DNA from: Aestuariivirga sp.
Lineage (GTDB): Bacteria > Pseudomonadota > Alphaproteobacteria > Rhizobiales > Aestuariivirgaceae
Assembly (NCBI RefSeq): GCF_047600585.1
Contig: NZ_JASGKP010000001.1
Coordinates: 3,213,823-3,277,822, forward strand
Direction of reading: 5' to 3'
Length of the DNA: 64,000 nucleotides
In this document: positions 1 to 64,000 of the stretch, piece by piece
Layout: each line of letters begins with the position of its first letter
Numbering within the stretch: the first letter of the stretch is position 1
Made by a program: the position numbers and the translations under genes
Notes under the pieces: model-generated
Told to the model about the DNA's origin: nothing
Database searches by the model: none
The model's input: only the letters and a program-made list of their open reading frames with translations

Positions 1-41
1 CTCGGGATTTCGCATTATTCAATCGGCAATGGAAAACACGG

Positions 42-461
42 ATGGCAAATCAAAGTATGCTTATGGCTGTCGCCGCGGCCTGTTCGGGTGACTTGGAGAA
101 TGATGGATCTTCGACCACTTCAGCAGATGTTAAGAGACGTGAGCTGGAGAAGGAGACAGGTCCGGTCACGGTACAGCAGCTGAAGGAACGTTATCCGGCT
201 GCTGCCGCAGCACTTATCGCTGAAGGAAAGGCAGCTGCCCGCATGGAGCAAGAGATATTGGAGCGCCTGCTGAAAGAGAACCAATCAGCCGGCGCCGCGC
301 AGGTGGCTGCGCCAGCCGTCTGTTGGAAAACTGGTGTCGACAAGCACAAGGAAGAGTGGGCGACCGATGCCAATCTGCGGAAGGAATTTTCCAGCGAGGC
401 TGCCTATCTCTGCTTCCGTAAGATGCAAGATGAAGGAAGAGTAAGGATTCTCAGCCGTTAA
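42..461 (+). CDS. Hypothetical protein resembling the C-terminal scaffolding (Nu3-like) region of lambdoid head protease/scaffold proteins
   Basis: 139-aa ORF followed by a terminator. Segments TVQQLKERYPAAAAALIAEG and EEWATDANLRKEFSSEAAYLCFRKMQDEGRVRIL recall phage S49/scaffold C-termini (from memory, not searched). Confidence 0.45.
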   Translation: MANQSMLMAVAAACSGDLENDGSSTTSADVKRRELEKETGPVTVQQLKERYPAAAAALIAEGKAAARMEQEILERLLKENQSAGAAQVAAPAVCWKTGVDKHKEEWATDANLRKEFSSEAAYLCFRKMQDEGRVRILSR

Positions 462-488
462 TCGGGCAATGTTTCCTGCCGTTGCTGC

Positions 489-523
489 AGCCTCTTCCCG
501 ATAAAGGGGAGAGGCTTTCTTTT
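489..523 (+). terminator. Rho-independent terminator after ORF 42-461
   Basis: AGCCTCTTCCC-gataaa-GGGGAGAGGCT followed by TTCTTTT. Confidence 0.7.
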
Positions 524-543
524 GCGAGTGTTGGTGGTTCCCA

Positions 544-632
544 GGGGCATAGGTTCTTCCTGCCAAATCCGCCTTCGCGGGTAGTTCGGACTATGCTCCC
601 GCTCCAGTTCGAGCGTTATCTGAGAGCCTAAA
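544..632 (+). repeat. Conserved 89-bp motif, copy 1 (putative phage packaging/cos-like site)
   Basis: GGGGCATAGGTTCTTCC-N15-CGCGGGTAGTTCGGAC-N8-CGCTCCAGT-N17-GCCTAAA; identical blocks and spacing recur at 8522-8610. Confidence 0.7.
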
Positions 633-664
633 CATGTGATGCGGTTTGGCGTCGCAGATGGAAT

Positions 665-1915
665 TCAATTCCCCTCATCTCTTGGGCGCATAAGCCTATG
701 AAAACTGCGTTGAGGTCGCAGTTGGAGAATATCGTCTGGCTCGATACCGGAAGCGCTCCTCCGACGGCTTCCGCGGGGTGTAATCACCTGAAGATCAGGA
801 CTCCTCATGATTGCTGCGCGAATGTCGTCACTGTGAGCGGGGGTCTCCCCGTAAATTACCCGGCGGAAATCGGCAACGCCAATAGTGTCCCCATAGCGAG
901 AGACCAAGCGGGGTATATCATCTGTGAGTTGATCAAGAGCCGATGCCCTGCCGACGTCGTCGAAAAGATACAGCTTTCCTTCTTCTGGCTTTTCATAAGT
1001 CAGCATCTTCAAACCTGATCTACCAAAATGAGCCTGCAAGGAAGCGTTGGCGTGCAGGATATCGTTGTAGACCTCGCGTGCTCTAGGGCTCTGCGCAAAA
1101 TGGAGCAGCCAGTAACTCCATCCTTTGTTCTTGTGCACAGAGAATGGGCTGACATACGGAGCACAACCATGAAAGACTTCAAATACAAGTCTCTCCGCCA
1201 GACCCAACCATAGCTGGTTAGTTAGGGTTGATTCACTCAGTCTCCTAATGTCGAAGTCCGGACCGAGAAAGGCGGTTTGCGCAGCCAGTTTTTTCGCGTC
1301 GCGTTTGTCCAGAAAAGCCAGAAACGAGTCGATCGAGAAGTTGTAGAACATCTCGATGTTCTTGAACGCATCAATGATGTCTCGAATGCTCTCTACCTGC
1401 ACTTGGCTATGGCCGCACTGATCCAGTATGAACAGGACATTTTCGAAGCCGTAGTGTTTAAGGCTGGTAATGAGGTAGGGGCAGATCTCCTCGAACTTTT
1501 TATCGTGGTACTTCACAGTCAGGTCGAGTTGGTCTCTGATTTCCTCCGCCTCAAGCAATAGGGGCGCTAGATTCTCTCGGAGAATTTGAATGGCAACAGA
1601 GTCTGCATCGTTGCAGATCATGAGACATTCGATGTGAAGCTCTGAGAATCCGTTGGCCTTCCTCACCAGATTGAGTGTTCGGGCTGCATTGACCAGCTCT
1701 TCGACAAAAATGAGTGGCGACCCCGGAGTGCCGTCTTTATATCGACCTGCTCCAGAAAATCCTTCGACTATGGCCAGCTTGAATTTCGATTGCCGTGGAT
1801 GTTGGCATCGGATGGAGATGTACTCCCGGAAATACTGCCGGAGGATCGTTAGCTTTGCCTTGGATTCTTCGCCAAGAACGGCGCCTCCGGACCAATCATA
1901 ATCGACCCGGACCAT
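665..1915 (-). CDS. tcmP: Three-Cys-motif partner protein TcmP (SAM-methyltransferase-like fold, C-terminal wHTH-like region)
   Basis: N-terminal SKAKLTILRQYFREY, EGFSGAGRY motif and FILDQCG motif; directly downstream of a DUF5131 gene. Confidence 0.85.
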   Translation of the reverse strand: MVRVDYDWSGGAVLGEESKAKLTILRQYFREYISIRCQHPRQSKFKLAIVEGFSGAGRYKDGTPGSPLIFVEELVNAARTLNLVRKANGFSELHIECLMICNDADSVAIQILRENLAPLLLEAEEIRDQLDLTVKYHDKKFEEICPYLITSLKHYGFENVLFILDQCGHSQVQVESIRDIIDAFKNIEMFYNFSIDSFLAFLDKRDAKKLAAQTAFLGPDFDIRRLSESTLTNQLWLGLAERLVFEVFHGCAPYVSPFSVHKNKGWSYWLLHFAQSPRAREVYNDILHANASLQAHFGRSGLKMLTYEKPEEGKLYLFDDVGRASALDQLTDDIPRLVSRYGDTIGVADFRRVIYGETPAHSDDIRAAIMRSPDLQVITPRGSRRRSASGIEPDDILQLRPQRSFHRLMRPRDEGN

Positions 1916-1924
1916 GGAATTATC

Positions 1925-2701
1925 TCACGGCGCCGCGTGCGACCCGGGCATCTCGTCCCAGGTCCGGCCACGGTATTCTCGTCCGTTTGCTTTCTTCGAT
2001 CGCTTTTTGTTGTCCTTGCCCCAAGTTCCCCACTGTTTGAAGAAGAATGCAGTGCCAGCATCAGTGCACTGGTTATAAATCTCATCGATCCACTCTTCGC
2101 GGATCGGACGCGCCTGGCGGCCACTCTCTCCACCGACTATTGCCCAGTGAATGCCGTGCAGATCGATTTCGCCGACCGGCCCGATCAGTGGCTCAAACGA
2201 GATGAAGCGAATTTTGGCCCTGACGTGCCGGATCGCATCGGCGCGGTCGACATGTTCTGCATTTTCAATGCTCGTGCCGAGCCATACATTTTCCAGTGGC
2301 GGGCCGAGACGATTGACAACCTCGGCCATTCGTTCAGGGCGCTTCGTCAAAATTTGGTAGTGGTGACGCGGTGTGCGCTCCATCACGTCCCACACTTCTC
2401 GTATGAATGCCTCCGAAACTCGTTCGTGGAACAGATCGCTCATGGAGTTCACAAAGATTTTGCGAGGCTTTTTCCATCTGTCTGGGATGCCGAGCGCACC
2501 GCGATCTTCCCTGACCACCCCATTCCAAACCGCTCTATTGCCGCTCCTGCGGACAAGGCCGCGATACTTGGGTATCCCCATGGCCTGCAGACGCTTTGCC
2601 ATCTCCATGGCGTAGCAGTTTGTGCAGCCAGCACTGACTATCGAGCAGCCAGCGACTGGGTTCCAAGTGGAGTCGGTCCACTCAATCTGTGTCTCGGCCA
2701 T
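1925..2701 (-). CDS. DUF5131 / phage Gp37-Gp68 family three-Cys (radical-SAM-like) protein
   Basis: IEWTDSTWNPVAGCSIVSAGCTNCYA, IFVNSMSDLFH, QILTKRPER, FISFEPL, WAIVGGESG, FFFKQWG, LRGRTWDEMP-like end: all hallmark motifs. Confidence 0.93.
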   Translation of the reverse strand: MAETQIEWTDSTWNPVAGCSIVSAGCTNCYAMEMAKRLQAMGIPKYRGLVRRSGNRAVWNGVVREDRGALGIPDRWKKPRKIFVNSMSDLFHERVSEAFIREVWDVMERTPRHHYQILTKRPERMAEVVNRLGPPLENVWLGTSIENAEHVDRADAIRHVRAKIRFISFEPLIGPVGEIDLHGIHWAIVGGESGRQARPIREEWIDEIYNQCTDAGTAFFFKQWGTWGKDNKKRSKKANGREYRGRTWDEMPGSHAAP

Positions 2702-2764
2702 GGCGCCTCCTACGTTGAGAATATCATCTTCTGGAGTTTTCGCCAGCTATTGGAGGTTTCCGGT

Positions 2765-2784
2765 TTCATGGAAAATTCCATGAA
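2765..2784. promoter_or_regulatory. Palindromic operator in the divergent DUF5131/HTH intergenic region
   Basis: Perfect 9-bp inverted repeat TTCATGGAA-AA-TTCCATGAA. Confidence 0.55.
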
Positions 2785-2867
2785 TAATCCAATTTGCTCC
2801 GGCGACCTCTGTGCGGCCATCTGGGGCGAGCGATCCCCAAGGAACGCGCTCCACAGAGGAAGCCTAA

Positions 2868-3095
2868 ATGCATACAAAGATCACTCCCTTTCCGGCGCCT
2901 TCGCTACTGAACGAGCACCAGGCAGCCGAGGTTCTCAATCTCACTGTCTCCTCCCTCCGCAACTGGCGTCTCCGTGGGGACGGACCTACCTTCATCAAGG
3001 CCGGCAGGTTGGTCCGCTATCGCCCGTCCGATCTGGACGACTGGGTCAACAGGCGCGCGTTTGCCAGCACCTCCCAGATGGGACGGTCCGCGTGA
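2868..3095 (+). CDS. AlpA/excisionase-like helix-turn-helix protein
   Basis: LLNEHQAAEVLNLTVSSLRNWRLRGDGPTFIKAGRLVRYRPSDLDDW is a typical MerR-like/AlpA HTH. Confidence 0.9.
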   Translation: MHTKITPFPAPSLLNEHQAAEVLNLTVSSLRNWRLRGDGPTFIKAGRLVRYRPSDLDDWVNRRAFASTSQMGRSA

Positions 3096-3544
3096 GGACG
3101 CCAGCCAAACGAGAGAGACACGGCCCCGGCGCGCGGGACATCCTGAGCGCCGAATTTCGCAAGCAGCAGCGTCCTCGCCTTCGGGTTCAGGAGATGCGTC
3201 AGCTCATCGAGCTTGGCGCCACCGCTCGGGCTTTCCACCGCGCCTTGGTCACCGGTTTCTGTACGCCTGGTGCATTCGATCTGCGGAAGGCCATTCGGCC
3301 GTTGTCCCGTCCGAATTTCGGAGAAGGGCCTGTCCTGACGTTCCAGAGCTACCTCGACAGACGAGCGTGCGAGCTCGTGCCGAGAGATATGGACACGGAG
3401 AACCTTGCCCTCCGGGTCGCCTTCGGAGAGCCGCTGCTTCTGCAGGAACAGCTGCATCTCATTCGGGCGGCCGGGATTGCTGAGCAGTCCAGGATGGCGG
3501 CAGCGAGGATATCTCCGGCCAAGGTCAAACGGAGGCCGAAATGA
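3092..3544 (+). CDS. Hypothetical satellite protein
   Basis: GTG start overlapping the HTH stop (GTGA); stop overlaps the next ATG (ATGA). It is the C-terminal part of track ORF 1937-3544. Confidence 0.6.
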   Translation: MRTPAKRERHGPGARDILSAEFRKQQRPRLRVQEMRQLIELGATARAFHRALVTGFCTPGAFDLRKAIRPLSRPNFGEGPVLTFQSYLDRRACELVPRDMDTENLALRVAFGEPLLLQEQLHLIRAAGIAEQSRMAAARISPAKVKRRPK

Positions 3545-4359
3545 AGCTCATCGCAAAAGCGAAGCAGGCTCCCGAAGGAGCCTGCCCGGCGTCTGAGGCG
3601 CCTCGAATCCACTCGGCAGGCTTTACTGCCCGGATCAGCTGCAGTGCCAAGACACGCGAGTTTCCTGGTGCCTGCCGGCGTTCTTGCCAGAAACGCAATC
3701 GACCGCGGATTTGGGCACGGCCGACGTCTTCGAAACTGCAGTGTGCGTGGATGCGTGTCGAGAGAGATTTATGCATGCAGAACAGCAACCATAAAGCGAA
3801 ACAGGCCCCCGAAGGAGCCTGCCCGATGCATGGTTTCCGTTTCACTTCCTCGAGCAGCTGGGTGCCCCATGAACGTGAAATCGAACCGGCGGTGGTTCGC
3901 CGTTCCGTGCCATCTCGCACTTGGCTGCACCTTGTGCGGCGAAACCGGTCCTTGGAGAAGCCGGGATTCGCGACGGCAAATATGCAGGCCATTTGGCAGA
4001 GTGTCGAGACTTCTAGGCCCGTGGACAGCAGACAGCAGGCCCTCGGAAGGGCCCGCTTGACGATGGGGGCAAATCAGAACATGTTGTCAGCGGGCTTAGA
4101 AACCCTGACAACGATAGAGCTGGAAGCGGTTGGCGCCGCATTCGAGCTGACGCGAGCAACCTTCACGGTTGCCGCAGCGAAGCGCCTTGGCGGGCGCTCC
4201 ACACCCGTCCTTTATGGCCGGGGGAGAGCGCTATGTCCAGAGCTCACGCTTAAAACCGCTCTGCCTGTCTCGTTGCAGGTTTCTAACCCCCGGCTTCCAG
4301 GTCCGCCACCTGGAGCAACGGGCCTTAGAAAGCCCTTCGACAACGAGGACTCCCCATGA
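3541..4359 (+). CDS. Uncertain hypothetical ORF; internal start at 3775 possible, and the 3' part overlaps a regulatory RNA region
   Basis: ATGA overlaps at both ends; contains the duplicated peptide KAKQAPEGACP. The 3' third coincides with a promoter-like site and structured RNA, so the coding extent is doubtful. Confidence 0.35.
   Translation: MKLIAKAKQAPEGACPASEAPRIHSAGFTARISCSAKTREFPGACRRSCQKRNRPRIWARPTSSKLQCAWMRVERDLCMQNSNHKAKQAPEGACPMHGFRFTSSSSWVPHEREIEPAVVRRSVPSRTWLHLVRRNRSLEKPGFATANMQAIWQSVETSRPVDSRQQALGRARLTMGANQNMLSAGLETLTTIELEAVGAAFELTRATFTVAAAKRLGGRSTPVLYGRGRALCPELTLKTALPVSLQVSNPRLPGPPPGATGLRKPFDNEDSP
3556..3825 (+). repeat. Two 33-nt direct repeats (3556-3588, 3793-3825), each containing a hairpin
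   Basis: AAAGCGAAGCAGGCTCCCGAAGGAGCCTGCCCG vs AAAGCGAAACAGGCCCCCGAAGGAGCCTGCCCG (31/33 identical); stem CAGGCTCC-CGAA-GGAGCCTG. Confidence 0.85.
4212..4313 (+). ncRNA. C4/CI-like antisense RNA (phage P1 C4 / P4 CI type immunity switch)
   Basis: Starts TTATGGCCGGGG. GCCGGGGG(4217-4224) pairs with CCCCCGGC(4287-4294), AGAGCG with CGCTCT, and there is a terminal hairpin CCAGGT-CCGCC-ACCTGG. The segment TCGTTG-CA-GGTTTCTAA (4270-4286) is complementary to sites at 4096-4114 and 4325-4346. Confidence 0.65.
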
Positions 4360-4685
4360 ATATCTCCCGCCGCGACTTTGTCGCCGGCTGCGGTGCACTC
4401 ACCGTAGCTTCCGTTCCCGCCCATGCAGACGAACCGGAAATCTCCGAATTCGTCACGCGTGTCGAATCCTGCGGTATGACGATTTTTGCGACCACGCTCG
4501 AAGGAGTGCCGGCGCTTCATCTCCACATTGATCTCACGGTCGAGTCGCCAGATTTGGAGGTCGACCGCGATGAAGTCTTCGAGCAGCTGGCCGCATGGAA
4601 GAAGCTCTCCGACTGGCAAAAGCGTCGACAGAGGATCATCCACTATCTCGTCACCACCGGCCGCAGTTATGGGGTGACGGTATGA
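4356..4685 (+). CDS. Small hypothetical protein with a twin-arginine-like signal peptide
   Basis: RBS GAGGA at 4345-4349; N-terminus MNISRRDFVAGCGALTVASVPAHA (SRRxF, hydrophobic stretch, AxA). Confidence 0.7.
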   Translation: MNISRRDFVAGCGALTVASVPAHADEPEISEFVTRVESCGMTIFATTLEGVPALHLHIDLTVESPDLEVDRDEVFEQLAAWKKLSDWQKRRQRIIHYLVTTGRSYGVTV

Positions 4686-4861
4686 AGCGCCTCACCCGTC
4701 GACGGACCTGGGCGAGCTTCCAGCAGAGAGAGAGGCGCGGACTTGTCCGCGCCTTCAGTCTCCGCCTCCCCCGAAAATTTCAAGCGAACAGGTGTTATTC
4801 AACTGCATCTCATCTCCCGGTGCACCGTCCTGCTCCTCACGATCCGCGGGGTGCAAAATGA
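4682..4861 (+). CDS. Small basic hypothetical protein
   Basis: ATGA overlaps with both neighbours (MKRLTRRRTW...). Confidence 0.5.
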   Translation: MKRLTRRRTWASFQQRERRGLVRAFSLRLPRKFQANRCYSTASHLPVHRPAPHDPRGAK

Positions 4862-5169
4862 AGCCGTCGCGCAAAATCGATTTCGCCCGGATCAATGCCC
4901 GAGCGCTCGCAAGTGCAGACTCCATCCTCGTCCGATGGCTGCCAGACGGCCGCCGCGAAGGCACTGAATGGGTAGCCCTGAACCCGCGGCGCAGCGACAA
5001 GCGCCGGGGATCCTTCAAGGTCAACCTCCACACCGGGAAGTGGGGTGACTTCGCTGCCGGCGCGAGTGGTGGTGATCTCGTCTCGCTCGCGGCCTACCTC
5101 TTCGACCTCGGCCAAGGAGAGGCGGCCCTCAAGGTGTCGGACATGTTGGGAGTGGACCCACATGTCTGA
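4858..5169 (+). CDS. Primase N-terminal (zinc-binding-domain-like) protein, stand-alone
   Basis: WLPDGRREGTEWVALNPRRSDKRRGSFKVNLHTGKWGDFAAGASGGDLVSLAAYL is typical of satellite/phage primase N-domains. Confidence 0.75.
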   Translation: MKPSRKIDFARINARALASADSILVRWLPDGRREGTEWVALNPRRSDKRRGSFKVNLHTGKWGDFAAGASGGDLVSLAAYLFDLGQGEAALKVSDMLGVDPHV

Positions 5170-7342
5170 CCCCTTCGCTCCGATCCATACCGCCGATGAC
5201 CCTCCGCGTTCTAAGGCGAAGCAGGATACCTGGGAGGTCATCTCACCAGTTCCTGACGAAGCTCCCGCTCCTCCCGCTGAGCACTACTCACGAGGCAAGC
5301 CGTCCCGCAGCTGGCAGTACCTGGATGCCACAGGGAAGCTCCTCGGCTTCGTGTGGCGCTTCGACACTGAGGAAGGTGAAAAGGAGTTCCTGCCGCTCAC
5401 CTACTGCCGCAAGGCAGACGGATCGGGCGCCAGCTGGAGGTTCAAGTCCTGGACCGCGCCGCGCCCGCTCTACGGGCTCAGGAAGCTCGCTGTCTCTCCG
5501 TTCCCGGCGGTTCTAGTCTGTGAGGGTGAAAAAGCTGCAGACGCGGCCCAGAGGCTCCTGCCGGACCTTGTAACGGTCACCAGCCCGGGAGGGTCAAAGG
5601 CGGCCACAAAGGCAGACTGGAGCTCGCTGGCCGGGCGGGACGTGGCCATCTGGCCAGATAACGATGCTGCCGGCAAAGACTATGCGGAACAAGTTGCCCG
5701 CTTCGCCCGAAAGGCCAAGGCCATTTCGGTGGTGGTAATCACGCCGCCGGCCGGCGTTGCACAAGGTTGGGATGCGGCCGACGCGGAAGCGGAGGGTTTC
5801 AGCCCGGACCACCTGAAGGCACTGATCGATGGCGCCAAGGTTCTCAATCGCGAGTCTTCAGACGCCGCCGATGAAAAGCCCGAAGATGACGAGCCCAAGC
5901 GGCGGAGGCCCCGCCAGTCGACCGAGACTATTGATCTCCTCGACAGCCTTGATGTCGAGTTTTGGATTGATCAGGACGGTGAAGCCTTCGCAAGTGTTCC
6001 CGTGAATGGCCACTTCGAGAACAGGTCACTCAGATCGAAGGAGTTCAAGAGATGGCTCGCTGGCCAGCAATACCGCGCCACCGGTGGCGCCATCAGCTCA
6101 CAGGTGCTAGAGGACAGCCTTCGCGTGCTGGAAGCGCGAGCCTCGATCGATGGCCAGCAGTACGACACCTGGCGCCGTGTCGGGGAACACAGCGGGAAGA
6201 TCTACATCGACCTTGGCGATGCCTCCTGGCGAGCCGTCGAAGTGACGTCGCTCGGATGGAAGGTCATCAGCAATCCGCCCTGCAAGTTCATCCGCGGTAG
6301 CGCAATCCGCGCACTGCCGGAGCCCCTTATGGGCGGCTCAGTGGATGCTCTGAGGGGGTTCTTCAATTTTGAGAGTGACGATGAGTTCCAGCTGTTGGTC
6401 ATGTGGACCGTTCAGGCGCTCCGATCAAAAGGACCCTACCCGGTTCTTTGCATCAATGGCGAGCAAGGCTCTGGCAAAAGCATCCTGACGCAGGTGCTGC
6501 GATCGCTGACCGATCCGAACGGCGCTCCACTACGCGCTGCGCCCGGCGACGATCGGGACCTCTTTGTGATGGCAAACAACGCATGGGTCCTTGCCCTCGA
6601 CAATCTCTCCAGCATTTCCGAATGGCTGAGCGACGCACTGTGCCGGGTTTCAACTGGTGGCGGCTTTTCCACCCGTACCCTGCACAGCGACAAGGACGAG
6701 ACATTCTTCTATCTGCAGAGGCCGATCATCCTCAATGGCATTCCCTCACTCACGAACCGGCCGGATCTAGCAGATCGATCGGTGTCCCTCTTCCTCAAGG
6801 CAATGCCGGCCGGCAGACGGAGAGCGGAAGAAGAGTTCTGGAAGGACTTTGACAAGGCCGCGCCCGAGATCCTCGGGGCTCTGCTTGACGGTGTCTCGGC
6901 CGGCCTTCGCAATGTCGACAAGGTCAAGATTGCGGAAGTTCCCCGCATGGCAGATTTTACAAAGTGGATGTTGGCAACCGAGCCTGGCCTTGGTTTCAAG
7001 GAGGGATCCACCTTCGCAGCCTACCAAGAGAACCGTCGAGAGATCTCCGAGACGACTTATGAGGCCGATCCAGTCGCGGTGGCGATCGCCAACCTTGCCA
7101 AGCACAAGGGCAGTTTGGATTGTGGTGTCTCCGAGCTACTGACTATGCTCAACGATGCCTCTCCCGAAGCGCTACGCAAGTCCAGGAGCTGGCCCGCGAG
7201 CCCAACCGGTCTCGGCTCGAAGATCCGGCGAGTCGCTCAAGTCCTCCGCGATCAAGGATTCCTGATCGATTTCGGTCACTCCGGGAAGCGCTTCGTGCGG
7301 ATCATTGCGCCGGCTGAATTGGAGCTCCAGGCTGGGAGGTAG
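5162..7342 (+). CDS. Toprim primase - P-loop helicase fusion (satellite replication protein)
   Basis: Toprim VLVCEGEKAADA...IWPDNDAAG; Walker A NGEQGSGKS; ALDNLS; IILNGI; RPDLADRS. Start ATG 5162 overlaps the upstream ORF. Confidence 0.88.
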   Translation: MSDPFAPIHTADDPPRSKAKQDTWEVISPVPDEAPAPPAEHYSRGKPSRSWQYLDATGKLLGFVWRFDTEEGEKEFLPLTYCRKADGSGASWRFKSWTAPRPLYGLRKLAVSPFPAVLVCEGEKAADAAQRLLPDLVTVTSPGGSKAATKADWSSLAGRDVAIWPDNDAAGKDYAEQVARFARKAKAISVVVITPPAGVAQGWDAADAEAEGFSPDHLKALIDGAKVLNRESSDAADEKPEDDEPKRRRPRQSTETIDLLDSLDVEFWIDQDGEAFASVPVNGHFENRSLRSKEFKRWLAGQQYRATGGAISSQVLEDSLRVLEARASIDGQQYDTWRRVGEHSGKIYIDLGDASWRAVEVTSLGWKVISNPPCKFIRGSAIRALPEPLMGGSVDALRGFFNFESDDEFQLLVMWTVQALRSKGPYPVLCINGEQGSGKSILTQVLRSLTDPNGAPLRAAPGDDRDLFVMANNAWVLALDNLSSISEWLSDALCRVSTGGGFSTRTLHSDKDETFFYLQRPIILNGIPSLTNRPDLADRSVSLFLKAMPAGRRRAEEEFWKDFDKAAPEILGALLDGVSAGLRNVDKVKIAEVPRMADFTKWMLATEPGLGFKEGSTFAAYQENRREISETTYEADPVAVAIANLAKHKGSLDCGVSELLTMLNDASPEALRKSRSWPASPTGLGSKIRRVAQVLRDQGFLIDFGHSGKRFVRIIAPAELELQAGR

Positions 7343-7420
7343 GGGAAAATTAATCTTTTGGTAAGATTCTGTTCCAGCTTGGGGAATTCTCATCGCATTT
7401 CCCTGGAACGGTGCGTGGGG

Positions 7421-7477
7421 TTGACGAGTTCAACATGTATCACTAAGGTCTGTTTTTAATCAACAAAAACAGACCTT
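7421..7477 (+). promoter_or_regulatory. Sigma70-like promoter overlapped by a 13-bp inverted-repeat operator
   Basis: TTGACG-N17-TAAGGT (7421-7449); AAGGTCTGTTTTT-AATCAAC-AAAAACAGACCTT (7445-7477). Confidence 0.65.
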
Positions 7478-7496
7478 TATTTCAGGGAAGCGCGTC

Positions 7497-7691
7497 ATGA
7501 CGAATCTGAAGACGAATGATCAGCTGCTGAGGAAAATGAGGTCAGCTGCATCGAAAAGCCTCACCGCCGAAGAGCTCCGCCAACAGAAAATCTCTTTCAT
7601 CATGGCCAATTTTGATGAAGAGAGTTCGGTTACTCGCGATTACGTGGGTGCCGTCCTGGACAAGCAGGATGGCCGCAAGTCGGCAGCGTAA
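7497..7691 (+). CDS. Small protein upstream of Fic (putative antitoxin/partner)
   Basis: 64 aa, RBS AGGGAAG; its stop TAA directly abuts the GTG start of the Fic gene. Confidence 0.65.
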   Translation: MTNLKTNDQLLRKMRSAASKSLTAEELRQQKISFIMANFDEESSVTRDYVGAVLDKQDGRKSAA

Positions 7692-8417
7692 GTGATAATC
7701 TTCGAGATCACCGGCAGGGAGGACAGTCCCGCGTACCGGGATCTCGAAGTATCTAATGGCGAGAGGCAATTCGACTTCCTCCGATCAACGGTGGCAGCCT
7801 CACTCGCGTTGAAGCGCCCTTTTATTTCCCAGCATCTTTTGAAGGCCTTGAATTTCCATGCGATCGCCTGTTTGCACACCAGTGCAGGCGAGTTCCGTCC
7901 CTGCGAGGTGACAGTCGGCGCGTACAGGCCTCCGTCTCCTCACCGCGTCCAGGCTCAGATGGATGACTTCATCAATCAGGTCAACAGAGCCTGGGAGACG
8001 GCAGATCCTGTTTTCCTCGCGTGCTATGTACTGTGGCGTCTCAACTACATTCACCCGTTCATCAATGGCAATGGGCGGACCGCCCGCGCCGCCTGTCTGT
8101 TCGTGCTTTGTGTGAAGGCCGGTGGCTGGTTGTCCGGTGAACCTATCCTACCAGATCTTCTGAAGCGAGAACGAGCCAACTATGTCGCCGCCCTTCAAGT
8201 CGCTGACCGAACTTTCGAAGCTACGGGAGATGCCGATCTCAGGCTCCTACATGGCCTCGTCGCCAGTCTGCTTTATGAGCAGCTCAACGGCGTAAGGGAT
8301 GAGCCTCAAGTCGATGAGCCTGCTGCCGCAGCTCCTGTCGTGGAGAATAACATCGATCCGGAAGAGATCCGCCCGCGGCGGGAACCCGACGACAATGACG
8401 CTGCTGTCCAAGAATAA
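7692..8417 (+). CDS. Fic/Fido domain protein
   Basis: Motif HPFINGNGRTAR; acidic C-terminal tail. Confidence 0.9.
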   Translation: MIIFEITGREDSPAYRDLEVSNGERQFDFLRSTVAASLALKRPFISQHLLKALNFHAIACLHTSAGEFRPCEVTVGAYRPPSPHRVQAQMDDFINQVNRAWETADPVFLACYVLWRLNYIHPFINGNGRTARAACLFVLCVKAGGWLSGEPILPDLLKRERANYVAALQVADRTFEATGDADLRLLHGLVASLLYEQLNGVRDEPQVDEPAAAAPVVENNIDPEEIRPRREPDDNDAAVQE

Positions 8418-8521
8418 GACTACTGCCTTTACCCCGCTCCCCCGCGCCTCTCTCTGCGCCAAGCGGCGGTCACTGCAAGCGCAAGAGCTGGTAAGGCGAC
8501 TTGAGCCACGCTTTGACCGGG

Positions 8522-8610
8522 GGGGCATAGGTTCTTCCGGGCCACTTGCGGTACGCGGGTAGTTCGGACCGTGTACACGCTCCAGTCTCAGGGAATGGCC
8601 TCAGCCTAAA
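8522..8610 (+). repeat. Conserved 89-bp motif, copy 2 (putative packaging/cos-like site)
   Basis: Same four blocks and identical spacer lengths as 544-632, with unrelated spacer sequences; followed by further CCTAAA/CCTA repeats. Confidence 0.7.
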
Positions 8611-8764
8611 GTCCTAAAGAGCCTACTGCAGGTTGCCGAATACCCATTGTTTGCATGGCTCATGCGGTGGCTGCAGGGCGATCGGTTCGGCCGTTCCAGG
8701 ATCTCGAGTGCGAAGGATTCCGCTTTTTTTAGTGGTCGGCGCCAGGCCGTGCCCCGAGCCAATT

Positions 8765-8960
8765 TGGACACCTTGCCGGCGCCGTCGCTGCACTCCGCGA
8801 AAAACTCAGCGCGGGGTTTCGGGCCGCAGTTGGACACCTGTGGGCACCTGTGGACACTTTGCGAAATTCAAAAGATGCCCATTTTTTGATGGTTTCGGAC
8901 ACCTTGGACGCCTTGGACACCTTCTTTTTTTTAATAGGATAAATATTGAAAGAGAAAGAG
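8765..8960 (+). repeat. Iteron-like array (TGGACACCT consensus, 7 copies) plus AT-rich tract: putative replication origin
   Basis: One copy at 8765; three in tandem at 8831/8841/8851 (10-nt period); three at 8896/8905/8914 (9-nt period); followed by TCTTTTTTTTAATAGGATAAATATTGAAAG. Confidence 0.7.
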
Positions 8961-9076
8961 TACGAGAGTGTTCGATTACTCTGTAGGCTGCTTCCCCGAT
9001 GCTTCTCCGTTTAAGCGGGCGCGAGAACACCGAAGATGGAACAGCCTCTATATTATTGAATTTGAAAGGGAAAAGA

Positions 9077-9153
9077 TGGTACAGCCTCCCAGGCTTGAAC
9101 TGGGGACCCCCAGATCCACAATCTGGTGCTCTAACCAACTGAGCTAAGGCTGC
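9077..9153 (-). tRNA. tRNA-His (GTG), lacking encoded G-1, with A73
   Basis: GCAGCCTTAGCTCAGTTGGTTAGAGCACCAGATTGTGGATCTGGGGGTCCCCAGTTCAAGCCTGGGAGGCTGTACCA; anticodon loop TT-GTG-GA; CCA encoded. Confidence 0.97.
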
Positions 9154-9228
9154 ACTGCGCGCTTCACTAGCGCAACATTCCCGCCAGTGCAAACACTTGC
9201 ATGGCGGGGCCGTTAACATGCGGTGAGA

Positions 9229-9258
9229 CAAAGAAAAGGCCCGAAAAAATCGGGCCTT
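9229..9258 (-). terminator. Rho-independent terminator after phasin
   Basis: AAGGCCCGA-N5-TCGGGCCTT with an A-run on + (U-tail on -). Confidence 0.7.
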
Positions 9259-9310
9259 GAGGTTGGCAGTCCGGGAGGGAGGACCGCCGGGAAAAACCAA
9301 AAGTCGAAGC

Positions 9311-9736
9311 TCAGGCTGCCTTCGGGAAGGGGAAGGCCGCGAAGCTCTTCTTGAGGCCGTCCTGCACCGGGGCAGCGGCTTCACGGACCAGCGCCACGGT
9401 GGCGTCGTTCAGGTCCTGGAACTGCTTGAGCGCCACTTCCGACTGGCTCTTGAAGAAGCCCTGCTGGAGCGCGAACAGCGCCTCGGGCGACTTCACGCCG
9501 GCGGCTTCGCGCCAGAAGCCGAGAAAGGCCTTCGTGTTGGCTTCGAAATAGGAGAGCGACTTGGCCTGCAGGTCGGCGAGGCGCTCCTGGTAAACCTTGG
9601 CGGAGGCGCTCAGCGCTTCAACGCTTTCCTTGGCCGGACCCGCTTCGCCGCCGAAGGTGGCCTTGGCGGTGTCGATCGAGTCGGTGACGAATTCGGTGGC
9701 GAGTTCGACGGGGGTCTTGGTCTTGCGGGCGTTCAT
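9311..9736 (-). CDS. Phasin family (PHA granule-associated) protein
   Basis: Ala/Lys-rich helical protein with the FWREAAGVKSPEALFALQQGFFKSQ phasin-like core. Confidence 0.8.
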   Translation of the reverse strand: MNARKTKTPVELATEFVTDSIDTAKATFGGEAGPAKESVEALSASAKVYQERLADLQAKSLSYFEANTKAFLGFWREAAGVKSPEALFALQQGFFKSQSEVALKQFQDLNDATVALVREAAAPVQDGLKKSFAAFPFPKAA

Positions 9737-9781
9737 GACTCTTACTCCTCAATGGGTGGATTGACCTTCATATAGCAGGTT

Positions 9782-9819
9782 TATTGTGCATTGCAACATG
9801 AATTTTGCAGCGCACAATA
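9782..9819. promoter_or_regulatory. Probable PhaR operators upstream of phasin
   Basis: TATTGTGCATTGCAA and TTGCAGCGCACAATA: inverted pair of TGC-N3-GCA sites. Confidence 0.6.
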
Positions 9820-9977
9820 CGGCTGCCTGAAAGATCGCCAGCGGACAGGGTTAAGGAAGTGTGGACGCGGCCTCTCAAACTTGATTTATTGCAACGACTT
9901 GGACGGGCTTCCTGGGGTTTTGGCCCCGGTTCGTCCGGGGCCCGGTTGGTTTCGGGTCAGTTTGGCAGATCGAGTTT

Positions 9978-12590
9978 ATGAGCACCCTTCGCCCCCGCAC
10001 CCTTGAGGACCTCCGGCAGGACGCAAGCCCCGCCTGGCTGTGGGATGCCGCGCGCGGGCGGATCGTCTGGGCCAATGCCGCGGGGGTTGCGGCCCTGGGC
10101 GGCGAGAGCGTCTTCGATCTGGTGGACCGTCCCTTCGACCCCCTCGACCCCGCCGTGCAAGAGATCCGCGAACAGGTGGCAGGGCTCCAGCCCGGCCAGG
10201 TCCGGCAGACCCGCCTCCCGCTCCCCGATGGCGATACGGAAGCGCCCGTCCAGTGCAGCCTTCATCTTCTGGCCGATGGCCGGCAGGGGCTGCTTGTCGT
10301 GGCCGAGCCTGCCCCCAAGAAAATTTCGGCAATCGTGGGTGACGTGGCGCAATCGACGCTCCTTCACCTGCCCGTCGCCGTGCTGATCCTCGATGCCGCC
10401 GGCACGATCGTGAACGGCAATGCCGCCGCAGGCGAGATGCTGGACCTGTCCGTCCCACGCAAGCTTTCCGAGCTTGCCGCCCCGGAGAAGACGGAAGCCC
10501 TGTTCGCCGGATTGAAACGCGCCAATGTCGGCAGCGCCATCCTCGCCATGGCCTGCAAGCTCGGCGCGCGTGAAGTGCGCGTCACGCTCTCGCGCCTGCC
10601 GGGGCAGGAGCTGTTGAGCGCCATCCTTGAAGACGTGACCGACCGCCGCGCCCTCGAGCGGAGCCTGCAAGGGCAACCCGCCACGGCCCCCGCCGCAACT
10701 CCGGCGCAGGATGCCTTCGCCCAGCTTGCGAAGTCGCTTCAGGATACGATCGAACGGCAATCGGCCGCGCGCACCCAGAAGGATGCGGAACCGGTTGCCG
10801 AAGCGGCCCCCAAGCCCGCATCTCCGCCCCGCCCGCCGAAGCCAGCACCTGAAGCAGCACCTCCGGCAGCAACACTTGCTCCGTCCACGGACAATTCTTC
10901 CAAGGGTGGCGGCACAGCGGCGCCCCCGTCCGGCAGGAAGGCCGCGCCCTTCGTGCCCGAACCCGTGCGCCAGTCCTTCGAGCGGACCGGTGAGGCGATC
11001 ATGATCGGCCGCGGTGATGCCCCGCTCTTCGCAACATCGAAGGCGGCGGCCCTGCTCGGCTATGACTCGACTGCAAGCCTCATGTCCGACACCGGCCTCT
11101 GGCAACATTTCAAGGCCGTGGCGCAAGCGCCGAAGCGCACCAGCCTGCCGCTTGCAGGCGGCGAGAGCATCGACATCGACGTGAGCCACGGCTGCGTGCC
11201 TTGGGTGAACGGCCCTGCCGAGCAGATCGTCATCCGGCGGAGCGTGACGCCATACGTGAAGCCGGAACCGGCCAAGCCCGCACCGGCGCCTGTTGTCGTT
11301 GCAACACCACCGCCCGCACCTGTGCCGGTGCCGCCGCCCACGCCCGTTGCACCACCTGCTCCTGTGGTGGCCGCCGAACCGCCGCCACCGCCTCCTCCGG
11401 CGCCTGCGCCCACGGTCACGGCTGCGCCGCAGCCCGAGCCTGCGCCAACGCTTGCAGTCAGCCAGCAGGTGATGGAAACGACCGAGCTCAAGGCCATGCT
11501 CGACGTGGCCTCGGACGGCATCATCGCCCTTGATGACGAGGGCCGCATCCTCAGCTTCAGCGCCGGCGCCGAGGCGATCTTCGGCATGAGTCAGGACGAA
11601 GTCGTGGGCCGGCCCTTCGCCGAACTGCTCAGTTCCGACGGCCGCAAGCCCTGGCGCGATTATCTCGCAGCACTCCGCGGCCCCGGTCTCGCCAGCGTCT
11701 TCAATGACGGGCGCGAATTCACCGCCATCGTCAAGCAGGGCGGCACGGTTCCGCTCTTCGTCACGCTGGGCAAGCTGCAATCGCCGCACTCGCAGGCGAG
11801 CTTCTGCGCCGTTGTGCGCGACATCACCCAGTGGAAGCGCACCGAGCAGGAGCTGCGCGAGGCGAAGGAAGCCGCCGAAAGCGCGAGCCGCCAGAAGTCG
11901 GAATTTCTCGCCGGCATCAGCCACGAGATCCGTACGCCGCTCAATGCCATTCTCGGCTTCTCCGATGTCATGCGCCTGGAGCGCTTCGGCGAACTGAAGA
12001 ACGACAAGTACCGCGCCTATGCCAACGACATTCACGCCAGCGGCACCCATCTGCTCGCACTGGTGAACGATCTGCTCGATCTGTCAAAGGTGGAGTCGGG
12101 CAAGCTCGAGCTTGATTTCACCGCCGTCAATGTCGTCGACGCCGCCGAACACGTGCTGCGTCTGATGAGCGAAGAGGCGGCGCGCGCCAATGTGGTGGTG
12201 CGCAAGTCGTTTTCTCCGTCCCTGCCCCGCGTCGTCGCCGATCTCCGGGCGCTCCGTCAGGTGCTGCTCAATCTCGTCTCGAACGCCATCAAGTACACCG
12301 ATGCGGGCGGGCAGGTGATCGTCTCCGCCCTGATGGAAGAGACGGGTGAAGTGGTGCTGCGGGTGAAGGACAGCGGCATCGGCATGGACGCCACGCAGTT
12401 GCAGGAAGCGCTCCGCCCTTATGTGCGGGTGGAATCGGTTGCCCGCGAACGGCAGGGCACGGGCCTTGGCCTGCCGCTCTCCAAGGCGCTGGTGGAAGCG
12501 AACCGCGCCCAGTTCACGATCGCCAGCGAGCCCGGCCAGGGCACGCTTGCGGAAGTGCGTTTCCCCGCCACCCGCGTACTCGCGGAATAA
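9978..12590 (+). CDS. pdhS: PAS-domain cytoplasmic histidine kinase, PdhS/DivJ/PleC-like
   Basis: Multiple PAS domains, Pro-rich linker, H-box ISHEIRTPLNAILGFS, N/G boxes NLVSNAIKYT, DSGIGM, GTGLGL; no TM segment. The symbol is tentative. Confidence 0.75.
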   Translation: MSTLRPRTLEDLRQDASPAWLWDAARGRIVWANAAGVAALGGESVFDLVDRPFDPLDPAVQEIREQVAGLQPGQVRQTRLPLPDGDTEAPVQCSLHLLADGRQGLLVVAEPAPKKISAIVGDVAQSTLLHLPVAVLILDAAGTIVNGNAAAGEMLDLSVPRKLSELAAPEKTEALFAGLKRANVGSAILAMACKLGAREVRVTLSRLPGQELLSAILEDVTDRRALERSLQGQPATAPAATPAQDAFAQLAKSLQDTIERQSAARTQKDAEPVAEAAPKPASPPRPPKPAPEAAPPAATLAPSTDNSSKGGGTAAPPSGRKAAPFVPEPVRQSFERTGEAIMIGRGDAPLFATSKAAALLGYDSTASLMSDTGLWQHFKAVAQAPKRTSLPLAGGESIDIDVSHGCVPWVNGPAEQIVIRRSVTPYVKPEPAKPAPAPVVVATPPPAPVPVPPPTPVAPPAPVVAAEPPPPPPPAPAPTVTAAPQPEPAPTLAVSQQVMETTELKAMLDVASDGIIALDDEGRILSFSAGAEAIFGMSQDEVVGRPFAELLSSDGRKPWRDYLAALRGPGLASVFNDGREFTAIVKQGGTVPLFVTLGKLQSPHSQASFCAVVRDITQWKRTEQELREAKEAAESASRQKSEFLAGISHEIRTPLNAILGFSDVMRLERFGELKNDKYRAYANDIHASGTHLLALVNDLLDLSKVESGKLELDFTAVNVVDAAEHVLRLMSEEAARANVVVRKSFSPSLPRVVADLRALRQVLLNLVSNAIKYTDAGGQVIVSALMEETGEVVLRVKDSGIGMDATQLQEALRPYVRVESVARERQGTGLGLPLSKALVEANRAQFTIASEPGQGTLAEVRFPATRVLAE

Positions 12591-12605
12591 GAGGCCCGGA
12601 CGGCG

Positions 12606-14266
12606 GTGGCAGCATCGGAAGCCATGTCGGGTGACGGCCCGAAGCTTGCGCTGACGCCGCTGCAGGCCGCAGCTCTCATTCTCTCGCTGCCGCTTTTCCT
12701 GCCGCTCGCCGCAATCATCGTCCTCGCCGCCACGGCCGATGGCAGCGGCTGGCCCGCCCTTCTCTCCACCGTTCTCCCCTCCATGCTGATGCAGACGCTG
12801 CTGCTCGCAGCAGGAGTAGCAGCCCTCACCCTCGTGGTGGGCGCGGTCATGGCCTGGCTCGTTACCTTTTATTCCTTCCCGGGGCGAAACCTGATGAAGT
12901 GGTCGGCGATCCTGCCGCTCGCCGTGCCGGGCTACATCACCGCCTTCGCCTATGTGGACTACTTCTCCTATTCCGGCCCCTTCCAGACGGAGGTGCGGAA
13001 GCTGATGGGCTGGCAGACGCCGGCGGAAAGCTGGATTCCCGAAATCCGCTCGCTGGGCGGCGCCATCTTCGTGCTCGCCTTCTCGCTTTACCCGTATGTC
13101 TACATGTCGGCGCGCGCCGCCTTCATGCGCCAACCCATGTCGCAGCTCGATGTGGCGCGCACGCTCGGCCGCACGCCCTGGCAGGCCTTCCTGCAGATCG
13201 TGCTGCCGCAGGCACGGCCTGCCTTCGCGGTGGGCGCCTCGCTCGTTGTCATGGAGGTGATGAACGACATCGGTGCGGTGCAGTTCTTCGGCGTCAACAC
13301 CCTTACCTATGGCATCTATTCCACCTGGCTCGGGCAGGGTGACTTCGGAACCGCGGTGCAGCTCGCCTTCGTGCTGCTCGCCGGGATTGCCGTCCTCATC
13401 GGCTTCGAGCAGGTGATGCGGAGCCGCGACACGCTCTCCCGCGGCGGGCGCACCCACTCGCCCATCCAGCGCCGCAAGCTCAGGGGCCTGCGCGCGATTG
13501 CCGCCTTCCTCGCGCTCTTCATCCCCATCGGCTTCGGCTTCCTCGTGCCGCTGTTCCTGCTGCTGCACTATGGCTGGCGCCGCTTCGCCGATCTTCCCAA
13601 CACGGCCTTCTTCTCGGCCATGGCGAACTCGCTACTGCTCGCCGTCCTCGCCTGTGCGGGAACGCTGCTGCTAGCGCTGCTCTTCGGCCATGCCACCCGC
13701 AACAGCGAAAGCCCGCTCCTCTCCCGCATCACCCGCTTTGCGAGCTTCGGCTACGCGCTTCCGGGAACGGTGCTGGCGATCGGCATCATCGTGCCCTTCG
13801 GCTTCCTCGATGCCCGCATCAATGACGCCACCAAGGCGATGTTCGACGTGATGCCCGGTCTCATCCTCTCGGGCAGCATGGTGGCGCTGGTCTTCGCCTA
13901 TGTGACGCGCTTCCTCGTCATCGCCACGGGCACGGTCAATGCCGGCTTCGAGAAGATCTCGCCCCATCTCGACCAGGTGGCGCGCACGCTCGGGCGCAGG
14001 CCCTTCGCCGTGTTCCGCGAAATCCACCTGCCGCTGCTTCGCCCCTCGCTGGTGACGGCGATGCTGCTTGTCTTCGTCGATGCGCTGAAGGAACTGCCGG
14101 CCACACTGCTGCTCCGGCCCTTCGACTTCGACACGCTGGCCACTTACGTCTTCACCAGCGCCTCGCTCGGGCAACTGGAGGAAGCGGCCCTGCCCGCGCT
14201 CTCGATTGCGGCGGCAGGCCTCATTCCGGTCTTCATCCTCTCGCGCAATCTCCGGGATGCGGGGAA

Positions 14267-14270
<4 letters not shown>
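12606..14270 (+). CDS. Iron(III) ABC transporter permease (FbpB/SfuB-like)
   Basis: Two BPD_transp repeats; LPLAVPGYITAF; LKELPATLLLRPFDFDTLA. Confidence 0.88.
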
Positions 14271-16228
<1,958 letters not shown>

Positions 16229-16313
16229 GGGTGATGTGGGTCCTGCTGATCCTGTGGCCATGCTCATATCGCCTGCCTTGAAAGAGCCGCAAGGGGTGCG
16301 GCATAAGGCGGGC

Positions 16314-18143
16314 ATGCGGCGATCCTTGCGATATGTGCTCCTTGGCGTCCCTCTGGCTGCCGTGGTTCTGGCGGGAGGCGCGCTCACCCTGCTGCCGGGG
16401 CTTGCCAAATCCCGCCTCGCCGAGCGGGCCCAGACCCGCCATGGCCTGACGATGAGCGTGGATGGCGGAACCGGTCTGTCATTTTCCGACGGTCTTGCCG
16501 TCACTCTCGACAATGTCACCTTCACCCGCACCTCGGCCCAGGGCGTGCCCTCGCTTGTGGTGGGGGAAATCCGCGTGCCCTCGCCGCTCCGGCTGCTGGT
16601 GGGCGGCAGCGTCCGCCGCATCGAGCTGGTCGATCCGGTCTTCACCTTCGTGGCCAGCGACACCAAGACCCCGGCCGAAATCACCGATGCCGCCGCGCAG
16701 GCCGCGCCCGCCCCCAAGGAAAAGCCGGTGAAGCCGCTCGCCATCAGCATCGAGAACGGTTCCATCAAGGCCTCCGACCCGCAGCACAATCTGGCCATTG
16801 CCGTCACCGACATCACCGGGGAACTCACCCAGGCCGACACCGGCACGCTTGAAGGTGATCTCCGCGGCCTCTTCAACGGTGTTGCCACGCAATTGGCCTT
16901 GACCGTGGATGACACGCGACGCTTGGCCCAGCCCGGCTCCCCGTCCGACATCACGCTCAACAGCAAGGCCGGACAGGTTGTCATGTCGGGCCGCCTCAGG
17001 CTTGTGGGCGACATGCAGTTTGACGGCAGCGTCTCGGCGGAAGCAACCGATGCCCAGAGCTTCCTCTCCTGGCTGGGCGTTCCCCTCGAGGGCCTCGCCG
17101 ACGGCCTCACCCTCGGCCTCGATGCGGGTGTCTCCATCTCGCAGGCGAAGGCACAGTTCCGCAACCTCGCCTTTGCGCTCGGCAATATGCAGGCCAAGGG
17201 CGAGCTTTCGCTGCAGGCCGCGGCCCCCCGCCCGGCGCTCGACGCAACGCTTACCTTCAACACCGTCAACTTCAACATCTATTCGGGCAGCGATGATCCC
17301 GGCACCACGTCGCCGCCGGACCTCACCACCGATTGGCGCGAGAAGCGCCTGCCCTTCGCCGACCTGAAGGCGGCGGACGCCAGCCTCTCCGTCACCAGCG
17401 ACAGCCTGATGGCGGGCGCCGTGACGGCGGGCCCCTCCAGCCTCAAGGCCACACTCAAAGACGGCGTGCTGCAGGCCCACGTGGAGAGCAGCGCGCTCTT
17501 CTCCGGCAAGGGCAGCCTCGACCTCACCCTGCAACAGGGCCAGGACACGGGCCTCGCAGTCGCGCTCGATGTGGCCGGAGCCGAAGCCAAGGATTTCCTC
17601 GGCAAGGCCTTCGGCATCCACTTTCTCTCGGGCCCCGTCAATCTTCAGACAGACCTGAAGGCCACTGGCAACAATCCGGCGCAACTGATCTCGACGCTGG
17701 CCGGCACCGCATCCCTTGCCCTCACCGGCGGCAGCATCGACGGCGTTGACCTTGCCTCGCTTGCAGGGCTCGTGAGCAAGGAGGAGGCGCAGGGCTGGGG
17801 CCTTTCCGATGGCGCCGTCACACCTCTCACCTCCGCCACGGCGAGCGCTGCCTTCAGCGACGGCATCGCCACGCTCTCGGAGGGACAGATCGAGGCGGCG
17901 GGCCTCGCAGCGTCGGTCTCGGGCGATGTCGATCTCCTCCGCCGCGCCCTCAACCTCACGGTGAAGCCGGAGCGCGGGCTTCCGCTTCCCGTTGCCGCCC
18001 GCGTCAAGGGGCCGTGGGACAATCCGAAGATGTCGGCCAAGGTCGATGTCGAGGGTGTGCTTGATGCGGTGGGTGCCGATGGCATCTCGGCACAGGACGT
18101 GAAATCTGCCAAGAAGGCCCTGAAGAAACTTCTGGGCGATTGA
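16314..18143 (+). CDS. AsmA family protein
   Basis: N-terminal TM anchor followed by beta-rich AsmA repeats; C-terminal LPVAARVKGPWDNPK. Confidence 0.85.
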   Translation: MRRSLRYVLLGVPLAAVVLAGGALTLLPGLAKSRLAERAQTRHGLTMSVDGGTGLSFSDGLAVTLDNVTFTRTSAQGVPSLVVGEIRVPSPLRLLVGGSVRRIELVDPVFTFVASDTKTPAEITDAAAQAAPAPKEKPVKPLAISIENGSIKASDPQHNLAIAVTDITGELTQADTGTLEGDLRGLFNGVATQLALTVDDTRRLAQPGSPSDITLNSKAGQVVMSGRLRLVGDMQFDGSVSAEATDAQSFLSWLGVPLEGLADGLTLGLDAGVSISQAKAQFRNLAFALGNMQAKGELSLQAAAPRPALDATLTFNTVNFNIYSGSDDPGTTSPPDLTTDWREKRLPFADLKAADASLSVTSDSLMAGAVTAGPSSLKATLKDGVLQAHVESSALFSGKGSLDLTLQQGQDTGLAVALDVAGAEAKDFLGKAFGIHFLSGPVNLQTDLKATGNNPAQLISTLAGTASLALTGGSIDGVDLASLAGLVSKEEAQGWGLSDGAVTPLTSATASAAFSDGIATLSEGQIEAAGLAASVSGDVDLLRRALNLTVKPERGLPLPVAARVKGPWDNPKMSAKVDVEGVLDAVGADGISAQDVKSAKKALKKLLGD

Positions 18144-18601
18144 CCGCGATGATCCGGGTACAGCAAGAGCCGTTCGATGCGGGGCGTGAACTCACGGCCT
18201 TCAAGGCGGGGAAAACCCATGTGGGCGGCACCGCGCTCTTCGTGGGCACGGTGCGCGACAGGAACGAGGGACAGGGCGTTTCCGCCATGACCCTGGAGCA
18301 CTATCCCGGCATGACCGAGAAGGCGCTGGCCGGTATCGAGGCCGAGGCGCGGGCCCGCTGGCCGCTCGATGACGTGCTGATCATCCACCGCCATGGCCGC
18401 ATGCTGCCGGGCGAGGACATCGTGCTGGTACTCACCTCCTCCTCCCACCGCGAGGCCGCCTTTGCCGCCTGCCAATTCCTGATGGACTGGTTGAAGACCA
18501 AGGCGCCCTTCTGGAAGCTGGAAGAAGGCCAGGGTGATCCGCGCTGGGTCGATGCCCGCGAGTCCGACGACGTGGCGGCCCGGCGCTGGTCCGGCACATG
18601 A
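18140..18601 (+). CDS. moaE: Molybdopterin synthase catalytic subunit
   Basis: FVGTVRD, LEHYPGMTE, HRHGRM, SSHREAAF, MDWLKTKAPFWKLE. Confidence 0.95.
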   Translation: MTAMIRVQQEPFDAGRELTAFKAGKTHVGGTALFVGTVRDRNEGQGVSAMTLEHYPGMTEKALAGIEAEARARWPLDDVLIIHRHGRMLPGEDIVLVLTSSSHREAAFAACQFLMDWLKTKAPFWKLEEGQGDPRWVDARESDDVAARRWSGT

Positions 18602-18608
18602 GCCATCC

Positions 18609-19214
18609 ATGAGATACGGGCTGCGCGGCGCTGCCGCGCAATGGCTGACGGTGGCCATGCTGGTGCTTGTGCTGGTGACGCTGGCCCGCCTGCATCCGGA
18701 GTGGTTCGCAAATCCCGAGACGCGTTATCCGGAAGAACCGCCCCGCATCGGTCGCTACGACGCCATCGACGGCGACAGTTTCCGCCTCGGCAAGCGCGAG
18801 ATCCGCCTGCATGGCATTGATGCGCCGGAATACCGCCAGACCTGCACCACGGCAGACGGGGCGGCGGTGCCCTGCGGAAAGATGGCGCGCGATGCCCTCA
18901 CCCGGCTCGCACGGAACGGCGAGGTTCGTTGCGCGCTTGTGGAATATGACCGCTACCGCCGCGAAGTCTCGGAGTGTACGGCGGGAAGCACCAACCTCAA
19001 CCGCGAGATGGTGCGGCAGGGCTGGGCGGTCGCATATACCAAACACCTTGGAACCGATCCGTACAATATCGCCGGAGCCGAGGCTGAAGCGAAGGCGGCG
19101 AAGCGCGGCATCTGGGCCATGCGCTTTGACAGGCCCGACGTCTGGCGCAATCGCAACCGCAATCTCCAAGGCAACATGGGCGGTGCGCCCGGCGACGAGA
19201 TCAAGGACGAGTGA
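18609..19214 (+). CDS. Thermonuclease (SNase-like) family protein
   Basis: AIDGDSF, IRLHGIDAPE, YDRYRR, LNREMVRQGWA, AKAAKRGIW; N-terminal TM helix. Confidence 0.9.
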   Translation: MRYGLRGAAAQWLTVAMLVLVLVTLARLHPEWFANPETRYPEEPPRIGRYDAIDGDSFRLGKREIRLHGIDAPEYRQTCTTADGAAVPCGKMARDALTRLARNGEVRCALVEYDRYRREVSECTAGSTNLNREMVRQGWAVAYTKHLGTDPYNIAGAEAEAKAAKRGIWAMRFDRPDVWRNRNRNLQGNMGGAPGDEIKDE

Positions 19215-19229
19215 GGCTCAGAGCCTCAC

Positions 19230-20282
19230 TCACACCTTCACGAGGCCGCTGCCGTCATTGTCGAAGCAGAGATCGAGCACGCGCTGCAGGTTGGCGGCGT
19301 GGCGGAAATCCGGCGTCAGGTTCTTGCCCGCTGCGATGGCGTTGATGAAGCGGCGGTAGTTCGTCTCCACTGGCTCCGGCTTGATCGGCCGCCAGGCCAT
19401 GGTGTTCACGTCATCGCCCGTGCAGGCGCGCAACTCCGTCCAGCCCTCCATGTGCTTCACTTCCACCGCGCCCTTGTCGCCGTGGATGCGGAGGTGAAGC
19501 TCGTTGTCGTGGCCGGTCATGAAGCGCGAGGCCTGGATGATGCCCAGCGCGCCGTTGGAAAACTCCACCGTCATCACCGCGCTGTCGTTGGCATCGAGCG
19601 GATATTCGCCGATCTTGTCGCCATCGGCCTTGTGGAAGGTCTTGAGGCGGGGCTGGATCGCCACCAGTTCGGCGTCACAGCCGAAGCTGGCGAAGTCGAG
19701 GATGTGGATGCCGACGTCACCCAGCACGCCCTTGGAGCCATGCTTTTCCGAAAGACGCCACAGCCACATGGGGAGCGTGCGCCAATCGCCCCAGTGATTG
19801 CCCACAAGCCACGACTGGCGGTAGCTCGCCTCCACATGGCGGATGCGGCCCAGCGTGCCGTCGGTCACAAGCTTCCGCGCCACGTGGATTGCCGCCACGT
19901 TGCGGTAGGTGAGGTTCACCATGTTGATGAGGCCCGCCTTCTCCGCGGCGTCCGACATCTCCTTCGCGAGCGCGTAGTTCTCGGCCAGCGGCTTCTCGCA
20001 CAGCACATGCTTGCCGGCGGCGAGCAGCTTCATGGTGGTGGGATGATGGATCGCATCGGGCGTCACGTTGGTGGCGGCATCGAAGCCGCCCCAGGCAATC
20101 GCTGCGTCGAGATCCTCGAAGCTCTTCGCCATGCCGAAGCCCTTGGCGAATTCGGCGGCACGGCCCGGCACCACGTCGCAGGCGCCCACCATCTCGACGC
20201 GCGGATCGAGCGCAAAGGCCGTGGCATGGGCCTTCGCCATGCCGCCTGTTCCGAGAACAAGAAGTCGGATCGGTTTTGTCAT
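19230..20282 (-). CDS. thuB: Gfo/Idh/MocA oxidoreductase (ThuB-like)
   Basis: Rossmann VLGTGGMA, HVLCEKPLA, GVLGDVGIHILD; immediately downstream of thuA. Confidence 0.8.
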   Translation of the reverse strand: MTKPIRLLVLGTGGMAKAHATAFALDPRVEMVGACDVVPGRAAEFAKGFGMAKSFEDLDAAIAWGGFDAATNVTPDAIHHPTTMKLLAAGKHVLCEKPLAENYALAKEMSDAAEKAGLINMVNLTYRNVAAIHVARKLVTDGTLGRIRHVEASYRQSWLVGNHWGDWRTLPMWLWRLSEKHGSKGVLGDVGIHILDFASFGCDAELVAIQPRLKTFHKADGDKIGEYPLDANDSAVMTVEFSNGALGIIQASRFMTGHDNELHLRIHGDKGAVEVKHMEGWTELRACTGDDVNTMAWRPIKPEPVETNYRRFINAIAAGKNLTPDFRHAANLQRVLDLCFDNDGSGLVKV

Positions 20283-20293
20283 GGCGTCAACTC

Positions 20294-21078
20294 TCAGCGG
20301 AAGCCTTCCTGGCCGTCTTCGTGCAGGCGCGGGCCCTTCACCTCGAGCGGATAGGGCGCCTTGTCATGGGGCACGTTGGGAGCGGGATGGATGCCGGTCC
20401 ACGGCTTGGCAGGATTGTAGGCCCAGCGCGTGGCGTTCTTGATCACCCGCAGCACATCCGTGTTGTAGTAGGTGGGATAGGCTTCGTGGCCCGGGCGGAA
20501 ATAGAAGACGTTGCCGGCACCGCGGCGATAGGTGACGCCGGAGCGGAACACTTCCCCGCCTTCGAAATGCGAGATCATGACGGTCTCGAGCGGCTCCGGA
20601 ATGGAGAAGGGCTCGCCATACATTTCCTCGTGCTCGATCTTGATACACTCGGGCAGGCCCTCGGCGATGGGGTGGTTCGGATTGATGATCCACACCAGTT
20701 CCTTCTCGCCCGCCTCGCGCCACTTGAGCGAGCACGGCGTACCCATCAGGCGCTTGAAGATCTTCGAGTAGTGGCCGGAGTGGAGCACGATCAGCCCCAT
20801 GCCCTCATAGACGCGCTTCGCCACGCGTTCGACGATCTCGTCCTTCACGTCGCCATGGGCGGCATGGCCCCACCAGATCAGCACGTCGGTTTCGGCGAGG
20901 CGCTTTTCCGAGAGGCCGTGTTCGGCGTCATCATCGAGGAGCGCATGGTCGACGACGAAATCCTTGTCGCCGGCAAAGGCCTTCTTCAATGCGCCATGCA
21001 TGCCTTCGGGATAGAGGGAGGCCACGAGCTTGTTCTTCTTCTCGTGGCGGTGTTCATGCCAGATCAGTGTGCGGATGG

Positions 21079-21082
<4 letters not shown>
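20294..21082 (-). CDS. thuA: Trehalose utilization protein ThuA
   Basis: [62 protein letters not shown]. Confidence 0.95.
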
Positions 21083-22092
<1,010 letters not shown>

Positions 22093-22093
22093 G

Positions 22094-23239
22094 TCAGCCT
22101 CCCTTGACCGAGCCCGCGAGGAGACCGCGGACGAAATAGCGTTGCAGCGAGAAGAACACGATGAGCGGAACGATGATGGTGATGAAAGCCGATGCCGTGA
22201 GGATTTCCCAGTTGCCGCCGCGCGAGCCGAGCAGCGAGTTGAGCTGGTAGGTCAGCACCGTCTTGTCAGGCTCCGTGCCGAGGAAGACGATCGCCACCAG
22301 AAGGTCGTTCCACACCCAGAGGAACTGGAAGATGGCGAAGGAAGCGAGCGCCGGGAAGGAGAGCGGCAGGATGATGCGGCGGAAGATCTTGAAGTCGTTG
22401 GCGCCGTCAACCTGCGCTGACTCGATCAGGTCACGCGGCAGGCCGGCGATGTAGCTCCGCAGCAGGTAGATGGCGAAGGGAAGGCCGAAGCCCGTGTGCG
22501 CCAGCCAGATGCCGAGATAGGTCTTCGAAAGGAAGCCCGTGGCGTTGTAGAGCTTGAGCAACGGGATGAGCGACATCTGCAGCGGTACGACGAGGAGGCC
22601 CACCACCACCGAGATCATGAAGCCGCGTGCGGGGATCTTCATCCAGGCCAGCGCATAGGCGGCGAAGGCTGCAATCAGGATGGGGATGATGGTCGCCGGA
22701 ATGGTGACCGTGAGGGAGTTGACGAAAGCCCGCCCGATCCCTTGCGAGAACAGCACGTTGGCGTAGTTCTCGGTGGTGAAGGCGGGCGGCACCGAGGTCA
22801 TGAAGAAGACGCGTTGTCCCCTGCCGTCTTCGAATTTGACCGGTGACGTGTAGGTGTAGGCGCCGTCGGCATTGACGGTGAGGCTGCGGCCATCGTCGTA
22901 AGCCGCGGTGGCGCCCGGCGCGAATTCATCGGGCTTCGCCACTTTGGTGCCGAAGGCCGTGACCGTGCCTGTGCCGCCCTCTGCCCCCTCGAAGAGATTG
23001 CCGGAGATGACGAACTTGCCATCCTGCTCCACCTGGGCGGAGGCCTCCTTGGTGCGGGTCTGGGCTGAGCGCACCGTTGTCGTCAGCGCCGTCCACCAGC
23101 CGGAGGTGGCGATCAGGTTCTTGTCGCGGAGCGAGGAGACGAGGAGGCCTGCGGTCGGCAGTGTCCACATGGCGACGATGATGAGCACCGCAAGATGAAG
23201 CGCAAAGCGCGAGGGCTCGAGGCGAATGCGTTGCAGCAT
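22094..23239 (-). CDS. aglG: Alpha-glucoside ABC permease AglG
   Basis: Carbohydrate permease with large periplasmic insert, EAA-type loop IESAQVDGA and ALASFAIFQFLWVWNDLL. Confidence 0.85.
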   Translation of the reverse strand: MLQRIRLEPSRFALHLAVLIIVAMWTLPTAGLLVSSLRDKNLIATSGWWTALTTTVRSAQTRTKEASAQVEQDGKFVISGNLFEGAEGGTGTVTAFGTKVAKPDEFAPGATAAYDDGRSLTVNADGAYTYTSPVKFEDGRGQRVFFMTSVPPAFTTENYANVLFSQGIGRAFVNSLTVTIPATIIPILIAAFAAYALAWMKIPARGFMISVVVGLLVVPLQMSLIPLLKLYNATGFLSKTYLGIWLAHTGFGLPFAIYLLRSYIAGLPRDLIESAQVDGANDFKIFRRIILPLSFPALASFAIFQFLWVWNDLLVAIVFLGTEPDKTVLTYQLNSLLGSRGGNWEILTASAFITIIVPLIVFFSLQRYFVRGLLAGSVKGG

Positions 23240-23240
23240 G

Positions 23241-24257
23241 TCAGTGACCTCCCTTGCGCTCGGCGTTGGCCTGGCGGATGTTCCAGATCATGATCGGCAG
23301 CACTGCGATCATGATGATGATGGCGATGGCCGCGCCACGGCCGAAGTCGCCGCCGCCGCGGAACATCCAGTCGAACATCAGGTTGGCGAGCACCTGCGTA
23401 TCCCACTGGCCGTTGGTCATGGTGAGCACGATGTCGAAGACCTTGAGGACGAGCACGGTGATCGTCGTCCACACCACGATGATCGTCGGCATGATCTGCG
23501 GCACCATGATGCGCCAGAAGATCTTGAAAGGACCCGCACCATCGATGACCGCGGCCTCGAGGGTGTCTTCCGGCACGCCGCGCAGGGCAGCGCCGAGGAT
23601 GACGGTGGCAAAGCCGGTCTGGATCCAGATGAGGATCACCATCAGGAAGAAGTTGTTCCAGAAGGGCATGGAGATCCACACCTGCGGCGCGCCGCCGAAC
23701 CATTCGACGATGGCATTGAGGATGCCGATCTGCTCCTGGCCTTCGCCGCGGTAGTCATAGACGAACTTCCAGATCACCGAGGCGCCGACGAAGGAGATGG
23801 CCATGGGGAGGAAGATGAAGCTCTTGGCAATGGGCCCCCAGAAGATGCGGTCGGTAAGGACGGCGATGACGAGACCGAGGAAGGTGCAGGCTGCGGGCAC
23901 CACGAGGAGCCAGAGGAAGTTGTTGAAGATCGAGGTGCGGAAGCCCGTGTCGTTGACGGCCCAGCGGTAGTTGTCGAAGCCCACGAAGGCGTCGCCCGCC
24001 TTGTCGTGGAAGGACAGCCAGATGGTCTGGAAGACCGGATAGATGAGATAGATGGTGAGCAGGATCATCGCCGGGAAGAGGAAGAGCCACGGGCGGACCA
24101 ATGATTGCAGTTTGAGATTGCGGATGGAGCGGTCGTCGTTGCTGGCGTTCACCGGCAGCAGCACATCGAGGATGGCGTTGGAGCCCCAGAAATAGGCGAG
24201 GCAGCCGCCCACGCCGATGAGCACGGTGAAGAGGGCATAGAACAATTGCATTGCCAT
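23241..24257 (-). CDS. aglF: Alpha-glucoside ABC permease AglF
   Basis: PWLFLFPA, KSFIFLPMAISFVGASVIWKFVY, EAAVIDGA, LKVFDIV. Confidence 0.85.
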   Translation of the reverse strand: MAMQLFYALFTVLIGVGGCLAYFWGSNAILDVLLPVNASNDDRSIRNLKLQSLVRPWLFLFPAMILLTIYLIYPVFQTIWLSFHDKAGDAFVGFDNYRWAVNDTGFRTSIFNNFLWLLVVPAACTFLGLVIAVLTDRIFWGPIAKSFIFLPMAISFVGASVIWKFVYDYRGEGQEQIGILNAIVEWFGGAPQVWISMPFWNNFFLMVILIWIQTGFATVILGAALRGVPEDTLEAAVIDGAGPFKIFWRIMVPQIMPTIIVVWTTITVLVLKVFDIVLTMTNGQWDTQVLANLMFDWMFRGGGDFGRGAAIAIIIMIAVLPIMIWNIRQANAERKGGH

Positions 24258-24366
24258 GGCAGCCACTCCCTGCGGACGGAGCTTGCGCTGCAACAGCAGC
24301 GGCGCCGTCTGAGTATGTCAGTACGTCGAATTCAGTTTCGTGGGATCACGCGTCAGCATCGGGTCC

Positions 24367-24398
24367 GGAGACGGCCAGCCGAACGACCGGCCGTCTCC
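24367..24398. other. Strong intergenic hairpin between aglE and aglF (possible mRNA stabiliser/partial terminator)
   Basis: GGAGACGGCC-N12-GGCCGTCTCC. Confidence 0.5.
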
Positions 24399-24484
24399 AC
24401 TGCGCTTTCGGGAGGAACGCGAAAGCAGAACCGTTCAAGGCCCGCCGACTGCCCCCGGTCGCAGCCGGTGGAACCCCGATGGGA

Positions 24485-25840
24485 TTACTTGATCTCGTCC
24501 CAGGCCTTCTGGATGGCGGCACCGGTGTCGGCAGCGGACTTGCCGCCGACAAAGTCCACCATTCCGGTCCAGAACGCGCCGGCGCCGATCTTGCCGGGCA
24601 TCAGGTCGGAGCCATCGAAGCGGAACGTGGTCGCGGTCGAGAGAATCTCGCCCTGCTTGCGCGCCGCATCGTTGATGTAGGCATCCTGGTTCACCGACTT
24701 GAGCGGGGTGAGGAAGCCGCCGTCCTTCATGAAGACCTCATGCGAGAGCGGCATCTTCAGGTAGTCGATGAAGGCGCGCGCGGCCTTCGAGTCCTTGGTG
24801 ATGGCGAAGAGCGTGCCTGCACCCAGCACCGGCTTTCCAAGCTCGGGCTTGGAGGCGTAGGGCGGGAAGTAGAAGAAGTCGGCATCTTCACCCACCTTCG
24901 TTCCTTCCGGGAAGAAGGAGGGAATGAAGGACGCCTGGCGGTGCATGTAGCACTTGGGCGGCGAGGAGAAGAGACCCTTGGGGCTGTCGCGGAAGTCGGT
25001 CGAGGCCACGCCCGCGGCACCGCCATCCACATAGGCATCGTTCTTGGCGAACTGGCCGAAGGTGTCGATCGCGGCCACCACTTCGGGCGAGTCGAACTTC
25101 AGCTCGTTGGTCACCCACTTGTCATAGGCTTCCGGCGGCTGGGTGCGGAGCATGATGTCCTCGACCCAGTCGGTGGCAGGCCAGCCCGTGGCACCGCCCG
25201 AACCGAGGCCGATGCACCACGGCTTGCCGCCGTCCTTCACGATCTGGTCGGAAAGGGCGATCAGCTCTTCCATGGTCTGCGGAATCTTGTAGCCCGCATC
25301 CTTGAAATTCTCCGGGCTGTACCAGACCAGCGACTTCAGGTCGGCCTTGTAGGGGAAGGCGTAGAAGGCGGGCGCGCCGTCCTTGCCCTTGTAGGTGCCG
25401 AGCGACACCCACGAGGCGCCGGCGCCATAGTTGTCGGTCACGAACTTGGCATCGTCGGCAGTGAGCGGCACGAGATGCCCCTTGGCAGCAAGGTCGGCGA
25501 GAAGACCGGGCTGCGGCAGGATGGTGATGTTGGCGGGAGAGCCGGCTTCGGTGTCGATCACCGCCTGCTGCTCGTAGTTTTCGGACGAGGAGTATTTGAC
25601 GTCGGCACCTGTGGCCTGACGGAAGTATTCGAGCACCACCTGGATGTGGGCTTCGTCGTCGCCGCGCCAGGGACCGAAGATGGTGAGCGTTTCACCCTTC
25701 AGGTCGACCTTCTTGAGGGCGTCGAAATTGTCCCAGTGGAACGGGCCCTCGCCGGGCTTGTACTTGAGATCAGCGGCGAAGGACGAGGTGGCGGCCGCCA
25801 TGGCGAACAGGGCAGCAGACAAGGCCAGACGCAATTTCAT
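24485..25840 (-). CDS. aglE: Alpha-glucoside ABC substrate-binding protein AglE
   Basis: Signal peptide; ADLKYKPGE...TLTIFGPWRG...KYSSSENYEQQ...LPQPGL; RFDGSDLMPGKIGAGAFW. Confidence 0.9.
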   Translation of the reverse strand: MKLRLALSAALFAMAAATSSFAADLKYKPGEGPFHWDNFDALKKVDLKGETLTIFGPWRGDDEAHIQVVLEYFRQATGADVKYSSSENYEQQAVIDTEAGSPANITILPQPGLLADLAAKGHLVPLTADDAKFVTDNYGAGASWVSLGTYKGKDGAPAFYAFPYKADLKSLVWYSPENFKDAGYKIPQTMEELIALSDQIVKDGGKPWCIGLGSGGATGWPATDWVEDIMLRTQPPEAYDKWVTNELKFDSPEVVAAIDTFGQFAKNDAYVDGGAAGVASTDFRDSPKGLFSSPPKCYMHRQASFIPSFFPEGTKVGEDADFFYFPPYASKPELGKPVLGAGTLFAITKDSKAARAFIDYLKMPLSHEVFMKDGGFLTPLKSVNQDAYINDAARKQGEILSTATTFRFDGSDLMPGKIGAGAFWTGMVDFVGGKSAADTGAAIQKAWDEIK

Positions 25841-25902
25841 CAGATTTCCTCCCATGATGATACTCTGCGTTTTATGGTCCGGGCGCCTTGGTCTCGAAGA
25901 AA

Positions 25903-25920
25903 ATCCAAAGCGCTTTGGAT
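25903..25920. promoter_or_regulatory. LacI-family (AglR) operator
   Basis: Perfect palindrome ATCCAAAGCGCTTTGGAT upstream of aglE; a second core AAAGCGCTTT at 26074-26083 just upstream of aglR. Confidence 0.85.
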
Positions 25921-26089
25921 AATTCCTCACTATCGGCAGTTGCCGCGGGAGTCAATGGAATTTTGCAGTATAATTGAGCAATTACGCCCATAAGTGTGCG
26001 GCGCAATACGAAATGTATCACAATTCGCACCTGCAAAATGGCTCTTCGGCAGCGCGGCAAAGGTCGGCTATTGAAAGCGCTTTGGGAAT

Positions 26090-27139
26090 ATGACAGAGTT
26101 CAAGCCCATGAATCTCCGCGAGCTTTCAGAGTTGCTGCAACTCTCCCAAACCACGGTCAGCCGGGCCTTGAACGGCTACCCCGAGGTTTCGGAGGATACC
26201 CGCTCGCGGGTGCGCGCGGCAGCCGAGATGCATGGCTATCGTCCCTCGGCGGCGGCGCGGCGTCTCGCCACCGGCCAGTCGGGCACGCTCGGCCTCGTTT
26301 TCCCGCGCGAACGCAACATGCTGGGCGATCTCATCTTCACCGAATTCCTCGGCTGCTGTGTCGAACAGGCCTCCGATCTCGACTACGACATCACGCTCGC
26401 CATGGCGCGCGGCGCCCAGACCGAGGAAAGCGTCTACCGCCGCGCGGTGCGCTCGGCCCGCGTCGATGCCATGATCCTCTCGAGCCCGCTGCTCGCCGAT
26501 CCGCGTCTTGATCTTTTGCGCTCGCTGAAGATGCCCTTCATCCTGCATGGCCGCACCCGCGCCACCGCGCCCTATGCGACGCTTGATATCGACAACCGCG
26601 GCGCCTTCCTCCAGGCCACGCGCCTGCTCTGCGACCTCGGCCACCGTTCCATCGCCCTCATCAACGGCGACACCGCCTTCAACTATGCCGCCGACCGCGA
26701 GAGCGGCTACCGCGAAGCGCTGATGATGAAAGGACTGATCCCGCCGCCCACCCTAATCTGCGGGGCCATGATGACCGAGCGCCACGGCGAGGAAGAAGCA
26801 ACCCGCATGCTGGCGCTCCCCCTCACCGACCGGCCCACTGCCTTCATCTGCTCTTCGATGGCCCAGGCGGCAGGTGTGACGCGCGCCGCCGCCCGCGCCG
26901 GGCTTGCCGTCGGCAAGGACATCTCGCTCATCGCCCATGACGACCGCGTGGCCGACTTCCGGGCCGAATCCTTCGATCCGCCGCTCACCACCACACAGTC
27001 GTCGATCGGTGCCGCGGGCAAGCGCGTGGTGGAGCTTCTCATCCACATGCTGCGCAACCCGGGCGAGCCTCTCCCGCAGGAGGTGTGGCCGGTCGATCTT
27101 GTGGTTCGTGCCTCGACAGGGCCCGCTCCCCGCCAGTAG
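26090..27139 (+). CDS. aglR: LacI family transcriptional regulator AglR
   Basis: MNLRELSELLQLSQTTVSRALNGYPEVSE HTH; divergent from aglE. Confidence 0.9.
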   Translation: MTEFKPMNLRELSELLQLSQTTVSRALNGYPEVSEDTRSRVRAAAEMHGYRPSAAARRLATGQSGTLGLVFPRERNMLGDLIFTEFLGCCVEQASDLDYDITLAMARGAQTEESVYRRAVRSARVDAMILSSPLLADPRLDLLRSLKMPFILHGRTRATAPYATLDIDNRGAFLQATRLLCDLGHRSIALINGDTAFNYAADRESGYREALMMKGLIPPPTLICGAMMTERHGEEEATRMLALPLTDRPTAFICSSMAQAAGVTRAAARAGLAVGKDISLIAHDDRVADFRAESFDPPLTTTQSSIGAAGKRVVELLIHMLRNPGEPLPQEVWPVDLVVRASTGPAPRQ

Positions 27140-27147
27140 AGTGGGGC

Positions 27148-27963
27148 ATGATCACCGACTTCGACGACGCCTATACCAACGGCGCCTACATCCCGAACGG
27201 CAGCGATTGGCCGGGCCGCTGGACGGCCTCTGCCGAGCATTTCCGCGAGAACCTGCCGCCGGGCTGTACCGCCACCTATTCCACGGCCTACGGGGCGGGC
27301 GAGCGCAACAGCTTCGATCTCTTCCGTCCGGCCAGAACGCCCAAGGGCCTCGCCATCTTCATCCACGGCGGATACTGGATGAAGTTCATGAAATCCGATT
27401 GGTCGCATCTGGCCGAAGGCGCGCTCCGCCGCGGCTGGGCCGTTGCCATGCCGGGCTATACGCTTGCACCCGATGTCACCATAGGCGGCATCACCTCGGA
27501 AATCGCCCGCGCCATCACGGCGATTGCGGCAGAGGTGGATGGACCCATCCGCCTTGCCGGGCATTCGGCGGGCGGACACCTTGCCACGCGCATGATCTGC
27601 GAACCGTCACAGCTTCCCGAGACGGTCCTTGAACGTTTGCAGCAGGTGATCTCGATCAGCGGGCTGCATGATCTCCGCCCGCTCATGCGCACGCGCCTCA
27701 ACGACACGCTGAAGCTCACCGAGCTTGAGGCGCGGAACGAAAGCCCGGCACTCCGCCGCCCCCGTCTCACCCACAAAGTGATGTGCTGGGTGGGGGCTGC
27801 GGAGCGTCCGGAATTCATCCGCCAGACCGATCTTCTGGCCAATGTCTGGCACGGGCTCGGGGTGGAGATCGACAGGCATCACGCCGACGAGCGCCACCAC
27901 TTCGACGTGATCGAGGATCTTGTCGATCCCGAGAGCACGCTGACGAAGCTGTTTGCGCCCTAG
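27148..27963 (+). CDS. Alpha/beta hydrolase (arylformamidase/esterase-like)
   Basis: FIHGGYW, nucleophile elbow GHSAGGHL, C-terminal HHFDVIE. Confidence 0.88.
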   Translation: MITDFDDAYTNGAYIPNGSDWPGRWTASAEHFRENLPPGCTATYSTAYGAGERNSFDLFRPARTPKGLAIFIHGGYWMKFMKSDWSHLAEGALRRGWAVAMPGYTLAPDVTIGGITSEIARAITAIAAEVDGPIRLAGHSAGGHLATRMICEPSQLPETVLERLQQVISISGLHDLRPLMRTRLNDTLKLTELEARNESPALRRPRLTHKVMCWVGAAERPEFIRQTDLLANVWHGLGVEIDRHHADERHHFDVIEDLVDPESTLTKLFAP

Positions 27964-28036
27964 CGCATCGTGCGAGCAAGTGGACACCACTTGCGACGCG
28001 GAAGATGCGCCAATGATGCGTTGAAGCCTGGACGGA

Positions 28037-28231
28037 TCAGAAGCGGCCGGTCATCACCGACGAGCGGTTGAGGCCGATGTCCTTGAGCATGCGGTCATCG
28101 AGCTTCAGCAGGGCGCGCTGGGCGGCGCGGCGCTTGATGTTTTCCTGCAGGCCGAACACCAGGCGGGTGATGAGCGCGCGGTTCTGGCGGGCGGTGATCT
28201 CGTTGAGATGAAGGGTCGTCATTGTCGTCAT
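28037..28231 (-). CDS. DUF1127 (YjiS-like) small protein
   Basis: RRAAQRALLKLDDRMLKDIGLNRS motif. Confidence 0.88.
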   Translation of the reverse strand: MTTMTTLHLNEITARQNRALITRLVFGLQENIKRRAAQRALLKLDDRMLKDIGLNRSSVMTGRF

Positions 28232-28335
28232 TCCATTCTGTTGGCGGGGCGCGTTTGCCGCGCCCGGTGATTGAATGGTGGCGCTTCTAGTGCGGCGATG
28301 CTGGATGGCCCCTGAAGGCGGCGTTCATTTTCGGT

Positions 28336-30033
28336 TCAGGCGGCCTGACCTCCGGCCGTCTTGAAGCGCCCGACGACACTGTTCAGCTGCTCCGTCTGGC
28401 GGTTGAGCGTGAAGGTTGCGGCGGTCGCCTGCTCCACCATGGCGGCATTGGCCTGGGTGACCTTGTCGAGTTCATCGACCGCCTGGTTCACTTCACGCAG
28501 ACTGTCGGCCTGCGCCACGGCGGTGGCGTTGATGCCTTCGATGGTGACGGCAACGCTTGCCACCTTGTCGGTGATCTTGGTGAGCGAGGCGCCCACGTCG
28601 GCCACGAGTTTCACGCCGCGCTCCACCTTGGCGTTTGAGTTGTCGAGAAGCGCCTTGATGTCCTTGGCGGCAGCGGCCGAGCGGTCGGAGAGGGCGCGCA
28701 CCTCGGTGGCAACCACGGCAAAGCCGCGGCCTGCATCGCCCGCACGGGCCGCTTCCACGCCGGCGTTGAGGGCGAGCAGATTGGTCTGGAAGGCCAGTTC
28801 CTCGATCACGCCGATGATCTTGTTCATCTCCTCGGAGCTGTCGGAGATTTCGCGCATGGAGACCATGGCTTCCTTCACAACCGTGGAGCCATCGATTGCC
28901 GCGTCCTTGGCCGAGATGGCGGCAAGTTTCGCGGTCGTGGAGTTTTCGGCGGTTTCCTTCAGCGTGTTGGTGAGCTGGCTGATGGTGGCGGCGGTTTCCT
29001 CAAGGCTGGCCGCCTGGGTTTCGGTGCGGCGCGCAAGATCGCCCGAGGCATCGGCGATTTCGGAGGTGCCGGCCTTGATCTGCGAGGTTGTCTCGAGCAC
29101 CGAGCCCATGGTGTCGGCGAGCGCGCGGATGGAGGTGTTGAAGTGGGCGCGCAGCCGGTCAAGCTCGCCCGGGAAGCGCGTGGCAATCTGCGCCGAGAGG
29201 TCGCCGTTCGAGAGACGGTTCAGGCCTTCGCTCAGGTTGGAGATCACCAAATGGGCCTCCTTGGCGCGGGCTTCGCGTTCTTCCGTCTGCTGACGGTTCA
29301 GCTCTTCGGCGCGCTGTTGTTGCAGCCTGGCCTGCCGCTGGAGGAGCGCGGTGAAGAGCGATGCCGCGAAGGCGCAGGCGATGGTGAAGGCCCCGAACGC
29401 CACCATCAGCGTCTGGAAGAAGGTCTGGTCGGCCTTGGTCTTCTCGGCTGCCGCCGCCTCCTCCGATTCAATGCGGGTGCGGACCTTGGCGTTGGTTTCG
29501 ACCGCCGTGTCCAGTGACACAGACATCTTTTCAGCCACCGCATCAAAGTCGGCCATCATCCGGTTGCCACCGAGCGGCCCCACAGCGACATAGGCCTGGG
29601 CCATTCGCTTGCCGGCCTCATAATAGGGCGCGAACTGTTGTTCGACGTCATCAAGCGCCTTCTGTGTTTCGGCTTCACTGAGGGACTGGGCAAGGGTACG
29701 GGCCTTGTCGATATGCATCTTGAATGCCTTGGCATGTTCCTCGGCATTGGCGAAGCCGTCATCGAGTCCATCGAGCCCGCGGGTGGCCGAGATGTCCTGA
29801 AGGAACTGCTGCACCTGGGCAACGCTGTACTTCAGGTCCTTGAGTTCGCCATCAAGTGCGGCGCGCGTACTCTTGGCGCGCGAAGCCTCCAGCAGGTTCG
29901 CCTCCACGGTGGCCACCTTCTCGAGATAGTCGAAGACGATGAGGCCGGACGCCAGCAGCAGGATGCAGATCACGATCTGCAATGTCAGGATCTTTGCGCC
30001 TGTCGAGAATCGCGAAACCTTGGGGAGGGACAT
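28336..30033 (-). CDS. Methyl-accepting chemotaxis protein
   Basis: Two TM helices, HAMP domain, signalling domain IEELAFQTNLLALNAGVEAARAGDAGRGFAVVATEVRAL. Confidence 0.95.
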   Translation of the reverse strand: MSLPKVSRFSTGAKILTLQIVICILLLASGLIVFDYLEKVATVEANLLEASRAKSTRAALDGELKDLKYSVAQVQQFLQDISATRGLDGLDDGFANAEEHAKAFKMHIDKARTLAQSLSEAETQKALDDVEQQFAPYYEAGKRMAQAYVAVGPLGGNRMMADFDAVAEKMSVSLDTAVETNAKVRTRIESEEAAAAEKTKADQTFFQTLMVAFGAFTIACAFAASLFTALLQRQARLQQQRAEELNRQQTEEREARAKEAHLVISNLSEGLNRLSNGDLSAQIATRFPGELDRLRAHFNTSIRALADTMGSVLETTSQIKAGTSEIADASGDLARRTETQAASLEETAATISQLTNTLKETAENSTTAKLAAISAKDAAIDGSTVVKEAMVSMREISDSSEEMNKIIGVIEELAFQTNLLALNAGVEAARAGDAGRGFAVVATEVRALSDRSAAAAKDIKALLDNSNAKVERGVKLVADVGASLTKITDKVASVAVTIEGINATAVAQADSLREVNQAVDELDKVTQANAAMVEQATAATFTLNRQTEQLNSVVGRFKTAGGQAA

Positions 30034-30403
30034 GATGTTCCTGCGGGGTGGGAAGATTGGGAGGAAAGCGGGTGAACTCAGCTTGGTGCTACCCCATGCA
30101 ACTTGCCGGGAACTTGCAAAACATGAGGGAATCCTCACATAACTCGCGCATCAATGATGTCATGTCATCGTTCGATTGCTGTCCCTTTTTCTAGAAGGAC
30201 AACGGAATTGCAGCTGGTTCACTGACAAAAATGCAGTGATTTCATTCGCTGCGTGAATAATCATTCAAAATCTTCCGTATACTGAGCATACCACGGGCAA
30301 GTGGCACATTTGCTGTCCTGACGAACAAATGAGTCACAGGGCATCCGGACTGAGTCCTGGAGGAAAATCAGGCCATGGGTGAGTGCAGGATCGGAAAAGC
30401 GGC

Positions 30404-30478
30404 TGGTGCTGCCAGAGAGGATCGAACTCTCGACCTCACCCTTACCAAGGGTGTGCTCTACCACTGAGCTACGGCAGC
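30404..30478 (-). tRNA. tRNA-Thr (GGT)
   Basis: GCTGCCGTAGCTCAGTGGTAGAGCACACCCTTGGTAAGGGTGAGGTCGAGAGTTCGATCCTCTCTGGCAGCACCA. Confidence 0.97.
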
Positions 30479-30602
30479 TTTTTCGCCAGGGAACCGGGGC
30501 AAGCCAAGTTCGCGCGCGCTCCATGCCACAGCCGCACCCCAAGTGCAACCCGCCCTTTTCAGAACGTTGACAGGCGCATTTCCGGGCGCAGAATGGCCCG
30601 CC

Positions 30603-30761
30603 ATGAGCAAGGTGATTGACATAGGTCAGCCCAAAACCGCCAAAGAGGTGCAAAAGTCGGCCCGCAAGGACCGCCTGGCGCGGGCGCTCAAGGCCAACAT
30701 CAAGCGCCGCAAGGAGGCGCAGGGGCAAACGGGGGAGACAAGCGATGGGCGAAAAGACTGA
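30603..30761 (+). CDS. Small conserved basic protein upstream of murA
   Basis: RKDRLARALKANIKRRK resembles the short protein commonly preceding murA in alphaproteobacteria (from memory). Confidence 0.6.
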   Translation: MSKVIDIGQPKTAKEVQKSARKDRLARALKANIKRRKEAQGQTGETSDGRKD

Positions 30762-31077
30762 AAAGGCCGCCGCGGCGGCAAGCGAGGGGCTCAATATCCT
30801 CAGCCTGATCTTCACCGGCCTTGCCATCCTGGGCTTCCTGGGCGGCTTCGGGGTGTTCCTGTATGAGGTCTTCGGATTGGTCAGCGGAAACGGCTGGAAC
30901 ACGCTGCAGCTCAGCGACCTGTTGTTCTGGCTCCTTGGCCCGCCCCCGGCCGAAGCCGAGATGTCCACCGGCACGAAAATCCTCGCCGTCCTGTCGCTTG
31001 CCCCCTTGGACCTCGGCCTTGTGGCTTTGGGCTGGATTTTCAGCAAGATCGGCAACCTGTTCGAGTCGGCGAGCTGA
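30745..31077 (+). CDS. Hypothetical membrane protein
   Basis: 110 aa with 2-3 hydrophobic helices; overlaps the upstream ORF; host-like codon usage. Confidence 0.65.
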   Translation: MGEKTEKAAAAASEGLNILSLIFTGLAILGFLGGFGVFLYEVFGLVSGNGWNTLQLSDLLFWLLGPPPAEAEMSTGTKILAVLSLAPLDLGLVALGWIFSKIGNLFESAS

Positions 31078-31215
31078 GTCCGCAACCGGCTGCGAGAAAG
31101 CCTTTCGCATCCGCAACATAAAGGTTGCCCCAAAGCCGCCATTTATGCTTGTAACGAGCGCAAGCGGGACGCGTCGGCCCCATTCCCCCGGGGCCCTTTC
31201 AGGGAACAGCTTTAC

Positions 31216-32505
<1,290 letters not shown>

Positions 32506-32509
32506 GGCC

Positions 32510-32947
32510 TTGCTGCATCTCACGGCGTTCGATGCGGAAGACCTCGGCGTCATCTCTGCCCAGATGCAGGATGCGGTCATCCGCTTTGCCGACGTGGGAT
32601 ACCTGAAGCGCCAGCGCCGCTTTGCGCTCGTCGCCAACCGCTTCGCCTGGGACCAGTTGCCGGCCAGGGAACGGCGGCGCACCGGCCTCACCTTCAACGG
32701 CGTGACCCGCGTCCGCCGCCAGGGACCGCAGGAACCGGATGCGCTCACCATCCTATCACTGCTCGCCATCACCTTCACGCCCACGACCTTCACGCCCACG
32801 GCGGGCACCGAAGAGCTGGGCGGGGTCATCACCCTGACCTTCTCGGGCGGTCATGTGATCGCACTCGATGTCGAGGTGATCGACGTGGCGCTCGATGATC
32901 TCGGGCCTGCCTGGTCCACCGACGCCACGCCGGAGCATGGCTCGTGA
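32510..32947 (+). CDS. DUF2948 family protein
   Basis: [19 protein letters not shown]...[12 protein letters not shown]...LDDLGPAW; position after murA. Confidence 0.85.
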
Positions 32948-33420
32948 GTGCGCCTGCCAACCGGCTCGTTTCCGTGGAGGTTGACGACAGCATCGGCCGC
33001 GGCCCCTCGCCCGAGGCCGAGCACGAGCGCAACACCGCGATCTACGACCTCATCGAGGACAACCGCTTCGCCCTCACGAACGGCATGAACGGGCCCTACC
33101 ACCTCATTCTCTCGACCCAGGAGGGCCGCCTCGTGCTCGACGTGCGCGACGAGGCGCAGCGCCCGATGATGGCCTTCGGGCTTTCGCTCACGCCCTTCCG
33201 CCGCATCGTCAGGGACTACTTCCAGATCTGCGACAGCTACTACGAGGCGATCAAGCTCGGCACCCCCGCCCAGATCGAAACCGTCGACATGGCCAGGCGC
33301 GGCCTTCACAACGAGGGCAGCGAGATCCTGATGGAGCGCCTCAAGGGCAAGGTCGACACCGACATGGATACGGCGCGGCGTCTCTTCACGCTGATCTGCG
33401 CGCTGGTGTGGCGGGGCTGA
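32944..33420 (+). CDS. UPF0262 family protein
   Basis: EHERNTAIYDLIEDNRF, LSLTPFRRIVRDYFQICDSYY, DMARRGLHNEGS, ARRLFTLICAL. Confidence 0.92.
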   Translation: MSAPANRLVSVEVDDSIGRGPSPEAEHERNTAIYDLIEDNRFALTNGMNGPYHLILSTQEGRLVLDVRDEAQRPMMAFGLSLTPFRRIVRDYFQICDSYYEAIKLGTPAQIETVDMARRGLHNEGSEILMERLKGKVDTDMDTARRLFTLICALVWRG

Positions 33421-33422
33421 AG

Positions 33423-33848
33423 ATGGACAAGAAGCTGCCCTCCGCCGTTCTCTTCATCTGCACGCAGAATGCCATCCGCTCGCCCATGGCGGCGGCCCTC
33501 ATGCATGCCTCGCATGGCGCAAGGACCTATGTGGCGTCGGCGGGCATCCGTGCCGGCGATCCCGATCCCTTCGTCGGGCTGATCATGGATGAGGTGGGCC
33601 TCGACCTCACCCGCCACCGTCCGCATTCGATCGACGATCTGGCCGACAGCGCCTTCGATCTTGCCATCACGCTTTCGCCCGAGGCCGATGCCTATGCCCG
33701 CGAAATGGCCAAGACCATGGCGATCGAGGTGGAGTACTGGCCGACGCCTGATCCTTCGACGGCACAAGGCTCGCGCGAGCAGATTCTCGACTCTTACCGC
33801 GAGGTGCGCCGCGGGCTGGAGAAGAGGTTGAAGGAACGGTTCGGGTAA
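33423..33848 (+). CDS. Low-molecular-weight phosphotyrosine phosphatase / ArsC-like protein
   Basis: VLFICTQNAIRSPMAA P-loop; WPTPDPS. Confidence 0.88.
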   Translation: MDKKLPSAVLFICTQNAIRSPMAAALMHASHGARTYVASAGIRAGDPDPFVGLIMDEVGLDLTRHRPHSIDDLADSAFDLAITLSPEADAYAREMAKTMAIEVEYWPTPDPSTAQGSREQILDSYREVRRGLEKRLKERFG

Positions 33849-33856
33849 TCCATCTT

Positions 33857-33977
33857 CCGTCATTCCATCCAAGCGGCGCGCCGCGCCGCGCGAGATGGAA
33901 CCCAGCTTTTTGTGAGGACAAGGGTAGCGGGGTTCCATGTCTCGCAACGCTTTGGCGTTGCTCGCATGGAATGACGG
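33857..33977. repeat. RIME/REP-like palindromic intergenic element
   Basis: 12-bp terminal inverted repeats CCGTCATTCCAT...ATGGAATGACGG between convergent genes. Confidence 0.7.
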
Positions 33978-33991
33978 CCTGAGAGAGATCC

Positions 33992-35611
33992 CTACTTCAC
34001 AAGTTCCCCGCGCAGCGCCTTGGCGATCAATTCGCGGGTGTTGGCAATGCCGTAGAGCGCCACGAAGGAGCCGAAGCGCGGTCCCCGCTCCTCGCCCAGC
34101 AGCACCTGATAGAGCAGGTTGAACCAGGCCTGCGCCACGCCCACCGAGCCATCCTTCTGCGTGGTGGTGTAGGGCTCGCGGCGGCCCACGTCGTAGACGA
34201 CCTTCTGGATGTCTTCCGGCACTGCGCCCTCCGGCAGGCTTGCGAAGGCATCGGCGAGATCGGACAAGGCCTTGGCCTCGCCCTCGTCGGCGCGCTTGTA
34301 CTGCTTCGCCGGCTTCACGAAGTCCTGGTAGTAGCGGATGGCGTAACCCACCAGCTTGTCGAGGCGCGGGTTCGTCTCAGGCGACAGCTCCGGCATGTAG
34401 CGGCGGATGAAGGCCCACATCACCGCCTTGTCCTCGGTGTTGGCGACCGTCGCCAGATTGAGCAGCAGCGCGAAGGTGACGTTGCCGGCCTCCGGCGCCG
34501 GCGGCTTGCCGCCGTGGATGTGCCACACCGGGTTCATCAGCTTGTCCTTGGCGTCCGCCTGCTTGGGATAGGCGGCAAGGAACTGGGCATATTCGTCGAC
34601 GGCGCGCGGGATCACGTCGAAGTAGAGCTTCTTCGCCTCGCGCGGCTTGTTGTACATGTAGAGGGCGAGGGACTCCGTGTCGGCATAGGTCAGCCACTCG
34701 TCGATGGTAAGGCCGTTGCCCTTCGACTTCGAGATCTTCTGGCCGTTCTCATCGAGGAAGAGTTCGTAGACGTAATGCTCCGGCGCCTTGCCGCCGAGGA
34801 TCTCGCAGATCCGGTCATAGATCGGCGCGTTGGTCTGGTGGTCCTTGCCGAACATCTCGAAATCGACGTTGAGGGCCGCCCAGCGCATGCCGAAGTCGGG
34901 CTTCCACTGCAGCTTGGTGCGGCCGCCGCGCACGTCGAGGGTGACGTCGGTACCGTCTTCATCCGCAAACGTGATCGTGCCCTGCTTGGGGTTCACGTCC
35001 TTGAGCGGCACGTAGAGCACGCGGCCCGAGGTGGGCGAGATGGGCAGGAAAGGCGAATAGGTCGCCTGCCGCTCCTCACCGAGGGTGGGCAACATCACCG
35101 CCATGATCTCGTTGTACTTCTCCAGCGCCCGGATCAGCACCTCGTCGAAGCGGCCCGCCTTGTAGTATTCGGTGGCGCTCGCAAATTCGTAGTCGAAGCC
35201 GAAGGTGTCGAGGAAGCGCCGGAGCATGGCGTTGTTGTGATGGCCGAAGCTCTCGTAGTTGCCTCCGAAAGGATTGGGCACCACGGTGAGCGGGCGCTGC
35301 AGATGCGGCTCGAGGAACTTTTTGTCGGGCACGTTGTCGGGAATCTTGCGCATCCCGTCCATGTCGTCGGAGAAGCACAAGAGACGCGTCGGCAGGTCGC
35401 TCATCAGTTCGAAGGCGCGGCGCACCATGGTGGTGCGCGCCACTTCGCCGAAGGTGCCGATGTGCGGCAGGCCCGAGGGGCCGTAGCCCGTCTCGAACAG
35501 CACGTTCTTCTGGCCCGATTTCTCCACCCGCTTGAGAATCTTGCGGGCTTCCTCAAAGGGCCAGGCCTTGCTGTCGAGAGCGGCGGCGCGAAGGGCGGGA
35601 GAGACGGGCAT
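33992..35611 (-). CDS. lysS: Lysine--tRNA ligase, class I
   Basis: [43 protein letters not shown]. Confidence 0.96.
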
Positions 35612-35693
35612 GGGGAGGATCTTTCAAACAGGCAGGTCCTGCCCTTTACGGAGCGCCGCCCGCAAGGTCAACGTGTCGCGTGTGCCCGCCTGA

Positions 35694-36554
35694 TCACGCC
35701 GTGCCGGCCACATTCTCCTTGAGGAAGGCGACCGTGCGGCCCCAGGCAAGGTCGGCGGCGGCCTTGTCATAGCGGGCGGCGTTGGTGTCGTTGTTGAAGG
35801 CGTGGTTGGCGCCCTCGTAGACGTAAAGTTCGAAAACCTTGTTGTTGGCCTTCAGCGCCTTTTCGAAATCGGCAATGCCGGCGTTGATGCGCTCGTCGAG
35901 ACCGCCGTAATGCAGGAGGAGCGGCGCCTTGATGGCGGGCACCGCCGCCGCATCGGGCTGACGGCCGTAGTAGGCCACGCCGGCAGCGAGCGTGGGATCG
36001 GCCACGGCGAGCGCATTCACCATGCCGCCGCCCCAGCAGAAGCCCACCGCACCCGCCTTGCCGTTTGCCTGCGGATGGGCGGCGAGCGCCTTGATGGCGC
36101 CTTGCGAATAGGCGAGCACGTCTTCCGGCTTGAGGGTGCCGATCATCTCGCGCGCCTTCTCCTCGTCGGCGGGCGTGCCGCCGGCAGGGGCCAGATAATC
36201 GGCACCGAAAGCCACGAAGCCCTCCAACGCGAGGCGGCGGGTCACGTCCTTGATGTGCGGATTAAGGCCACGGTTCTCGTGAATGACGAGTACGGCCGGA
36301 AGCTTGCCCTTGGCATCCTTCGGAATGGCGAGAAGCCCCTTGATGCCCGGCGCGATCTCGCCTTCGGTGAGGACAAGGCGCGGGTCGTTCTCCGGCACGA
36401 TGGCGGCGTGGGCGTAGTTGTTTTCGAGGAGCGGGAGCATGGCCGTGGCGGCGGCGGTGGAGCCCGCCATCAGTGCGAGTTTGTCGAGAAAATCCCGGCG
36501 CGACATGCCGCCATGCGTATAACGGTCGAAAAGGTTGATGATCTTCTGGTCCAT
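35694..36554 (-). CDS. Dienelactone hydrolase family protein (YghX-like)
   Basis: MDQKIINLFDRYTHGGMSRRDFL, VIHENRGLNPHI, VGFCWGG, HAFNNDT; start trimmed. Confidence 0.92.
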   Translation of the reverse strand: MDQKIINLFDRYTHGGMSRRDFLDKLALMAGSTAAATAMLPLLENNYAHAAIVPENDPRLVLTEGEIAPGIKGLLAIPKDAKGKLPAVLVIHENRGLNPHIKDVTRRLALEGFVAFGADYLAPAGGTPADEEKAREMIGTLKPEDVLAYSQGAIKALAAHPQANGKAGAVGFCWGGGMVNALAVADPTLAAGVAYYGRQPDAAAVPAIKAPLLLHYGGLDERINAGIADFEKALKANNKVFELYVYEGANHAFNNDTNAARYDKAAADLAWGRTVAFLKENVAGTA

Positions 36555-36617
36555 GATCCCATACTCCCTCTGGCCATCGGCTTTCACTCTACGTTTGAAT
36601 CGGGCAAATGGGTGACG

Positions 36618-39422
36618 ATGCCGAATGACAATTCCGTCATGATTCCCGCTATGGCCGCATTGGGCCATGGCGCTGCAAGCAACGGGCGAGTGATCCAGCC
36701 CGCGGCTGCGCTCAAGGCGTTGGCGGAGCGCCCGCACCTTGTCTGCCACGCGGGCTTCCTGATCGAGCGGCTGGGCCAGGCCGCGGACGCGCGCCGCGCC
36801 GAAGTGCGCGCCGCCCTCGAGCAGAAACACTTCGACATTGCCGAACTCTTCGCCTTCGTCTGCCCCGCACGGCAAGCGGTACCGACACCGCGCGGACTCG
36901 CCCGCGCGCTGATGGTCGATGCAGATGACGACGAAACGGCGATCACTGCCGTGCGTGCCGAACTGCTGCGCCGCCTCTCCGATCCGCGCTATCCGCTGCT
37001 GCGCGAAACCGCCGAGACGGCGACCTTCCTCGCGCGCGCCAATTGGCCCTGGGCCAAGGACGTGATGTCGGCCCTGCTCAAGGCCCATCCCAAGCTCGAT
37101 GTCGGCACCTTCGCAACGGGCCTCAATGTCTGGGACCGTGTCGATGAATGGGAAGACGAAGGCCCGCGCCCACCCGGCCGTCAGGACGAGGTGAGCCGCG
37201 ACGAGGCGCTCACCGTGCTTCGCGATGCGCTCGGCAGTTTCGCCGAAGCGCGCGAGCAGCAGCGCGCCTATGCCGAGACGTCGCTCCATGCTTTCGCCGC
37301 CCGGCAGTCGGCGGCCTTCAACAACATCCTGATCTCGGAAGCGGGCACGGGGCTGGGGAAGACACTGGGCTACCTCGCACCCGCCTGGGCCTGGGCCAAG
37401 AAGAATGCCAGTCCCGTGTGGCTCTCGACCTACACCAAGAACCTGCAGCGCCAGCTCGACCAGGAATCGGCGCGCCTCTTCCCTGACCCCGAGGAGAGGC
37501 GTGAGAAGATCGTCATCCGCAAGGGCCGCGAGAACTATCTCTGCCTCCTCAACATGCAGGAAGCCTTTGGCCGCCTGCAGGCGGGCGGCACGCGGGGGGC
37601 GCTGCTGGCCGCGCTCATCGCCCGCTGGGCGCGGCATACCCGCGATGGCGACCTGATCGGCGGCGATTTCCCCTCATGGATCCTCTCGCTCTTTCCCGAA
37701 GGCGGAGATGATCACGTGCGCCATCCCTCGCCGCAGGGCCTCGGCCTCACCGACCGGCGCGGTGAATGCATCTATGTTGCCTGCCCGCACTACAAGCGCT
37801 GCTTCATCGAGAAGAACCTGCGCGCCGCCCGCAAGGCCTCACTCGTGATCGCCAACCATGCGCTCGTGATGCATGCGGCAGCGGTGGACTATGCCCTGGG
37901 GCAGGCCACGACCAGCGAAGAGGAGACCGCGCCCGGCGGCCTCAAGCGCATCGTCTTCGACGAGGGACATCATCTCTTCGATGCCGCCGATTCCGCTTTC
38001 TCCTCGCACCTCACCGCCATGGAGACGGCGGAGCTTCGCCGCTGGCTGCGCGGCCCCGAGAACGACCGCCGCCGCGGCCGTGGCCTTGCCGAGCGTGTCG
38101 GCGATCTCGTCTCCGATGCCGATGGCGGCGAACAGGCCCTCGACGAAGTGCTTCGCGCCGCCCATGCGCTGCCCTCCTCCGGCTTCATGCGCCGCATCCA
38201 GGACGGGCGCCCCGAAGGCCCCGCCGAAACCTTCTTCGCGCTGGTGCGCCAACAGGTGCTGGCCCGCGACGGGGCCGAGACCGGCCACACCCTGGAAGCC
38301 GATTGCCAGCCGCTGATCGAAGGCCTGGCGGAAGCCTCGGGCCAGCTCGCCGCCGCACTGATCGATCTCAAGCGCCCGATGCAGCGCCTTGCCACAATAC
38401 TTGCCAACAAGCTCGATGACGAGGCGGCCGAACTCGCCTCCGCCGAACGCGGACGGATCGAGGCCCTGTCACGCTCGCTGCGGCGGCGCGGCGAACTGAT
38501 GGTGGGCGGCTGGGTGACGATGCTGAACCGCCTCATCGGCGACAAGGACCCGCTGATGATCGAATGGTTCGACGTGGAGCAGGCCTTCAGCCGCGAGATG
38601 GACGTCGGGCTTCATTCCCACTGGGTCGACCCGACCGAGCCGCTGGCGCTCGCCGTGCTCCGCCCCGCCGATGGCGTGATCGTGACCTCCGCCACGCTGA
38701 AGGACCGCCCGCCGGAATTGCCGGATGACTGGCAGAATGCCGAGATGCGCACGGGTGCGGTGCATCTTCCCTATCCGGTCAAGCGCGAGAGCTTCGCCTC
38801 GCCCTTCGATTATCCGAAGATGGCGCGCATTCTCGTGGTGAACGACGTCAACCGCGAGAACATGGACCAGATCGCCGCCGCCTACCGCGAACTGTTCCTC
38901 GCCGTGCATGGCGGCGCGCTCGGCCTCTTCACGGCGATCTCTCGGCTTCGCGCCGTGCACCGCCGCATCGCCAAACCGCTCTCGGAGAAGGGCCTGCCGC
39001 TCTATGCCCAGCATGTGGACCCGATGGATACGGGCACGCTCGTCGATCTCTTCCGGGCCGAGCGCGATGCCTGCCTGCTCGGCACCGATGCGGTGCGCGA
39101 CGGCGTCGACGTGCCGGGGGATTCGCTCCGCCTCATCGTCATGGACCGTGTGCCCTGGCCCACGCCCACCATCCTCGAGCGGGCCCGCAAGGACGCCTTC
39201 GGCGGCAACGCCTACATGGACATGGTGGTGCGGCTGCGCCTCCGCCAGGCCTTCGGGCGTCTGATCCGCTCGCAGCAGGACCACGGCTGCTTCGTCATGC
39301 TGGATGCCCGGCTGGCCTCGCGCTTCGCCACCGCCTTCCCGCCCGGCCTCGCCATCGAGCGCATGGGACTTGTTGACGCCATTGAAGCGGTCCGGGACTT
39401 CTGTAAAACGCCGGGCAAGTGA
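36618..39422 (+). CDS. dinG: DinG-family ATP-dependent DNA helicase
   Basis: EAGTGLGKT, Fe-S Cys region, VIANHAL, VFDEGHHL, VTSATL, DGVDVPG, LRQAFGRLIRS; start trimmed. Confidence 0.9.
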   Translation: MPNDNSVMIPAMAALGHGAASNGRVIQPAAALKALAERPHLVCHAGFLIERLGQAADARRAEVRAALEQKHFDIAELFAFVCPARQAVPTPRGLARALMVDADDDETAITAVRAELLRRLSDPRYPLLRETAETATFLARANWPWAKDVMSALLKAHPKLDVGTFATGLNVWDRVDEWEDEGPRPPGRQDEVSRDEALTVLRDALGSFAEAREQQRAYAETSLHAFAARQSAAFNNILISEAGTGLGKTLGYLAPAWAWAKKNASPVWLSTYTKNLQRQLDQESARLFPDPEERREKIVIRKGRENYLCLLNMQEAFGRLQAGGTRGALLAALIARWARHTRDGDLIGGDFPSWILSLFPEGGDDHVRHPSPQGLGLTDRRGECIYVACPHYKRCFIEKNLRAARKASLVIANHALVMHAAAVDYALGQATTSEEETAPGGLKRIVFDEGHHLFDAADSAFSSHLTAMETAELRRWLRGPENDRRRGRGLAERVGDLVSDADGGEQALDEVLRAAHALPSSGFMRRIQDGRPEGPAETFFALVRQQVLARDGAETGHTLEADCQPLIEGLAEASGQLAAALIDLKRPMQRLATILANKLDDEAAELASAERGRIEALSRSLRRRGELMVGGWVTMLNRLIGDKDPLMIEWFDVEQAFSREMDVGLHSHWVDPTEPLALAVLRPADGVIVTSATLKDRPPELPDDWQNAEMRTGAVHLPYPVKRESFASPFDYPKMARILVVNDVNRENMDQIAAAYRELFLAVHGGALGLFTAISRLRAVHRRIAKPLSEKGLPLYAQHVDPMDTGTLVDLFRAERDACLLGTDAVRDGVDVPGDSLRLIVMDRVPWPTPTILERARKDAFGGNAYMDMVVRLRLRQAFGRLIRSQQDHGCFVMLDARLASRFATAFPPGLAIERMGLVDAIEAVRDFCKTPGK

Positions 39423-39435
39423 TTCAGGAGTGACC

Positions 39436-39849
39436 ATGTCAGGCACGATCTCAAGCGAACAGGCCCTCATCTACGTAATGGTGATGATGTCCGGCGTCGA
39501 AGGCGTCATCAAGGCGGAGGAACTGGCGGAGATCGAGCTTCTGGTCCGCACGTTGCCGGTGTTCAAGGGTTTCGACCGCTCGCGCCTCGCCACGGTGGCG
39601 CAGGAATGCGGCGACATGCTGCAGGTGAAGGACGGGATGGCGACCGTGATCGCGCTGGTGCGGGACCAGTTGCCGGCGCGGCTCCGCGAGACGGCCTATG
39701 CGCTTGCCGTCGAAGTGGCGGCGGTCGACCTTGCCGTCGGCAAGGAGGAACTGCGCTTCCTGTCGATCCTGCGCGACGGTCTCGGCCTCGACAAGCTCAC
39801 GACGGCGGCGATCGAGCGCTCGGCGATTGCGCGGTATCAGCCGCTGTAG
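39436..39849 (+). CDS. TerB family (tellurite resistance-like) protein
   Basis: ALIYVMVMMSGVEG...LRETAYALAVEVAAVD...EELRFL...AAIERSAIARY. Confidence 0.85.
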   Translation: MSGTISSEQALIYVMVMMSGVEGVIKAEELAEIELLVRTLPVFKGFDRSRLATVAQECGDMLQVKDGMATVIALVRDQLPARLRETAYALAVEVAAVDLAVGKEELRFLSILRDGLGLDKLTTAAIERSAIARYQPL

Positions 39850-39877
39850 TCGGCCTCAAGCGTCCCAATCTTCCGAT

Positions 39878-40001
39878 CGTCATTCCGGACGCGCGCCTTG
39901 ATCGAGCGCGAGCGAGATGTCGCGCGCGAGCCGGAATCCAGCTTTGGCCGATGTGAGTTTTGAAAGAAAAAGCTGGGCCCCCGCCTTCGCTAGTGGTGAC
40001 G
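39878..40001. repeat. Second RIME/REP-like intergenic element
   Basis: CGTCATTCCGGAC...GGAATCCAGCTTT...AAAGCTGGGCCCCCGCCTTCGC...GGTGACG; shares CGTCATTCC and CCAGCTTT with 33857-33977. Confidence 0.6.
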
Positions 40002-40004
40002 TGT

Positions 40005-41339
40005 TCAGGAAGCCCCTCCGAACACCCGGTTCTCGATTGCGCCAAGCCTGCCCATGAAGGTGATGCCGCGGGCGATGAAGAAGATGTTGAGCGCGGCCCA
40101 AAGCCCGTGATTGCCGTAATGCGGCTCCAGCCACCACCACGCGCCCATGTAGACGGCGAGCGACAGCACCATCATGTTGCGCATCTCGCGGGTTGCCATG
40201 GCGCCGGTGAAGATGCCGTCGAGCTGGAAGCAGGCGGTACCGGCCACCGTCGCCAGCGCCGCCCAGCCGAGATAGTGCGAGGCCGTCTCGCGGACCTGCG
40301 GATCGACCGTCATCAGGGCCGCCAGCGGCTGGCCGAAGACGAGGATCACAAGCGCGCAGAGCACGCCCAGCACGCCTGCCCAGAGAGTGGTGAGGCCCAC
40401 GGCGCGGCGGAAGCGTTCACGCGCCCGGGCCCCGATGGCCTGCCCCACCAGCGCCTCGGCGGCATAGGCGAAGCCGTCGATCATGTAAGCCGAGACCTCG
40501 AAGAGGTTGAGCACCACGGCGTTCGTCGCAACGATGAGATCCCCCTGCTTCGCGCCCCGCGACACGAACCAGCCGAAGGCGAAAACGAGGCACAGCGTGC
40601 GGATCATGATGTCGCCGTTGGCGGTGATCAGCGCCATGAAGCGGTCGCGGCGGAAGATGTAGGCCCAGTCCGGCACCTGCTTCATCGCGGCAAGTCGGCG
40701 GAGGGCGAGAGCGAGGCCGAGCGCCATCGCCGCATACTCCGCCGTGACGACGGCGATGCCGACGCCCGCGGTGGCGAAGCCTGCACCCAGCACCAGCGCC
40801 GCACTCAGCCCCATGTTGGTGAGGTTGAGGAAGAGTTGCACGATGAAGGCTGTCGTTGAGCGGCCCTGTCCGATGAACCAGCCCATGATGGCGAAGTTGG
40901 TGAGGGCGGCAGGTGCGGCCCAGATGCGGTAGCTGAAATAGACCTGCGCCTCGGCCATGACCTTGTCGCTGCCGCCCACCAGCGAGACGGCGAGCGGCCC
41001 CAGCCACGGCCCCAGCGCCACGAGGCAGAGGCCGATGGCAAGGGCGAGGATCAGGCTGCGGAACAGCACCGTCACCAGTTCCGTCTTGTCATCCGCGCCC
41101 GTCGCCTGGGCCGAGAGGCCGCCGGTCGAGAGCCGCAGGAAGCCGAAGCCCCAGAACAGGAAGGCGAAGATCAGCGCCCCCACGGCGACGCCGCCGATAT
41201 AATGCGGCCCCGGCAGGCGGCCCATCACCGCCGTGTTGACCACGCCGATCAGCGGCTCCGACATGTTCGAAAGCACGATCGGTACGGCAATCCGCAGGAT
41301 CGCCGTGTGGGTGATGTTCTGGGTGGGAGCAAGGGCCAT
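40005..41339 (-). CDS. MATE family efflux transporter (DinF-like)
   Basis: IAVPIVLSNMSEPLIGVVNTAVMG, FGFLRLSTGG, IDGFAYAAEALVG, QLDGIFTG; start trimmed. Confidence 0.92.
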   Translation of the reverse strand: MALAPTQNITHTAILRIAVPIVLSNMSEPLIGVVNTAVMGRLPGPHYIGGVAVGALIFAFLFWGFGFLRLSTGGLSAQATGADDKTELVTVLFRSLILALAIGLCLVALGPWLGPLAVSLVGGSDKVMAEAQVYFSYRIWAAPAALTNFAIMGWFIGQGRSTTAFIVQLFLNLTNMGLSAALVLGAGFATAGVGIAVVTAEYAAMALGLALALRRLAAMKQVPDWAYIFRRDRFMALITANGDIMIRTLCLVFAFGWFVSRGAKQGDLIVATNAVVLNLFEVSAYMIDGFAYAAEALVGQAIGARARERFRRAVGLTTLWAGVLGVLCALVILVFGQPLAALMTVDPQVRETASHYLGWAALATVAGTACFQLDGIFTGAMATREMRNMMVLSLAVYMGAWWWLEPHYGNHGLWAALNIFFIARGITFMGRLGAIENRVFGGAS

Positions 41340-41388
41340 CGGCGACGGGTTGCGTGAGCGGCTTCCCTCCGTCAAGTTCCACTTTCCC

Positions 41389-43860
41389 ATGGCTGCCTTG
41401 CACCACAAGATCGAAGGCTGGTTTTCGTCCCGCGGATGGACGCCGCGGCCGCACCAGCTTGCCATGCTGGACCAGGGCCTCGCCGGCCACTCCGCTCTCC
41501 TCATCTCGCCCACGGGCGGCGGCAAGACGCTGGCGGGCTTCCTCACCACGCTGCAGGAACTGGCCGAACCGCACGAGACGGACGGCATCCACACCCTCTA
41601 CATCTCGCCCTTGAAGGCGCTCGCCGTCGATATCGCCCGCAACCTCGACGTGCCGGTGAAGGAGATGGGCCTCCCCGTCACCATCGAGACCCGCACCGGC
41701 GACACGCCGCAATCGCGGCGCACCCGCATCCGCACCCACCCGCCCGACATTCTCATCACCACGCCGGAACAGGTCTCGCTGATGGTGGCTGACCCGGCTG
41801 CGGCCCATCTTCTCCGCAATCTCCGCAGCATCATCATCGACGAGCTCCACGCCATCGTGACCTCGAAGCGGGGCGCGCTGCTCTCGCTCGCCCTCACGCG
41901 GGTGAGGAGCCATGCGCCAACGGTGCGCGTCTTCGGTCTCTCCGCCACCGTCGCCGATCCGGATGCCTTGCGCGCCTGGCTCGCGCCCGCGGGTACCACG
42001 CCTGTGCCGCTCATCACCGGGGCGCCCGGCGCACCGCCCGATCTCCACATCCTCGAGTCGGAGGAGCGCGTGCCGTGGTCGGGGCACTCCTCGCGCTATG
42101 CGGTCAAGGACATCTACGAGGCGGTGAAGCGCCACCGCATGAGCCTGATCTTCGTCAACACCCGCTCGCAGGCCGAGCTCCTCTTCAAGGAGCTCTGGGA
42201 CGTGAACGACGACACCCTGCCGATCGCGCTCCACCACGGCTCGCTCGATGTCACCCAGCGCCGCAAGGTGGAGGCGGCCATGGCGGCGAACAGCCTCAAG
42301 GCCGTCGTCGCCACCTCCACCCTCGATCTCGGCATCGACTGGGGCGACGTCGATCTCGTGGTGCAGGTGGGGGCGCCCAAAGGCTCAAGCCGCATGCTGC
42401 AGCGCATCGGCCGCGCCAACCACCGCCTCGATGAGCCGAGCAAGGCGCTGCTCGTTCCCTCCAACCGCTTCGAGGTGCTGGAATGCGAGGCCGCGGTAGA
42501 AGCCGTGCGCGAGAACGCCCAGGACACCGAATACCCCATGGTGCTGAAGCTCGACGTGCTGGCCCAGCACATCATGGGCCGGGCCGTGGCGGGCCCCTTC
42601 GATGCGGATGCTCTCTTCGCCGAGGTCACCAGCGCCTTCACCTACCGCAACCTTTCCCGTGCCCTCTTCGACCAGACGCTCGATTACGTCGCAACCGGCG
42701 GCTATGCCCTCAAATCCTACGAGCGCTATGCCAAGCTCCGCCGCGAGCCCAATGGCCTGTGGCGGCTCTCGCATCCGCGCCTCGGCCAGCAATACCGCCT
42801 CAACGTCGGCACCATCGTCGAGGACGAAATGATCAAGGTGAGGATCGCCAAGATCCGCACCGTGATGGGGAAGCGCGTGGCAACCGGCGGCTTCGTGCTG
42901 GGTGAATTGGAGGAGTGGTTCATCGCCCAGCTTGCGGTGGGCGATACCTATCTTTTCGCGGGCCAGGTGCTGCGCCACGAGGGGATTGACGAGTTCGGTG
43001 CACTTGCGACCCGCGCACCCGGCCGCGAGCCCCGCATTCCCAGCTATCAGGGTGGGAAGTTCCCGCTCTCCACCTTCCTCGCCTCGCGGGTGCGGCGCAT
43101 CCTCTCCGATCCCTCCCACTGGGGATCTCTGCCGCCGCAAGTGCGTGACTGGCTCTCGACCCAGCGCTGGGCGAGCGTGCTGCCGGCCGAGAACCAGATG
43201 CTGGTGGAGACCTTCCCGCGCGCCGACAAGTTCTACATGGTCTGCTATCCCTTCGAAGGCCGCCTTGCCCAGCAGACGCTTGGCATGCTGCTCACCCGCC
43301 GCCTCGAACGCTGGGGGGCGCGGCCCTTGGGATTCGTCGCTTCGGAATATGCCCTCGTGGTCTGGGGGGTGCGCGACATGGGCGAGATGATCGCGCAAGG
43401 GAAGCTGTCGCTTGCACGCCTCTTCGACGAGGACATGCTGGGCGACGACCTTGAGGCCTGGCTCGCCGAATCCAACCTGATGAAGCGCACCTTCCGCAAT
43501 GTCGCCATCATCGCAGGGCTGATCGAGCGCCGCATTCCCGGCAAGGAGAAGACCACCCGCCAGATGACCGTGAACACCGACCTCATCTACGATGCGCTGC
43601 GCTCGCACCAGCCCGACCACGTGCTGCTCCGCGCCGCCTGGGACGATGCCGCCGAAGGCCTGATCGACATCCACCGTCTCGGCCAGTTGCTCAAGCGCAT
43701 CAAGAACCAGATCCTGCACCGCGACCTCGAGCGCGTCTCGCCGCTTGCCGTTCCGGTGCTGCTTGAGATCGGACGCGAATCGATTCAAGGCAGTGCGGAT
43801 GATGCCCTTCTCGCCGAAGCTGCCGAGCAACTCATGGATGAGGCCCAGCGGCTTGTCTAA
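41389..43860 (+). CDS. Ligase-associated DNA damage response DEXH-box helicase (Lhr-core)
   Basis: SPTGGGKT, YISPLKALA, IIDELH, LSAT, HHGSL, ATSTLDLGIDWG, QRIGRANH. Confidence 0.94.
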   Translation: MAALHHKIEGWFSSRGWTPRPHQLAMLDQGLAGHSALLISPTGGGKTLAGFLTTLQELAEPHETDGIHTLYISPLKALAVDIARNLDVPVKEMGLPVTIETRTGDTPQSRRTRIRTHPPDILITTPEQVSLMVADPAAAHLLRNLRSIIIDELHAIVTSKRGALLSLALTRVRSHAPTVRVFGLSATVADPDALRAWLAPAGTTPVPLITGAPGAPPDLHILESEERVPWSGHSSRYAVKDIYEAVKRHRMSLIFVNTRSQAELLFKELWDVNDDTLPIALHHGSLDVTQRRKVEAAMAANSLKAVVATSTLDLGIDWGDVDLVVQVGAPKGSSRMLQRIGRANHRLDEPSKALLVPSNRFEVLECEAAVEAVRENAQDTEYPMVLKLDVLAQHIMGRAVAGPFDADALFAEVTSAFTYRNLSRALFDQTLDYVATGGYALKSYERYAKLRREPNGLWRLSHPRLGQQYRLNVGTIVEDEMIKVRIAKIRTVMGKRVATGGFVLGELEEWFIAQLAVGDTYLFAGQVLRHEGIDEFGALATRAPGREPRIPSYQGGKFPLSTFLASRVRRILSDPSHWGSLPPQVRDWLSTQRWASVLPAENQMLVETFPRADKFYMVCYPFEGRLAQQTLGMLLTRRLERWGARPLGFVASEYALVVWGVRDMGEMIAQGKLSLARLFDEDMLGDDLEAWLAESNLMKRTFRNVAIIAGLIERRIPGKEKTTRQMTVNTDLIYDALRSHQPDHVLLRAAWDDAAEGLIDIHRLGQLLKRIKNQILHRDLERVSPLAVPVLLEIGRESIQGSADDALLAEAAEQLMDEAQRLV

Positions 43861-44533
43861 GCTCAACCCCATCAGCCTCGCCGGGCTCAGCTTCCTGCCG
43901 CATCTTTCAGGTGCGCTCTATGCCCCTGATCTTGCAGCTCTTCTTGTGGCCGACCTGCATCTTGAACAGGGCGCTGCCCTGGCCCGCCGCGGCATTTCCG
44001 TGCCGCCCTTCGATACCGGGCTCACGCTCGCTGCCCTTGAAGCGGTGGTGGCGGAGACAGCGCCACGCAGCATCTATCTCCTCGGCGACAGCTTCCATGA
44101 TGCCAAAGGTCACAGCCTTCTTGATGAGGGTGTGCTCACGCGCCTCGCCCGCCTCTTCGCGGCACGCGAGACGATCTGGATCACCGGCAATCACGATCCC
44201 GATCCAAAACAAAATCTCGGCGGCGTGCATGTCTCCGAAGCGCGGCTTGGTCCGATCACGCTGCGCCATATTCCCTCGGCGCGGCTGAAGACGCCGGAGA
44301 TCGCCGGCCACCTTCATCCCGGTGCGGGCATCGCCCAGCGCGGCCGCCTGGTGCGCGGCAAGTGCTTCGTGGCCGATACGCGCCGCATCATCCTCCCGGC
44401 CTTCGGCGCCTACACGGGTGCGATCAGCGTGCGGGGGCAGGCCTTCGACGGCCTCCTCGAAACGGAACGGGCCAGCGTCTATCTGCTGGCCCGCGAGAAG
44501 ATGTACCGTTTTCCCTTCGCCCGCGTCTCCTGA
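43838..44533 (+). CDS. pdeM: Ligase-associated DNA damage response endonuclease (metallophosphoesterase) PdeM
   Basis: VADLHLE, LGDSFHD, GNHD, LRH, AGHLHP, LPAFGAYTG; follows Lhr. Confidence 0.9.
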   Translation: MRPSGLSKLNPISLAGLSFLPHLSGALYAPDLAALLVADLHLEQGAALARRGISVPPFDTGLTLAALEAVVAETAPRSIYLLGDSFHDAKGHSLLDEGVLTRLARLFAARETIWITGNHDPDPKQNLGGVHVSEARLGPITLRHIPSARLKTPEIAGHLHPGAGIAQRGRLVRGKCFVADTRRIILPAFGAYTGAISVRGQAFDGLLETERASVYLLAREKMYRFPFARVS

Positions 44534-44551
44534 CGCGCGCGTGAAACTCTC

Positions 44552-47500
44552 TTAGCCGCCCACGCTCATCTGGACGTTCCAGTCCTGCTTGCTGATCGCC
44601 ACCACATTGGCGGCGTCCGGCGCCTTGTCGGGGATCCACGAGGAAAGACGCGTCTTGGCCGCGAGCATTTCGGTGGGCGTCAGGTCCTTGGCGAGCTTCT
44701 GGGCGCGGGCCTTGGCGTCATCGTCGTTCTGCTGGGCCGCGACCGAATACCAGAACCAGGCATCGGCCTTGTTGGCTTCGGTGCCGAGACCGCGCTCGAG
44801 GAGAACCGCGAGGTTGAACTGGCTGTCCTTCAGGCCATGTGATGCGGCAAGCGAGAACCACTTGAAGGCGCGCTTGTAGTCCGGCTGGCCGGCAGAACCG
44901 TTGGAGGCGATCACGGCGGCATTGTGCATCGACTTGATGTTGCCGGCGCTGGCCGAACGCTCGTACCAGCCGAGAGCCGCCTTGAGGTCCTTGGCGACGC
45001 CGCGGCCACGCTCATACATGGTGGCGAGGCGGTACTGCGCCGGGGCCGAGCCCTGGGCTGCGGCCTTGCCGTACCAGTAGGCGGCCTTCTCGTAATCCTG
45101 CTGCACCTTCTCGCCATTGAGATAGCGGGTGGCGATCACGAACTGCGCATTGGGGTCACCGAGCGAAGCGGCTTCGCGGAGCGCCATGGTGCCCACTTCG
45201 GCGGGCGGAAGATTCTCAGGTGCAGCGGCTTCGCCTGCAACCAGCGCCGAGATGGGTGCCGTTGCGATGCCTTGCGGCAGCGAGCCCGTGAGGATGGGAT
45301 CGGCGTCGCCCGTGTCGAGGGCACCGCTTTCGACGGGTGCCACCTTGGCCGGAGCGGCGGGCGCAGGGGCCGGCGCCGGGGCCTGGGCCGGAACCGGCGT
45401 GACGGCGTTGTTCGACTGGTTGAGCGGCTGCTCGATGGCGGCGGGGGCAACCGGTGGCTTCACCTTGTGGCTGCGGCCCACCATGTTGAAGGTGAAGGCG
45501 GAGACCGCGGCGAGGAGCACGAGGCCCATCAGCAGCAGCTTGCGGCGCTTGTTCTCGGTGTTGCTGTTGGCGGCCTTGAAGCCGGGCGGCGGCTTGATCT
45601 CGCCGCTGAGGCCGATGCCCACGGGCTTGGCTTCGGGCTTGGCCTTCTTCTTGAAGAAGCCGAGGTTGAGGAGCTTCCGCGAGCTTTCCTCGCTCATCTT
45701 CGCTGCACCGGGGGAGATGCCGCTCAGCAGCGACTTCTGCTGCGAGGCGGCCTGTGCGGCGCGGCGGGCGGCGGCGATGTAGTCGTCACCAGCCCCGTCG
45801 GTCTCGGGGGCCGGAGCCGCCGCGAAGGGGCTGGTGTTTGCAGGGGACTCGAAGGGATTGAGGGACGGCGCTTCGGCGAGGCCCTGAGGCGCAGGCTGGA
45901 TCGGCGCCATGTGGCTTTCCACCGGCGGCTGGTGGCCGGGGTGGATGTCGGCGAAGGGATTGGAGGCCACGTCGGCAGCACTGCCCGGCAGCGGCATGTG
46001 GGCCTCGGGTTCCGCCATGGGCGGCTGCATGTAGACCTGCGGAGCCGCAGCCTCGGCGATGCGCTGCCCGATGGTTGCGGTTTCCAGTTCGGCCAGTTTG
46101 CTGACGATCTGTTCGAGCGTGTCGTGGACCGCTTCCAGGGTTTCCTGGTTGCGCTGGTCGGCGCTCTCGGCGGCGGTGCGTACGGCGGTGAGGCCGCTCT
46201 CCAGCGCCTGGATCTCGGGCGATCCTGCAAGGGTCACCTGCTGCGGGCCAGCCGACATGAACTGCTGCGCCATGCGGTTGGCAGCACCCTCGGCCACCTC
46301 TTCCGTCCACTTGCGCTGCTGCTCCATCGTATCGAAGAGCTGGTTCACGGCGCGCTCGATCGTCTCGAGCGAACCCAGCTGCTGCTCGGTGCGGCTCAGG
46401 CGCTCCGAGACTTCGGCGAGACGTTCCTCGATTTCGGCGGAGTGATCGGCGCCGCGATTGGCAATCGCTTCGCTGAACTTGTAGTCGAGTTCGGCGATGC
46501 GGCTTTCCAGTTCGGCGAACTGCGGCATCGACCGGGTTGCGGCCTGCGTCTGTTCGAGGCGCTGGGTGATGTCGAGGATGCGGCGGTCCATTTCCGCCAG
46601 CGGGCGGAGATCGGGGCCCTGCGCCACGCGGGTCGACAGCTGTTCAACGGCGTTGCGGAGTTCCAGCACTTCAGGTCCGGGCGTCGAGCGCGTGTTGGCT
46701 TCGTCGATGCGGCGGTTGAGGCGCTCGATCTCGTGGCGCATGCGCTGGATTTCAGCGGGACCGGCAGAGTGGCTGGAGAGCGAGGTCTGGGCTTCCTTGA
46801 GGAGGCCGAGGATGCGGTTCTCGATCGCCCGCAGTTCCTGCTGGCTGGCCTGCACGGCCTGGGTCTGCGCCTTGGACGCAAGATGCTCGGAGTTCTCGCG
46901 CACCTGGTCGATGCGCTTGGCGAGATCGGTAATCTCACGGCGCAGGAGATCGGAGAGCGTCTGGTGCGAGGTCGAGTTCTCGCTGCGGTCAAGGCGCTTG
47001 GCGAGATCGGCAATGCGCGATTCAAGTGCTGTCAGGGCAGGCGCCTGGCGGGCGAAGTGATCGTCCTGCGAGGACTGCGCCTTGCTGCCCAGTTGCGCGA
47101 TGCGTTCCTGCAGGGTGCGGAAGGTTTCGCGGTTGCGCTTCTCGCTCGTCTCCATGTGCTCGACGATGCCGCGCACCGCCTTCTCCATGGCCTGGAAGCT
47201 CTGCGATTCCTCGACGCGGCCCTGCGGGCGCGGCGCGTTCAGCTGGCGGCTGAGGCCGGCGAGACGTTCGTTGACCGAGGTGAGCGCTTCGACGGTGTTG
47301 CGTTCATTGTGCTCGACGCGCTGGAGGATGCGCTGGACCACGGCGTCATCGGCCTTCGGTGCGGCAACACGCGAAGCCGTGGACTGTTCGCCAAGCGACA
47401 GGCGGGCAAGCTTTTCGGCGATGTCTTCAAGGCGCTCGGCGGCGCGGTCGATGGAGCTGCCGGAGGACGCGCCGGAACGGGCACGGAGACGCGGGGCCGC

Positions 47501-47671
47501 AGCCTCGGCCTCGGTGTCGCCCGCTTCACGGCCGTCGGCCTGTTCCTTGATGGTGCTGTTGAGCCACTCGCCCAGTGTCATCCCCGAACGGCGTGCGGCC
47601 TGCTTGGCAGCCTCGCGCGCATCCGGTTCAATCCCCTTCACACTCCACGGCAATCCTGGCTTCATCGCCAC
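44552..47671 (-). CDS. podJ: PodJ-like polar localisation factor (coiled coils, TM helix, Sel1 repeats)
   Basis: N-terminal PWSVKGIEPDAREAAKQAARRSGMTLGEWLN, long coiled coil, DYIAAARRAAQ, TM helix, 3-4 Sel1 repeats. Confidence 0.88.
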   Translation of the reverse strand: MAMKPGLPWSVKGIEPDAREAAKQAARRSGMTLGEWLNSTIKEQADGREAGDTEAEAAAPRLRARSGASSGSSIDRAAERLEDIAEKLARLSLGEQSTASRVAAPKADDAVVQRILQRVEHNERNTVEALTSVNERLAGLSRQLNAPRPQGRVEESQSFQAMEKAVRGIVEHMETSEKRNRETFRTLQERIAQLGSKAQSSQDDHFARQAPALTALESRIADLAKRLDRSENSTSHQTLSDLLRREITDLAKRIDQVRENSEHLASKAQTQAVQASQQELRAIENRILGLLKEAQTSLSSHSAGPAEIQRMRHEIERLNRRIDEANTRSTPGPEVLELRNAVEQLSTRVAQGPDLRPLAEMDRRILDITQRLEQTQAATRSMPQFAELESRIAELDYKFSEAIANRGADHSAEIEERLAEVSERLSRTEQQLGSLETIERAVNQLFDTMEQQRKWTEEVAEGAANRMAQQFMSAGPQQVTLAGSPEIQALESGLTAVRTAAESADQRNQETLEAVHDTLEQIVSKLAELETATIGQRIAEAAAPQVYMQPPMAEPEAHMPLPGSAADVASNPFADIHPGHQPPVESHMAPIQPAPQGLAEAPSLNPFESPANTSPFAAAPAPETDGAGDDYIAAARRAAQAASQQKSLLSGISPGAAKMSEESSRKLLNLGFFKKKAKPEAKPVGIGLSGEIKPPPGFKAANSNTENKRRKLLLMGLVLLAAVSAFTFNMVGRSHKVKPPVAPAAIEQPLNQSNNAVTPVPAQAPAPAPAPAAPAKVAPVESGALDTGDADPILTGSLPQGIATAPISALVAGEAAAPENLPPAEVGTMALREAASLGDPNAQFVIATRYLNGEKVQQDYEKAAYWYGKAAAQGSAPAQYRLATMYERGRGVAKDLKAALGWYERSASAGNIKSMHNAAVIASNGSAGQPDYKRAFKWFSLAASHGLKDSQFNLAVLLERGLGTEANKADAWFWYSVAAQQNDDDAKARAQKLAKDLTPTEMLAAKTRLSSWIPDKAPDAANVVAISKQDWNVQMSVGG

Positions 47672-47741
47672 TCACTCCGACCCTGACCGGGGGCAATCCA
47701 GAATCAGTCCGGACACACATCCACCCCAGTGTTCTGATGGC

Positions 47742-47774
47742 GAAAGTTAACTTTCTTGGTAAATATTACGTTAA
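47742..47774. promoter_or_regulatory. Possible CtrA site(s) upstream of podJ
   Basis: Minus strand TTAA-CGTAATA-TTTACC (one mismatch to TTAA-N7-TTAAC), next to palindrome GAAAGTTAACTTTC. Confidence 0.5.
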
Positions 47775-47838
47775 GCGTTTGATCTTTTTTGCCGATTGGA
47801 CATCAAAACAACCCGTTGACGAGGACTATTGCCCCTCC

Positions 47839-48699
47839 ATGCCCGCCTCCATGCCCGCCTATGTGACATCGCCCCTGAACCGCAATCACGACGTGCGGAC
47901 CGTTCCGGAGGAGCTTGCCGCCCTCCGCAGGCGGGCCGATTGCGTGCTCATCCGGGTGCGCGGCGACCAGGTGGAAACGGACGGCGACCTGCCCCGCAGG
48001 CTTCAGGCGGAACCGCAGCCGGACGAAATTTTTCTCGGCCTCGATCCCGCCGGCGCGCCGTGGTTCGTGGCGCCCGCACCCGAGACGGCACAGCTTTCGC
48101 CACTCCGCGGCATGATGCTGGCGGGCGTGGTCGACCACGGCACGCTCTCGATCCTCGCCCAGGCGCGGAGCCTCGTGCACTGGCACGAGCGCCATGGCTT
48201 CTGTGCCAACTGCGGCAGCAAGACCGCCATGCATGATGCCGGCTACCGCCGCACCTGTGCGGCCTGCAACGCCGAGCATTTTCCCCGCACCGACCCCGTC
48301 GTCATCATCGCCGTCACCCACGGAGAACAGGTGCTGCTCGGACGCCAGGCGGCGTGGGCGCAGGGCATGTATTCGGCGCTCGCCGGTTTCGTCGAACCGG
48401 GAGAGACCATCGAGCAGGCAGCCCGGCGCGAGGTCTTCGAGGAATCAGGGATCGAGGTGGGCGCCATCCGCTATATCGCGAGTCAGCCCTGGCCCTTCCC
48501 GTCATCGCTGATGATCGGCCTGATCGGCGAGGCGGCGACCACGAAAGTCACCGTCGACACCAAGGAGATCGAGGATGCCCGCTGGTTCCCGCGCGCCGAA
48601 GTGCTGCAGATGCTGGCGCGCACCCACCCGCAAGGCTTCCACGCCTCGCACCCTTACGCGATTGCCCACACCCTGATCCGGGCGGCGGTTGAAGATTAG
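47839..48699 (+). CDS. nudC: NAD(+) diphosphatase NudC
   Basis: FCANCG...CAAC zinc ribbon, FPRTDPVVI, Nudix box GFVEPGETIEQAARREVFEESG, SQPWPFP. Confidence 0.95.
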   Translation: MPASMPAYVTSPLNRNHDVRTVPEELAALRRRADCVLIRVRGDQVETDGDLPRRLQAEPQPDEIFLGLDPAGAPWFVAPAPETAQLSPLRGMMLAGVVDHGTLSILAQARSLVHWHERHGFCANCGSKTAMHDAGYRRTCAACNAEHFPRTDPVVIIAVTHGEQVLLGRQAAWAQGMYSALAGFVEPGETIEQAARREVFEESGIEVGAIRYIASQPWPFPSSLMIGLIGEAATTKVTVDTKEIEDARWFPRAEVLQMLARTHPQGFHASHPYAIAHTLIRAAVED

Positions 48700-49562
48700 G
48701 CCGACTGTTCCGCCAGTTTCCGTGCGATTTCAGCGCGGTAGGGGCTGGCGGGATAGACGCCGAGGATGCGCATGTAAGACGAGAAGAAGGCCAGTTCCTC
48801 GAGAGCGAGGCGCACCGGGCGGTCCTGCGGATGGCCCTCGATCTCGGCGTAGAACTGGGTGGCGGCGAAGCGTCCCTCGAGCTGGTAGGATTCGAGCTTC
48901 GTCATGTTGACGCCGTTGGTGGCGAAGCCGCCCATCGCCTTGTAGAGGGCGGCAGGAACGTTCCGTACACGGAAGACAAAGCTGGTCATCACCGGGCCAG
49001 AGCCCTGCTCGGCGTCGCTGCGCTGGTTTGAGAGGATGACGAAGCGAGTGGTGTTGTGGGCCTCGTCCTCGATGTCGGCGCGGAGAATGTCGAGGCCATA
49101 GATCTCGCCTGCAAGGCGGGTGGCGATTGCACCCCTCGTCTTGTCCTTGATCTCCGAAAGCTCGCGCGCCGCACCGGCGGTGTCGACCGCGACCACCGCC
49201 TGCAAACCCATCTCGCGGATCACCTTGCGGCACTGGCCCAGTGCGTGGACATGGCTGTGCACGGTCTTGAGGTCGGTGGCCTTGGTGCCCTTCACCACCA
49301 GAAGCTGGTGATGCACCGGCAGGAAGTGTTCGCCCACGATCGAGAGCGAGGACGCGGGCAGCAGGTGATGGATGTCGGCGACGCGGCCCGCAACCGAGTT
49401 GTCGGTGGGGATCATGGCGAGCGCGGCAGTGCCGTCCTGCACGGCCTGGAAGGCGTCCTCGAAGGTACGGCAGGGCAAGGGCTCATGCTTGGGGCAGGCC
49501 TCCACGCAGGCGATGTGGGAATTGGCGCCGGGTTCGCCCTGATAGGCAATCTTGTCGGTCAT
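48696..49562 (-). CDS. pheA: Prephenate dehydratase
   Basis: YQGEPGANS, NSVAGRV, HNTTRF, LYKAMGGFATNGVNMTKLESY (ACT domain). Confidence 0.95.
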   Translation of the reverse strand: MTDKIAYQGEPGANSHIACVEACPKHEPLPCRTFEDAFQAVQDGTAALAMIPTDNSVAGRVADIHHLLPASSLSIVGEHFLPVHHQLLVVKGTKATDLKTVHSHVHALGQCRKVIREMGLQAVVAVDTAGAARELSEIKDKTRGAIATRLAGEIYGLDILRADIEDEAHNTTRFVILSNQRSDAEQGSGPVMTSFVFRVRNVPAALYKAMGGFATNGVNMTKLESYQLEGRFAATQFYAEIEGHPQDRPVRLALEELAFFSSYMRILGVYPASPYRAEIARKLAEQSA

Positions 49563-50305
49563 TTCTTCTCCTTGAGGGCGAGGCGGGCGGCTTCGAGATC
49601 GGCAGGGGATGCCACATGGAGCGGCAGGTTGTCGATCCTGACGACAGCCACCTTGAGCCCGTTGTCGAGGGCCCGCAGCATTTCCACGCCAAGCTGCCGT
49701 TCCCGTGGTGAGGGTGGCAGCCGGGCGAAGGTGTCGAGTGCAGGCCGGCGATAGGCATAGATGCCGACATGCTGAAAGAAGGGCGGCGGCTGGGTGATGG
49801 GCGGCTCGCGCAGGAAATCCCGGGCGAAGGCCACCTCGCGCTCGGCGAGGGGCGCGATCGCCTTGACGATGGCGGGATCATGCACCGCATCGGCCCCCGA
49901 AAGCGCCGCCGCCACCGTCGAGATGTCCACCGTCTCGTTGGTGAGGCCGGCGAGGCAGCGCTGCACCGAGAGGGGATCGACCACCGGAAGCCCTGCATCG
50001 AGATTGACCACATGGCTGTAACGGCCTTGCGGATCGCGCATGGAAAGGGCTGCGGCGACCCGGTCGCTGCCCGTGGCGTGGCCGCGCTCGGTGACGATGG
50101 CATCGCCGCCATGGGCCCTCACCGCCTCGGCGATCGGCAGGTCGGCGGCCGCCACCAGCACATGGCCGATCTTCGCCTCCATGGCCCGGCGCCAGACATG
50201 AACCACCAGCGGCACGCCCCAGATATCGGCCAACGGCCTCCCCGGGAGGTTGCGCGAGGCCAGCCGTGTGGGGATCACGATGATCGTATTTTGCTGTTCT
50301 ATCAT
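49559..50305 (-). CDS. kdsB: KdsB (CMP-Kdo synthetase) homolog with substituted catalytic residues
   Basis: Overall KdsB layout (TGSDRV, HVGIYAYRR) in the cycM-kdsB-pheA locus, but IPTRLASRNLPGRPL, NLDAGLP and HVASP replace the canonical motifs. Confidence 0.8.
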   Translation of the reverse strand: MIEQQNTIIVIPTRLASRNLPGRPLADIWGVPLVVHVWRRAMEAKIGHVLVAAADLPIAEAVRAHGGDAIVTERGHATGSDRVAAALSMRDPQGRYSHVVNLDAGLPVVDPLSVQRCLAGLTNETVDISTVAAALSGADAVHDPAIVKAIAPLAEREVAFARDFLREPPITQPPPFFQHVGIYAYRRPALDTFARLPPSPRERQLGVEMLRALDNGLKVAVVRIDNLPLHVASPADLEAARLALKEKK

Positions 50306-50416
50306 CAGGTTGGGCCGGGGCGCGGCAAATTGTGGCGCGTTGAGTTATAGATATTGCGGTGGCGGGGGCAAAGCATTAGTTAGTCGCGGCTGAACCAAAA
50401 GGGACTTGGGAATCGC

Positions 50417-50971
50417 ATGGACAGCTGGACTTTCAACAAGATCGCGGGCGCCGTTCTGGGCACAGCCCTGTTCGTCTTCGGCCTCGAGGCCGTCACGGGC
50501 GTGATCTTCCACCCCACGCCGGCCTCGGCCGACAAGCCGGGCATGGCCATTGAAGTGGCTGAAGCCACCCCGCCTGCCGGTGACGATGCGGCCCCCGCAG
50601 CGGAAGCGAAGTCGATCGGCACGCTTCTCGCCTCGGCCGATGCCACCAAGGGCGCCGCCGAAGCCAAGGCCTGTGCCGCCTGCCACGATCTCTCCAAGGC
50701 CAACACCAACAAGACCGGCCCCGGCCTCTGGGACGTGGTCGAGCGCCCGATGGGCAAGCATGAAGGCTACACCTACTCGGCCGGTTTCGCCGAGAAGGAC
50801 GGCCAGAACTGGACCTACGAGCACCTGAACACCTTCCTGACCAGCCCGAAGGCGTTCATCGCCGGCACCAAGATGGGCTTCGGCGGCATCAAGAACGACG
50901 CCAAGCGCGCCAACCTGATCGCCTATCTCGCCACCCTGTCGGACTCGCCGAAGCCGTTCCCGGCTCCTTGA
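50417..50971 (+). CDS. cycM: Membrane-anchored cytochrome c (CycM / c2 family)
   Basis: MDSWTFNKIAGAVLG anchor; CAACH heme motif; KTGPGLW; PGTKM-like GTKMGF. Confidence 0.92.
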   Translation: MDSWTFNKIAGAVLGTALFVFGLEAVTGVIFHPTPASADKPGMAIEVAEATPPAGDDAAPAAEAKSIGTLLASADATKGAAEAKACAACHDLSKANTNKTGPGLWDVVERPMGKHEGYTYSAGFAEKDGQNWTYEHLNTFLTSPKAFIAGTKMGFGGIKNDAKRANLIAYLATLSDSPKPFPAP

Positions 50972-50999
50972 TTCAGCCAGATTTGGGCCTCTTTCTTCG

Positions 51000-51030
51000 C
51001 ACCGGCGGCGCAACCGCCGGTGTTTTCTTT
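51000..51030 (+). terminator. Rho-independent terminator after cycM
   Basis: CACCGGCGG-CGCAA-CCGCCGGTG-TTTTCTTT. Confidence 0.8.
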
Positions 51031-51089
51031 TGGGCCCGCACCCGCGTAAAACAGGACCCGAATCAATGTCGAAAGGACGGCCACAGAAG

Positions 51090-52943
51090 ATGTTGACGCG
51101 CAGGCAGTTGTTGCAGCTTTCCGCCGTGGCACCCTTTGCGCCAGCCTTTGCGAGCCCGCTCCTCGCCGACGACCGCGTCTTCCGCCACGGCACCACGCTG
51201 TTCGAGAAACTCGCCTACGCGCCGGGCTTCACCGCCTTCGGCTATGTGAACGCCGCTGCACCCAAGGGCGGCAAGGTGAGGCTTGCGGCCCTCGGCAGCT
51301 TCGACAGCATCAATCCCTATACGATGAAGGGTGACCCGGCCAATCCGGGCGTCAACGAAACGCTGATGAAGCCCTCGCTCGATGAACCGTCGAGCGAATA
51401 CGGACTCCTCGCAGAGAGTGTCTGGTTCCCGGAGGATTACGGCAGTGTCGTCTATCGCCTGCGCCCGGAGGCGCGCTTCCACGACGGCGAAGCGGTGAAG
51501 CCGGAAGACGTGATCTTCTCCATGCAGTCGCTGAAGAAGAACAGCACGCAATACGCCGCCTACTACAAGAACGTCGACACGGTGGAGAAGACCGGCGACC
51601 ACGAGGTGACCTTCACATTCTCGATGAAGGGCAACCGCGAGCTGCCGCAGATCACCGGGCAGTTGCCGGTGCTTCCCAAGCACTGGTGGGAAGGCAAGGA
51701 CGCCAGCGGCAAACAGCGCGACGTTGCCAGCAACACGCTCGAACCCCTTCTCGGCTCCGGCCCCTACCAGATCGCCGCAGTGCGCCCCGGCCTCTCGATC
51801 AACGTGAAGCGCTTCGAGAACTACTGGGGCAAGGACCTGGCGGTGAACGCGGGCTACAGCAATTTCGACGAGATCGAGACCCAGTTCTACCAGGACCGCA
51901 ACATCCTGCTCGAGGCCTTCAAGGGCGACCAGTTCGACATCCAGTTGGAAAGCTCGTCCAAGCAGTGGGCGACGGGTTATGATTTTCCTGCCGCGAAGGA
52001 CGGCCGCGTCATCCGCGAGGAAATCCCTCGCCTCGGCGTCTCCGGCATGCAGGCCTGGGTGATGAACATCCGCCGTCCGCTCTTCGCCGACGTTCGCGTG
52101 CGCCGTGCTCTTGACCTCGCCTTCGACTTCGAATGGTCGAACGCCAACCTCTTCTATGGCCTCTACACGCGGAGCCGCAGCTACTTCAACAATTCCGAAC
52201 TCGAGGCAAAGGGCCTTCCGTCGGAAGCGGAACTCGCCCTTCTCGAACCCTTGCGCGACAAGGTTCCGTCCGAGGTCTTCACCACCGAATACACGAGCCC
52301 CAGCAACAAGACCCCGCAGGACCGGCGGAAGAACCTGCGCGCCGCGCAAGGCCTGCTTGCCGAAGCCGGCTGGAAGGCCGAGACATCCGGCAACAGGCAG
52401 GTGCTGAAGAACGCCAAGGGCGAGACCTTCGCCTTCACCATCACGCTCGACAGCGAAGCCTTCCAGCGCGTGGCGCTGCCTTACGTGGAGCAGCTTGCGC
52501 TCCTCGGCATCAACGCCAATGTCCGCCTCGTCGATGCCGCGCAGAACGAGCGCATCGAGGCGGAGTTCGATTACGACATGATCGTGGGAACATGGGGCCA
52601 GTCGCTTTCACCCGGCAACGAGCAGCGCGAGTTCTTCGGCAGCGAATTCGCCGACCAGAAGAAGAGCCGCAACCAGGTGGGCATCAAGAACCCCGCCATT
52701 GACGCGCTCATCGACAAGATCGTATCGGCGCCCGACCGCGCCTCCCTCATCACCGCCTGCCGCGCCATGGACCGGGTGCTGATGTGGAACCACTATGTCG
52801 TTCCCATGTGGTTCAAGGCCGCCGACTGGATCGCCTACTGGAAGCGGGTGAAGCATCCAGACAAGATGCCGGGCTATTCGCCGGGCTATCCCGACATCTG
52901 GTGGTTCGACGCCGAGGCCGCCGCGACGATGAAGAAGGTCTGA
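51090..52943 (+). CDS. yejA: Peptide ABC substrate-binding protein YejA (Tat signal)
   Basis: MLTRRQLL signal; [10 protein letters not shown]; FDSINPY; [16 protein letters not shown]. Confidence 0.9.
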
Positions 52944-52950
52944 CCCCTCG

Positions 52951-54039
52951 ATGGGCGCCTATATCCTCAAACGCCTGCTGCTGATGATCCCGACGCTGCT
53001 CGGCGTCATGCTGCTCACCTTCGTTGTGGTGCAGTTCGTGCCGGGCGGCCCCATCGAGCAGATCATCTCGCAGCTCGACAACCAGGGTGACGCCAATTCG
53101 CGCCTGGGCGGCGGCGGAAATGAGCTGCAGAATCAGGACGCTGGCGGCGTCACCTCGAAGTACCGCGGCGCGCAGGGCCTCGATCCCGAGTTCATCAAGT
53201 CGCTGGAAAAGCAGTTCGGCTTCGACAAGCCCGCCCACGAGCGATTTTTCAAGCTGGTGAAGGACTACGCCACCTTCGACTTCGGCAAGAGCTACTTCAC
53301 CGACAAGACCGTGATCGAGCTGATCAAGGAGAAGATGCCGGTATCGATCTCGCTCGGCCTCTGGCTCACCCTCATCACCTATCTCGTGTCCATTCCGCTC
53401 GGCATCAAGAAGGCGGTGAACGACGGCTCCACCTTCGACGTGTGGACGTCCGCCGTCATCATCGTGGGATATGCCATCCCGAGCTTCATCTTCGCCATCA
53501 TCCTGATCGTGCTCTTTGCCGGCGGCAGCTACTGGGACATCTTCCCGCTCCGCGGCCTCACCTCCGACAATTTCAACGAGCTCTCCTGGTGGGGCAAGAT
53601 CAAGGACTATGCCTGGCACCTCGTGCTGCCGCTCACTGCCCTCGGCATCAGCGGCTTCGCCACCATGACGCTTCTCACCAAGAACTCCTTCCTGGATGAA
53701 ATCCGCAAGCAGTACGTGACGACCGCGCGCGCCAAGGGCCTGACCGAGCGGCAGGTGCTCTATGGCCACGTCTTCCGCAACGCCATGCTGCTGGTGATCT
53801 CGGGCTTCCCCGGCGCCTTCCTTGCCGCCTTCTTCTCGGGCTCGCTCCTCATCGAATTCGTCTTCTCGCTCGACGGGCTCGGCTATCTCACCTGGAAATC
53901 GGCGGTGAACCGGGACTATCCTGTCGTCTTCGCCAATCTCTACATCTTCACACTGCTTGGCCTCATCGTGGCGCTGATCAGCGACCTCACCTACACTTGG
54001 ATCGATCCCCGCATCGATTTCGAGTCGCGGGAGACCTGA
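52951..54039 (+). CDS. yejB: Peptide ABC permease YejB
   Basis: [41 protein letters not shown]. Confidence 0.92.
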
Positions 54040-55142
54040 TGGCGCTCATCAAGCTCTCACGGCTCAACCAACGGCGCTGGCAGCTCTTCCGCCGCAACAA
54101 GCGGGGCTACTGGTCCTTCGTCGTCTTCATGATCCTCTTCGTGCTGTCGATCTTCGCGCCCTTCATCGCGAACGACAGGCCGATCATCGCCTCCTACAAG
54201 GGCGAGCTGCTCTATCCGCTGCTTGTCGATTATCCCGAGAGCAAGTTCGGCGGCTTCCTCGCGGTCACGGATTTCCGTGATCCCGTCAACGCCGACGAGA
54301 TCAATGCCAATGGCTGGATGGTCTGGCCGCCGATCCGCTATTCCTACGGCACGGTGAACCGCGAACTGCCGTCGCCTGCGCCCTCGCGGCCGGCCTTCCT
54401 CATGCACGAGGACCTCGCCTGTGCGAAGTATCCGCTGCAGGCGGAAGACCCGCAGTGCGTCTTCGGCAACATGAACTGGCTTGGCACCGACGACCAGGGC
54501 CGCGACGTTCTCGCCCGCCTCATCTACGGCTTCCGCATCTCGGTTGCCTTCGGCCTCATCCTCACCTTCATTTCCTCGGTGATCGGCGTCGCCGCGGGCG
54601 CGGTGCAGGGTTACTTCGGCGGCTGGACCGACCTTCTCTTCCAGCGCTTCATCGACATCTGGTCGTCGATGCCGACACTCTATCTGCTGATCATCCTTGC
54701 CGCCTTCGTGACGCCGAGTTTCTGGCTGCTGCTCTTCATTCTCGCGCTGTTCTCGTGGACCGGGCTTGTGGGCGTGGTGCGCGCCGAATTCCTGCGCGCC
54801 CGCAACTTCGAATATGTGCGCGCCGCGAAGGCGCTGGGCCTCAGCGACCTGCAGATCATGGTGCGCCACGTGCTGCCCAATGCGCTTGTCTCCACCGTCA
54901 CCTTCATGCCCTTCATCCTCTCGGGCTCGGTGACGACGCTGACGGCGCTTGATCTTCTGGGCTTCGGCCTGCCGCCCGGCTCCGCTTCGCTCGGTGAAAT
55001 GGTGCAGCAGGGCAAGGACAACCTCTTTGCGCCGTGGCTCGGCTTCACCGCCTTTTTCGTCACCTCGATCCTGCTCACCCTCCTCGTCTTCATCGGCGAG
55101 GCGGTGCGTGATGCGCTCGATCCGCGGAAGACCTTCGCATGA
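54039..55142 (+). CDS. yejE: Peptide ABC permease YejE
   Basis: RRWQLFRRNKRGYWS, LGTDDQGRDVLARLIYGFR, GEAVRDALDPRK. Confidence 0.92.
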   Translation: MALIKLSRLNQRRWQLFRRNKRGYWSFVVFMILFVLSIFAPFIANDRPIIASYKGELLYPLLVDYPESKFGGFLAVTDFRDPVNADEINANGWMVWPPIRYSYGTVNRELPSPAPSRPAFLMHEDLACAKYPLQAEDPQCVFGNMNWLGTDDQGRDVLARLIYGFRISVAFGLILTFISSVIGVAAGAVQGYFGGWTDLLFQRFIDIWSSMPTLYLLIILAAFVTPSFWLLLFILALFSWTGLVGVVRAEFLRARNFEYVRAAKALGLSDLQIMVRHVLPNALVSTVTFMPFILSGSVTTLTALDLLGFGLPPGSASLGEMVQQGKDNLFAPWLGFTAFFVTSILLTLLVFIGEAVRDALDPRKTFA

Positions 55143-56761
55143 CGGCGCTCCTCGAGGTGAAGGACCTGTCCGTCGCCTTCCGCCAGGGCGGCGTGGAGAC
55201 GCTCGCCGTCGATCACGTCTCCTTCTCCGTGAACAAGGGCGAGACGCTGGCGCTGGTGGGTGAAAGCGGCTCCGGCAAGTCGGTGAGCGCGCTTTCCATC
55301 CTGAAGCTGCTCGCCTATCCCGCCGCCTCGCACCCCTCGGGCGAAATCCGGTTCAAGGGCGAGAACCTGCTCGCCAAGGATGATGCGGCGCTCCGCCGGG
55401 TGCGCGGCAACGACATCACCATGATCTTCCAGGAGCCGATGACCTCGCTCAATCCGCTGCACACGGTGGAGCGGCAGATCGGCGAGATCCTCGACATCCA
55501 TCAGGGCCTCACCGGCCCCGCCGCCCGCGCCCGCATCGTAGAGCTTCTCGGCAAGGTCGGCATCCGCGACCCCGAGGGCCGCCTGCAGGATTATCCGCAC
55601 CAGCTCTCGGGCGGCCAGCGCCAGCGCGTGATGATCGCCATGGCCCTTGCCAACAAGCCGGAACTGCTGATCGCCGACGAACCGACAACGGCGCTCGACG
55701 TCACGGTGCAGGCGCAGATCCTCAAGCTGCTGAAGGACCTGCAGGCCGAGTTCGGTATGGCGCTGCTCCTCATCACCCATGATCTCGGCATCGTGCGCCA
55801 CATGGCCGACAAGGTCTGCGTCATGCAGAAGGGCAAGGTGGTGGAACAGGGCGAGGCCAAGGCGCTCTTCGCCGCTCCGCAACACGCCTACACGAAGATG
55901 CTATTGGCGGCAGAGCCCAAAGGTGCGCCGCCGCCCGTGAAGCCCGACGCCGAGGTGATTGCGGAAGCGAAGAACTTGAAGGTCTGGTTTCCCATCCGCC
56001 GCGGCTTCCTCCGCAAGACCATCGGCCACATCAAGGCGGTGGATGGGCTCGATTGCCAGGTGAAGGCGGGCCAGACGCTGGCCATCGTCGGCGAAAGCGG
56101 TTCCGGCAAGACCACGCTGGGCCTTGCCATGCTCCGGCTCATTTCATCCAAGGGCGAAATCCTGTTCCGGGGCCGCCGCATCGACGGCCTGAACAGCAAG
56201 GAGATGCGGCCGCTGCGCAAGGACATGCAGATCGTCTTCCAGGATCCGTTCGGATCGCTGAGCCCGCGCATGTCGATCGTGCAGATCGTGGAAGAAGGCC
56301 TGCGCATCCAGAACCCTGCCCTCTCGGACGATGAGCGGCGCGAGCGGGTGGCGCAATCGCTCACCGAGGTAGGGCTCGATCCCGCCGCCATGGACCGCTA
56401 CCCCCACGAATTCTCGGGCGGCCAGCGCCAGCGCATCGCCATTGCGCGCGCCCTTGCGCTTGATCCGCGCTTCATCATGCTGGACGAGCCTACGTCCGCC
56501 CTCGACATGTCGGTGCAGGCGCAGGTGGTCGATCTCCTGCGCAATCTGCAACAGAAGCACAACCTCGGCTTCCTCTTCATCAGCCATGATCTGAAGGTGG
56601 TGCGGGCGCTCGCCAACGAGGTGATCGTGCTGAGGAACGGCACCGTGGTGGAGCGCGGGCCGGCGAAGCAGATTTTCGAGAGCCCGCAGGACCCCTATAC
56701 CAAGGCGCTGCTCGCCGCCGCCCTCAACCTCAAGGCCAGCGAAGGAGCCGTGAAGCAATGA
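55139..56761 (+). CDS. yejF: Peptide ABC ATP-binding protein YejF (two NBDs)
   Basis: Two GESGSGK Walker A motifs, [24 protein letters not shown]. Confidence 0.93.
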
Positions 56762-57705
56762 GTTCGTTTCTGTTCGTGACACCCACATGGGATGGCCAGC
56801 AGTGGGCTGCGGAAATGCGCAAGGCTGCCCCCGCCATGGATGTGCGGGTGTGGCCGGAGATGGGCGATCCCGCCACCATCGATTACGTGGCAGCCTGGCT
56901 GCCGCCTCCCAATGTGGTGAAGTCGCTCGTGAACCTGAAGGTGATCTTCTCGCTGGGTGCAGGCGTGGATGCCATCCTCAAGGACCCGACGCTGCCGGAG
57001 AAGACGCCGATCGTCCGTGTCAACGATCCCGACCTCACCATGCGCATGACGGAATACATCGTGCTCCATGTGCTGATGCACCACCGCCAACAGCGCCGCC
57101 TCGACGAGAACCAGAAAAGGCACCTGTGGGACAGTTTCCCGACCCATGCGGCAAGCGGCCTTCGCGTCGGCATCATGGGGCTTGGTGTCCTCGGTCAGGA
57201 TGCGGCCACGAAGCTTGCCATGCTCGGCTTCAAGGTGGCGGGCTGGAGCCGCACGCCGAAACACATCGAGGGCGTGCAGTGCTATTCCGGCGCGGGCGGC
57301 CTCGACACCTTCCTCGCCCGCACCGATGTCCTGGTCTCGCTCCTCCCCGCCACGGCGGAGACTGACGGCATTCTCAACCGCGCGCTCATCCGCAAGCTTG
57401 CCCGCAGCGGGCCCTTCGGTGCGCCCATCCTGATCAATGCGGGCCGCGGCCGCCAGCAGAACGAGGACGAGCTTCTCGCCGCCCTCGATGCGGGCGAACT
57501 CCATGCCGCGACACTCGACGTTTTCCGCACCGAACCGCTGCCGAAAGAGAGCCGCTTCTGGACGCATCCCAAGGTGACGCTCACCCCGCACATCGCGGCC
57601 GACTCCGATCCCGCCGTCATTTGCCAGTATGTGGCACAGCAGATCGCGGTCTACGAAAAGACCGGACAACTCTCCAACCTCGTGGACCGGGCGCGGGGCT
57701 ATTGA
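56758..57705 (+). CDS. ghrA: Glyoxylate/hydroxypyruvate reductase A (D-2-hydroxyacid dehydrogenase)
   Basis: FSLGAGVD, MTEY, VGIMGLGVLG, INAGRG, LDVFRTEPL, TPHIAA. Confidence 0.88.
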   Translation: MSSFLFVTPTWDGQQWAAEMRKAAPAMDVRVWPEMGDPATIDYVAAWLPPPNVVKSLVNLKVIFSLGAGVDAILKDPTLPEKTPIVRVNDPDLTMRMTEYIVLHVLMHHRQQRRLDENQKRHLWDSFPTHAASGLRVGIMGLGVLGQDAATKLAMLGFKVAGWSRTPKHIEGVQCYSGAGGLDTFLARTDVLVSLLPATAETDGILNRALIRKLARSGPFGAPILINAGRGRQQNEDELLAALDAGELHAATLDVFRTEPLPKESRFWTHPKVTLTPHIAADSDPAVICQYVAQQIAVYEKTGQLSNLVDRARGY

Positions 57706-57758
57706 CCCGTTTCAAGCCTCTGTGACGGCTCCGCCACAGCCCATTGATCTTGCAGCTT

Positions 57759-58604
57759 TTATCCCAGCCGTTTGATGCTGGTGACGGGCTTGCCCTTGGC
57801 TTCGATACGGGCCACGGCCTCGGCCAGCGGTTCGATCACCACGAGCATGTCGCTGCCGTTGGCATGCAGCAGCATGGTGCTGTCGGTCATGATGCCGACA
57901 TGGCCATCCCAGAACACGAGATCACCGCGGCGCAGGGCCTCGCCTTTTTTCAGCGCGGCGCCGAGCGTCTGTTCCTGCATGTCGCTGTCACGTGGTGCAT
58001 CGTGACCGACCGCATGGAGCGACACCTGCACGAGGCCCGAGCAATCGAGCCCGCGCGCGGTCTTGCCGCCCCAGTAGTAGGGCGCATGGAGAAAGCGTTC
58101 GGCCACACTCACGAAGTCGCCGCGGCCCGATCCCACGGGTGCGAGATGTTTGGTGAAGATGAAACCGCCGCCCGCGAGTGCGCTGTAGTCCTTCTCGGTG
58201 CCGGTGACGGCGACGCGCGCCAGCATGGGGAGGGTGGCGGCATCCTGCGACTTGAGATCGGCCTTGGGGTAAACGAACGTCGAGGGCGTCACCACCTCGT
58301 GGGTCGCGGCGGCACCCGGTGCCTCCAGCAGTGCCGACCGGATGTAGCCCACGTAGCCGTCGCGGGCGAGCTTCACCCAGCTCCAGCCGTTGGCATCATC
58401 GAAGACGGTGAGCCGTTCACCCGGCAGCGCCTCGGTCAGCTGCATGGCGGCGTCATCGGGCTGGCGGCGGAGCGAAGCAACGGCACGGCCCACCTGCATG
58501 GGGCGGCCCTCCACGAAGCGTTCGGCCTCGATTCGGCCCCGCAACGAGACCTCGGCGAGGTCGGGACGGTAGGCGTTCAGGCGTTTGTCGAGCGTGCTCA
58601 TCAC
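57759..58604 (-). CDS. NlpC/P60 (C40) peptidase with SH3 domains
   Basis: LDKRLNAYRPDLA, PYYWGG, GLDCSGLVQ, GHVGI, LLHANG. Confidence 0.92.
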   Translation of the reverse strand: MMSTLDKRLNAYRPDLAEVSLRGRIEAERFVEGRPMQVGRAVASLRRQPDDAAMQLTEALPGERLTVFDDANGWSWVKLARDGYVGYIRSALLEAPGAAATHEVVTPSTFVYPKADLKSQDAATLPMLARVAVTGTEKDYSALAGGGFIFTKHLAPVGSGRGDFVSVAERFLHAPYYWGGKTARGLDCSGLVQVSLHAVGHDAPRDSDMQEQTLGAALKKGEALRRGDLVFWDGHVGIMTDSTMLLHANGSDMLVVIEPLAEAVARIEAKGKPVTSIKRLG

Positions 58605-58945
58605 ATGGTTTCCGAAGTCTGTCCGATCAGGTCACCCAGCCGTTCCAGATAAAGCACACCCTTTACCGTTCGTTGAACAAGCACGTTGCGCTTGTCCTTC
58701 TCGTCGCGGCGGCGGCTGACGAGGCCGAGCTTGCCCATGCTGTCGAGGGCCCGTGTGATCACCGGCTTCGTCACCTTGAGCTTGGCGGCAAGGCCTCGCA
58801 CCGTGTGCGGCGGCGCTTCGAGATAGACGGTGAGCATCACGCTCATCTGCCGCACCGAGAGATCCGGTTCGTCATCATGGACGAGCGCCAGGTGCACGTC
58901 GTGCCAGAGCTTCATGCTCTGGGCGGGGGTGAGGCGGTGGGGCAT
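58601..58945 (-). CDS. MarR family transcriptional regulator
   Basis: DLSVRQMSVMLTVYLEAPPHTVRGLAAKLKVTKPVITRALD...DKRN. Confidence 0.9.
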   Translation of the reverse strand: MPHRLTPAQSMKLWHDVHLALVHDDEPDLSVRQMSVMLTVYLEAPPHTVRGLAAKLKVTKPVITRALDSMGKLGLVSRRRDEKDKRNVLVQRTVKGVLYLERLGDLIGQTSETM

Positions 58946-59013
58946 GGGCCAGTCTGGTCCGGACCAGTTTGTTTCGGGTCCGGATCATTCTCCAAAAGGC
59001 CCCGGCCTGCAAG

Positions 59014-60393
59014 TCACTTTCCGTAGCGCTCTTTGAGGAGTGCGAAGACGGCCCGGAGCGCCTGCGCCTCGCCGCCCTTGGGGCGTCCGGGCTTTGCCGT
59101 CGGTGTCCAGGCGAAGATGTCGAAGTGCACATAGGCCTTCGCCGCCTCGACGAAGCGGCGGAGGAACAGCGCCGCGGTGATCGACCCGGCGAAGCCGCCT
59201 GCCCCTGCATTGTTGAGGTCGGCGAGCGGTGTTTCGATCATGCTGAAATAGGCCCGCCAGAGGGGCAGCCGCCAGAGCGGATCATTGACCGCGAAGGCAT
59301 GGCGCGAGAGGTCGGCGGCCAGCGTCTCGTCATCGGTGAAGAAGGGCGGCAGGTCCGGGCCGGTCGCCACGCGCGCCGCTCCCGTGAGGGTTGCCATGTC
59401 GAGCAGCAGTTCGGGCTTCTCCTCGTCTGCGAGCGCCAGCGCATCGGCGAGAATGAGGCGGCCCTCGGCGTCGGTGTTGCCGATCTCGACCGTCAGGCCC
59501 TTCCGCGACTTGAAGATGTCGCCCGGCCGGAAGGCATCGCCGGCGATGGCATTTTCAACTGCAGGAACAAGGACGCGGAGCCTGACCTTCAGTCCCGCCT
59601 CCATGATGAGGCGGGCGAGGCCCAGCACGTTTGCAGCCCCGCCCATGTCCTTCTTCATCAGCAGCATGGAGGACGACGGCTTTATGTCGAGACCGCCCGT
59701 GTCGAAGACGACGCCCTTGCCGACGATCGTCACCTTCGGATCGCTCGCCTTGCCCCAGGTGATGTCGATGAGGCGGGGTTTTCGGGTGGACGCCGCACCC
59801 ACCGCATGGATGAGCGGGAAGCCCTTCTCGAGAGCGGCACCGCTCACCACGGTGATCTTCGCCTTGTGGGATTTCGCAAGGGCGCGGGCATCGCGCTCCA
59901 GTTCGTCGGGGCCGAAGAGGTTGGCAGGCGTGTTCACCTGGTCGCGCACCGCGAAGATGGTGTTGGCGATCATCACGGCCTCGTCGGCCAGCGCCTTCGA
60001 GGGCAGCACCAGTTCCGCCATCTTCACCTTGGTGGTGCGGAAGGGGTCGTACTTGTAGAGCTCGCCTGCCCAGCCCAGCGCCACGGAGAGTGTGGCGGCC
60101 TTCTTGTCGGCGAAGGCATAGCGGCCTTCCGGCAGGCGCGCCGCAATGGCACCCAGCGCAAAGGGATCGTCCCGCTCGGCGGGTGCTCCGACGATCACCG
60201 CTTCGGCCCCACCCTTCTTGCCGGGCACGACGAGAAGGGCGAGCGGGGCCGCCTCATAGGCGTGGGTCCTGGCCCAGCCCTGCGCCGCCTCGCCCAGGCC
60301 CGCCTTGAAGGAGGCCCAGTCCGCCTTCGCCACCACATGGATGGGAGTGGCAGCACCACCCGGCGGCAGGAGAAGTTTTCGCGCATCGATCAT
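59014..60393 (-). CDS. M17 leucyl aminopeptidase family protein
   Basis: VGKGVVFDTGGLDIK, MKKDMGGAA, NTDAEGRL, ATLTGA; start trimmed. Confidence 0.94.
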   Translation of the reverse strand: MIDARKLLLPPGGAATPIHVVAKADWASFKAGLGEAAQGWARTHAYEAAPLALLVVPGKKGGAEAVIVGAPAERDDPFALGAIAARLPEGRYAFADKKAATLSVALGWAGELYKYDPFRTTKVKMAELVLPSKALADEAVMIANTIFAVRDQVNTPANLFGPDELERDARALAKSHKAKITVVSGAALEKGFPLIHAVGAASTRKPRLIDITWGKASDPKVTIVGKGVVFDTGGLDIKPSSSMLLMKKDMGGAANVLGLARLIMEAGLKVRLRVLVPAVENAIAGDAFRPGDIFKSRKGLTVEIGNTDAEGRLILADALALADEEKPELLLDMATLTGAARVATGPDLPPFFTDDETLAADLSRHAFAVNDPLWRLPLWRAYFSMIETPLADLNNAGAGGFAGSITAALFLRRFVEAAKAYVHFDIFAWTPTAKPGRPKGGEAQALRAVFALLKERYGK

Positions 60394-60430
60394 GGGAGAG
60401 TTCCTGTTCAGTGAGGCCGCGCCTGCCCAA

Positions 60431-61312
60431 TCACCATACGGGCGCGGGGAGGTAGCGGGCGAAGATGCTGGCGGTGGTGCCCGATTCTTCCAGCTTGTCG
60501 AGAGCCTCGTCGAAGCGGTCGCGCACCGCGGCCTTGTCGGCCCGCACCACATAGACGAGCGGGCGCGAGAAGGTTTCGGTGTCGATCACCGCTCCGCCCA
60601 GTGCAGCACAGCACTTGCGGGCGCCGTCGCTGTTCATCCAGAAGGACATGTGGAGGCTGTCGCCGAAGGCCACGTCAAGAGCACCCGTGCGCAGTGCCTC
60701 GAACATGGTGGCTTCATCCGGTTGCGCCACCAGCTGCGACTTGTCGTAGTGCGCCTTGAGGAAAGCCTCGTGCGCCGTGCCGCCCACCACGCCCACGCGG
60801 CGGCCCGCGAGGGAGCGCGGATCGGCGGCCGCCACTTGCGTGCCGCGGCGGATCATGAAGCGCCCCATGGAGCGGAAATAGGGGCGGGTCAGCGCCATGT
60901 TGGTCATGAGATCGTTGTTGAGGCGGAGGCCCGAGATGATCGCATCGCCATCGCCTTTGAGGAGCGCAGGCAGAAGCCCGGTGAAAGGTGTCGCCGAAAT
61001 CTCGCAGGTGAGGCCCGCCTCGGTGCAGGCGGCGCGGGCAAGATCGACCGAGATGCCGGCGAGCGTGCCGTCATCGAGGGTGAAGCTCCACGGCGCGAAG
61101 TCGGGCTCGGCCAAAAGCCGGATGGTGGGGAGCGGCGTGCGCTCCGCATGGGGCGCATCGGCATCGATGGCGCGGAAGCGCGGAATGGGGATCTGCTCCA
61201 CCGCCGGGGCCTCGGGCTGCTCCTGGGCGGAGGCCGGCAGGGCGCCGAGAATCAGCAGCATGGCGAGCGTGGCGCCAAGACGCCGCGTATTTGCGGAAAA
61301 GCCGGAAATCAT
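60431..61312 (-). CDS. Amino-acid ABC-type substrate-binding domain protein (orphan)
   Basis: EPDFAPWSF, LAGISVDLA, PYFRSMGRF, VGVVGGTAHE; no permease or ATPase adjacent; start uncertain. Confidence 0.85.
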   Translation of the reverse strand: MISGFSANTRRLGATLAMLLILGALPASAQEQPEAPAVEQIPIPRFRAIDADAPHAERTPLPTIRLLAEPDFAPWSFTLDDGTLAGISVDLARAACTEAGLTCEISATPFTGLLPALLKGDGDAIISGLRLNNDLMTNMALTRPYFRSMGRFMIRRGTQVAAADPRSLAGRRVGVVGGTAHEAFLKAHYDKSQLVAQPDEATMFEALRTGALDVAFGDSLHMSFWMNSDGARKCCAALGGAVIDTETFSRPLVYVVRADKAAVRDRFDEALDKLEESGTTASIFARYLPAPVW

Positions 61313-61571
61313 CCCAACATGCGCCCTTCGGTTGTGACCGGTTTCAAGGAAGCCCGGTTTTCAGCATGTCTTGGGCTTTCTGGAGGCTGGGTTGGGCGGC
61401 GGGCACGCAAGGAAAGGCGCATGGCAGACACTTGATCTCACGTCTGAGGTGAAGGGGCGGGGTGGTTCCGGTCGTTGCAATCTAGAGCAAGCTCCGGGCG
61501 ATTGCACGTGCTTGCAGCACGGGAACAGTGCGCCACCCCCCGCCTTACACAGCTTTCAGGAGCCTGCCGTC

Positions 61572-62175
61572 GTGCAAGACCTGCCGGTGCTGGCGGATGA
61601 GGCCCTGGCCGCCGCCCTGCAGCGGCTTTCCCGCCGGGAGACGCGCCTGTGCCTCCGTCACAAGCTCATCACCCTGCCGGAGAGGGATGGTGCCCCGCAC
61701 TACGCCGCCGCCAACGATCATGCCCTGCGCCGGGCCCGCCGTCTTGGCCTGCACGTCTCTGCCGTGGTGGATGGCGCGGCGTTCGATGCCGCCGTGCGCC
61801 ACGTGCTGGGACCGGAGCTGCTGCATCAGGCCACCCGCGCGCTGGCAGAGGATGCCGCCGAGCTTTCGGCCTTCCGCCGCCTCACACCGGAAGAAGCTGT
61901 GGCGGCAACCGCGCTCACGCTTTCTGCCGGGCTCGCCCTCATCCATTTTGACTCCGTCAAGATCCTCGTTGCCCTCACCCTGCTGGCAGGCGCGCTCTTC
62001 GCCATGATGGTAGCGATCCGGCTTTTTGCGCTTCTCTCCGGCAGCCGTCCCGTCAGTGCCCGCGCGCCGCCGCTCCGTGACGAGTCGCTTCCGGTCTACA
62101 CCGTGCTGGTGCCGCTCTTCCGGGAAACGGCCGTGCTTGAGCAACTGATCACCGGCCTTGTCCACCTGCACTATC
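61572..62175 (+). pseudogene. GT2 glycosyltransferase 5' fragment interrupted by IS
   Basis: GTG start after AGGAG; two TM helices, then LPVYTVLVPLFRETAVLEQLITGLVHLHYP. The frame runs into the IS end and stops at 62213, before the GT2 catalytic motifs. Confidence 0.8.
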
Positions 62176-62307
62176 CGGCCTTATGTATCAAGCGCACCAA
62201 TTCAAAAGCTTGAAAAAAGTCTAAAGGTGGCGTCCCGGCGTGTGAGTGGGATTTTGGCGCAGAGACGCCACCCATCCCATTGGCCCATAGGATGGTGACT
62301 TTTTATC

Positions 62308-62736
62308 ATGCAACCCCAAATACTCAATACCCTCGCCACCAAGCGCGCGGAGATCGAAAGCTACATCGCCCATCTGGAAACCGCCTTGGAGCAAGCCAGG
62401 CGCGACCTGTCCGCCATCTTGGCCGCCACGGCGGTATTCTCGGGCGAAGGCCCGCTTCCCAAGTCCTACATGAACCTGACACGGCTATTCCCCCGGTACG
62501 AGCTGCCCAAGCTATGCAAGCGGGCGCTTGAGACGGCCAATGCACCGATCTCCACGCGGGAGATCGCGGCCTACGTGATCCGGGAGAAGGGTTTGGACGG
62601 ACAGGATCGCCACCTCCGGAAGGCCATCGCCTACAAGGTTGTCAACATCATGCGGCGGTGGGAGCGGGACCGGAGGGTCGCTCGGACGGCAAAGGTCGCG
62701 GGCGCTATCGTTTGGCGCCCTTTTTCGTTGCCTTGA
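62308..62736 (+). CDS. IS passenger hypothetical protein (N-terminal coiled coil, C-terminal wHTH-like)
   Basis: LNTLATKRAEIESYIAHLE...ARRDLSAILAA; ISTREIAAYVIREKGL; type often seen at ends of IS1595 elements (from memory). Confidence 0.75.
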   Translation: MQPQILNTLATKRAEIESYIAHLETALEQARRDLSAILAATAVFSGEGPLPKSYMNLTRLFPRYELPKLCKRALETANAPISTREIAAYVIREKGLDGQDRHLRKAIAYKVVNIMRRWERDRRVARTAKVAGAIVWRPFSLP

Positions 62737-63400
62737 TCTTTGATGGCGCTTTTTTGGCTTTTTTCGCCGTCTTGGATTTCTTGACCTTTTTGCTGGCTGT
62801 GGAGGTTTTTGTAGGCAGCCGCTTCTTCTTCTTAATTATGTTCTGGGGCTCAGAAGCAAATTCAAAGATCGTAATGAGCGTGTTTATTGGCAGCTTGTCT
62901 TGTTCAAGTATCTTGAGTTCGTAGGTGGAAAGTTCCCGATTATTATCAACGCTGCGGTCCACTATGTATGGTTCAATCGTTTCACAGGAGTATGCCGCCA
63001 ACACATCTGTGAGACGGAGATAGACGTCAATCCTATGACCCTTTAGGTCGGTCCCGAGAAAAACGCCTGCGCAAGCTAGGGCATATATTTCGTTGGCTCG
63101 GGCCTGTTGCAGTGTCCGTGCGTTGTTAGGGTCCCGTGGGAGAAAAGGCTGAAGGCGAGCAATTACCAAACAGGTGAGGGCAGCTGCTTTCGCTGGATGC
63201 GTTCTGTGTCCATCCACTATTCGCCAACGCTTGTAAGCGTCATTCAGAAGAAAATAGCTTTCTGCAACGCTCTTTAGCAAATTAGATCGGAAAATGACCC
63301 CCTTGTCAGAGATCACTCCGGTTGAAATAAGTTCATCAGCTATCTCGCGAAGCAAATTTTCGCGCGCGCGAATTTCTTCGTCAGACGGAAAGTCTGCCAC
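62705..63400 (-). CDS. IS passenger protein, possible degenerate Doc/Fido fold, with Lys-rich tail
   Basis: 231 aa; KAAALTCLVIARLQPF...ANEIYALACAGVFL; C-terminal KKKKRLPTKTSTASKKVKKSKTAKKAKKAPSKIKATKKGAKR. Confidence 0.7.
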   Translation of the reverse strand: MADFPSDEEIRARENLLREIADELISTGVISDKGVIFRSNLLKSVAESYFLLNDAYKRWRIVDGHRTHPAKAAALTCLVIARLQPFLPRDPNNARTLQQARANEIYALACAGVFLGTDLKGHRIDVYLRLTDVLAAYSCETIEPYIVDRSVDNNRELSTYELKILEQDKLPINTLITIFEFASEPQNIIKKKKRLPTKTSTASKKVKKSKTAKKAKKAPSKIKATKKGAKR

Positions 63401-63428
63401 GATTACCTCAGATGAATGTAAGGCTTAC

Positions 63429-63629
63429 TCAGACCGAGTAAGAAGACAGTTTCTTAAGATTTTCCATAAGACCCGGCGAAACTCTAGACAGATTCTGCTT
63501 GAGTTTAGAATAGGTCAACTTGGAGTGGTTGTTATCTTCTTTTCGGCTATCAAGAGCCGTGACGGCTGGACCCCGGACAATTATCTTTGTCTCAGAGAGC
63601 GCGGAGTCGTCCACAATTTCGACTGCCAT
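63429..63629 (-). CDS. Small IS passenger protein (possible antitoxin-like partner)
   Basis: 66 aa directly upstream of 62705-63400, own promoter-like site, ends LMENLKKLSSY. Confidence 0.55.
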   Translation of the reverse strand: MAVEIVDDSALSETKIIVRGPAVTALDSRKEDNNHSKLTYSKLKQNLSRVSPGLMENLKKLSSYSV

Positions 63630-63643
63630 TTTCTTGACCTGCC

Positions 63644-63672
63644 ATTATAACAATAGGTTAGCCTGCAGTAAA
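63644..63672 (-). promoter_or_regulatory. Sigma70-like promoter for the passenger operon
   Basis: Minus strand TTTACT(63672-63667)-N17-TATAAT(63649-63644). Confidence 0.55.
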
Positions 63673-63721
63673 AACCGCGAGCTTTCTCTTGGACCGGGAT
63701 TGTCAATAAAAGCGCTATTTG

Positions 63722-64000
63722 TCAAGCGTTTTTCTGCCAATAGCCTTTCCATGACCGGCTAACGGGGTGATGCATGGACAGGGCGGCCAGACGCCCCGCC
63801 AGTTCGCCGTTTGACAGGCGGCGGTGATCTTCAAGCCAAGCAGCGTGGTTGGCGTACTGCCCAAGATACTTGCCCGAGACGTGGTGATGCTGACCCCGGA
63901 TCATCCGGCGAAGGCGGCTGAAGTAGCTTTCGACCTGATTTGTGCAGCTTTCCGGCGTGGCATAGGCGTCCGAATGGTTAACGCGGCCAACCTGCCAGCC
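63722..64000 (-). CDS. IS1595 family (ISXO2-like DDE) transposase, C-terminal part
   Basis: Frame open to the window edge: VNHSDAY...CTNQVESYFSRLRRMIRGQHHHVSGKYLGQYANHAAWLEDHRRLSNG...WKGYWQ. Confidence 0.93.
   Translation of the reverse strand, partial: GWQVGRVNHSDAYATPESCTNQVESYFSRLRRMIRGQHHHVSGKYLGQYANHAAWLEDHRRLSNGELAGRLAALSMHHPVSRSWKGYWQKNA

Follow-up and report, generated by a model that had tools for sequence, protein, structure and literature searches.

The low-GC region beside a tRNA-His gene in the 64-kb window (the whole stretch of DNA that was analysed) raises the question of whether it is a phage satellite, a mobile island independent of any helper phage, or the end of a prophage. 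The GC content of positions 1-9076 is 57.4%, compared to 65% across the remainder of the window, and the low-GC DNA runs on up to the left window edge. On the right, the island adjoins the CCA end of a tRNA-His(GTG) gene, which is located on the minus strand at 9077-9153 (identified by ARAGORN and Rfam; all other features are on the plus strand unless stated otherwise) and represents the attachment site on the attR side. The same tRNA-His and the same kinase gene neighbour related elements in the loci L002 and L010. An initial annotation had proposed a satellite that abuts this tRNA and lacks capsid, tail and terminase genes. Both the position of the tRNA gene and the absence of such genes from 1-9076 (Pfam/PHROG-type family searches) agree with this description, and all features that it listed are present in the sequence, most of them backed by outside evidence. 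No integrase was identified beside the tRNA-His gene or anywhere else in the window, a second copy of the tRNA 3' end is absent from the 64 kb, and neither attL nor left-arm repeats are present (1-8700 searched for integrase, tRNA repeat and arm repeats). This counts against a satellite and puts the mobility of the window copy in question. A helper prophage was not found within the 64-kb window either, which is a further point against this reading.

The layout of a complete member of the family is seen in L253, an element of 8,228 bp bounded by a 52-nt tRNA att repeat. It contains, in this order, attL, a P4-type integrase distal to the tRNA (with the domains Arm-DNA-bind_3 and Phage_integrase), the primase, cos and the tRNA, and no structural genes are present within its 8.2 kb. 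In L253, the HTH gene is preceded at a distance of about 3 kb (2.8 kb) by the integrase gene, whose place in the window is taken by TcmP and DUF5131. In L007, L019 and L053, tRNA repeats of 45-48 nt form the boundaries, and the integrase is again distal to the tRNA. Thus, the suggestion of an integrase at the far end was borne out in four relatives. L002 is inserted at the same tRNA-His as the island and L003 at a tRNA-Arg, and both share its small layout. The lack of an integrase in the 3-4 kb upstream of L002 and L003 speaks against a satellite. As seen complete in L253, the family core comprises attL, a P4-type tyrosine integrase, regulators, an AlpA-like HTH protein, p150, a split Toprim primase/D5-type helicase, one or two cos sites, arm or iteron repeats and the tRNA. 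Members were found in Hyphomicrobiales-type Alphaproteobacteria.

The gene at 2868-3095 codes for the AlpA-like HTH_17 regulator/excisionase noted by the initial annotation (PF12728, 9.6e-10). It also matches phrog_66, which is annotated as 'excisionase and transcriptional regulator', and is 61-64% identical to the equivalent gene in L002, L003 and L253. Its stop codon overlaps the start of the gene for p150 (3092-3544, 150 aa), a conserved core protein that is translationally coupled to the HTH gene. By tblastn, p150 has 47-59% identity to the ORFs at the same position in these three relatives, and it gave no match to any family searched. Further downstream, two 33-nt GC-rich hairpin repeats of the repeat family D5 (3556-3588 and 3793-3825) lie in a stretch that is non-coding by codon-position GC. 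No further copies were identified in the 64-kb window, and a single copy is retained in L252. The hairpins are possibly terminators or processing sites.

Between this stretch and the replication genes, a C4/P4-CI-like antisense RNA was identified at 4216-4303 by Rfam, folding and covariation, with the seed GGTTTCTAACCCC at 4278-4290. It folds with -37.4 kcal/mol (z -2.2) and matches sRNA-Xcc1 with 31.8 bits and C4 with 20.4 bits, both below the gathering scores of 53 and 45; these low scores were counted against the satellite reading. The RNA is flanked by two complementary sites. Target site 1 (GGGCTTAGAAACC, 4092-4104; duplex energy -24.6 kcal/mol) follows a conserved promoter-like block at 4056-4090, which is identical in the window and L252 (together 4056-4104), and target site 2 (GGGCCTTAGAAAGCCC, 4320-4335; -20.8 kcal/mol) is located immediately 5' of the ribosome-binding site of orf109. 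In L252, the seed and both sites are all altered in a matching way, a three-way compensatory change, and the relative L009 contains a C4 RNA which scores above the gathering threshold. The antisense-RNA switch described for this region is supported by these flanking sites and matching changes, in addition to the weak Rfam match. The product of the first gene downstream, orf109 (4356-4685), is small and has a signal peptide of the Tat type (TIGR01409, 0.0011); the GC pattern of the gene is coding-like, and two paralogues are present in L252.

The replication protein is encoded by two ORFs. p103 (4858-5169, 103 aa) represents a detached N-terminal primase domain, and its ORF overlaps through ATGTCTGA with that of a 726-aa protein (5162-7342), in which a Toprim primase is fused to a D5/SF3-type helicase (Toprim_2, DUF6371, NF005477, phrog_239). 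Both match successive segments of the single-protein model NF005477 (positions 15-110 and 132-316), and in more than 30 loci p103 is a separate ORF every time, with 60-91% identity. For the 726-aa protein, more than 1,180 homologues were identified. While a D5_N Pfam match is absent, its AF2 model (pLDDT 81.5) has Foldseek matches to AsfvPrimPol, the NrS-1 helicase and the SaPI5 primase-helicase 7OLA (E 1e-9 to 2e-8). The split primase-helicase of the initial annotation is confirmed, as is the tight coupling of small ORFs, which is found for HTH/p150, for p103/726-aa and for orf64-Fic. Real prophages (L085, L087, L088) contain the primase module as well, so that the module alone is no marker of a satellite; this too weighs against the satellite reading.

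The link to phage packaging is given by a motif of about 90 nt which is present twice in the island. An HMM trained on phage sites only identified two matches in the 64 kb and no others, the left site at 542-628 (E 1e-6, predicted cut after 591) and the right site at 8521-8596 (E 3.7e-8, predicted cut after 8569), the latter extending to 8615 with its CCTAAAG repeats. Both are of type 1 and retain the invariant blocks. The same model also detects sites in L002, L003, L009, L253 and phi2LM21. The left site, which has CCTAAA at +35, aligns with the cos regions of the phages L165 and L166 up to the start codon of terS. The right site aligns with phage cos regions with its downstream repeats in conserved register, and the G variant of its core is also found in the phages L228, L235 and L246. 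In dozens of phage contigs, the motif is located just 5' of terS, a terL of the GpA type and a lambda portal gene; the order after the motif is terS (phrog_57), GpA TerL (PF05876/PF20454), a head-tail joining gene, a lambda-family portal gene (PF05136) and a protease-capsid gene. Among exact 15-mer matches in IMG/VR, 42 of 56 were in the terS-GpA-portal context, and Sinorhizobium phage phi2LM21 is among the phages with the motif at the cos position. The ends of six phage contigs, which represent four lineages and come from six samples, lie exactly after ...TTCGGAC within the motif, which identifies it as a cos site. As judged from sequence, the pair on the island thus represents copies of the phage site at which cos and the physical end of the genome are located. 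Two packaging sites had been suggested before, possibly a pair other than this one. The proposal of a lambdoid helper holds for a lambda-like packaging and head module, and not in the wider sense of the term.

The copies are 7,978 bp apart, a spacing that likely reflects a tandem or composite array. That two cos sites would cut the element into arcs is no obviously workable design and was held against the satellite reading. The left copy runs directly into the 3' end of the TcmP gene. To its left, an intrinsic terminator-like hairpin (489-516, an 11-bp stem followed by TTCTTTTG) is located 3' of orf170 (1-461), a gene which begins 51 nt left of the window, with 139 codons visible from position 42. 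The full protein (P0121) comprises 170 aa. P0132, a ClpP-type protease from a phage head module, has a C-terminal extension to which the C-terminal half of P0121 is homologous (BLASTP 1e-8). A further homologue is P0125, whose gene is located between those of the S49 protease and the major capsid protein of a terS-GpA-portal module. The homologue occupies the position of lambda Nu3, in line with the scaffold-like ORF reported earlier. The location of orf170 at the window edge leaves room for structural genes further left, which is another point against a satellite.

The two cargo modules of the initial annotation were identified at 665-2701 and 7497-8417. The former consists, on the minus strand, of the gene for a three-Cys-motif partner protein, TcmP (665-1915; TIGR04474, 1.3e-59; PADLOC PDC-M30A), and that of its Gp37/Gp68-type partner DUF5131 (1925-2701; PF07505, 7.8e-102; PADLOC PDC-M41B and PDC-M30B). 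In the latter, a Fic-domain protein with the motif HPFINGNGRTAR (7692-8417; PF02661, 4.4e-18; PADLOC SoFic, 2.5e-16) is encoded by a gene directly abutting orf64 (7497-7691). This small ORF is recognized by its position and coding-like GC pattern, gave no match in family searches and is possibly an antitoxin or regulator. TcmP-DUF5131 and Fic are probably anti-phage or toxin-type cargo. Close to the tRNA (8763-9009), TTGGACACC-type repeats (8763-8924) are accompanied by an AT-rich stretch and two copies of TGCTTCYCC (8989-9009). Both repeat types are kept in L002 and L003. Since repeats of the same types flank the att core of L253 on both arms, they may be integrase arm-type sites and/or ori iterons; the repeats described earlier as iterons are real and conserved, while their identity as iterons is in doubt.

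Two copies of a phage cos site and a homologue of a phage scaffold gene, on DNA without structural genes of its own, support the satellite reading. Positions 1-9076 are probably the tRNA-proximal part of an integrative cos-type phage satellite, for which induction and packaging by a helper would be expected. The window copy is probably composite or tandem, given the 7,978-bp spacing of its two cos sites and the absence of integrase and attL from the window, and the tandem array offered as an alternative by the initial annotation fits the second cos copy at 542-628. A possible, less favoured explanation goes further and derives the locus from one or two satellites of this family, either as a remnant that has decayed or become immobile or as a tandem array that has fused. 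It would have lost integrase, attL and arm sites by a deletion at the junction near 628-665 and would persist as a fixed defence-type island. The direct junction of the left cos copy with TcmP is consistent with such a loss, as are the lack of integrase, tRNA repeat and left-arm repeats in 1-8700 and the presence of TcmP/DUF5131 at the place of the integrase in the complete, just 8.2-kb-long L253. However, every core ORF is intact with its coupling kept, the antisense RNA is intact and complementary to its likewise intact targets, and both cos-like sites keep their invariant blocks; in addition, with low GC up to the window edge, the integrase may simply be located further left.

It is unlikely that the island represents an integrative element that needs no helper, such as a genomic island capable of mobilisation or replication, in which the motif would be a regulatory site shared with phages, e.g. 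an activator box or a late promoter. Its position directly 5' of terS, the first late gene, would suit a promoter, and the combination of int, AlpA and primase alone is an ambiguous signature: De Sousa et al. 2023 (PMC10085698) class elements of this kind as 'Type C PICI', a group that may represent other kinds of mobile element. In contrast, six contigs from four lineages ending at the identical base are expected of a DNA end and not of a promoter, the similarity covers downstream repeat arrays in the same register, like cosB-type binding sites, relaxase, oriT-type and conjugation genes were not detected in the island by family searches, and the island carries a scaffold homologue. Also unlikely is a prophage, ordinary or defective, of which the island would be the right-hand end, with head, tail and terminase genes left of the window and orf170 as its scaffold gene. 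In favour of it, orf170 is a phage scaffold homologue at the very edge of the window, and contigs with ORFs that, by eye, resemble tape-measure and terminase genes (L015, L085, L087, L088) contain relatives of the primase module. The order in phages is cos, terS, terL, portal, protease, scaffold and capsid, whereas on the island a terminator, a cos-like site and then cargo come after the scaffold homologue, and a capsid gene is missing. Moreover, L253 as the closest complete relative has no structural genes, and L002 and L003 show the same small layout.

Among the known satellites, the island in the preferred reading as a cos-type satellite resembles P4 in the way it would work. Like P4 and P4-like elements of Enterobacterales, the family integrates into a tRNA 3' end with a P4-type Arm-DNA-binding integrase (seen in the relatives), encodes an AlpA-type regulator and a protein that combines primase and D5/SF3-type helicase, carries a copied helper cos site in place of a terminase of its own, and has defence cargo and a size of about 8-11 kb. 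In P4, a processed leader RNA pairs with repeated sites, seqA, seqB and seqC, and the immunity of both systems would be based on a small leader RNA of the replication operon, pairing with sites up- and downstream of itself. However, homologues of psu, delta, sid and epsilon were not found in the island by family searches, two ORFs encode the primase, which is of the Toprim type and gives no D5_N Pfam match, the helper type would be lambda-like (GpA terminase, lambda portal) and not P2-like, and the candidate capsid factor is a homologue of an internal, Nu3-like scaffold, whereas Sid of P4 is an external one. The host is an alphaproteobacterium, while P4-like elements are reported mainly from enterobacteria (De Sousa et al. 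2023, PMC10085698). The RNA shares with C4 of P1/P7 (RF01695) and sRNA-Xcc1 (RF02221) a closing stem, two internal hairpins, a single-stranded 3' seed, complementary sites on either side of its gene, of which the downstream one adjoins the ribosome-binding site of the first gene under its control, and its location on islands or prophages; in Xylella islands, matches to C4, isrK and sRNA-Xcc1 occur side by side (PMC12189769). It differs by scoring below both gathering thresholds and by its regulated genes, a Tat-signal protein and the primase operon in place of icd-ant.

Gram-negative cos-type PICIs (e.g. EcCICFT073) and SaPIs share with the family the trio of integrase, AlpA and primase-replicase, the absence of tail and lysis genes and, as proposed for the island, packaging that depends on a helper; the fold predicted for the 726-aa protein also resembles the SaPI5 enzyme. 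SaPIs alter capsid size via the scaffold-like CpmB. The hijacking genes terS, ppi, rpp and cpmA/B were undetectable in the island by family searches, the integrase is tRNA-distal, the window copy has antisense RNA control in place of a Stl-type repressor, and by SatelliteFinder logic the island would be at best an ambiguous 'Type C'. PICMIs, the phage-inducible chromosomal minimalist islands of Vibrionaceae (PMC10803314), are similarly tiny, with five to ten genes in L002, L003 and L253, and most members of the family likewise have no obvious capsid-remodelling genes. Packaging of multimers is plausible, and five times 7,978 bp comes close to the 39.5-kb contig of a phage with the same cos variant, a numerical coincidence rather than a test. 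Hosts, helpers and core genes of PICMIs are different, they depend on virulent phages, cos mimicry as on the island is not their defining trait, and the window copy has a scaffold homologue.

From these features, the following model is proposed. In the quiescent state, the small RNA from the leader of the replication operon would pair with the two flanking sites on the same transcript and shut off orf109-p103-primase, comparable to C4 in P1 and the CI RNA in P4. Growth of a lambda-like helper with TerS, GpA terminase and a lambda-family portal would derepress the element, which would then excise via its integrase and AlpA and replicate by its own primase-helicase. The helper terminase would recognize the cos copy, so that element DNA is packaged into capsids made by the helper, and the Nu3-like orf170 may shrink or otherwise bias capsid assembly, with TcmP-DUF5131 and Fic carried along as cargo. 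Of this picture, the sequence itself shows which genes are present, their conserved arrangement at tRNA genes, the relationship of the cos-like sites to a phage genome end, the joint changes of RNA and targets, and where the scaffold homologue is located in phages, whereas helper induction, packaging as such, an influence on capsid size and the role of the cargo are inferred. By its gene content, the family belongs neither to P4 nor to the PICIs, is P4-like in its working and is without a description in the literature searched. The island is thus most likely a new kind of phage satellite which, as far as can be read from its genes and sites, would use the capsid of another virus.

The island occupies positions 1-9076 and adjoins the tRNA-His(GTG) gene (9077-9153, minus strand), the 3' end of which faces the island. 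Its GC content is 57%, compared to 65% in the remainder of the window. At the left window edge, 139 codons of orf170 are visible, coding for a scaffold-like protein; the called protein, P0121, begins 51 nt left of the window. A terminator-like hairpin is located at 489-516, and two minus-strand cargo genes, identified by family matches, code for TcmP (665-1915) and DUF5131 (1925-2701). Together, these two correspond to the candidate pairs PDC-M30 and PDC-M41 in PADLOC, and a literature search found no tested function for TcmP-DUF5131. The gene for an HTH_17/AlpA-like protein (2868-3095; HTH_17, phrog_66) is coupled to a 150-aa ORF, designated p150 (3092-3544). Between p150 and orf109 (4356-4685, with a Tat-type signal), a stretch of 810 nt was classified as non-coding on the basis of codon-position GC, and by the same measure the ORFs 3541-4359, 3017-3457 (minus strand) and others in this stretch were dismissed as genes. 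The 103-aa ORF p103 (4858-5169) overlaps the 726-aa ORF of the primase-helicase (5162-7342); orf64 (7497-7691) abuts the gene for a Fic-domain protein (7692-8417, family match), and 660 nt of repeat-rich non-coding DNA extend from Fic to tRNA-His. A further ORF of 59 codons (4682-4861) shows ATGA overlaps at both ends, with the orf109 stop and with the p103 start; its codon-position GC is not coding-like, and it may be no gene. The initial annotation stated that capsid, tail and terminase genes are missing, and Pfam/PHROG-type family searches of the ORFs in 1-9076 indeed found none.

Several related loci share parts of this organization. In L002, with a primase 64% identical to that of the island, the element likewise occupies this tRNA-His, with an identical orientation and a histidine-kinase gene of the same kind next to it. 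L003 has the five-gene layout of L002, but is located at tRNA-Arg, and L253, with 65% primase identity, represents a complete element on a contig of 8.4 kb. Counterparts of p150 with 47-59% identity are encoded in all three loci. A large protein search for p150 returned no homologue, the protein of the window itself being missing too, and the source annotation may omit the p150 ORF or place a gene on the other strand instead (3017-3457).

The longest repeat in the region is a direct repeat of 65 nt (544-608 and 8522-8586, 77% identical), which lies within a cos-like motif of about 90 nt, designated D1. In L002, L003 and L253, D1 is present twice, about 115 bp apart, directly after the primase gene, and a weaker copy is present in the related island L009, where two D1-like motifs follow the primase. 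A role of D1 as a structured RNA was considered and rejected, since no convincing consensus fold was obtained on either strand. When IMG/VR was searched for the two conserved D1 blocks, TAGGTTCTTCC-N-CGGGTARTTCGGAC, two phage contigs were identified in which a small HTH gene starts about 40 nt after the motif. In both contigs, this gene is followed by genes for a GpA terminase, a head-tail joining protein, a portal of the lambda family and a fusion of protease and capsid protein. These family assignments were confirmed with hmmscan (phrog_57 for the small terminase subunit; PF05876/PF20454; phrog_5774; PF05136; PF05065). The exact 15-mer ACGGGTAATTCGGAC was identified in 56 viral stretches, 42 of which contain the motif in full, in nearly all cases with a phrog_1924 gene on one side and terL on the other.

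Five of the viral contigs end exactly after the sequence ...TTCGGAC (L170 1-15, L204 1-15, L212 1-15, L193 13992-14006 and L203 14225-14239), and a sixth (L235 1-15) ends at the same base with the G variant that is also carried by the window. These six contigs, with the end sequence CGGGTA(A/G)TTCGGAC, represent four phage lineages from six samples, and related phage contigs continue through the same position. Since the same end in independent assemblies points to a physical DNA terminus, the D1 motif of these phages is identified as their cos site, with a predicted cut after GGAC. The motif is kept even where the TerL proteins are only 24-30% identical. The resulting cos signature, GGKTCYTYCC-N15-19-CGGGTARTTCGGAC with the cut after GGAC, is found in a broad group of GpA-terminase phages with a lambda-family portal.

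A profile was built exclusively from 25 phage sites. In the 64-kb window, it matches only 8521-8596 (E 3.7e-8) and 542-628 (E 1e-6), and it also matches the sites in L002, L003, L009 and L253. A diverged site was detected by the same profile upstream of the gene at the terS position in Sinorhizobium phage phi2LM21, the TerL of which is 48% identical. For the island copies, the assignment as cos sites is one by homology to the phage sites. The similarity extends further downstream in register, and two types of sites can be distinguished. Type 1, with CCTWAR at +35, includes both window copies, one site each of L002 and L003 (L002a, L003a) and phages L165 and L166. Type 2, with GGTTGAC at +35, includes the other site of each of these two loci (L002b, L003b) and phage L168, with extra GGTTGAC copies at +43-45 and/or +64-70, so that three copies are present in L002b and L168 and two in L003b. 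From their expected position, these downstream repeat arrays are presumed to be the terS-binding sites (cosB). A tandem pair of differing types, CCTWAR and GGTTGAC, is present in L002 (8944-9153), L003 (7583-7789) and L253 (7721-7889), and each cos type matches its own phage group. The two types may thus let one element exploit helpers of two kinds.

In the window itself, 7,978 bp separate the two cos-like sites, for which cuts are predicted after 591 and 8569. The interval between them holds everything from TcmP to Fic, and the arm repeats and the att site are located outside. The left copy is not adjoined by arm repeats, a tRNA fragment or an integrase gene. The arrangement of orf170 relative to the left cos corresponds to the slot of Fic relative to the right cos; therefore, judged from this arrangement, the simplest reading of the window copy would be that of two satellites in tandem whose junction has been deleted, or of a composite. 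Hairpins of 33 nt were also considered as packaging sites or as genome-wide REP elements, and both assignments were discarded, as the hairpins are confined to one spot in the window and no exact match was obtained in viral contigs.

The only morphogenesis-related gene in 1-9076 is orf170, a Nu3-like gene. No match to orf170 was found in PHROGs, Pfam, PDB sequences or cultured phages, and a full HMMER scan identified 14 relatives with its C-terminal motif. One of them, P0132, is a ClpP-family protease with a C-terminal extension that aligns to residues 72-170 of orf170 (E 1e-8), and its gene is located in a GpA-portal-capsid module. A second protein, P0125, is similar to orf170 over the whole length; its gene comes after that of an S49 protease and before the one for the major capsid protein, and the module has the order terS, GpA, W, lambda portal, S49, P0125, a 254-aa gene and a Mu-gpT-like capsid gene. 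In lambda, this position is taken by the scaffold gene Nu3. The description of orf170 as a scaffold-like ORF is consistent with this placement of its homologue. In the window, orf170 is followed by the terminator and the cos-like site, and no capsid gene comes after it.

Upstream of orf109, the region 4216-4303 was matched by the Rfam models sRNA-Xcc1 (RF02221, score 31.8 versus a gathering score of 53) and C4 (RF01695, 20.4 versus 45), both below threshold. The predicted fold of this RNA consists of a closing stem and two hairpins. Its single-stranded 3' seed, GGTTTCTAACCCC (4278-4290), is complementary to GGGCTTAGAAACC at 4092 (site 1), directly after a conserved promoter-like block, and to GGCCTTAGAAAGCC at 4321 (site 2), just before the orf109 ribosome-binding site. 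In the related locus L252, with 88% identity in the primase and 82% in the RNA region, the seed is GGTCGCTAACCCC, site 1 is TTAGCGACC and site 2 is TTAGCGAGCC. From the window to L252, TT is changed to CG in the seed and AA to CG in both sites, so that both targets match the two-base change of the RNA. For the cognate duplexes, energies of -24.6 and -20.8 kcal/mol were calculated for the window and of -30.8 and -27.9 kcal/mol for L252. At site 1, either crossed pair is less stable than the cognate pairs, and so is the L252 RNA on window site 2. The window RNA on site 2 of L252 departs from this pattern: at -27.9 kcal/mol it is as stable as the cognate pair of L252, with pairing by an RNA part other than the seed. 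In L009, an island at tRNA-Thr, the same operon begins with a C4 RNA above the gathering score (51.8 bits) at 6485-6566, which is flanked on either side by CCCACAGG target sites. The antisense-RNA switch that had been proposed for the island is supported by the complementarity of the seed to sites on both sides and by the covariation in L252. C4 in P1/P7 and the CI RNA in P4 have the layout of this switch, and by analogy the RNA most likely keeps the replication operon off.

For the replication module, p103 and the 726-aa protein were found to match consecutive parts of the single-protein model NF005477. The two-ORF arrangement, usually with overlapping stop and start, was found again in more than 30 related loci, so that the split is a conserved feature and not a frameshift. 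An AlphaFold model of the 726-aa protein was built on 18 homologues (mean pLDDT 81.5). In Foldseek, this model matched the D5/SF3-type primase-helicases AsfvPrimPol and MPXV E5, the helicase region of phage NrS-1, and the SaPI5 primase-helicase 7OLA (E 2e-8, TM 0.56 on target). The label of a split primase-helicase, already chosen in the initial annotation, is therefore justified. The C-terminal fold is of the D5/SF3 type with no D5_N Pfam match, and the primase part belongs to Toprim/DUF6371. More than 1,180 relatives of the 726-aa protein are present in public data, and the names of several point to Xanthobacteraceae, Beijerinckiaceae and Bradyrhizobium. The primase module also has relatives in contigs resembling real prophages, and the module by itself is non-diagnostic. 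One viral contig carrying such a relative, L085, contains an int-alpA RNA (RF02996, 37.4 bits) at 2640-2713.

The borders of a complete element can be seen in L253, where a 52-nt exact repeat of the 3' part of tRNA-Arg (76-127 and 8304-8355) delimits 8,228 bp. From left to right, L253 consists of attL, two copies of TGCTTCCCC, three of GGTGTCCAA, an integrase gene, two minus-strand genes, HTH_3, a 357-aa gene, HTH_17, p146, p100, the primase gene, two D1 motifs, four copies of TTGGACACC, two of TGCTTCCCC and tRNA-Arg. The more distant islands L007 (tRNA-Gly), L019 (tRNA-Lys) and L053 (tRNA-Arg) have tRNA repeats of 45-48 nt and a P4-type integrase at the far end, and the integrases of L253 and of these three consist of Arm-DNA-bind_3 and Phage_integrase domains. 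The earlier suggestion of an integrase at the far end is therefore correct for the family; in the 64-kb window no integrase was found anywhere. The slot of the L253 integrase is occupied by TcmP-DUF5131 in the window, and the island runs off the left window edge. A search for attL in the whole window revealed no copy of the tRNA-His 3' end of at least 13 nt, nor a 24-mer with up to three mismatches. In L002 and L003, a 405-aa protein encoded ahead of the HTH gene was considered as a novel integrase and rejected: it has no family match, it shows no relationship to the protein encoded at this position in L009, and its L253 homologue is internal to an element with a normal integrase at the border. 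In L019, an 11-kb island with 48-nt border repeats and a P4-type integrase, a Peptidase_S49 gene (lambda gpC protease family; 7458-8648) is located upstream of the primase module, as another morphogenesis-type gene in a capsid-less island.

The repeats beside the tRNA, described as iterons in the initial annotation, are real, both the TTGGACACC-type repeats and the TGCTTCYCC pair, and their function can be read in either of two ways. They are kept in L002 and L003, and their counterpart in L009 are TTGGACGGC repeats. In L253, both repeat types flank the att core on each side, one set being inverted. This attP-like pattern suggests integrase arm-type sites; the repeats could also be origin iterons. 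Five TTGGACGGC repeats in L009 are located, with the two D1-like motifs, after the primase (12280-12680).

Two other parts of the window also show a decreased GC content. At 62200-64000 it falls to 51-57%; the ORF 61371-62213 looks cut off near 62.2 kb and is followed by the low-GC ORFs 62308-62736 (plus strand) and 62705-63400 (minus strand), the latter with a lysine-rich tail. This right window edge is probably another inserted element. At 30000-31000, the GC content falls to 57.6% around a tRNA-Thr(GGT) gene (30404-30478, minus strand).

Compared to known satellites, the functionally closest system is P4, with which the island shares cos mimicry, a leader-RNA immunity and, as deduced from the relatives, a P4-type integrase at a tRNA. 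Like P4, it has a cos site as in its presumed helper phage, but the helper type would be lambda-like and not P2-like. The P4-like core used by SatelliteFinder consists of int, psu, delta, sid, alpA, epsilon and alpha. Unlike P4, the island lacks psu, delta and sid, as no Pfam, NCBIfam or PHROG match of that kind was obtained for the ORFs in 1-9076, and by gene content it is not a P4-like element. P4-like alpha proteins combine primase, D5_N and SF3 helicase in one polypeptide; the island protein shares the D5/SF3-type fold in its C-terminal part, is split in two, has a Toprim/DUF6371 primase and gave no D5_N Pfam match. An AlpA-type regulator and a primase-replicase are present as in PICIs; however, matches to terS, ppi, rpp and cpm of Type A/B PICIs were not found in the island, nor were capsid, portal, terL and head-tail connector genes, as present in cfPICIs, in 1-9076 or in the complete relative L253. 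Judged by its genes, the island is thus neither a Type A or B PICI nor a cfPICI. In their minimalism, the small relatives resemble PICMIs (PMC10803314). Elements consisting of integrase, AlpA and primase were classified by De Sousa et al. (2023) as the ambiguous 'Type C', among which undescribed families are expected (PMC10085698).

A literature search for such a satellite family or for its cos signature found no description of either. The satellite families known so far come mainly from Enterobacterales, Firmicutes, Vibrio and marine plankton. Satellites have also been described from marine Alphaproteobacteria (PMC9618062). For Alphaproteobacteria of soil and rhizosphere, a new family of cos-type satellites is tentatively proposed, as a possibility that falls somewhat short of an even chance; it would combine P4-style RNA immunity, a split primase-helicase, an internal-scaffold mimic redirecting capsid assembly and, in several members (L002, L003 and L253), two tandem cos sites of differing specificity. 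The candidate helper would be a prophage with terS, a GpA terL and a lambda portal, with ...GCGGGTAGTTCGGAC ahead of them; within the 64-kb window, no helper prophage was found.

If this is true, helpers of two kinds could package a single element of 5-8 kb, or packaging could start from a monomeric circle, and the two-type tandem cos makes such a widening of the helper range directly testable. With the cos signature, both helpers and satellites can be searched for at the sequence level, and the RNA switch, given its matched target changes, would provide a ready-made system for the specificity of satellite immunity. New anti-phage genes may be sought in two variable slots, one from the primase to cos and one preceding the HTH gene. 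With a family of this kind in Hyphomicrobiales-type bacteria, the group of the rhizobia and of many bacteria living in soil, satellite biology would reach a large clade of agricultural relevance.

Follow-up and report, generated by a model that had tools for sequence, protein, structure and literature searches.

Two copies of a four-block motif lie in the same orientation, the first (cos1) 7,978 bp upstream of the second (cos2), in a 64,000-nucleotide (64-kb) stretch of Aestuariivirga sp. DNA, hereafter the window. We consider both copies, with a probability of roughly 85%, to be lambda-type cos sites whose carrier is a helper-dependent integrative element (phage satellite) at a tRNA-His gene and not a phage. 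A reading as sites of terminase recognition and cleavage had been put forward in an earlier note on this DNA, and it is borne out by the architecture of homologous sites in phages, by their link to terminase genes and by the physical ends of phage DNA. The evidence from physical ends comes from the phage relatives only, and the dependence of the island on a helper is presumed.

Structure of the repeated site

The coordinates, the four blocks and the equal spacers described in the earlier note were all confirmed. Positions 544-632 and 8522-8610 have four blocks in common that are identical at 49 of 49 positions, separated in both copies by spacers of 15, 8 and 17 nt that agree at 12 of 40 positions (30% by manual count, as expected by chance). 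The 16-mer and the 17-mer block each occur exactly twice in the whole 64-kb window, for which the counts expected with up to three mismatches are 0.71 and 0.12, respectively. The motif pair is the top-ranked direct repeat of the window in a repeat search, and a phage-cos profile matches the window at these two places only (E = 3.7e-9 and 3.8e-8). The blocks would represent, in order, a cosQ-like element, cosN, a short element following cosN, and the first cosB repeat, as listed below.

544..560, plus strand: cos1 block 1 (GGGGCATAGGTTCTTCC), cosQ-like; core AGGTTCT at 551-557, 29 nt before the predicted cohesive end
576..591, plus strand: cos1 block 2 (CGCGGGTAGTTCGGAC), putative cosN; predicted 12-nt 5' cohesive end GGTAGTTCGGAC at 580-591; predicted nicks at 579/580 (top strand) and 591/592 (bottom strand)
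600..608, plus strand: cos1 block 3 (CGCTCCAGT), element after cosN, counterpart of CGCTAGT in the family and CGCTAT in lambda
626..633, plus strand: cos1 block 4 (shared GCCTAAA, 626-632), single cosB-type repeat GCCTAAAC, then ATG
8522..8538, plus strand: cos2 block 1, cosQ-like; core AGGTTCT at 8529-8535, 29 nt before the predicted cohesive end
8554..8569, plus strand: cos2 block 2, putative cosN; predicted cohesive end GGTAGTTCGGAC at 8558-8569; predicted nicks at 8557/8558 (top) and 8569/8570 (bottom)
8578..8586, plus strand: cos2 block 3 (CGCTCCAGT), element after cosN
8604..8626, plus strand: cos2 block 4 (shared GCCTAAA, 8604-8610) and cosB repeats GCCTAAAG, TCCTAAAG and AGCCTAC

The spacers may be regarded as linkers of fixed length and unconstrained sequence, since protein contacts must keep their spacing; contacts held at a fixed spacing would account for perfect blocks beside randomised spacers. 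The likeness of the second copy runs beyond 8610 into further CCTAAAG-type repeats at 8612-8626, so that cos2 has three of these repeats, as do phage contigs L185 and L006 and Sinorhizobium phage phi2LM21, and cos1 has one. CTAAAG repeats are located upstream of the small-terminase gene (terS) in L006, L121 and phi2LM21, the cos2 string GCCTAAAGTCCTAAA is identical to a string just before terS in L185, and the cosB-type repeats in phages continue into the terS start. GCCTAAA likewise occupies offset +47 to +53 in the related satellites L215 and L218 as well as in phages L006, L121 and L185, and the sequence CTCCAGTCTCAG at cos2 block 3 is common to the first cos of satellites L214 and L216.

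Homologous sites in phages and their DNA ends

A degenerate scan with blocks 1 and 2 gave matches in at least 120 IMG/VR contigs, and with a profile 182 phage loci among the IMG/VR phage contigs gave a single site each. Downstream of the phage site are an ORF of approximately 190-260 aa in the terS position, a large terminase gene (TerL, GpA_ATPase + GpA_nuclease) and a lambda-family portal gene. Of the 71 loci with enough downstream sequence, 56 have a TerL gene on the same strand no more than 3.5 kb downstream, and a further 8 have one no more than 4.5 kb downstream. These TerL proteins share less than 50% identity with the TerL of every phage in the deposited phage genome collection searched. 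The earlier note had proposed a search for the motif ahead of terminase genes and at the termini of virion DNA, and in the phage homologues it is seen at both; the HNH gene that it placed beside the site was not seen there, the system being of the lambda Nu1/gpA type.

In the phage contigs the 12-mer GGTAATTCGGAC forms the exact start of 23 contigs and, preceded by one extra non-genomic T (the A-tail T), of six more (29 in all), and it forms the exact end of nine contigs. In contig L096 the sequence runs to ...TTCGGAC and then directly into the Illumina adapter AGATCGGAAGAG. For two phage lineages, the right end, the left end and an uncut junction with a single copy of the 12-mer were all found within the same lineage. 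The presence of the 12-mer at both ends points to a filled-in 5' overhang of 12 nt and to a 12-nt 5' cohesive end in the phage relatives, as in lambda. Among 98 dereplicated phage cos regions, GGGTCCTCC is conserved 27-29 nt before the cohesive end and aligns with block 1 of the window, and 'ctagt' is conserved at the offset of block 3, though it was in no search pattern. The phage 12-mer differs from that of the window by one base (position 5 is A in the phages and G in the window), and the G variant was found at one contig end (L114). By analogy with the phage ends, the window would be cut at 580-591 and 8558-8569, and the sticky end is not a variable N15 core, as had been supposed, but the conserved 12-mer GGTAGTTCGGAC inside block 2. 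No phage with exactly the four blocks of the window was found, nor a helper with identical blocks, and the locus was present in no sequencing run.

Conserved blocks with variable spacers of equal length can also mark the loops and stems of a structured non-coding RNA, and copy 2 allows an 8-bp stem around GTAGTTCGGA. A non-coding RNA gene in two copies, the alternative given in the earlier note, nevertheless found no support and is extremely improbable: there was no Rfam match at gathering or relaxed thresholds, and the minimum-free-energy folds differ between the copies and are not significant (z-scores -1.4, -1.2, -2.3 and +0.5). On manual inspection the copy 2 stem is mostly unpaired in copy 1 (two Watson-Crick and two G-U pairs of eight), its register shifts in L009, the other relative that permits it, and the conserved 12-mer has been mapped as an end of DNA molecules.

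Genes of the island

The sites lie in a low-GC island (53-62% GC left of the tRNA-His gene vs 62-68% right of it, until about 62 kb) with the following features.

1..461, plus strand: gene ending at 461, its start before the window; full product 170 aa (P0121)
489..520, plus strand: terminator-like hairpin and T run between the 170-aa gene and cos1, GCCTCTTCCC GATA AAGGGGAGAGGC TTTCTTTT, read directly
665-1915, minus strand: cargo, TcmP (TIGR04474, 1.3e-59)
1925-2701, minus strand: cargo, DUF5131 protein (PF07505, 7.8e-102)
2868..3095, plus strand: AlpA/excisionase-type HTH protein, core gene (phrog_66, E = 1.5e-8)
4792..7342, plus strand: replication core, with a conserved ORF of approximately 100 aa that ends at 5169 and a primase-helicase of 726 aa at 5162-7342 (PHROG primase/helicase matches)
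7497-7691, plus strand: cargo, small ORF
7692-8417, plus strand: cargo, Fic/DOC protein (PF02661, 4.4e-18; TIGR02613 'mobile mystery protein B', 1.2e-11)
8764..8921, plus strand: TTGGACACC-type iterons, clustered between cos2 and the tRNA gene
9077..9153, minus strand: tRNA-His(GTG), right boundary of the island (ARAGORN, Rfam)

The alpA gene, the primase, the cargo, the low GC content and the tRNA-His gene, together with the lack of a TerL or portal homologue in the window, agree with the satellite-like island that the earlier note implied as carrier; that no terminase gene accompanies the copies is expected of a satellite. The primase-helicase has more than 1000 homologues, many labelled 'putative DNA primase/helicase' by JGI. 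The 170-aa protein had no family match in Pfam, NCBIfam or PHROGs and 15 weak relatives among 1.8 billion proteins; the last 36 aa of this protein are similar to the C-terminal end of a phage protein whose gene lies between those for the prohead protease and the major capsid protein. The iterons are possibly a replication origin or integrase arm sites. The features may belong to one single element; the window contains no integrase gene, and the left end of the island is outside it.

The relatives of the island are small elements with int, alpA, primase and cos. In L214-L217 the gene order is int, alpA, small ORFs, primase, cos, iterons and tRNA; an integrase is present in L215 and L218 and lies in the same place in L214 and L216, and the iterons of L214, L215, L216 and L217 are in the same place whatever the target tRNA. 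The related elements adjoin tRNA-His or tRNA-Arg genes, relatives are present in Bradyrhizobium, Xanthobacteraceae and Beijerinckiaceae, the L216 core is about 5.3 kb long, and L302 has a large cargo hotspot between int and alpA. The ~100-aa ORF and the primase-helicase are kept in all of them, and the HTH_17 genes of L214-L218 show 51-64% identity to the island alpA gene; the TcmP/DUF5131 pair has no counterpart in the related satellites, and the small ORF and Fic/DOC cargo is absent from them.

Direct repeats about 8 kb apart in an island beside a tRNA gene could also be att sites or other sites of recombination at the borders of a mobile segment, or what is left of a decayed prophage. We regard this as very unlikely: att repeats are contiguous identical cores, usually with the tRNA 3' end, the only repeat of the tRNA end here is at 9037-9048, and the blocks match the architecture of cos. 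In a prophage, terS and terL would follow cos as they do in the phages, and they are absent here; the gene upstream of cos1 also differs from that upstream of cos in phages.

Use and origin of the two sites

On the cos reading, the small subunit of the helper's Nu1/gpA-type terminase would bind the CTAAAG-type cosB repeats, and the terminase would then nick at 579/580 and 591/592 in cos1 or at 8557/8558 and 8569/8570 in cos2. Packaging would run rightwards and stop at the next cosQ-cosN of the same orientation, and the island would most likely be loaded into virus particles by the packaging enzyme of the helper phage. Judged by the order primase, cargo, cos, iterons and tRNA in the relatives, cos2 is probably the canonical packaging site of the element, with cos1 a second site of the same specificity. 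The iterons and flanks found around cos in the relatives are missing at cos1. With its one cosB repeat and lacking these surroundings, cos1 may be unable to initiate packaging. Two cos sites of the same orientation in a small replicon would give two incomplete pieces, unless termination needs head filling.

The second site possibly has a composite or tandem origin, akin to the two tandem satellites that the earlier note gave as an option; we hold this explanation tentatively and at somewhat less than even odds. Here cos2 would belong to the satellite proximal to tRNA-His and cos1 to another element on the left, either a neighbour or a degraded one, that comprises the 170-aa gene, the terminator and cos1, the iterons and att of the left element and the integrase of the proximal one having been lost or replaced by the TcmP-DUF5131 cargo; the blocks would be the same at both sites because both must fit the same helper terminase. 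Consistent with this, cos in the relatives comes directly after the primase or cargo and before the iterons, surroundings that cos1 does not share, the interval from cos1 to alpA has no integrase gene, in contrast to the corresponding place in L215 and L216, and the fully randomised spacers fit independent descent and not internal duplication. Against it, there is no second tRNA-His fragment or att repeat left of 9037 and no second alpA or primase in the window, and given the large int-alpA cargo hotspot of L302 a single long element is equally possible.

We think it unlikely that the stretch from cos1 to cos2 (7,978 bp) is itself a packaging unit, cut from one cos to the next by a helper terminase, either directly from the chromosome or from concatemers, and packaged into undersized capsids built with the island's 170-aa protein, the C-terminus of which would mimic that of a helper-type protein encoded at the usual place of scaffolds, with the multiple cos sites of the satellite family acting as interchangeable adaptors to several helpers. 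Quite improbable, too, is the proposal of the earlier note that the two sites serve two different helper phages. It has precedents in L214, L215 and L216, in each of which two cos sites at a distance of about 115 bp carry different repeats, GCCTWAAG at one site and GGTTGAC at the other; the two repeat types precede terS in different phage contigs (GCCTWAAG-type in L006, L121 and L185, GGTTGAC-type in L012 and L158). The two cos of EcCICFT073, a phage-inducible chromosomal island (PICI) of E. coli, likewise differ in their cosB regions (PMC6739421). The window copies, however, are identical across cosQ, cosN, the element after cosN and the initial cosB repeat; the only differences are the count of CTAAAG repeats and the unconstrained spacers. 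With no conserved determinant differing between them, they therefore do not encode two helper specificities.

Comparison with known systems

The loose resemblance to lambda cosQ that the earlier note pointed out is confirmed: GGGTCCT of lambda stands 29 nt ahead of the 12-nt end (lambda position 1), and AGGTTCT of the window is found at this distance of 29 nt too. Just after the end, lambda TTTTCGCTAT, an element of CGCTA type, stands at the offset of CGCTCCAGT in the window. The likeness extends to the cosQ heptamer (AGGTTCT or GGGTCCT against GGGTCCT in lambda), the element order cosQ-cosN-cosB, the 12-nt 5' cohesive end (mapped in the phage relatives), short direct repeats before the small-terminase gene, and the gpA-family TerL and lambda-family portal of the phage relatives. 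In contrast to lambda, the cohesive end is GGTA[A/G]TTCGGAC and not GGGCGGCGACCT, the cosB repeats are of another sequence and closer to cosN, and the window sites adjoin no terminase gene.

Satellite P4 has an integrase, a tRNA site, a large primase-helicase, origin iterons, a cargo hotspot (reportedly the subject of one study) and a cos that copies that of its helper; P2-type cos ends are 19 nt long. The island and its relatives share with P4 an integrase-bearing element at a tRNA gene (the integrase being found in the relatives), a primase-helicase, iterons, cargo and a helper-like cos, and differ in having two cos sites and a cos of the 12-nt lambda type instead of the P2 type. No homologues of psu, sid, delta or epsilon, which define a strictly P4-like element, were found among the island ORFs in Pfam, PHROGs and NCBIfam.

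EcCICFT073, a satellite in the E. coli chromosome, has int, alpA and a primase-type replication gene; its cosQ and cosN are copies of those of its helper, and it carries two cos sites, as the earlier note had stated (PMC6739421). Its cosB is unlike that of the helper and is read by an Rpp-TerS heterodimer, whereas the cosB repeats here are copies of those in phages and an Rpp-like gene was not identified. Its host belongs to another bacterial class, the core here is much smaller (about 5.3 kb in L216), and three relatives have adjacent sites with two different phage-type cosB sets. PICMIs and marine VEIMEs are reported to be packaged as concatemers or to be concatemeric in virions (PMC10803314, PMC9618062), and packaging of this kind would also solve the size problem here. 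Likened by description, they too are very small int/alpA/primase elements without capsid-remodelling genes, but they are marine families (Vibrionaceae, Pelagibacter and others), and the word 'cos' does not appear in the VEIME paper.

Conclusions

For a large lineage of lambda-like phages, probable cut sites and a 12-nt cohesive end could be fixed from sequence alone, and the cos sites of this lineage appear to have been copied by small integrative elements of soil alphaproteobacteria. The two window copies amount to a natural mutagenesis experiment in which the positions kept identical are candidate terminase contacts. Satellites with two cos sites, some of them with two cosB sets, suggest a simple route to a wider helper range.

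Results

Two copies of a spaced motif with the architecture of a lambda-type cos site

The two sites, cos1 (544-632) and cos2 (8522-8610), lie at the coordinates where the earlier note had placed them, in equal orientation and with cos1 7,978 bp upstream of cos2. Identical in both are GGGGCATAGGTTCTTCC, CGCGGGTAGTTCGGAC, CGCTCCAGT and GCCTAAA (49 nt in total), separated by spacers of equal length (15, 8 and 17 nt) in which 12 of 40 positions agree by our own count on both sequences, i.e., a random level. Perfect blocks beside randomised spacers exclude a recent duplication and indicate selection on spaced sequence elements, as had been proposed. The pair is the highest-ranked direct repeat of the region in a repeat search, both long blocks are without further occurrence in the 64-kb window, and a profile of the phage sites described below matches the window solely at cos1 and cos2. 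The four blocks were assigned as follows.

Parts of the sites cos1 and cos2
Block 1: GGGGCATAGGTTCTTCC, cosQ-like by alignment with the phage family and lambda
Block 2: CGCG left flank (4 nt), then the predicted 12-nt cohesive-end sequence that closes the block; cosN
Block 3: CGCTCCAGT, 8 nt past the predicted cohesive end; element after cosN
Block 4: GCCTAAA, putative first cosB repeat

In lambda-type sites cosQ serves termination, cosN cutting and cosB binding of the small terminase subunit (PMC6739421). The likeness to lambda cosQ that the earlier note had pointed out extends to spacing: in the lambda sequence (J02459) GGGTCCT begins 29 nt ahead of the first cohesive-end base, and in the window AGGTTCT also starts 29 nt ahead of GGTAGTTCGGAC (551 to 580 in cos1, 8529 to 8558 in cos2). 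On the other side, lambda TTTTCGCTAT starts 7 nt past the last cohesive-end base, compared with 8 nt for CGCTCCAGT. The cos architecture is of the known lambda kind.

A family of phage cos sites upstream of terminase genes

Relatives with the same layout were first found through single-block scans of IMG/VR contigs, in which a degenerate two-block pattern matches at least 120 viral contigs (L-numbers below denote loci of phage contigs or of satellite-type elements). In motif orientation the family layout reads GGGTCCTCC, about 16 nt, cgcG, GGTAATTCGGAC, CCCG, a T-rich stretch and CGCTAGT, followed by short direct repeats that differ by lineage and then an ORF. Across the 98 phage sites left after dereplication, the distance from GGGTCCTCC to the cohesive end is 27-29 nt, and "ctagt" is conserved past it though part of no search pattern. 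With the site-derived profile, every one of 182 phage loci shows a single site, never more. The cosQ-cosN spacer (about 15 nt) is hypervariable even over short time scales, being wholly different between L082 and the near-identical L097, L099 and L108.

The motif had been expected upstream of terminase genes, and this is where it stands in phages: a gpA-type large terminase (TerL) gene is found within 3.5 kb downstream on the same strand in 56 of the 71 loci whose sequence past the site is 3.5 kb or longer, and within 4.5 kb in 8 more. Downstream of the site in L006, L024, L047 and L190 are an ORF of 180-260 aa at the position of the small terminase gene (terS) and a TerL with GpA_ATPase and GpA_nuclease domains, next to which L006 and L190 carry a lambda-family portal, followed in L190 by genes for an S49 protease and for a capsid protein of the Mu-gpT type. 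CTAAAG-type repeats reach the terS start codon in L006, L121, L185 and Sinorhizobium phage phi2LM21; block 4 has an equal offset in the first three, and the cos2 string GCCTAAAGTCCTAAA is the same string that stands ahead of terS in L185. When three TerL proteins were searched by tblastn against a collection of deposited phage genomes, no relatives above 48% identity were detected, and blastn of one phage cos region against that collection gave no informative match. A literature search for the 12-mer returned nothing relevant (its single match is an unrelated plant paper).

The exact 17-mer GGGGCATAGGTTCTTCC also occurs in two low-GC viral contigs (L007, 5568-5584; L010, 34-50), directly after a terminator-like hairpin and without a recognisable cosN; these copies could be chance or another site type.

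Mapping of the cohesive end

The earlier note had also predicted the motif at phage DNA ends. In nine contigs the sequence stops precisely at the last base of GGTAATTCGGAC, and one contig (L096) passes from that base straight into AGATCGGAAGAG, the Illumina adapter. A second scan, with the pattern GGTAATTCGGACCCCG, yielded 23 contigs whose first bases are precisely GGTAATTCGGAC, and 6 further contigs begin with one additional T where the genome base is G, which we read as a remnant of A-tailing. For two phage lineages there are right-end, left-end and uncut junction contigs, the last with a single copy of the 12-mer. A 12-mer found at either terminus of virion DNA after end repair points to a 12-nt 5' overhang, the arrangement of lambda. 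The sticky end is therefore the conserved 12-mer and not, as the earlier note had supposed, the variable 15-nt spacer.

A structured non-coding RNA could also conserve spaced blocks. No relevant Rfam family was matched, whether at the gathering threshold or at relaxed ones, and folds of both copies on both strands were inconsistent and non-significant, which argues against an RNA; the mapped DNA terminus explains the block conservation. A conserved hairpin around cosN was rejected after our own inspection: its stem is mostly unpaired in cos1 and shifted in register in L009, the other relative in which it can be drawn.

Gene content and boundaries of the island

The GC content is 53-62% in the first ~9 kb (the part of the island inside the window) and 62-68% from there to about 62 kb; the low-GC stretch stops at a tRNA-His gene. 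A second low-GC stretch (54%) occupies the right end, 62000-64000. No terminase, portal or integrase homologues were found in the 64-kb window.

Order of features in the island
Gene ending at 461 (+), P0121, 170 aa, start left of the window
Terminator-like hairpin
cos1
665-2701 (-), TcmP (three-Cys-motif partner) and DUF5131
AlpA-type gene
Unknown ORFs
Conserved ~100-aa ORF
Primase-helicase, 726 aa
7497-8417 (+), small ORF and Fic/DOC
cos2
8764-8921, TTGGACACC iteron cluster
9077-9153 (-), tRNA-His

P0121, whose gene directly precedes cos1, matches no family and has 15 weak relatives only in 1.8 billion proteins. Over its C-terminal 36 aa it shares 53% identity with the end of a 190-aa ORF in L190 that is placed between the S49 prohead protease and major capsid genes, the usual scaffold position; P0121 may be a satellite-encoded scaffold mimic. 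The TcmP-DUF5131 pair is low-GC cargo absent from all related elements, and the small ORF and Fic gene ("mobile mystery protein B" type) between primase and cos2 look like a toxin-antitoxin-like cargo pair. In megablast of window 1-10000 against plasmids the sole match was a DUF5131 fragment, and window 300-1300 was present in none of the public sequencing runs.

TGGAACAGCCTC at 9037-9048 repeats the tRNA-His 3' end TGGTACAGCCTC (9077-9088), 40 nt start to start, and may be a remnant of integration or excision. No additional copy of this 3' end exists in the window and none near cos1; a reading of the cos copies as att sites was rejected, the 3' end being repeated just once, close by and away from cos1.

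Satellite-type relatives with one or two cos sites

Homologues of the primase-helicase number more than 1000. Many of them lie on contigs 6-9 kb long, and the closest outline a compact element. Four of these satellite-type relatives share the order integrase, alpA, small ORFs, primase, cos, window-type iterons and tRNA.

Close relatives of the island
L214: tRNA-Arg; two cos, ~115 bp apart; iterons 7960-8060
L215: tRNA-Arg; two cos, ~115 bp apart; iterons 8050-8150
L216: tRNA-His, beside the PAS histidine-kinase neighbour that the window also has; two cos, ~115 bp apart; iterons 9330-9420
L217: contig end resembles a truncated tRNA gene (our own reading; none by ARAGORN); one cos, with the window's exact block 1; iterons 6470-6570

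In L214, L215 and L216 the two cos sites differ in their repeats, GCCTWAAG at one and GGTTGAC at the other, and each type stands ahead of terS in different phage contigs; the site types of an L216-like element are GGTTGAC and GCCTAAAG. Two cos sites were present in 4 of 7 satellites examined versus 0 of 182 phage loci, so paired sites look like a satellite trait. A pattern scan of IMG/VR found no tandem cos pairs.

Every close relative has TTGGACACC-type iterons between its cos and its tRNA, in two groups with 5-7 copies, regardless of the tRNA targeted. They may form an origin of replication or the arm sites of an integrase. Since the cosB of phages L014 and L109 consists of CTTGACACC repeats, it is also conceivable that the iterons are additional terminase sites.

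A related element at tRNA-His in Bradyrhizobium erythrophlei (LT670818.1; locus L302, site at locus positions 14290-14470) keeps GGGTCCTTCC with the expected spacing, but its putative cosN CGGCTCAAGGCGGCAC and repeats CCCTGACG differ; among its cargo are HipA and genes resembling restriction-modification genes. Distant primase relatives with the integrase after the primase have no cos of this type, and 80 IMG/VR loci with distant primase relatives have none of this family. The strict two-block pattern had no matches in 185,579 species genomes, and a primase scan of genome contigs gave one distant locus. When metagenomes were scanned for block 1 together with cosN, 3 loci matched. All of them differ from the window, and one (L221) is another primase-to-cos element.

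Discussion

In the most likely scenario, the island sites would be recognised by a helper phage whose terminase is of the Nu1/gpA type and whose cosB is of the CTAAAG type; it would cut at the 12-mer and package the element. The position of cos2 is canonical. cos1 is an unusual site, with the four blocks of cos2 but a single cosB repeat and without the usual flanks. Should cos1 and cos2 belong to a single replicon, cleavage at each of them would yield two incomplete pieces. Termination of the lambda type requires a nearly full head, so one may speculate that several units are packaged and that cos1 merely adds possible end points.

For a satellite with two cos sites the E. coli element EcCICFT073 is a precedent (PMC6739421). 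The earlier note had assigned the window pair to two helper specificities; the conserved determinants of cos1 and cos2 are identical, and this idea thus leaves the pair unexplained, while it fits L214, L215 and L216. Two explanations remain for the window: one long element may have acquired an additional cos among its cargo genes, or two elements may have been joined into a composite.

Three features appear to be new: the cohesive-end family itself, whose terminases share less than 50% identity with every phage terminase of the deposited-genome collection searched; the uptake of this cos family by a family of very small alphaproteobacterial int-alpA-primase elements; and the tandem pairing of two phage-type cosB sets in three relatives. 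The satellite family, with L302 as the example, seems to exchange cos modules to suit different helpers.

Follow-up and report, generated by a model that had tools for sequence, protein, structure and literature searches.

The DUF5131-TcmP gene pair of an Aestuariivirga island: an already catalogued mobile pair and a possible nucleic-acid-modifying enzyme

The adjacent DUF5131 (Gp37/Gp68 family) and tcmP genes near the left end of the DNA analyzed here (a 64,000-nt stretch of Aestuariivirga sp. sequence, called the window below) are an ordinary member of an already catalogued gene pair. Our tentatively favored interpretation is that such pairs encode a two-subunit, SAM-dependent nucleic-acid-modifying enzyme that is carried as mobile cargo in conflicts among phages, hosts and mobile elements, probably in a defensive role. 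What the present analysis adds to the existing catalogs is the linkage counts, the viral arrangements of the pair, a natural fusion, the solo copies, the invariance of three cysteines, the TcmP motifs and a list of neighboring genes.

Both genes are intact, and their open reading frames lie exactly where an earlier note on this DNA had placed a two-gene operon (Table 1). The 9-nt spacer between them contains no Shine-Dalgarno sequence, so translational coupling of tcmP to DUF5131 is likely; DUF5131 itself is preceded by the Shine-Dalgarno sequence AGGAGG at 2706-2711 (minus strand), 5 nt ahead of its ATG. No promoter was identified in the divergent region between this operon and the HTH gene, and no sigma-70-like site was found there. 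The same note correctly described the operon as antisense to the island core, whose HTH_17, primase/helicase-like and Fic genes are all on the plus strand, and tcmP as more AT-rich than the host: its GC content is 51.1%, and that of DUF5131 is 56.9%, versus 64.7% for 10-64 kb of the window. A search for sequencing runs that contain the locus found none.

Table 1. Positions of the features of the DUF5131-tcmP locus and its island, counted from the first nucleotide of the window
Feature	Position	Strand	Remarks
65-nt imperfect direct repeat, left copy	544-608	(+)	77% identity between copies; spacing 7978
tcmP (three-Cys-motif partner protein)	665..1915	(-)	416 aa
C-terminal winged-helix region of TcmP, residues 308-400	716..994	(-)	Pfam GMT-wHTH, AF2
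TcmP motif-IV position after strand 4, D165-Q-C-G-H169	1409..1423	(-)	family consensus D-P-[Y/F/W]-G
TcmP motif I, E51-G-F-S-G-A-G57	1745..1765	(-)	family consensus D-x-F-x-G-x-G
Intergenic spacer, DUF5131 stop to tcmP start	1916..1924	(-)	9 nt, GATAATTCC
DUF5131/Gp37-Gp68 family gene	1925..2701	(-)	258 aa, operon gene 1
Lys/Arg-rich C-terminal tail of DUF5131, residues 225-258	1928..2029	(-)	predicted disordered, conserved
Three-Cys motif C19-x6-C26-x2-C29, then Y30-A31	2615..2647	(-)	from translation; presumed [4Fe-4S] site
Divergent intergenic region, DUF5131 operon / AlpA-type HTH gene	2702..2867		Shine-Dalgarno inside
AlpA/excisionase-type HTH_17 regulator of island	2868..3095	(+)	PF12728 9.6e-10, PHROG 66
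Primase/helicase-like replicase of island	5045..7342	(+)	PHROG primase/helicase families 1e-16 to 1e-21; Toprim match weak
Fic gene	7692..8417	(+)	antisense to DUF5131-tcmP operon
65-nt imperfect direct repeat, right copy	8522-8586		

The pair had been put forward in the earlier note as a candidate undescribed system, and this does not hold: PADLOC-DB v2 already lists it as PDC-M30 and PDC-M41, and both families are named in NCBIfam and SFLD. The PADLOC comparison proposed there gave matches of both component models of PDC-M30 and PDC-M41 to the adjacent window genes (DUF5131 to PDC-M41B at 1.8e-101 and PDC-M30B at 5.7e-96; TcmP to PDC-M30A at 8.9e-22 and PDC-M41A at 1e-4). In its two families and their adjacency the window agrees with these entries; it differs from them in the only moderate match of its TcmP to the A-component models. 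PDC-M30 and PDC-M41 belong to a set of 145 "guilt-by-embedding" candidates, found embedded inside BREX, DISARM or Type I R-M systems and untested according to their authors (Payne et al., bioRxiv 10.1101/2024.01.29.577857), so membership in this set says nothing about mechanism. In P. aeruginosa there is a correlation at the strain level only, 68.8% of 32 carriers being resistant (PMC10855318). Set against the definition of the pair as a TIGR04474 TcmP plus a PF07505 protein, the window genes show no difference at the family level (both cutoffs are exceeded, the Cx6Cx2C motif is present and the adjacency is the defining one); within that family the window's TcmP is a long form with a winged helix and a derived DQCGH sequence. 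Our literature search for a functional study of DUF5131, TcmP, PF07505, TIGR04474, GMT wHTH or radical-SAM defense found none, in agreement with the earlier statement that neither family has a demonstrated function.

The DUF5131 protein matches PF07505 over its full length (E 7.8e-102; 340.3 bits versus a gathering score of 28.9; residues 3-252 on model positions 1-243) and also matches PHROG 2045. We predict it to be an Fe-S enzyme of the radical-SAM type, as had been suggested before, with a TIM-barrel-like fold. DUF5131 is a radical-SAM subgroup in SFLD (PMC9477430). Residues 77-223 of the window protein match TIGR04471 ("radical SAM mobile pair protein A") with E 4.9e-25, and in a natural fusion protein, P0324, the match to this model spans model positions 11-196 and includes the Cys region (E-values are 1e-21 to 1e-25 across the window protein and the fusion). 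The AF2 model of the window protein (pLDDT 78) suggests a TIM-barrel-like fold; its top Foldseek matches are NifB 7bi7 (probability 0.99, E 3.6e-3) and spore photoproduct lyase (probability ~0.9), although these E-values and TM-scores are weak; endonuclease IV TIM barrels are also among the fold matches, at probabilities of 0.5-0.7. The CxxxxxxCxxCYA motif reported in the earlier note can be read directly from the translation. Its C19, C26 and C29 are 100% conserved in 44 TcmP-paired and 46 solo viral DUF5131 proteins (n=90), are invariant among 72 close homologs, and are the only three cysteines conserved across the family. The spacing is Cx6Cx2C, the canonical CX3CX2C being absent; PF04055 does not match, PF07505 being the sole Pfam family returned. 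The strand ends carry many invariant residues with acidic or basic side chains. The C-terminal tail has pLDDT values below 50 at residues 225-239 and 250-258, yet many residues there are invariant, and conservation of G240, R241, G245 and P252 reaches 90% or more in paired DUF5131 proteins, these residues being mostly missing from solo copies. From this sequence pattern, the tail, which is partly specific to the TcmP-paired subfamily, is a candidate docking or nucleic-acid-binding tail.

TcmP matches TIGR04474 at 1.3e-59 (202.3 bits versus a cutoff of 53, residues 16-290), and no methyltransferase family in Pfam or PDB matches it at the sequence level; PDB sequence searches with both proteins and both profiles returned nothing useful for either one. 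The relationship appears in the AF2 model (pLDDT 82.7), which has an N-terminal helix, a class-I SAM-methyltransferase fold and a C-terminal winged helix, and which Foldseek aligns with several class-I methyltransferases at E ~5e-5 and probability 1.0 with low TM-scores. The glycine-rich motif pointed out in the earlier note is motif I of this fold. DxFxGxG is the SAM-binding loop of nucleic-acid methyltransferases, and in TcmP G52, F53, G55 and G57 are invariant in the homolog alignment, while the four consensus positions are D in 97%, F in 93%, G in 100% and G in 93% of 44 viral TcmPs. The acidic residue expected after strand 2 is present as N102-D103 at the end of the strand formed by residues 94-102. 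At the motif-IV position D165 and G168 are conserved in 100% and 81% of the viral TcmPs, respectively, but neither the catalytic (D/N/S)PP(Y/F/W) nor an equivalent aromatic loop is present in the window's TcmP. Since the family has DP[YFW]G and the window protein has DQCGH, the clade of the latter is a derived variant, and methyl transfer by this particular protein is doubtful because the proline and the aromatic residue have been lost. The wHTH-like C-terminus, also noted earlier, matches GMT-wHTH at E 4.8e-5 with 24.2 bits, below the gathering score of 27, and is modeled as helices 320-339, 347-357 and 362-371 followed by strands 375-378 and 396-399; it is limited to long-form TcmPs (17 of 44 viral copies). 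The divergence rate of TcmP is about 1.6 times that of DUF5131, and the window's copy shares about 50% identity with its nearest relatives.

That the two families are recurrent neighbors, as had been stated, is borne out by the counts. DUF5131 is directly upstream of TcmP on the same strand in 79 of 80 GTDB TcmP loci, and an adjacent TcmP is found at 41 of the 80 best IMG/VR DUF5131 loci in three different arrangements; many of the viral pairs are convergent with overlapping 3' ends. The fusion P0324 joins the two proteins in one chain, with DUF5131 at residues 5-238 and TcmP at 268-552 (1e-55). A tblastn and pattern scan with the window's TcmP alone gave almost no phage matches, and a profile built from close TcmP homologs alone misses phage TcmPs (E ~1). 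The idea that phages lack TcmP is wrong, however: TIGR04474 (NCBIfam) and an iterated search recover phage TcmPs, and TIGR04474 confirms them at 8e-64 and 2.5e-51. No conserved third gene accompanies the pair, the 534 neighbor genes (predicted with a codon log-likelihood caller, since GC3-based calling preferred a spurious 535-aa antisense reading frame to DUF5131) falling into 405 clusters. DUF5131 is commonly solo in phages, about half of the viral genes having no TcmP and lying in early or replication modules of lytic and temperate phages (gp66 of Mycobacterium phage TChen is one such solo copy), whereas TcmP is almost never alone. The DUF5131 family comprises 37,461 clusters at 50% identity, is present in at least 581 IMG/VR viral contigs and 178 isolated phages, and occurs in bacteria, in their phages and in haloarchaeal phages; the DUF5131-TcmP pair is found on 62 plasmids.

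The neighborhoods of the pair, described here without a matched background control, are varied. In S. meliloti it adjoins Hna (PMC12445080) and VapBC, and in other loci Hachiman HamAB. One copy lies at a P2-like prophage end, one separates the integrase from the repressor of Gordonia phage BaxterFox and one is part of an ICE-like region; other neighbors of the pair include Type II, IIG and IV R-M systems, DrmMI, PglX, AbiE, DarG, BilD, SIR2-Argonaute, PycC and IetA. The closest TcmP relative (57% identity) belongs to a Mu-like prophage and is co-oriented with the early lytic operon in which it lies, between GemA and Mor, with an MT-A70 methylase immediately before it. DNA methylases are the commonest recognizable neighbors of solo phage DUF5131 genes (9 of 150 neighbor proteins at 35 loci, again with no control). 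DUF5131 is fused to an SF2 helicase at one locus (L181), one fusion has a weak DpdE-like helicase match (1.4e-5), and annotations of M. abscessus prophages label DUF5131 an "RNA methyltransferase".

What might two such proteins do together? In the interpretation that we tentatively favor, DUF5131 would be the conserved catalytic core, its Cx6Cx2C site should hold a [4Fe-4S] cluster, and it would carry out a radical step. TcmP would be its faster-evolving partner of class-I methyltransferase fold, which would select and present the target, most probably a DNA base, and which may transfer a group from SAM. A nucleic-acid substrate is suggested by the winged helix, the SF2-helicase fusion, the similarity to spore photoproduct lyase and the DNA-methylase neighbors of solo copies, and a role in conflict by the PADLOC candidacy and the defense, prophage, ICE-like and plasmid neighborhoods; on this island the module would most likely be an anti-phage or anti-invader system. 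No effector that attacks non-self is recognizable, however, so a modification-only module does not by itself explain immunity. The defense role advanced in the earlier note stands in part: the PADLOC candidacy and the defense-gene neighbors speak for it, but it is one of two comparably supported roles, since the Mu-like early operon and the solo replication-module copies fit a self-protective modification at least as well.

Several characterized systems resemble parts of this scheme. Spore photoproduct lyase and RlmN/Cfr-type enzymes resemble DUF5131 in the partial TIM barrel and the three-Cys cluster site near the N-terminus that are predicted for it and, by inference, probably in action on a flipped-out base; they differ in Cys spacing, DUF5131 has no detectable sequence similarity to any solved structure, and paired DUF5131 needs a separate partner of methyltransferase fold. 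The Dpd (7-deazaguanine) and Dnd/Ssp (phosphorothioate) systems are likewise mobile multi-enzyme DNA modification systems, with uses in both host immunity and phage anti-restriction, and their pathways include Fe-S or radical-SAM steps like the one proposed for DUF5131; in contrast to them the window pair consists of only two genes with no recognizable restriction module, and apart from the weak DpdE-like match no homologous components were detected. Nucleic-acid amino-methyltransferases of the N6-A, N4-C and N2-G classes, for instance RsmD, Trm1 and TGS1, share with TcmP the class-I fold, DxFxGxG and the acidic residue after strand 2, and with the TcmP family the motif-IV DP[YFW]G after strand 4; in the window's clade DQCGH replaces this aromatic motif, and the conserved N-terminal helix of TcmP (K21, Y28) is not seen in those enzymes.

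The most serious rival, which we regard as possible although less probable than a defensive enzyme, is that the pair hypermodifies the DNA of its carrier and host as an anti-restriction or epigenetic measure against restriction by new hosts or competing elements, and so serves counter-defense or addiction and not defense. The position of the closest TcmP homolog behind MT-A70 in a Mu-like early operon, the solo copies in phage early and replication modules and the methylases near them speak for this reading, and the interiors of BREX, DISARM and Type I R-M systems, from which the PADLOC candidacy derives, also house accessory methylases. Against it, the pair is frequent in lysogeny-expressed or defense slots such as the P2-like prophage end, the BaxterFox integrase-repressor interval and the sites beside Hachiman and Hna, divergence as fast as that of TcmP is more characteristic of immune recognition, and the methylase association is uncontrolled and concerns only about a quarter of the solo loci. 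Might the substrate be tRNA or rRNA instead, with an enzyme like RlmN/Cfr, MiaB or Trm1 retuning translation during infection? The family's DP[YFW]G does resemble the motifs of guanine-N2 RNA methyltransferases (DPFG in Trm1, SPPWG in TGS1), the fold matches of TcmP include TGS1 (3egi) and, at rank 2, a viral cap guanine-N2 methyltransferase, characterized radical-SAM nucleic-acid enzymes mostly act on RNA, short-form TcmPs have no wHTH, and the M. abscessus label points the same way. These fold matches are nevertheless to generic class-I methyltransferases, the window's TcmP is of the form that has a wHTH, and the helicase fusion, the spore photoproduct lyase-like fold of DUF5131 and the company of DNA methylases and R-M systems all argue for DNA, so we consider an RNA substrate unlikely.

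Two further explanations divide the labor differently. If TcmP protected self DNA while DUF5131 damaged unmodified DNA (or the reverse), with the two genes regulated independently, the pair would be an R-M-like or toxin-antidote module. The convergent viral copies with overlapping 3' ends have an arrangement that is common in R-M and addiction modules, a methyltransferase-like protein is indeed paired with a second DNA-directed enzyme, and the pair is embedded among R-M systems. We rank this reading low, as quite improbable, on account of the frequent solo DUF5131 genes and the natural fusion: an isolated "restriction" subunit at roughly half of the viral loci is hard to square with toxicity, and the fusion fits a cooperative enzyme, though fused R-M enzymes exist. 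In addition, DUF5131 is the more conserved partner, no nuclease fold was recognized, and the window's TcmP has no canonical catalytic motif IV. The remaining alternative denies the radical chemistry: DUF5131 would be a DNA repair enzyme or nuclease built on a TIM barrel, its Fe-S (or Zn) site serving structure or DNA sensing, and TcmP would be a DNA-binding adaptor. In the cluster loop of Endo III/MutY the first three ligands have the same Cx6Cx2C spacing, and the endonuclease IV barrels among the fold matches, the failure to find PF04055 or CX3CX2C and the charged invariant residues at strand ends agree with such a protein. However, SFLD places DUF5131 in the radical-SAM superfamily, the TIGR04471 match includes the Cys region, NifB and spore photoproduct lyase are the top fold matches, and only three cysteines are conserved family-wide, which would leave an iron open as in radical-SAM enzymes; we accordingly give this alternative little weight.

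A more specific form of the favored two-subunit enzyme, which we hold to be doubtful at this stage, is that the pair makes a novel base modification through a base-flipping methyltransferase-type subunit and a non-canonical (Cx6Cx2C) radical-SAM subunit, and that it represents a novel and very widespread group of conflict systems acting by modification, in which paired copies would serve immunity and solo copies would act on the phage's own DNA. If the pair does make a new DNA or RNA modification or confer a new immunity, phage-host conflict would gain a new enzyme chemistry, and the pair might become a tool for site-specific modification. The pair is a good experimental target, with the Cys triad, TcmP motifs I and IV, the paired-specific tail, the fusion and the contrast between solo and paired copies as handles.

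The carrier was called a satellite in the earlier note, with the pair as its cargo. That the pair is mobile-element cargo found among defense genes is supported by the neighborhoods above, but the label "satellite" for this island is unproven. Two satellite hallmarks are present, namely the AlpA-type regulator (HTH_17) and a primase/replicase of the PHROG primase/helicase families. On the other side, no integrase was recognized among the scanned open reading frames of positions 1-9000 (the island may extend left of the window), and scans against Pfam, PHROGs and NCBIfam found no capsid-redirecting or packaging gene (Sid/Psu/Delta, TerS, Cpm and similar) among the island proteins. In the collections searched, the primase/helicase is most closely related to proteins of small Methylobacterium plasmids (40-49% identity), and a metagenome scan for it found one distant locus. 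The low-GC island adjoins tRNA-His; no repeat of the end of this tRNA gene was found, and no Rfam family accounts for any of the repeats. The 65-nt repeat pair is the only one found, and its copies flank the 8-kb low-GC module.

The two open reading frames that an earlier note had read in the window were recovered exactly (see the table), and their coordinates and strands bear out its description of a two-gene operon with a 9-nt spacer (GATAATTCC) that is antisense to the island's HTH_17/AlpA-type, primase/helicase-like and Fic genes. A strong AGGAGG lies 5 nt ahead of the DUF5131 start codon and no Shine-Dalgarno sequence was found in front of tcmP, so the operon looks translationally coupled. 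The family identities of both proteins are unambiguous by sequence comparison: Pfam model PF07505 covers the whole DUF5131 protein (E = 7.8e-102), and the cysteine motif (C19-x6-C26-x2-C29-YA) and the TcmP glycine-rich motif (E51-GFSGAG), both of which had been pointed out before, can be read in the translations. The proposed C-terminal wHTH region of TcmP matches Pfam GMT-wHTH (4.8e-5) with a score under the gathering threshold. The pair in the window is real, intact and correctly identified.

Features of the low-GC island and its surroundings in the window
Feature	Position	Strand	Remarks
65-nt imperfect direct repeat, two copies	544-608 and 8522-8586		77% identity, 7978 nt apart; brackets whole low-GC module
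TcmP gene	665..1915	-	416 aa
DUF5131 gene	1925..2701	-	258 aa; PF07505
HTH_17/AlpA-type gene	2868-3095	opposite to DUF5131-tcmP	
33-nt GC-rich palindrome, two copies	3556-3588 and 3793-3825		94% identity, 237 nt apart
sRNA-Xcc1 Rfam match	4216-4303	+	31.8 bits, E 0.025; sub-threshold (gathering score 53)
125-aa ORF	4792-5169	+	
Primase/helicase-like gene (replicase)	5045-7342	opposite to DUF5131-tcmP	
64-aa ORF	7497-7691	+	directly upstream of Fic gene
Fic-domain gene	7692-8417	+	PF02661, 4.4e-18
Short GGACACC(T)-like repeats and A/T-rich stretch	8800-8930		just ahead of tRNA-His
tRNA-His	9077-9153	-	adjoins module

The pair is not, as had been supposed, an undescribed system. It matches the component models of two phage-defence candidate systems in PADLOC-DB v2, PDC-M30 (TcmP-type component A 8.9e-22, DUF5131-type component B 5.7e-96) and PDC-M41 (B 1.8e-101, A 1e-4), which belong to 145 candidates found by "guilt-by-embedding" in BREX, DISARM and Type I R-M loci and described by their authors as untested (bioRxiv 10.1101/2024.01.29.577857). 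DUF5131 is also a radical-SAM subgroup in SFLD and RadicalSAM.org (Megacluster-5-2, with spore photoproduct lyase next to it as 5-3; PMC9477430), the S. meliloti TcmP SMa2243 has been listed as adjacent to and co-regulated with the defence gene Hna (PMC12445080), and PDC-M30 figures in a strain-level correlation in P. aeruginosa (PMC10855318). The window pair is therefore a further member of a catalogued candidate system, and the locus alone is not a discovery. The claim that the families have no demonstrated function fared better: a full-text literature search found annotations and no functional study of DUF5131 or TcmP. No solved structure related to either by sequence was found.

There is strong evidence from gene order that DUF5131 and TcmP function together. 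In 79 of the best 80 TcmP loci in GTDB contigs (one genome per species), DUF5131 immediately precedes TcmP in the same orientation, 19-68 nt away; one of these DUF5131 copies is degraded, another is divergent, and the 80th locus ends at a contig edge. The 534 genes within 5 kb of these loci form 405 clusters, leaving no third conserved gene. At least 581 IMG/VR viral contigs carry DUF5131, and in the best 80 of them TcmP is immediately adjacent in 41, in the order DUF5131-TcmP, TcmP-DUF5131, or convergent with overlapping 3' ends. TIGR04474 confirmed the short convergent TcmPs of Synechococcus phage Ssp-JY39 (8e-64) and Gordonia phage BaxterFox (2.5e-51), and a 558-aa protein is a natural fusion of DUF5131 (residues 5-238) and TcmP (268-552, 1e-55). 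Adjacency kept through rearrangement, together with this fusion, argues that the two proteins act jointly, and it supports the recurrent neighbourhood that the earlier note had asserted. A second, short convergent TcmP lies behind the long one on S. meliloti pSymA, on Agrobacterium pAt and in 2 of the 80 GTDB loci, so some systems combine one DUF5131 with two different partners; the window locus lacks it. On pSymA and pAt these second TcmPs (299-308 aa; 11266-12192 (-) in comparison loci L085-L091 and 7267-8166 (-) in L193) are found beside Hna or Hachiman helicases. In BaxterFox (KU963263.1; 3728-5724 of the comparison locus), the deposited genes 39-41 are annotated on the opposite strand over a DUF5131 gene that shares 52% identity with that of the window, and the adjoining "hypothetical" gene 42 is the TcmP.

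Many kinds of mobile element carry the pair. The closest relative of the window's TcmP is in the early operon of a Mu-like prophage, flanked by MT-A70 and Mor; other pairs lie at the end of a P2-like Pseudomonas prophage by portal and terminase genes, between integrase and immunity repressor in BaxterFox, in an ICE-like region of Sphingobium, and on 62 plasmids (29 conjugative), among them P. aeruginosa megaplasmids in which an integrase immediately precedes the pair. Identical pairs, judged by tblastn identity and bit score against the window proteins, occur in Sphingomonas, Sphingobium, Phenylobacterium and Prosthecomicrobium as well as in several MAGs, which points to very recent horizontal transfer between genera. 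Defence islands are a further setting: in S. meliloti the pair adjoins Hna together with two VapBC pairs, at one locus it adjoins HamA-HamB (Hachiman) behind an integrase and PIN toxin, and on Agrobacterium pAt it has a CHAT protein and Hachiman on either side. PADLOC models (E <= 1e-10) run on 145 neighbour-cluster representatives gave, as raw counts with no matched background, Type II, IIG and IV R-M, DrmMI, PglX, AbiE, DarG, BilD, SIR2-Argonaute, PycC and IetA, and Pfam added HipA, PIN, SIR2_2 and resolvases.

DUF5131, which forms 37,461 clusters at 50% identity (E <= 1e-3), also occurs without TcmP, in 39 of the 80 best viral loci and in 7 isolated phages inspected (TChen, PPF1, PhiCh1, vB_RY3, prophiGD53-3, Nsp-JY10 and RcapNL are among the solo phages). 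Solo copies have a median length of 333 aa, versus 260 aa, and lie in early or replication modules, where DNA methylases are the top recognisable neighbour families in an uncontrolled count of 150 proteins from 35 loci (C5 4, N6_N4 2, D12 2, MT-A70 1), followed by DnaB, RusA and sliding clamp; we regard this methylase company as a lead. Solo and paired copies share one catalytic core: the three cysteines and some 50 further residues reach at least 90% conservation in each group. The paired-specific residues (G240, R241, G245 and P252) are in the C-terminal tail, which is Lys/Arg-rich, strongly conserved and predicted to be disordered, and which we suggest is a candidate TcmP-docking or nucleic-acid-binding element. 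In one viral ORF (L181, 5992-8136), truncated by the contig end, DUF5131 is joined to an SF2 helicase that gives a weak DpdE-like match.

The AF2 model of DUF5131 (pLDDT 78) is a barrel-like domain of alternating strands and helices with the cysteine loop between strand 1 and helix 1. Two radical-SAM proteins are its best PDB matches, NifB (E 3.6e-3, probability 0.99) followed by spore photoproduct lyase (probability ~0.9), and residues 77-223 match NCBIfam "radical SAM mobile pair protein A" (4.9e-25), a match that reaches the cysteine region in the fusion protein; together with the SFLD subgroup these support the radical-SAM-like reading. The TcmP model (pLDDT 82.7) matches class-I SAM methyltransferases in the PDB (E ~5e-5) and BFVD, among them, with low TM-score, guanine-N2 cap methyltransferases; this fold and motif I agree with the methyltransferase likeness first proposed. 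When 44 viral TcmPs are aligned with the window's clade, the whole family shares a helix at the N-terminus that carries K21 and Y28 (each 100% conserved), the D-x-F-x-G-x-G of motif I and an acidic residue ending strand 2, and the wHTH is limited to long forms (17 of the 44 viral copies). After strand 4 the family has D-P-[Y/F/W]-G, similar to motif IV of amino-methyltransferases, whereas the window's clade has D-Q-C-G-H, making methyl transfer by the window's TcmP doubtful. Over 76 genomic pairs TcmP diverges ~1.6-fold faster than DUF5131 (mean identity 64% versus 77%; rho 0.45 between the distance sets), and the window's TcmP is an outlier, ~50% identical to all relatives but one at 57%.

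How might such a pair act? Our preferred reading, to which we give slightly less than even confidence, is that the two proteins are subunits of a single SAM-dependent enzyme that acts on nucleic acid in phage, host and mobile-element conflict, in which TcmP would recognise and present the target and DUF5131 would carry out Fe-S/radical chemistry. The wHTH, the fusion to a helicase, the resemblance to spore photoproduct lyase, and the methylase and R-M company make DNA the likelier substrate; RNA seems improbable. It is also improbable that DUF5131, whose lower fold matches are generic TIM barrels including endonuclease IV, is a non-radical Fe-S TIM-barrel repair enzyme or nuclease, and an antagonistic R-M-like pair is more doubtful still.

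The serious rival, though an unlikely one, is self-protective modification of nucleic acid, which would suit the pair in the Mu-like early operon and solo DUF5131 in phage replication modules, but the placement of the paired form in defence slots and its fast-evolving TcmP speak against it and make defence somewhat better supported for that form. The two roles could share one chemistry, as they do in 7-deazaguanine systems. With its concrete mutational handles the gene pair is a good experimental target.

The carrier was called a satellite, and it does have an AlpA-type HTH and a primase/helicase-like replicase, as well as a Fic protein preceded by a small partner. The part of the island within the window revealed no integrase, no att repeat derived from a tRNA and no gene for capsid redirection, and within the plasmid collection the closest relatives of the replicase belong to Methylobacterium plasmids of 18-20 kb. 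The data thus show a small integrative replicative island, and "satellite" stays a guess. GC content is 51.1% in tcmP (AT-richer than the host, as had been noticed), 56.9% in DUF5131 and 57.9% between the 65-nt repeats versus 64.7% over 10-64 kb, and codon log-likelihoods of island genes are far below those of flanking genes; the module adjoining tRNA-His is therefore foreign DNA. No Rfam family matches the 65-nt repeat, and the repeat does not stem from the 3' end of tRNA-His; its two copies could delimit the element or act in regulation or packaging. The Fic protein matches PADLOC SoFic (2.5e-16), PDC-S04 and NCBIfam "mobile mystery protein B" (1.2e-11), and with the 64-aa ORF it resembles either a Fic toxin with its partner or a defence gene of SoFic type.

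The two palindromes (GCAGGCTCC-CGAA-GGAGCCTGC) lie between HTH and replicase and are hairpin or terminator-like, and the sRNA-Xcc1 match is also within the island. The GGACACC(T)-like cluster may represent iterons or recombinase-binding sites. The primase/helicase-like gene likely begins in truth at MSDPF...; the 125-aa ORF, with no family match, stops ~10 nt past that start and probably encodes a small, translationally coupled primase-associated protein.

Follow-up and report, generated by a model that had tools for sequence, protein, structure and literature searches.

Does a mobile island of an alphaproteobacterium carry a complete antisense-RNA control module of the C4/CI type? The question is raised by positions 4057 to 4355 of a 64,000-nt stretch of DNA from Aestuariivirga sp. 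(the whole of which we call the window), where an original prediction, made from the letters alone, had placed such an RNA together with two cognate targets. In phage P1, c4 RNA acts in trans after processing, and its downstream site, a2b2, covers the ribosome-binding site from which the next gene is translated (immI operon, icd/ant). The CI RNA of P4 is processed from an untranslated leader and pairs with seqA upstream and seqC downstream (PMC4825925). The c4 and c4-a1b1 motifs have been listed for Proteobacteria and phages and for gamma-proteobacteria and phages, respectively (Weinberg et al. 2010, PMC2864571), and our literature search found no paper pairing 'c4 antisense' with 'alphaproteobacteria'. 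We find that 4057-4355 is very probably a complete C4/CI-type control module of a mobile island. The core of the prediction, a C4/CI-type RNA on one transcript with upstream and downstream targets, is supported by the fold, the sub-threshold Rfam alignments, helix covariation among 63 relatives, co-variation of the address with its targets and the position of the -35 box.

The candidate targets of the RNA are the following.

4083 to 4114, forward strand: hairpin carrying the a1b1 target, predicted to form the transcript's 5' end
4096 to 4104, forward strand: a1, UUAGAAACC, in the loop and 3' stem of the a1b1 hairpin
4109 to 4114, forward strand: b1, CAACGA, on the 3' side of the a1b1 hairpin
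4320 to 4349, forward strand: a2b2 target, with complementarity to the RNA at 4325-4347
4325 to 4331, forward strand: a2, UUAGAAA, in the loop of a GGGC/GCCC hairpin
4341 to 4347, forward strand: b2, CAACGAG, overlapping the Shine-Dalgarno sequence GAGGA (4345-4349)

Two-part sites thus lie both upstream (a1b1, or seqA) and downstream (a2b2, or seqC) of the RNA and on the same strand. The RNA segment UCGUUG-CA-GGUUUCUAA occupies 4270-4286, and its two recognition elements, b' (CUCGUU) and a' (UUUCUAA), are complementary to 4096-4114 and to 4325-4347. Both targets match the RNA perfectly, over 9+6 nt and 7+7 nt. The stem of the upstream hairpin, GUUGUCAG/CUGACAAC, spans 4083-4112 and displays CUUAGAAA in its loop (fold z = -3.6); target 2 shows UUAGAAA in the loop of its own small hairpin (4320-4335), as target 1 does. 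The downstream site is of the P1 type, overlapping the first regulated gene at its ribosome-binding site, and b2 ends 8 nt before the ATG at 4356. At the level of letters the original prediction was accurate: the TTGACG expected at 4057 stands at 4057-4062, the leader hairpin GTTGTCA/TGACAAC with its loop sequence at 4083-4112, the complementary RNA segment at 4270-4286, and targets 1 and 2 at 4096-4114 and 4325-4346, with GAGGA and the ATG at 4356 directly after. Its claim that the downstream target sits on the next gene's ribosome-binding site holds here, where b2 overlaps GAGGA, and also in the relatives described below.

These sites flank an RNA whose parts are as follows.

4216 to 4299, forward strand: C4/CI/sRNA-Xcc1-type RNA, by its fold and by sub-threshold Rfam scores of 31.8 bits (sRNA-Xcc1) and 20.4 bits (C4)
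4216 to 4224 paired with 4287 to 4295, forward strand: closing stem of 9 bp in the predicted fold
4225 to 4262, forward strand: hairpin 1, long, with conserved AUGUCCAG...UAAA
4263 to 4280, forward strand: hairpin 2, with b' (CUCGUU) in its loop at 4269-4274
4280 to 4286, forward strand: a', UUUCUAA, single-stranded in the predicted fold
4296, then 4297 to 4299, forward strand: U followed by CCA; the N-CCA and a U at -1 are conserved in relatives
4296 to 4314, forward strand: post-RNA hairpin UCCAGGU/ACCUGGA, overlapping the CCA and lacking a U-tract

The predicted multi-stem RNA is therefore present, with its limits at 4216-4299 instead of about 4212-4313. Taken alone, 4205-4315 folds at -47.2 kcal/mol (z = -4.0), and none of 200 shuffled sequences folded as well. 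The closing stem surrounds two hairpins; b' occupies the loop of the second one, and a' the single strand 3' of it.

Rfam at its gathering thresholds reports only two tRNAs in the window. A permissive scan matches sRNA-Xcc1 (RF02221; E = 0.003, cut-off 53) and C4 (RF01695; E = 0.64, at 4210-4301, cut-off 45), and both models align end to end, within 4210-4303. In the whole genome, the best match of the sRNA-Xcc1 model is this locus (E = 0.002), which is absent from the top matches of the C4 model. As positive controls, P1 c4 and P4 CI score 68.8 and 74.9 bits against RF01695. No Rfam model for the c4-a1b1 motif matched at E <= 10; a c4-a1b1-like hairpin, with a1 in the loop and b1 at the 3' side, is present and is nearly universal in the family. 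The covariance-model check proposed along with the original prediction thus came out divided: both C4-like models align here, and formal Rfam membership is not reached because both scores fall below the curated cut-offs. Judged by the modelled fold, the architecture is that of the C4 group despite the sub-threshold scores.

We searched for relatives with a covariance model built from this single copy and run on 401 genomes of the order. Relatives were found in 35 of these genomes (about 9%; 23 of 149 genera), with E values down to 4e-13; the genus and family of the organism itself yielded none. From 34 first-round matches we built a second model, which was run on 401 genomes of the class and found relatives in 83 genomes (about 21%; 76 of 308 genera), some of which carry up to ten copies. 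Against the Rfam sRNA-Xcc1 model the relatives score 34.9 to 49.7 bits, and none tested reaches an Rfam cut-off. Searches by DNA similarity gave only short chance matches among 201 genomes of the family (BLAST-type search) and no match in phage and plasmid collections; no close relative of the whole island was found in our searches.

The helices covary strongly. Of the cells in the 34-sequence alignment, 96.1% pair, and changes on both sides are seen in 22 of 27 pairs, with contributions from all five helices; this alignment was fitted to a model from the copy's own predicted fold and its pair counts are somewhat inflated, with margins that are still large. The covariation score is 0.699, compared with 0.244 in shuffles (0 of 500 reach it) and 0.04-0.14 when partners are slid.

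It could be argued that the locus is a chance structure or a decayed remnant without function: the gene downstream is an orphan ORF, the primase is spread over two frames and the searches gave no close island relative. All parts are intact, however, from the -35 box and the a1b1 hairpin through the helices and N-CCA to a2b2, the Shine-Dalgarno sequence and the ATG, and the RNA's match to both targets is perfect even though these positions vary freely in the family. The pattern TTAGAAA-N(2-12)-CAACGA is found three times in the 64-kb window, at both targets and as the antisense of 4270-4286 in the RNA itself; the expectation from dinucleotide shuffles is 0.00. The comparative data already contradict this explanation, and we consider it extremely improbable.

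The address elements a' and b' differ between copies, and the flanking sites change in step with them. In a strict test (exact 7-mer + 5-mer, 30 distinct copies), a cognate site was found upstream in 21 of 30 copies, compared with 5 of 870 mismatched RNA/flank pairings, and downstream in 10 of 30, compared with 2 of 870. A relaxed test (6-mer + 5-mer) on 58 distinct copies from both searches gave 55/58 cognate against 34/3306 non-cognate pairings upstream, and 13/58 against 16/3306 downstream. A comparison of cognate and non-cognate duplex energies was set aside as noisy in GC-rich flanks, and the exact-match tests were used instead.

Across the 63 family members, a1b1 lies nearby upstream in 61 and a2b2 nearby in 14. 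We distinguish two classes. Class I comprises the window and 11 other loci of the order, in which 86-139 nt separate the RNA from a1b1 upstream and 20-56 nt from a2b2 downstream; class II, to which most copies belong, has a1b1 alone nearby, about 50-55 nt upstream, and sometimes forms tandem arrays. The 12 class I loci have nine different a' and ten different b' sequences, and the matches to each locus's own sites extend over 8-9 nt for a1, 5-7 nt for b1 and 6-8 nt for a2. In 11 of the 12, the b2 match is 7-9 nt long and ends 5-10 nt before an ATG, which is the Shine-Dalgarno position. The exception, L076, has b sites matching over only 4-5 nt, with a b2 match of 4 nt that ends 14 nt before the ATG. 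RNAalifold, applied to an independent MAFFT alignment of the 12 whole leaders, returns a consensus that contains the a1:a' pairing with compensatory changes; one such column pair is AU in six leaders, GC in five and CG in one. Most tellingly, then, the address co-varies with the flanking sites, and this is the decisive evidence for the C4/CI-type reading. It also fits the idea of an alphaproteobacterial variant with its own specificity sequence, as the a'/b' address varies per copy and is mirrored in the targets.

The same data bear on the proposal that this is a general trans-acting sRNA directed at chromosomal host genes, the flanking complementarities being incidental. Such a reading has in its favor that the closest Rfam model is sRNA-Xcc1, reportedly a trans-acting RNA under HrpG/HrpX control (Chen et al. 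2011, cited in PMC12189769). Yet a search of all 3.96 Mb of the genome places the full two-part site here only, beside the RNA; over a set of 58 distinct copies, the RNA and its flanking sites change together; and a' and b' vary, where a fixed host target would need conservation. We regard a host-gene sRNA as very unlikely.

The leader upstream of the RNA, and the region preceding it, contain the following elements.

4038 to 4053, forward strand: GC-rich hairpin GGCCC-UCGGAA-GGGCC, directly 5' of the -35 box
4057 to 4085, forward strand: promoter-like region with -35 TTGACG (4057-4062), the box CAAATCAG (4070-4077) and the -10-like CATGTT (4080-4085)
4126 to 4139 and 4181 to 4198, forward strand: two UUGGCG hairpins, each with a UGGC tetraloop closed by U-G
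4156 to 4172, forward strand: GCAACC/GGUUGC hairpin, the third hairpin of the leader spacer 4126-4198

Eleven of the 12 class I loci have a -35 box (CTTGAC/CTTGTC/TTGAT) some 32 nt ahead of their a1b1 hairpin, usually followed by a weak -10. Here the weak -10-like CATGTT is separated from the -35 by a 17-nt spacer, and the CAAATCAG box is conserved. A simple sigma-70 scan did not call a promoter at 4057-4085 because the -10 matches at only 3 of 6 positions. Given the position of the -35 box, the a1b1 hairpin probably forms the 5' end of the transcript. Most class I loci have a comparable GC-rich hairpin immediately 5' of this box, and the one at 4038-4053 probably insulates the module from upstream transcription. 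Most class I loci also have one to three UUGGCG hairpins in this spacer, with covarying stems. Pairing of the UUGGCG loops with the loop of the post-RNA hairpin was considered and rejected, as the complementarity exists in this copy only; the post-RNA hairpin itself shows compensatory changes in class I loci (alignment columns 278-284 with 292-298). A 272-aa ORF spanning the module (3541-4359) was rejected as a gene because it has no family match and the indels of relatives break its reading frame.

The predicted ends of the RNA are tRNA-like. N-CCA follows directly on the closing stem in 45 of 63 copies (20/34 and 25/29 in the two sets), and a U precedes the first paired G, at position -1, in 54 of 63 (28/34 and 26/29). 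Some class I copies are without the CCA, and in the precursor the CCA is paired by the 4296-4314 hairpin. As a pattern of sequence, a U at -1, a closing stem and N-CCA are hallmarks of a putative RNase P substrate. P1 c4 is reportedly a substrate of RNase P (Hartmann et al. 1995, listed in the references of PMC11143913), and in the alignment with the alphaproteobacterial model it reads UUAU/GG...CC-ACC.

These ends matter for the main rival, a purely cis-acting two-state leader in which two pairings of a'/b' exclude each other: one with a1b1, by which the ribosome-binding site stays accessible (on), and one with a2b2, which covers that site (off). Folding kinetics or some other factor would set the balance, and no free RNA would act in trans. 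When the entire leader (291 nt) is folded, its minimum-energy structure joins a1b1 to a'/b', class I leaders give this same pairing as their RNAalifold consensus, and a1b1 is far more common beside family members than a2b2 is (61 and 14 of 63). Against this stands the conserved tRNA-like end, with its U at -1, closing stem and N-CCA, which is the signature of an excised RNA; P1 c4 and P4 CI, with which the family was founded, are trans-acting once processed, and private addresses that differ among elements suit discrimination between elements. Note that a cis switch and a trans-acting product can coexist. We consider the purely cis-acting leader unlikely. The surroundings of most family members, which have a1b1 alone, fit a self-contained cis switch as well as they fit a trans-acting RNA.

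On the preferred C4/CI reading, the module could work in the following way. A promoter at about 4057-4085 would start the leader transcript, with the a1b1 hairpin as its first element. An RNA of about 84 nt (4216-4299) would be excised from the leader, most likely by an RNase P cut at U4215/G4216, a site we infer because the closing stem with U-CCA mimics a tRNA acceptor end. The freed RNA would present b' as the hairpin-2 loop and a' as the neighbouring single strand, and would pair first with the a2 loop and next with b2 on transcripts of the same element type. Pairing at a2b2 would cover the Shine-Dalgarno sequence of orf4356 and block its translation; the block would probably be polar, as in P1 and P4, such that transcription ends before the primase genes. 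The element would thus stay quiescent, and a second, incoming copy would be silenced, which amounts to immunity. The a1b1 hairpin may either keep a'/b' paired in the unprocessed transcript or serve as a second target, and the two short variable sequences would act as the 'address' that sets the specificity of immunity. All of these steps, from RNA excision and pairing through the translation block and downstream silencing to address-specific immunity, would follow by analogy with P1 and P4.

How closely does the module follow these known systems? With P1/P7 c4 (RF01695) it shares the closing stem, the two hairpins, b' in a loop and a' single-stranded; an upstream a1b1 and a downstream a2b2 on one transcript, with a2b2 over the first gene's ribosome-binding site; and, in the case of P1 c4, the end motif UAU/GG...CC-NCC(A). 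It differs from P1 c4 in its score against RF01695 (20.4 bits here, 68.8 for P1 c4), in a much longer hairpin 1 with the conserved AUGUCCAG...UAAA, in the extra UUGGCG hairpins of its leader, in a downstream gene that is an orphan ORF with a Tat-like N-terminus instead of icd/ant, and in its alphaproteobacterial host. With P4 it shares an RNA that has one upstream and one downstream site ahead of small ORFs and a gene for primase, and the setting is again an integrative element that sits at a tRNA gene and encodes a P4-type integrase. The P4 CI RNA works through premature transcription termination, whereas the downstream site here lies on the Shine-Dalgarno sequence, an arrangement known from P1, and the RNA is not followed by a terminator; in addition, no capsid-redirection genes were identified here. 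With filters off, the top match of the alphaproteobacterial model in the P1 locus falls exactly on c4 (10.7 bits), and without filters the model also falls exactly on P4 CI (7.8 bits); both scores are non-significant, and these weak model matches suggest a distant kinship.

The sRNA-Xcc1 family (RF02221) lies upstream of symE in Xanthomonas cassettes and may control symE (bioRxiv 10.1101/2025.06.18.660453), and it forms tandem arrays in Xylella islands (PMC12189769), settings that agree with a module of this kind. It provides the best-scoring Rfam model here, with relatives reaching 49.7 bits, and has the same layout of closing stem, two hairpins and single strand. It likewise occurs upstream of a gene and in tandem arrays in islands, as some of the present relatives do. 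The differences are that all our matches fall below the 53-bit cut-off, that sRNA-Xcc1 has been described as trans-acting and virulence-regulated and not as an immunity RNA, and that it resides in gamma-proteobacterial integron cassettes, whereas the present RNA is in a tRNA island.

The island and the genes under the putative switch have the following landmarks.

4356 to 4685, forward strand: orf4356, 109 aa, the gene that directly follows the switch; its N-terminus, MNISRRDFVAGCGAL..., is twin-arginine-like
4858 to 7342, forward strand: primase region, encoded in two frames that overlap, the first giving a 103-aa N-terminal piece (4858-5169), the second a 765-aa Toprim/primase ORF (5045-7342)
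9077 to 9122, reverse strand: 3' part of tRNA-His, a 46-bp exact repeat that marks the island's right end

The left copy of the 46-bp repeat lies at genome positions 3206561-3206606, 7.2 kb left of the window start, and the spacing of the exact tRNA-His repeats gives an island of about 16.3 kb. A P4-type integrase (Arm-DNA-bind_3 + Phage_integrase) adjoins the left repeat, and G+C content is 55-60% within the island compared with 65-69% outside. The RNA is thus encoded in a mobile element, as its repeats, integrase and primase attest. A Ros/MucR gene lies just outside the island.

For orf4356 we found no Pfam or PHROG match and no homologue in 5.8 billion protein clusters, so its status as a gene rests on its Shine-Dalgarno sequence, ATG and position. 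A strong hairpin follows it (4732-4754), which may already separate orf4356 from the primase. The Toprim primase matches phrog_239, and the Methylobacterium plasmid pM44602 has an identical two-gene primase layout; the best plasmid matches are in Methylobacterium, which, like the Ros/MucR gene, is consistent with a host among the Alphaproteobacteria. A primase-anchored search returned one metagenomic locus and a Methylobacterium plasmid, both without the RNA, and therefore the module is not tied to the primase. A Fic module lies downstream of the switch, after the primase. Among the ORFs scanned, no family match hinted at helper-exploitation genes (psu, delta, sid, epsilon). From its P4-type integrase and primase, the island may be a phage satellite, a putative assignment, and by analogy with P4 the RNA may control satellite immunity, as the original prediction had proposed.

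The relatives adjoin tyrosine or serine recombinases. In other class I loci, the operons after the switch encode tyrosine/serine recombinases or an AAA_25 helicase-like ATPase, and clustering of the neighbourhoods of 13 loci found almost no proteins in common, so that the contexts are mosaic. Recombinase-rich but otherwise unshared neighbourhoods identify the module as a portable regulatory cassette of mobile elements. A bolder extension, which we hold to be speculative and rather unlikely, is that a1b1 plus the RNA forms a portable, re-addressable antisense cassette that provides barcode-like immunity or exclusion among elements in about a fifth of the sampled genomes, with copies that lack a2b2 and tandem arrays acting in trans on other elements (helper phages, rival islands) as a multi-specificity immunity array.

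The C4/CI mechanism is not itself new, being a textbook case from a few enterobacterial phages. Here, what appears from its sequence to be the complete P1-like wiring is seen in an alphaproteobacterial island. We find that the RNA belongs to a widespread alphaproteobacterial branch of the C4/CI/sRNA-Xcc1 kind that is not captured by Rfam, and our results suggest that sRNA-Xcc1 is part of the same superfamily of immunity RNAs. The family offers an annotation for many 'intergenic' regions beside integrases. Furthermore, each copy's two-part address is mirrored in its targets, and mobile elements that would be mutually immune can therefore be predicted from sequence alone.

Besides the upstream and downstream address-complementary sites (a1b1 and a2b2), the window carries several further elements that accompany the C4/CI-type RNA, and another lies at the island's tRNA-proximal end:

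4070-4077, conserved CAAATCAG box in the spacer separating the -35 box from a weak -10
4126-4139 and 4181-4198, UUGGCG hairpins (UGGC tetraloop, closing U-G) between a1b1 and the RNA
4732-4754, strong hairpin (-23.5 kcal/mol, CUUG loop) 3' of orf4356, the first ORF after the switch
4858-5169, N-terminal piece of the primase (103 aa), in a frame overlapping the Toprim ORF
5045-7342, Toprim ORF (765 aa), second of the two overlapping primase frames
7497-8417, 64-aa ORF and adjoining gene of the Fic/Doc family (Pfam Fic, 4.4e-18), at the island's tRNA-proximal end

Most class I loci (the window and L066-L076, the 11 other loci of the order with both a1b1 and a2b2) have one to three UUGGCG hairpins in the leader, and the stems of these hairpins covary; they may bind a protein or serve as a signal for processing. 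Approximately half of the class I loci share the CAAATCAG box, a candidate operator or extended promoter element.

The first regulated ORFs of the class I loci encode small proteins that overall are not related to one another. Twin-arginine-like N-termini were found in 4 of the 12 (window, L068, L071, and L075), and another four (L066, L067, L069, and L070) are acidic and contain repeats of (D)EPSLG/EPSLC motifs; the first ORF of L072 is akin to that of L070 but does not have the motif. The hairpin behind orf4356, which is followed by only a weak U-tract, may act as a terminator or attenuator separating this first ORF from the primase genes. The split of the primase itself may be natural rather than a frameshift, because in the Methylobacterium plasmid pM44602 the same N-terminal piece is encoded by a gene of its own (102 aa), followed by a 678-aa gene.

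Two identical 46-bp copies of the 3' end of tRNA-His (genome C1:3206561-3206606 and window 9077-9122) bound the island (16.3 kb). Another 109 kb to the left, at C1:3104819-3104866, there is a third copy of 48 bp with 94% identity, which may be the boundary of a composite island that is older or larger. The 64-aa ORF and its Fic/Doc-family neighbor probably form a toxin-antitoxin or addiction module.

At three other loci with relatives of the RNA, we found tandem arrays (three copies in L053 and two each in L046 and L048) spaced approximately 500 to 600 nt apart, in which every copy is accompanied by an a1b1 of its own, with addresses that differ in part. These resemble an array of five sRNA-Xcc1 copies in a Xylella genomic island (PMC12189769). 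The sRNA-Xcc1 family (RF02221), absent from the listing of the C4 clan (CL00128), has the same architecture as C4 and is the top-scoring model for the present C4-like family. The Xanthomonas sRNA-Xcc1 is located upstream of symE, a toxin gene. The sRNA-Xcc1 RNA may be an immunity or antitoxin-type relative of C4 rather than a general trans-acting RNA.
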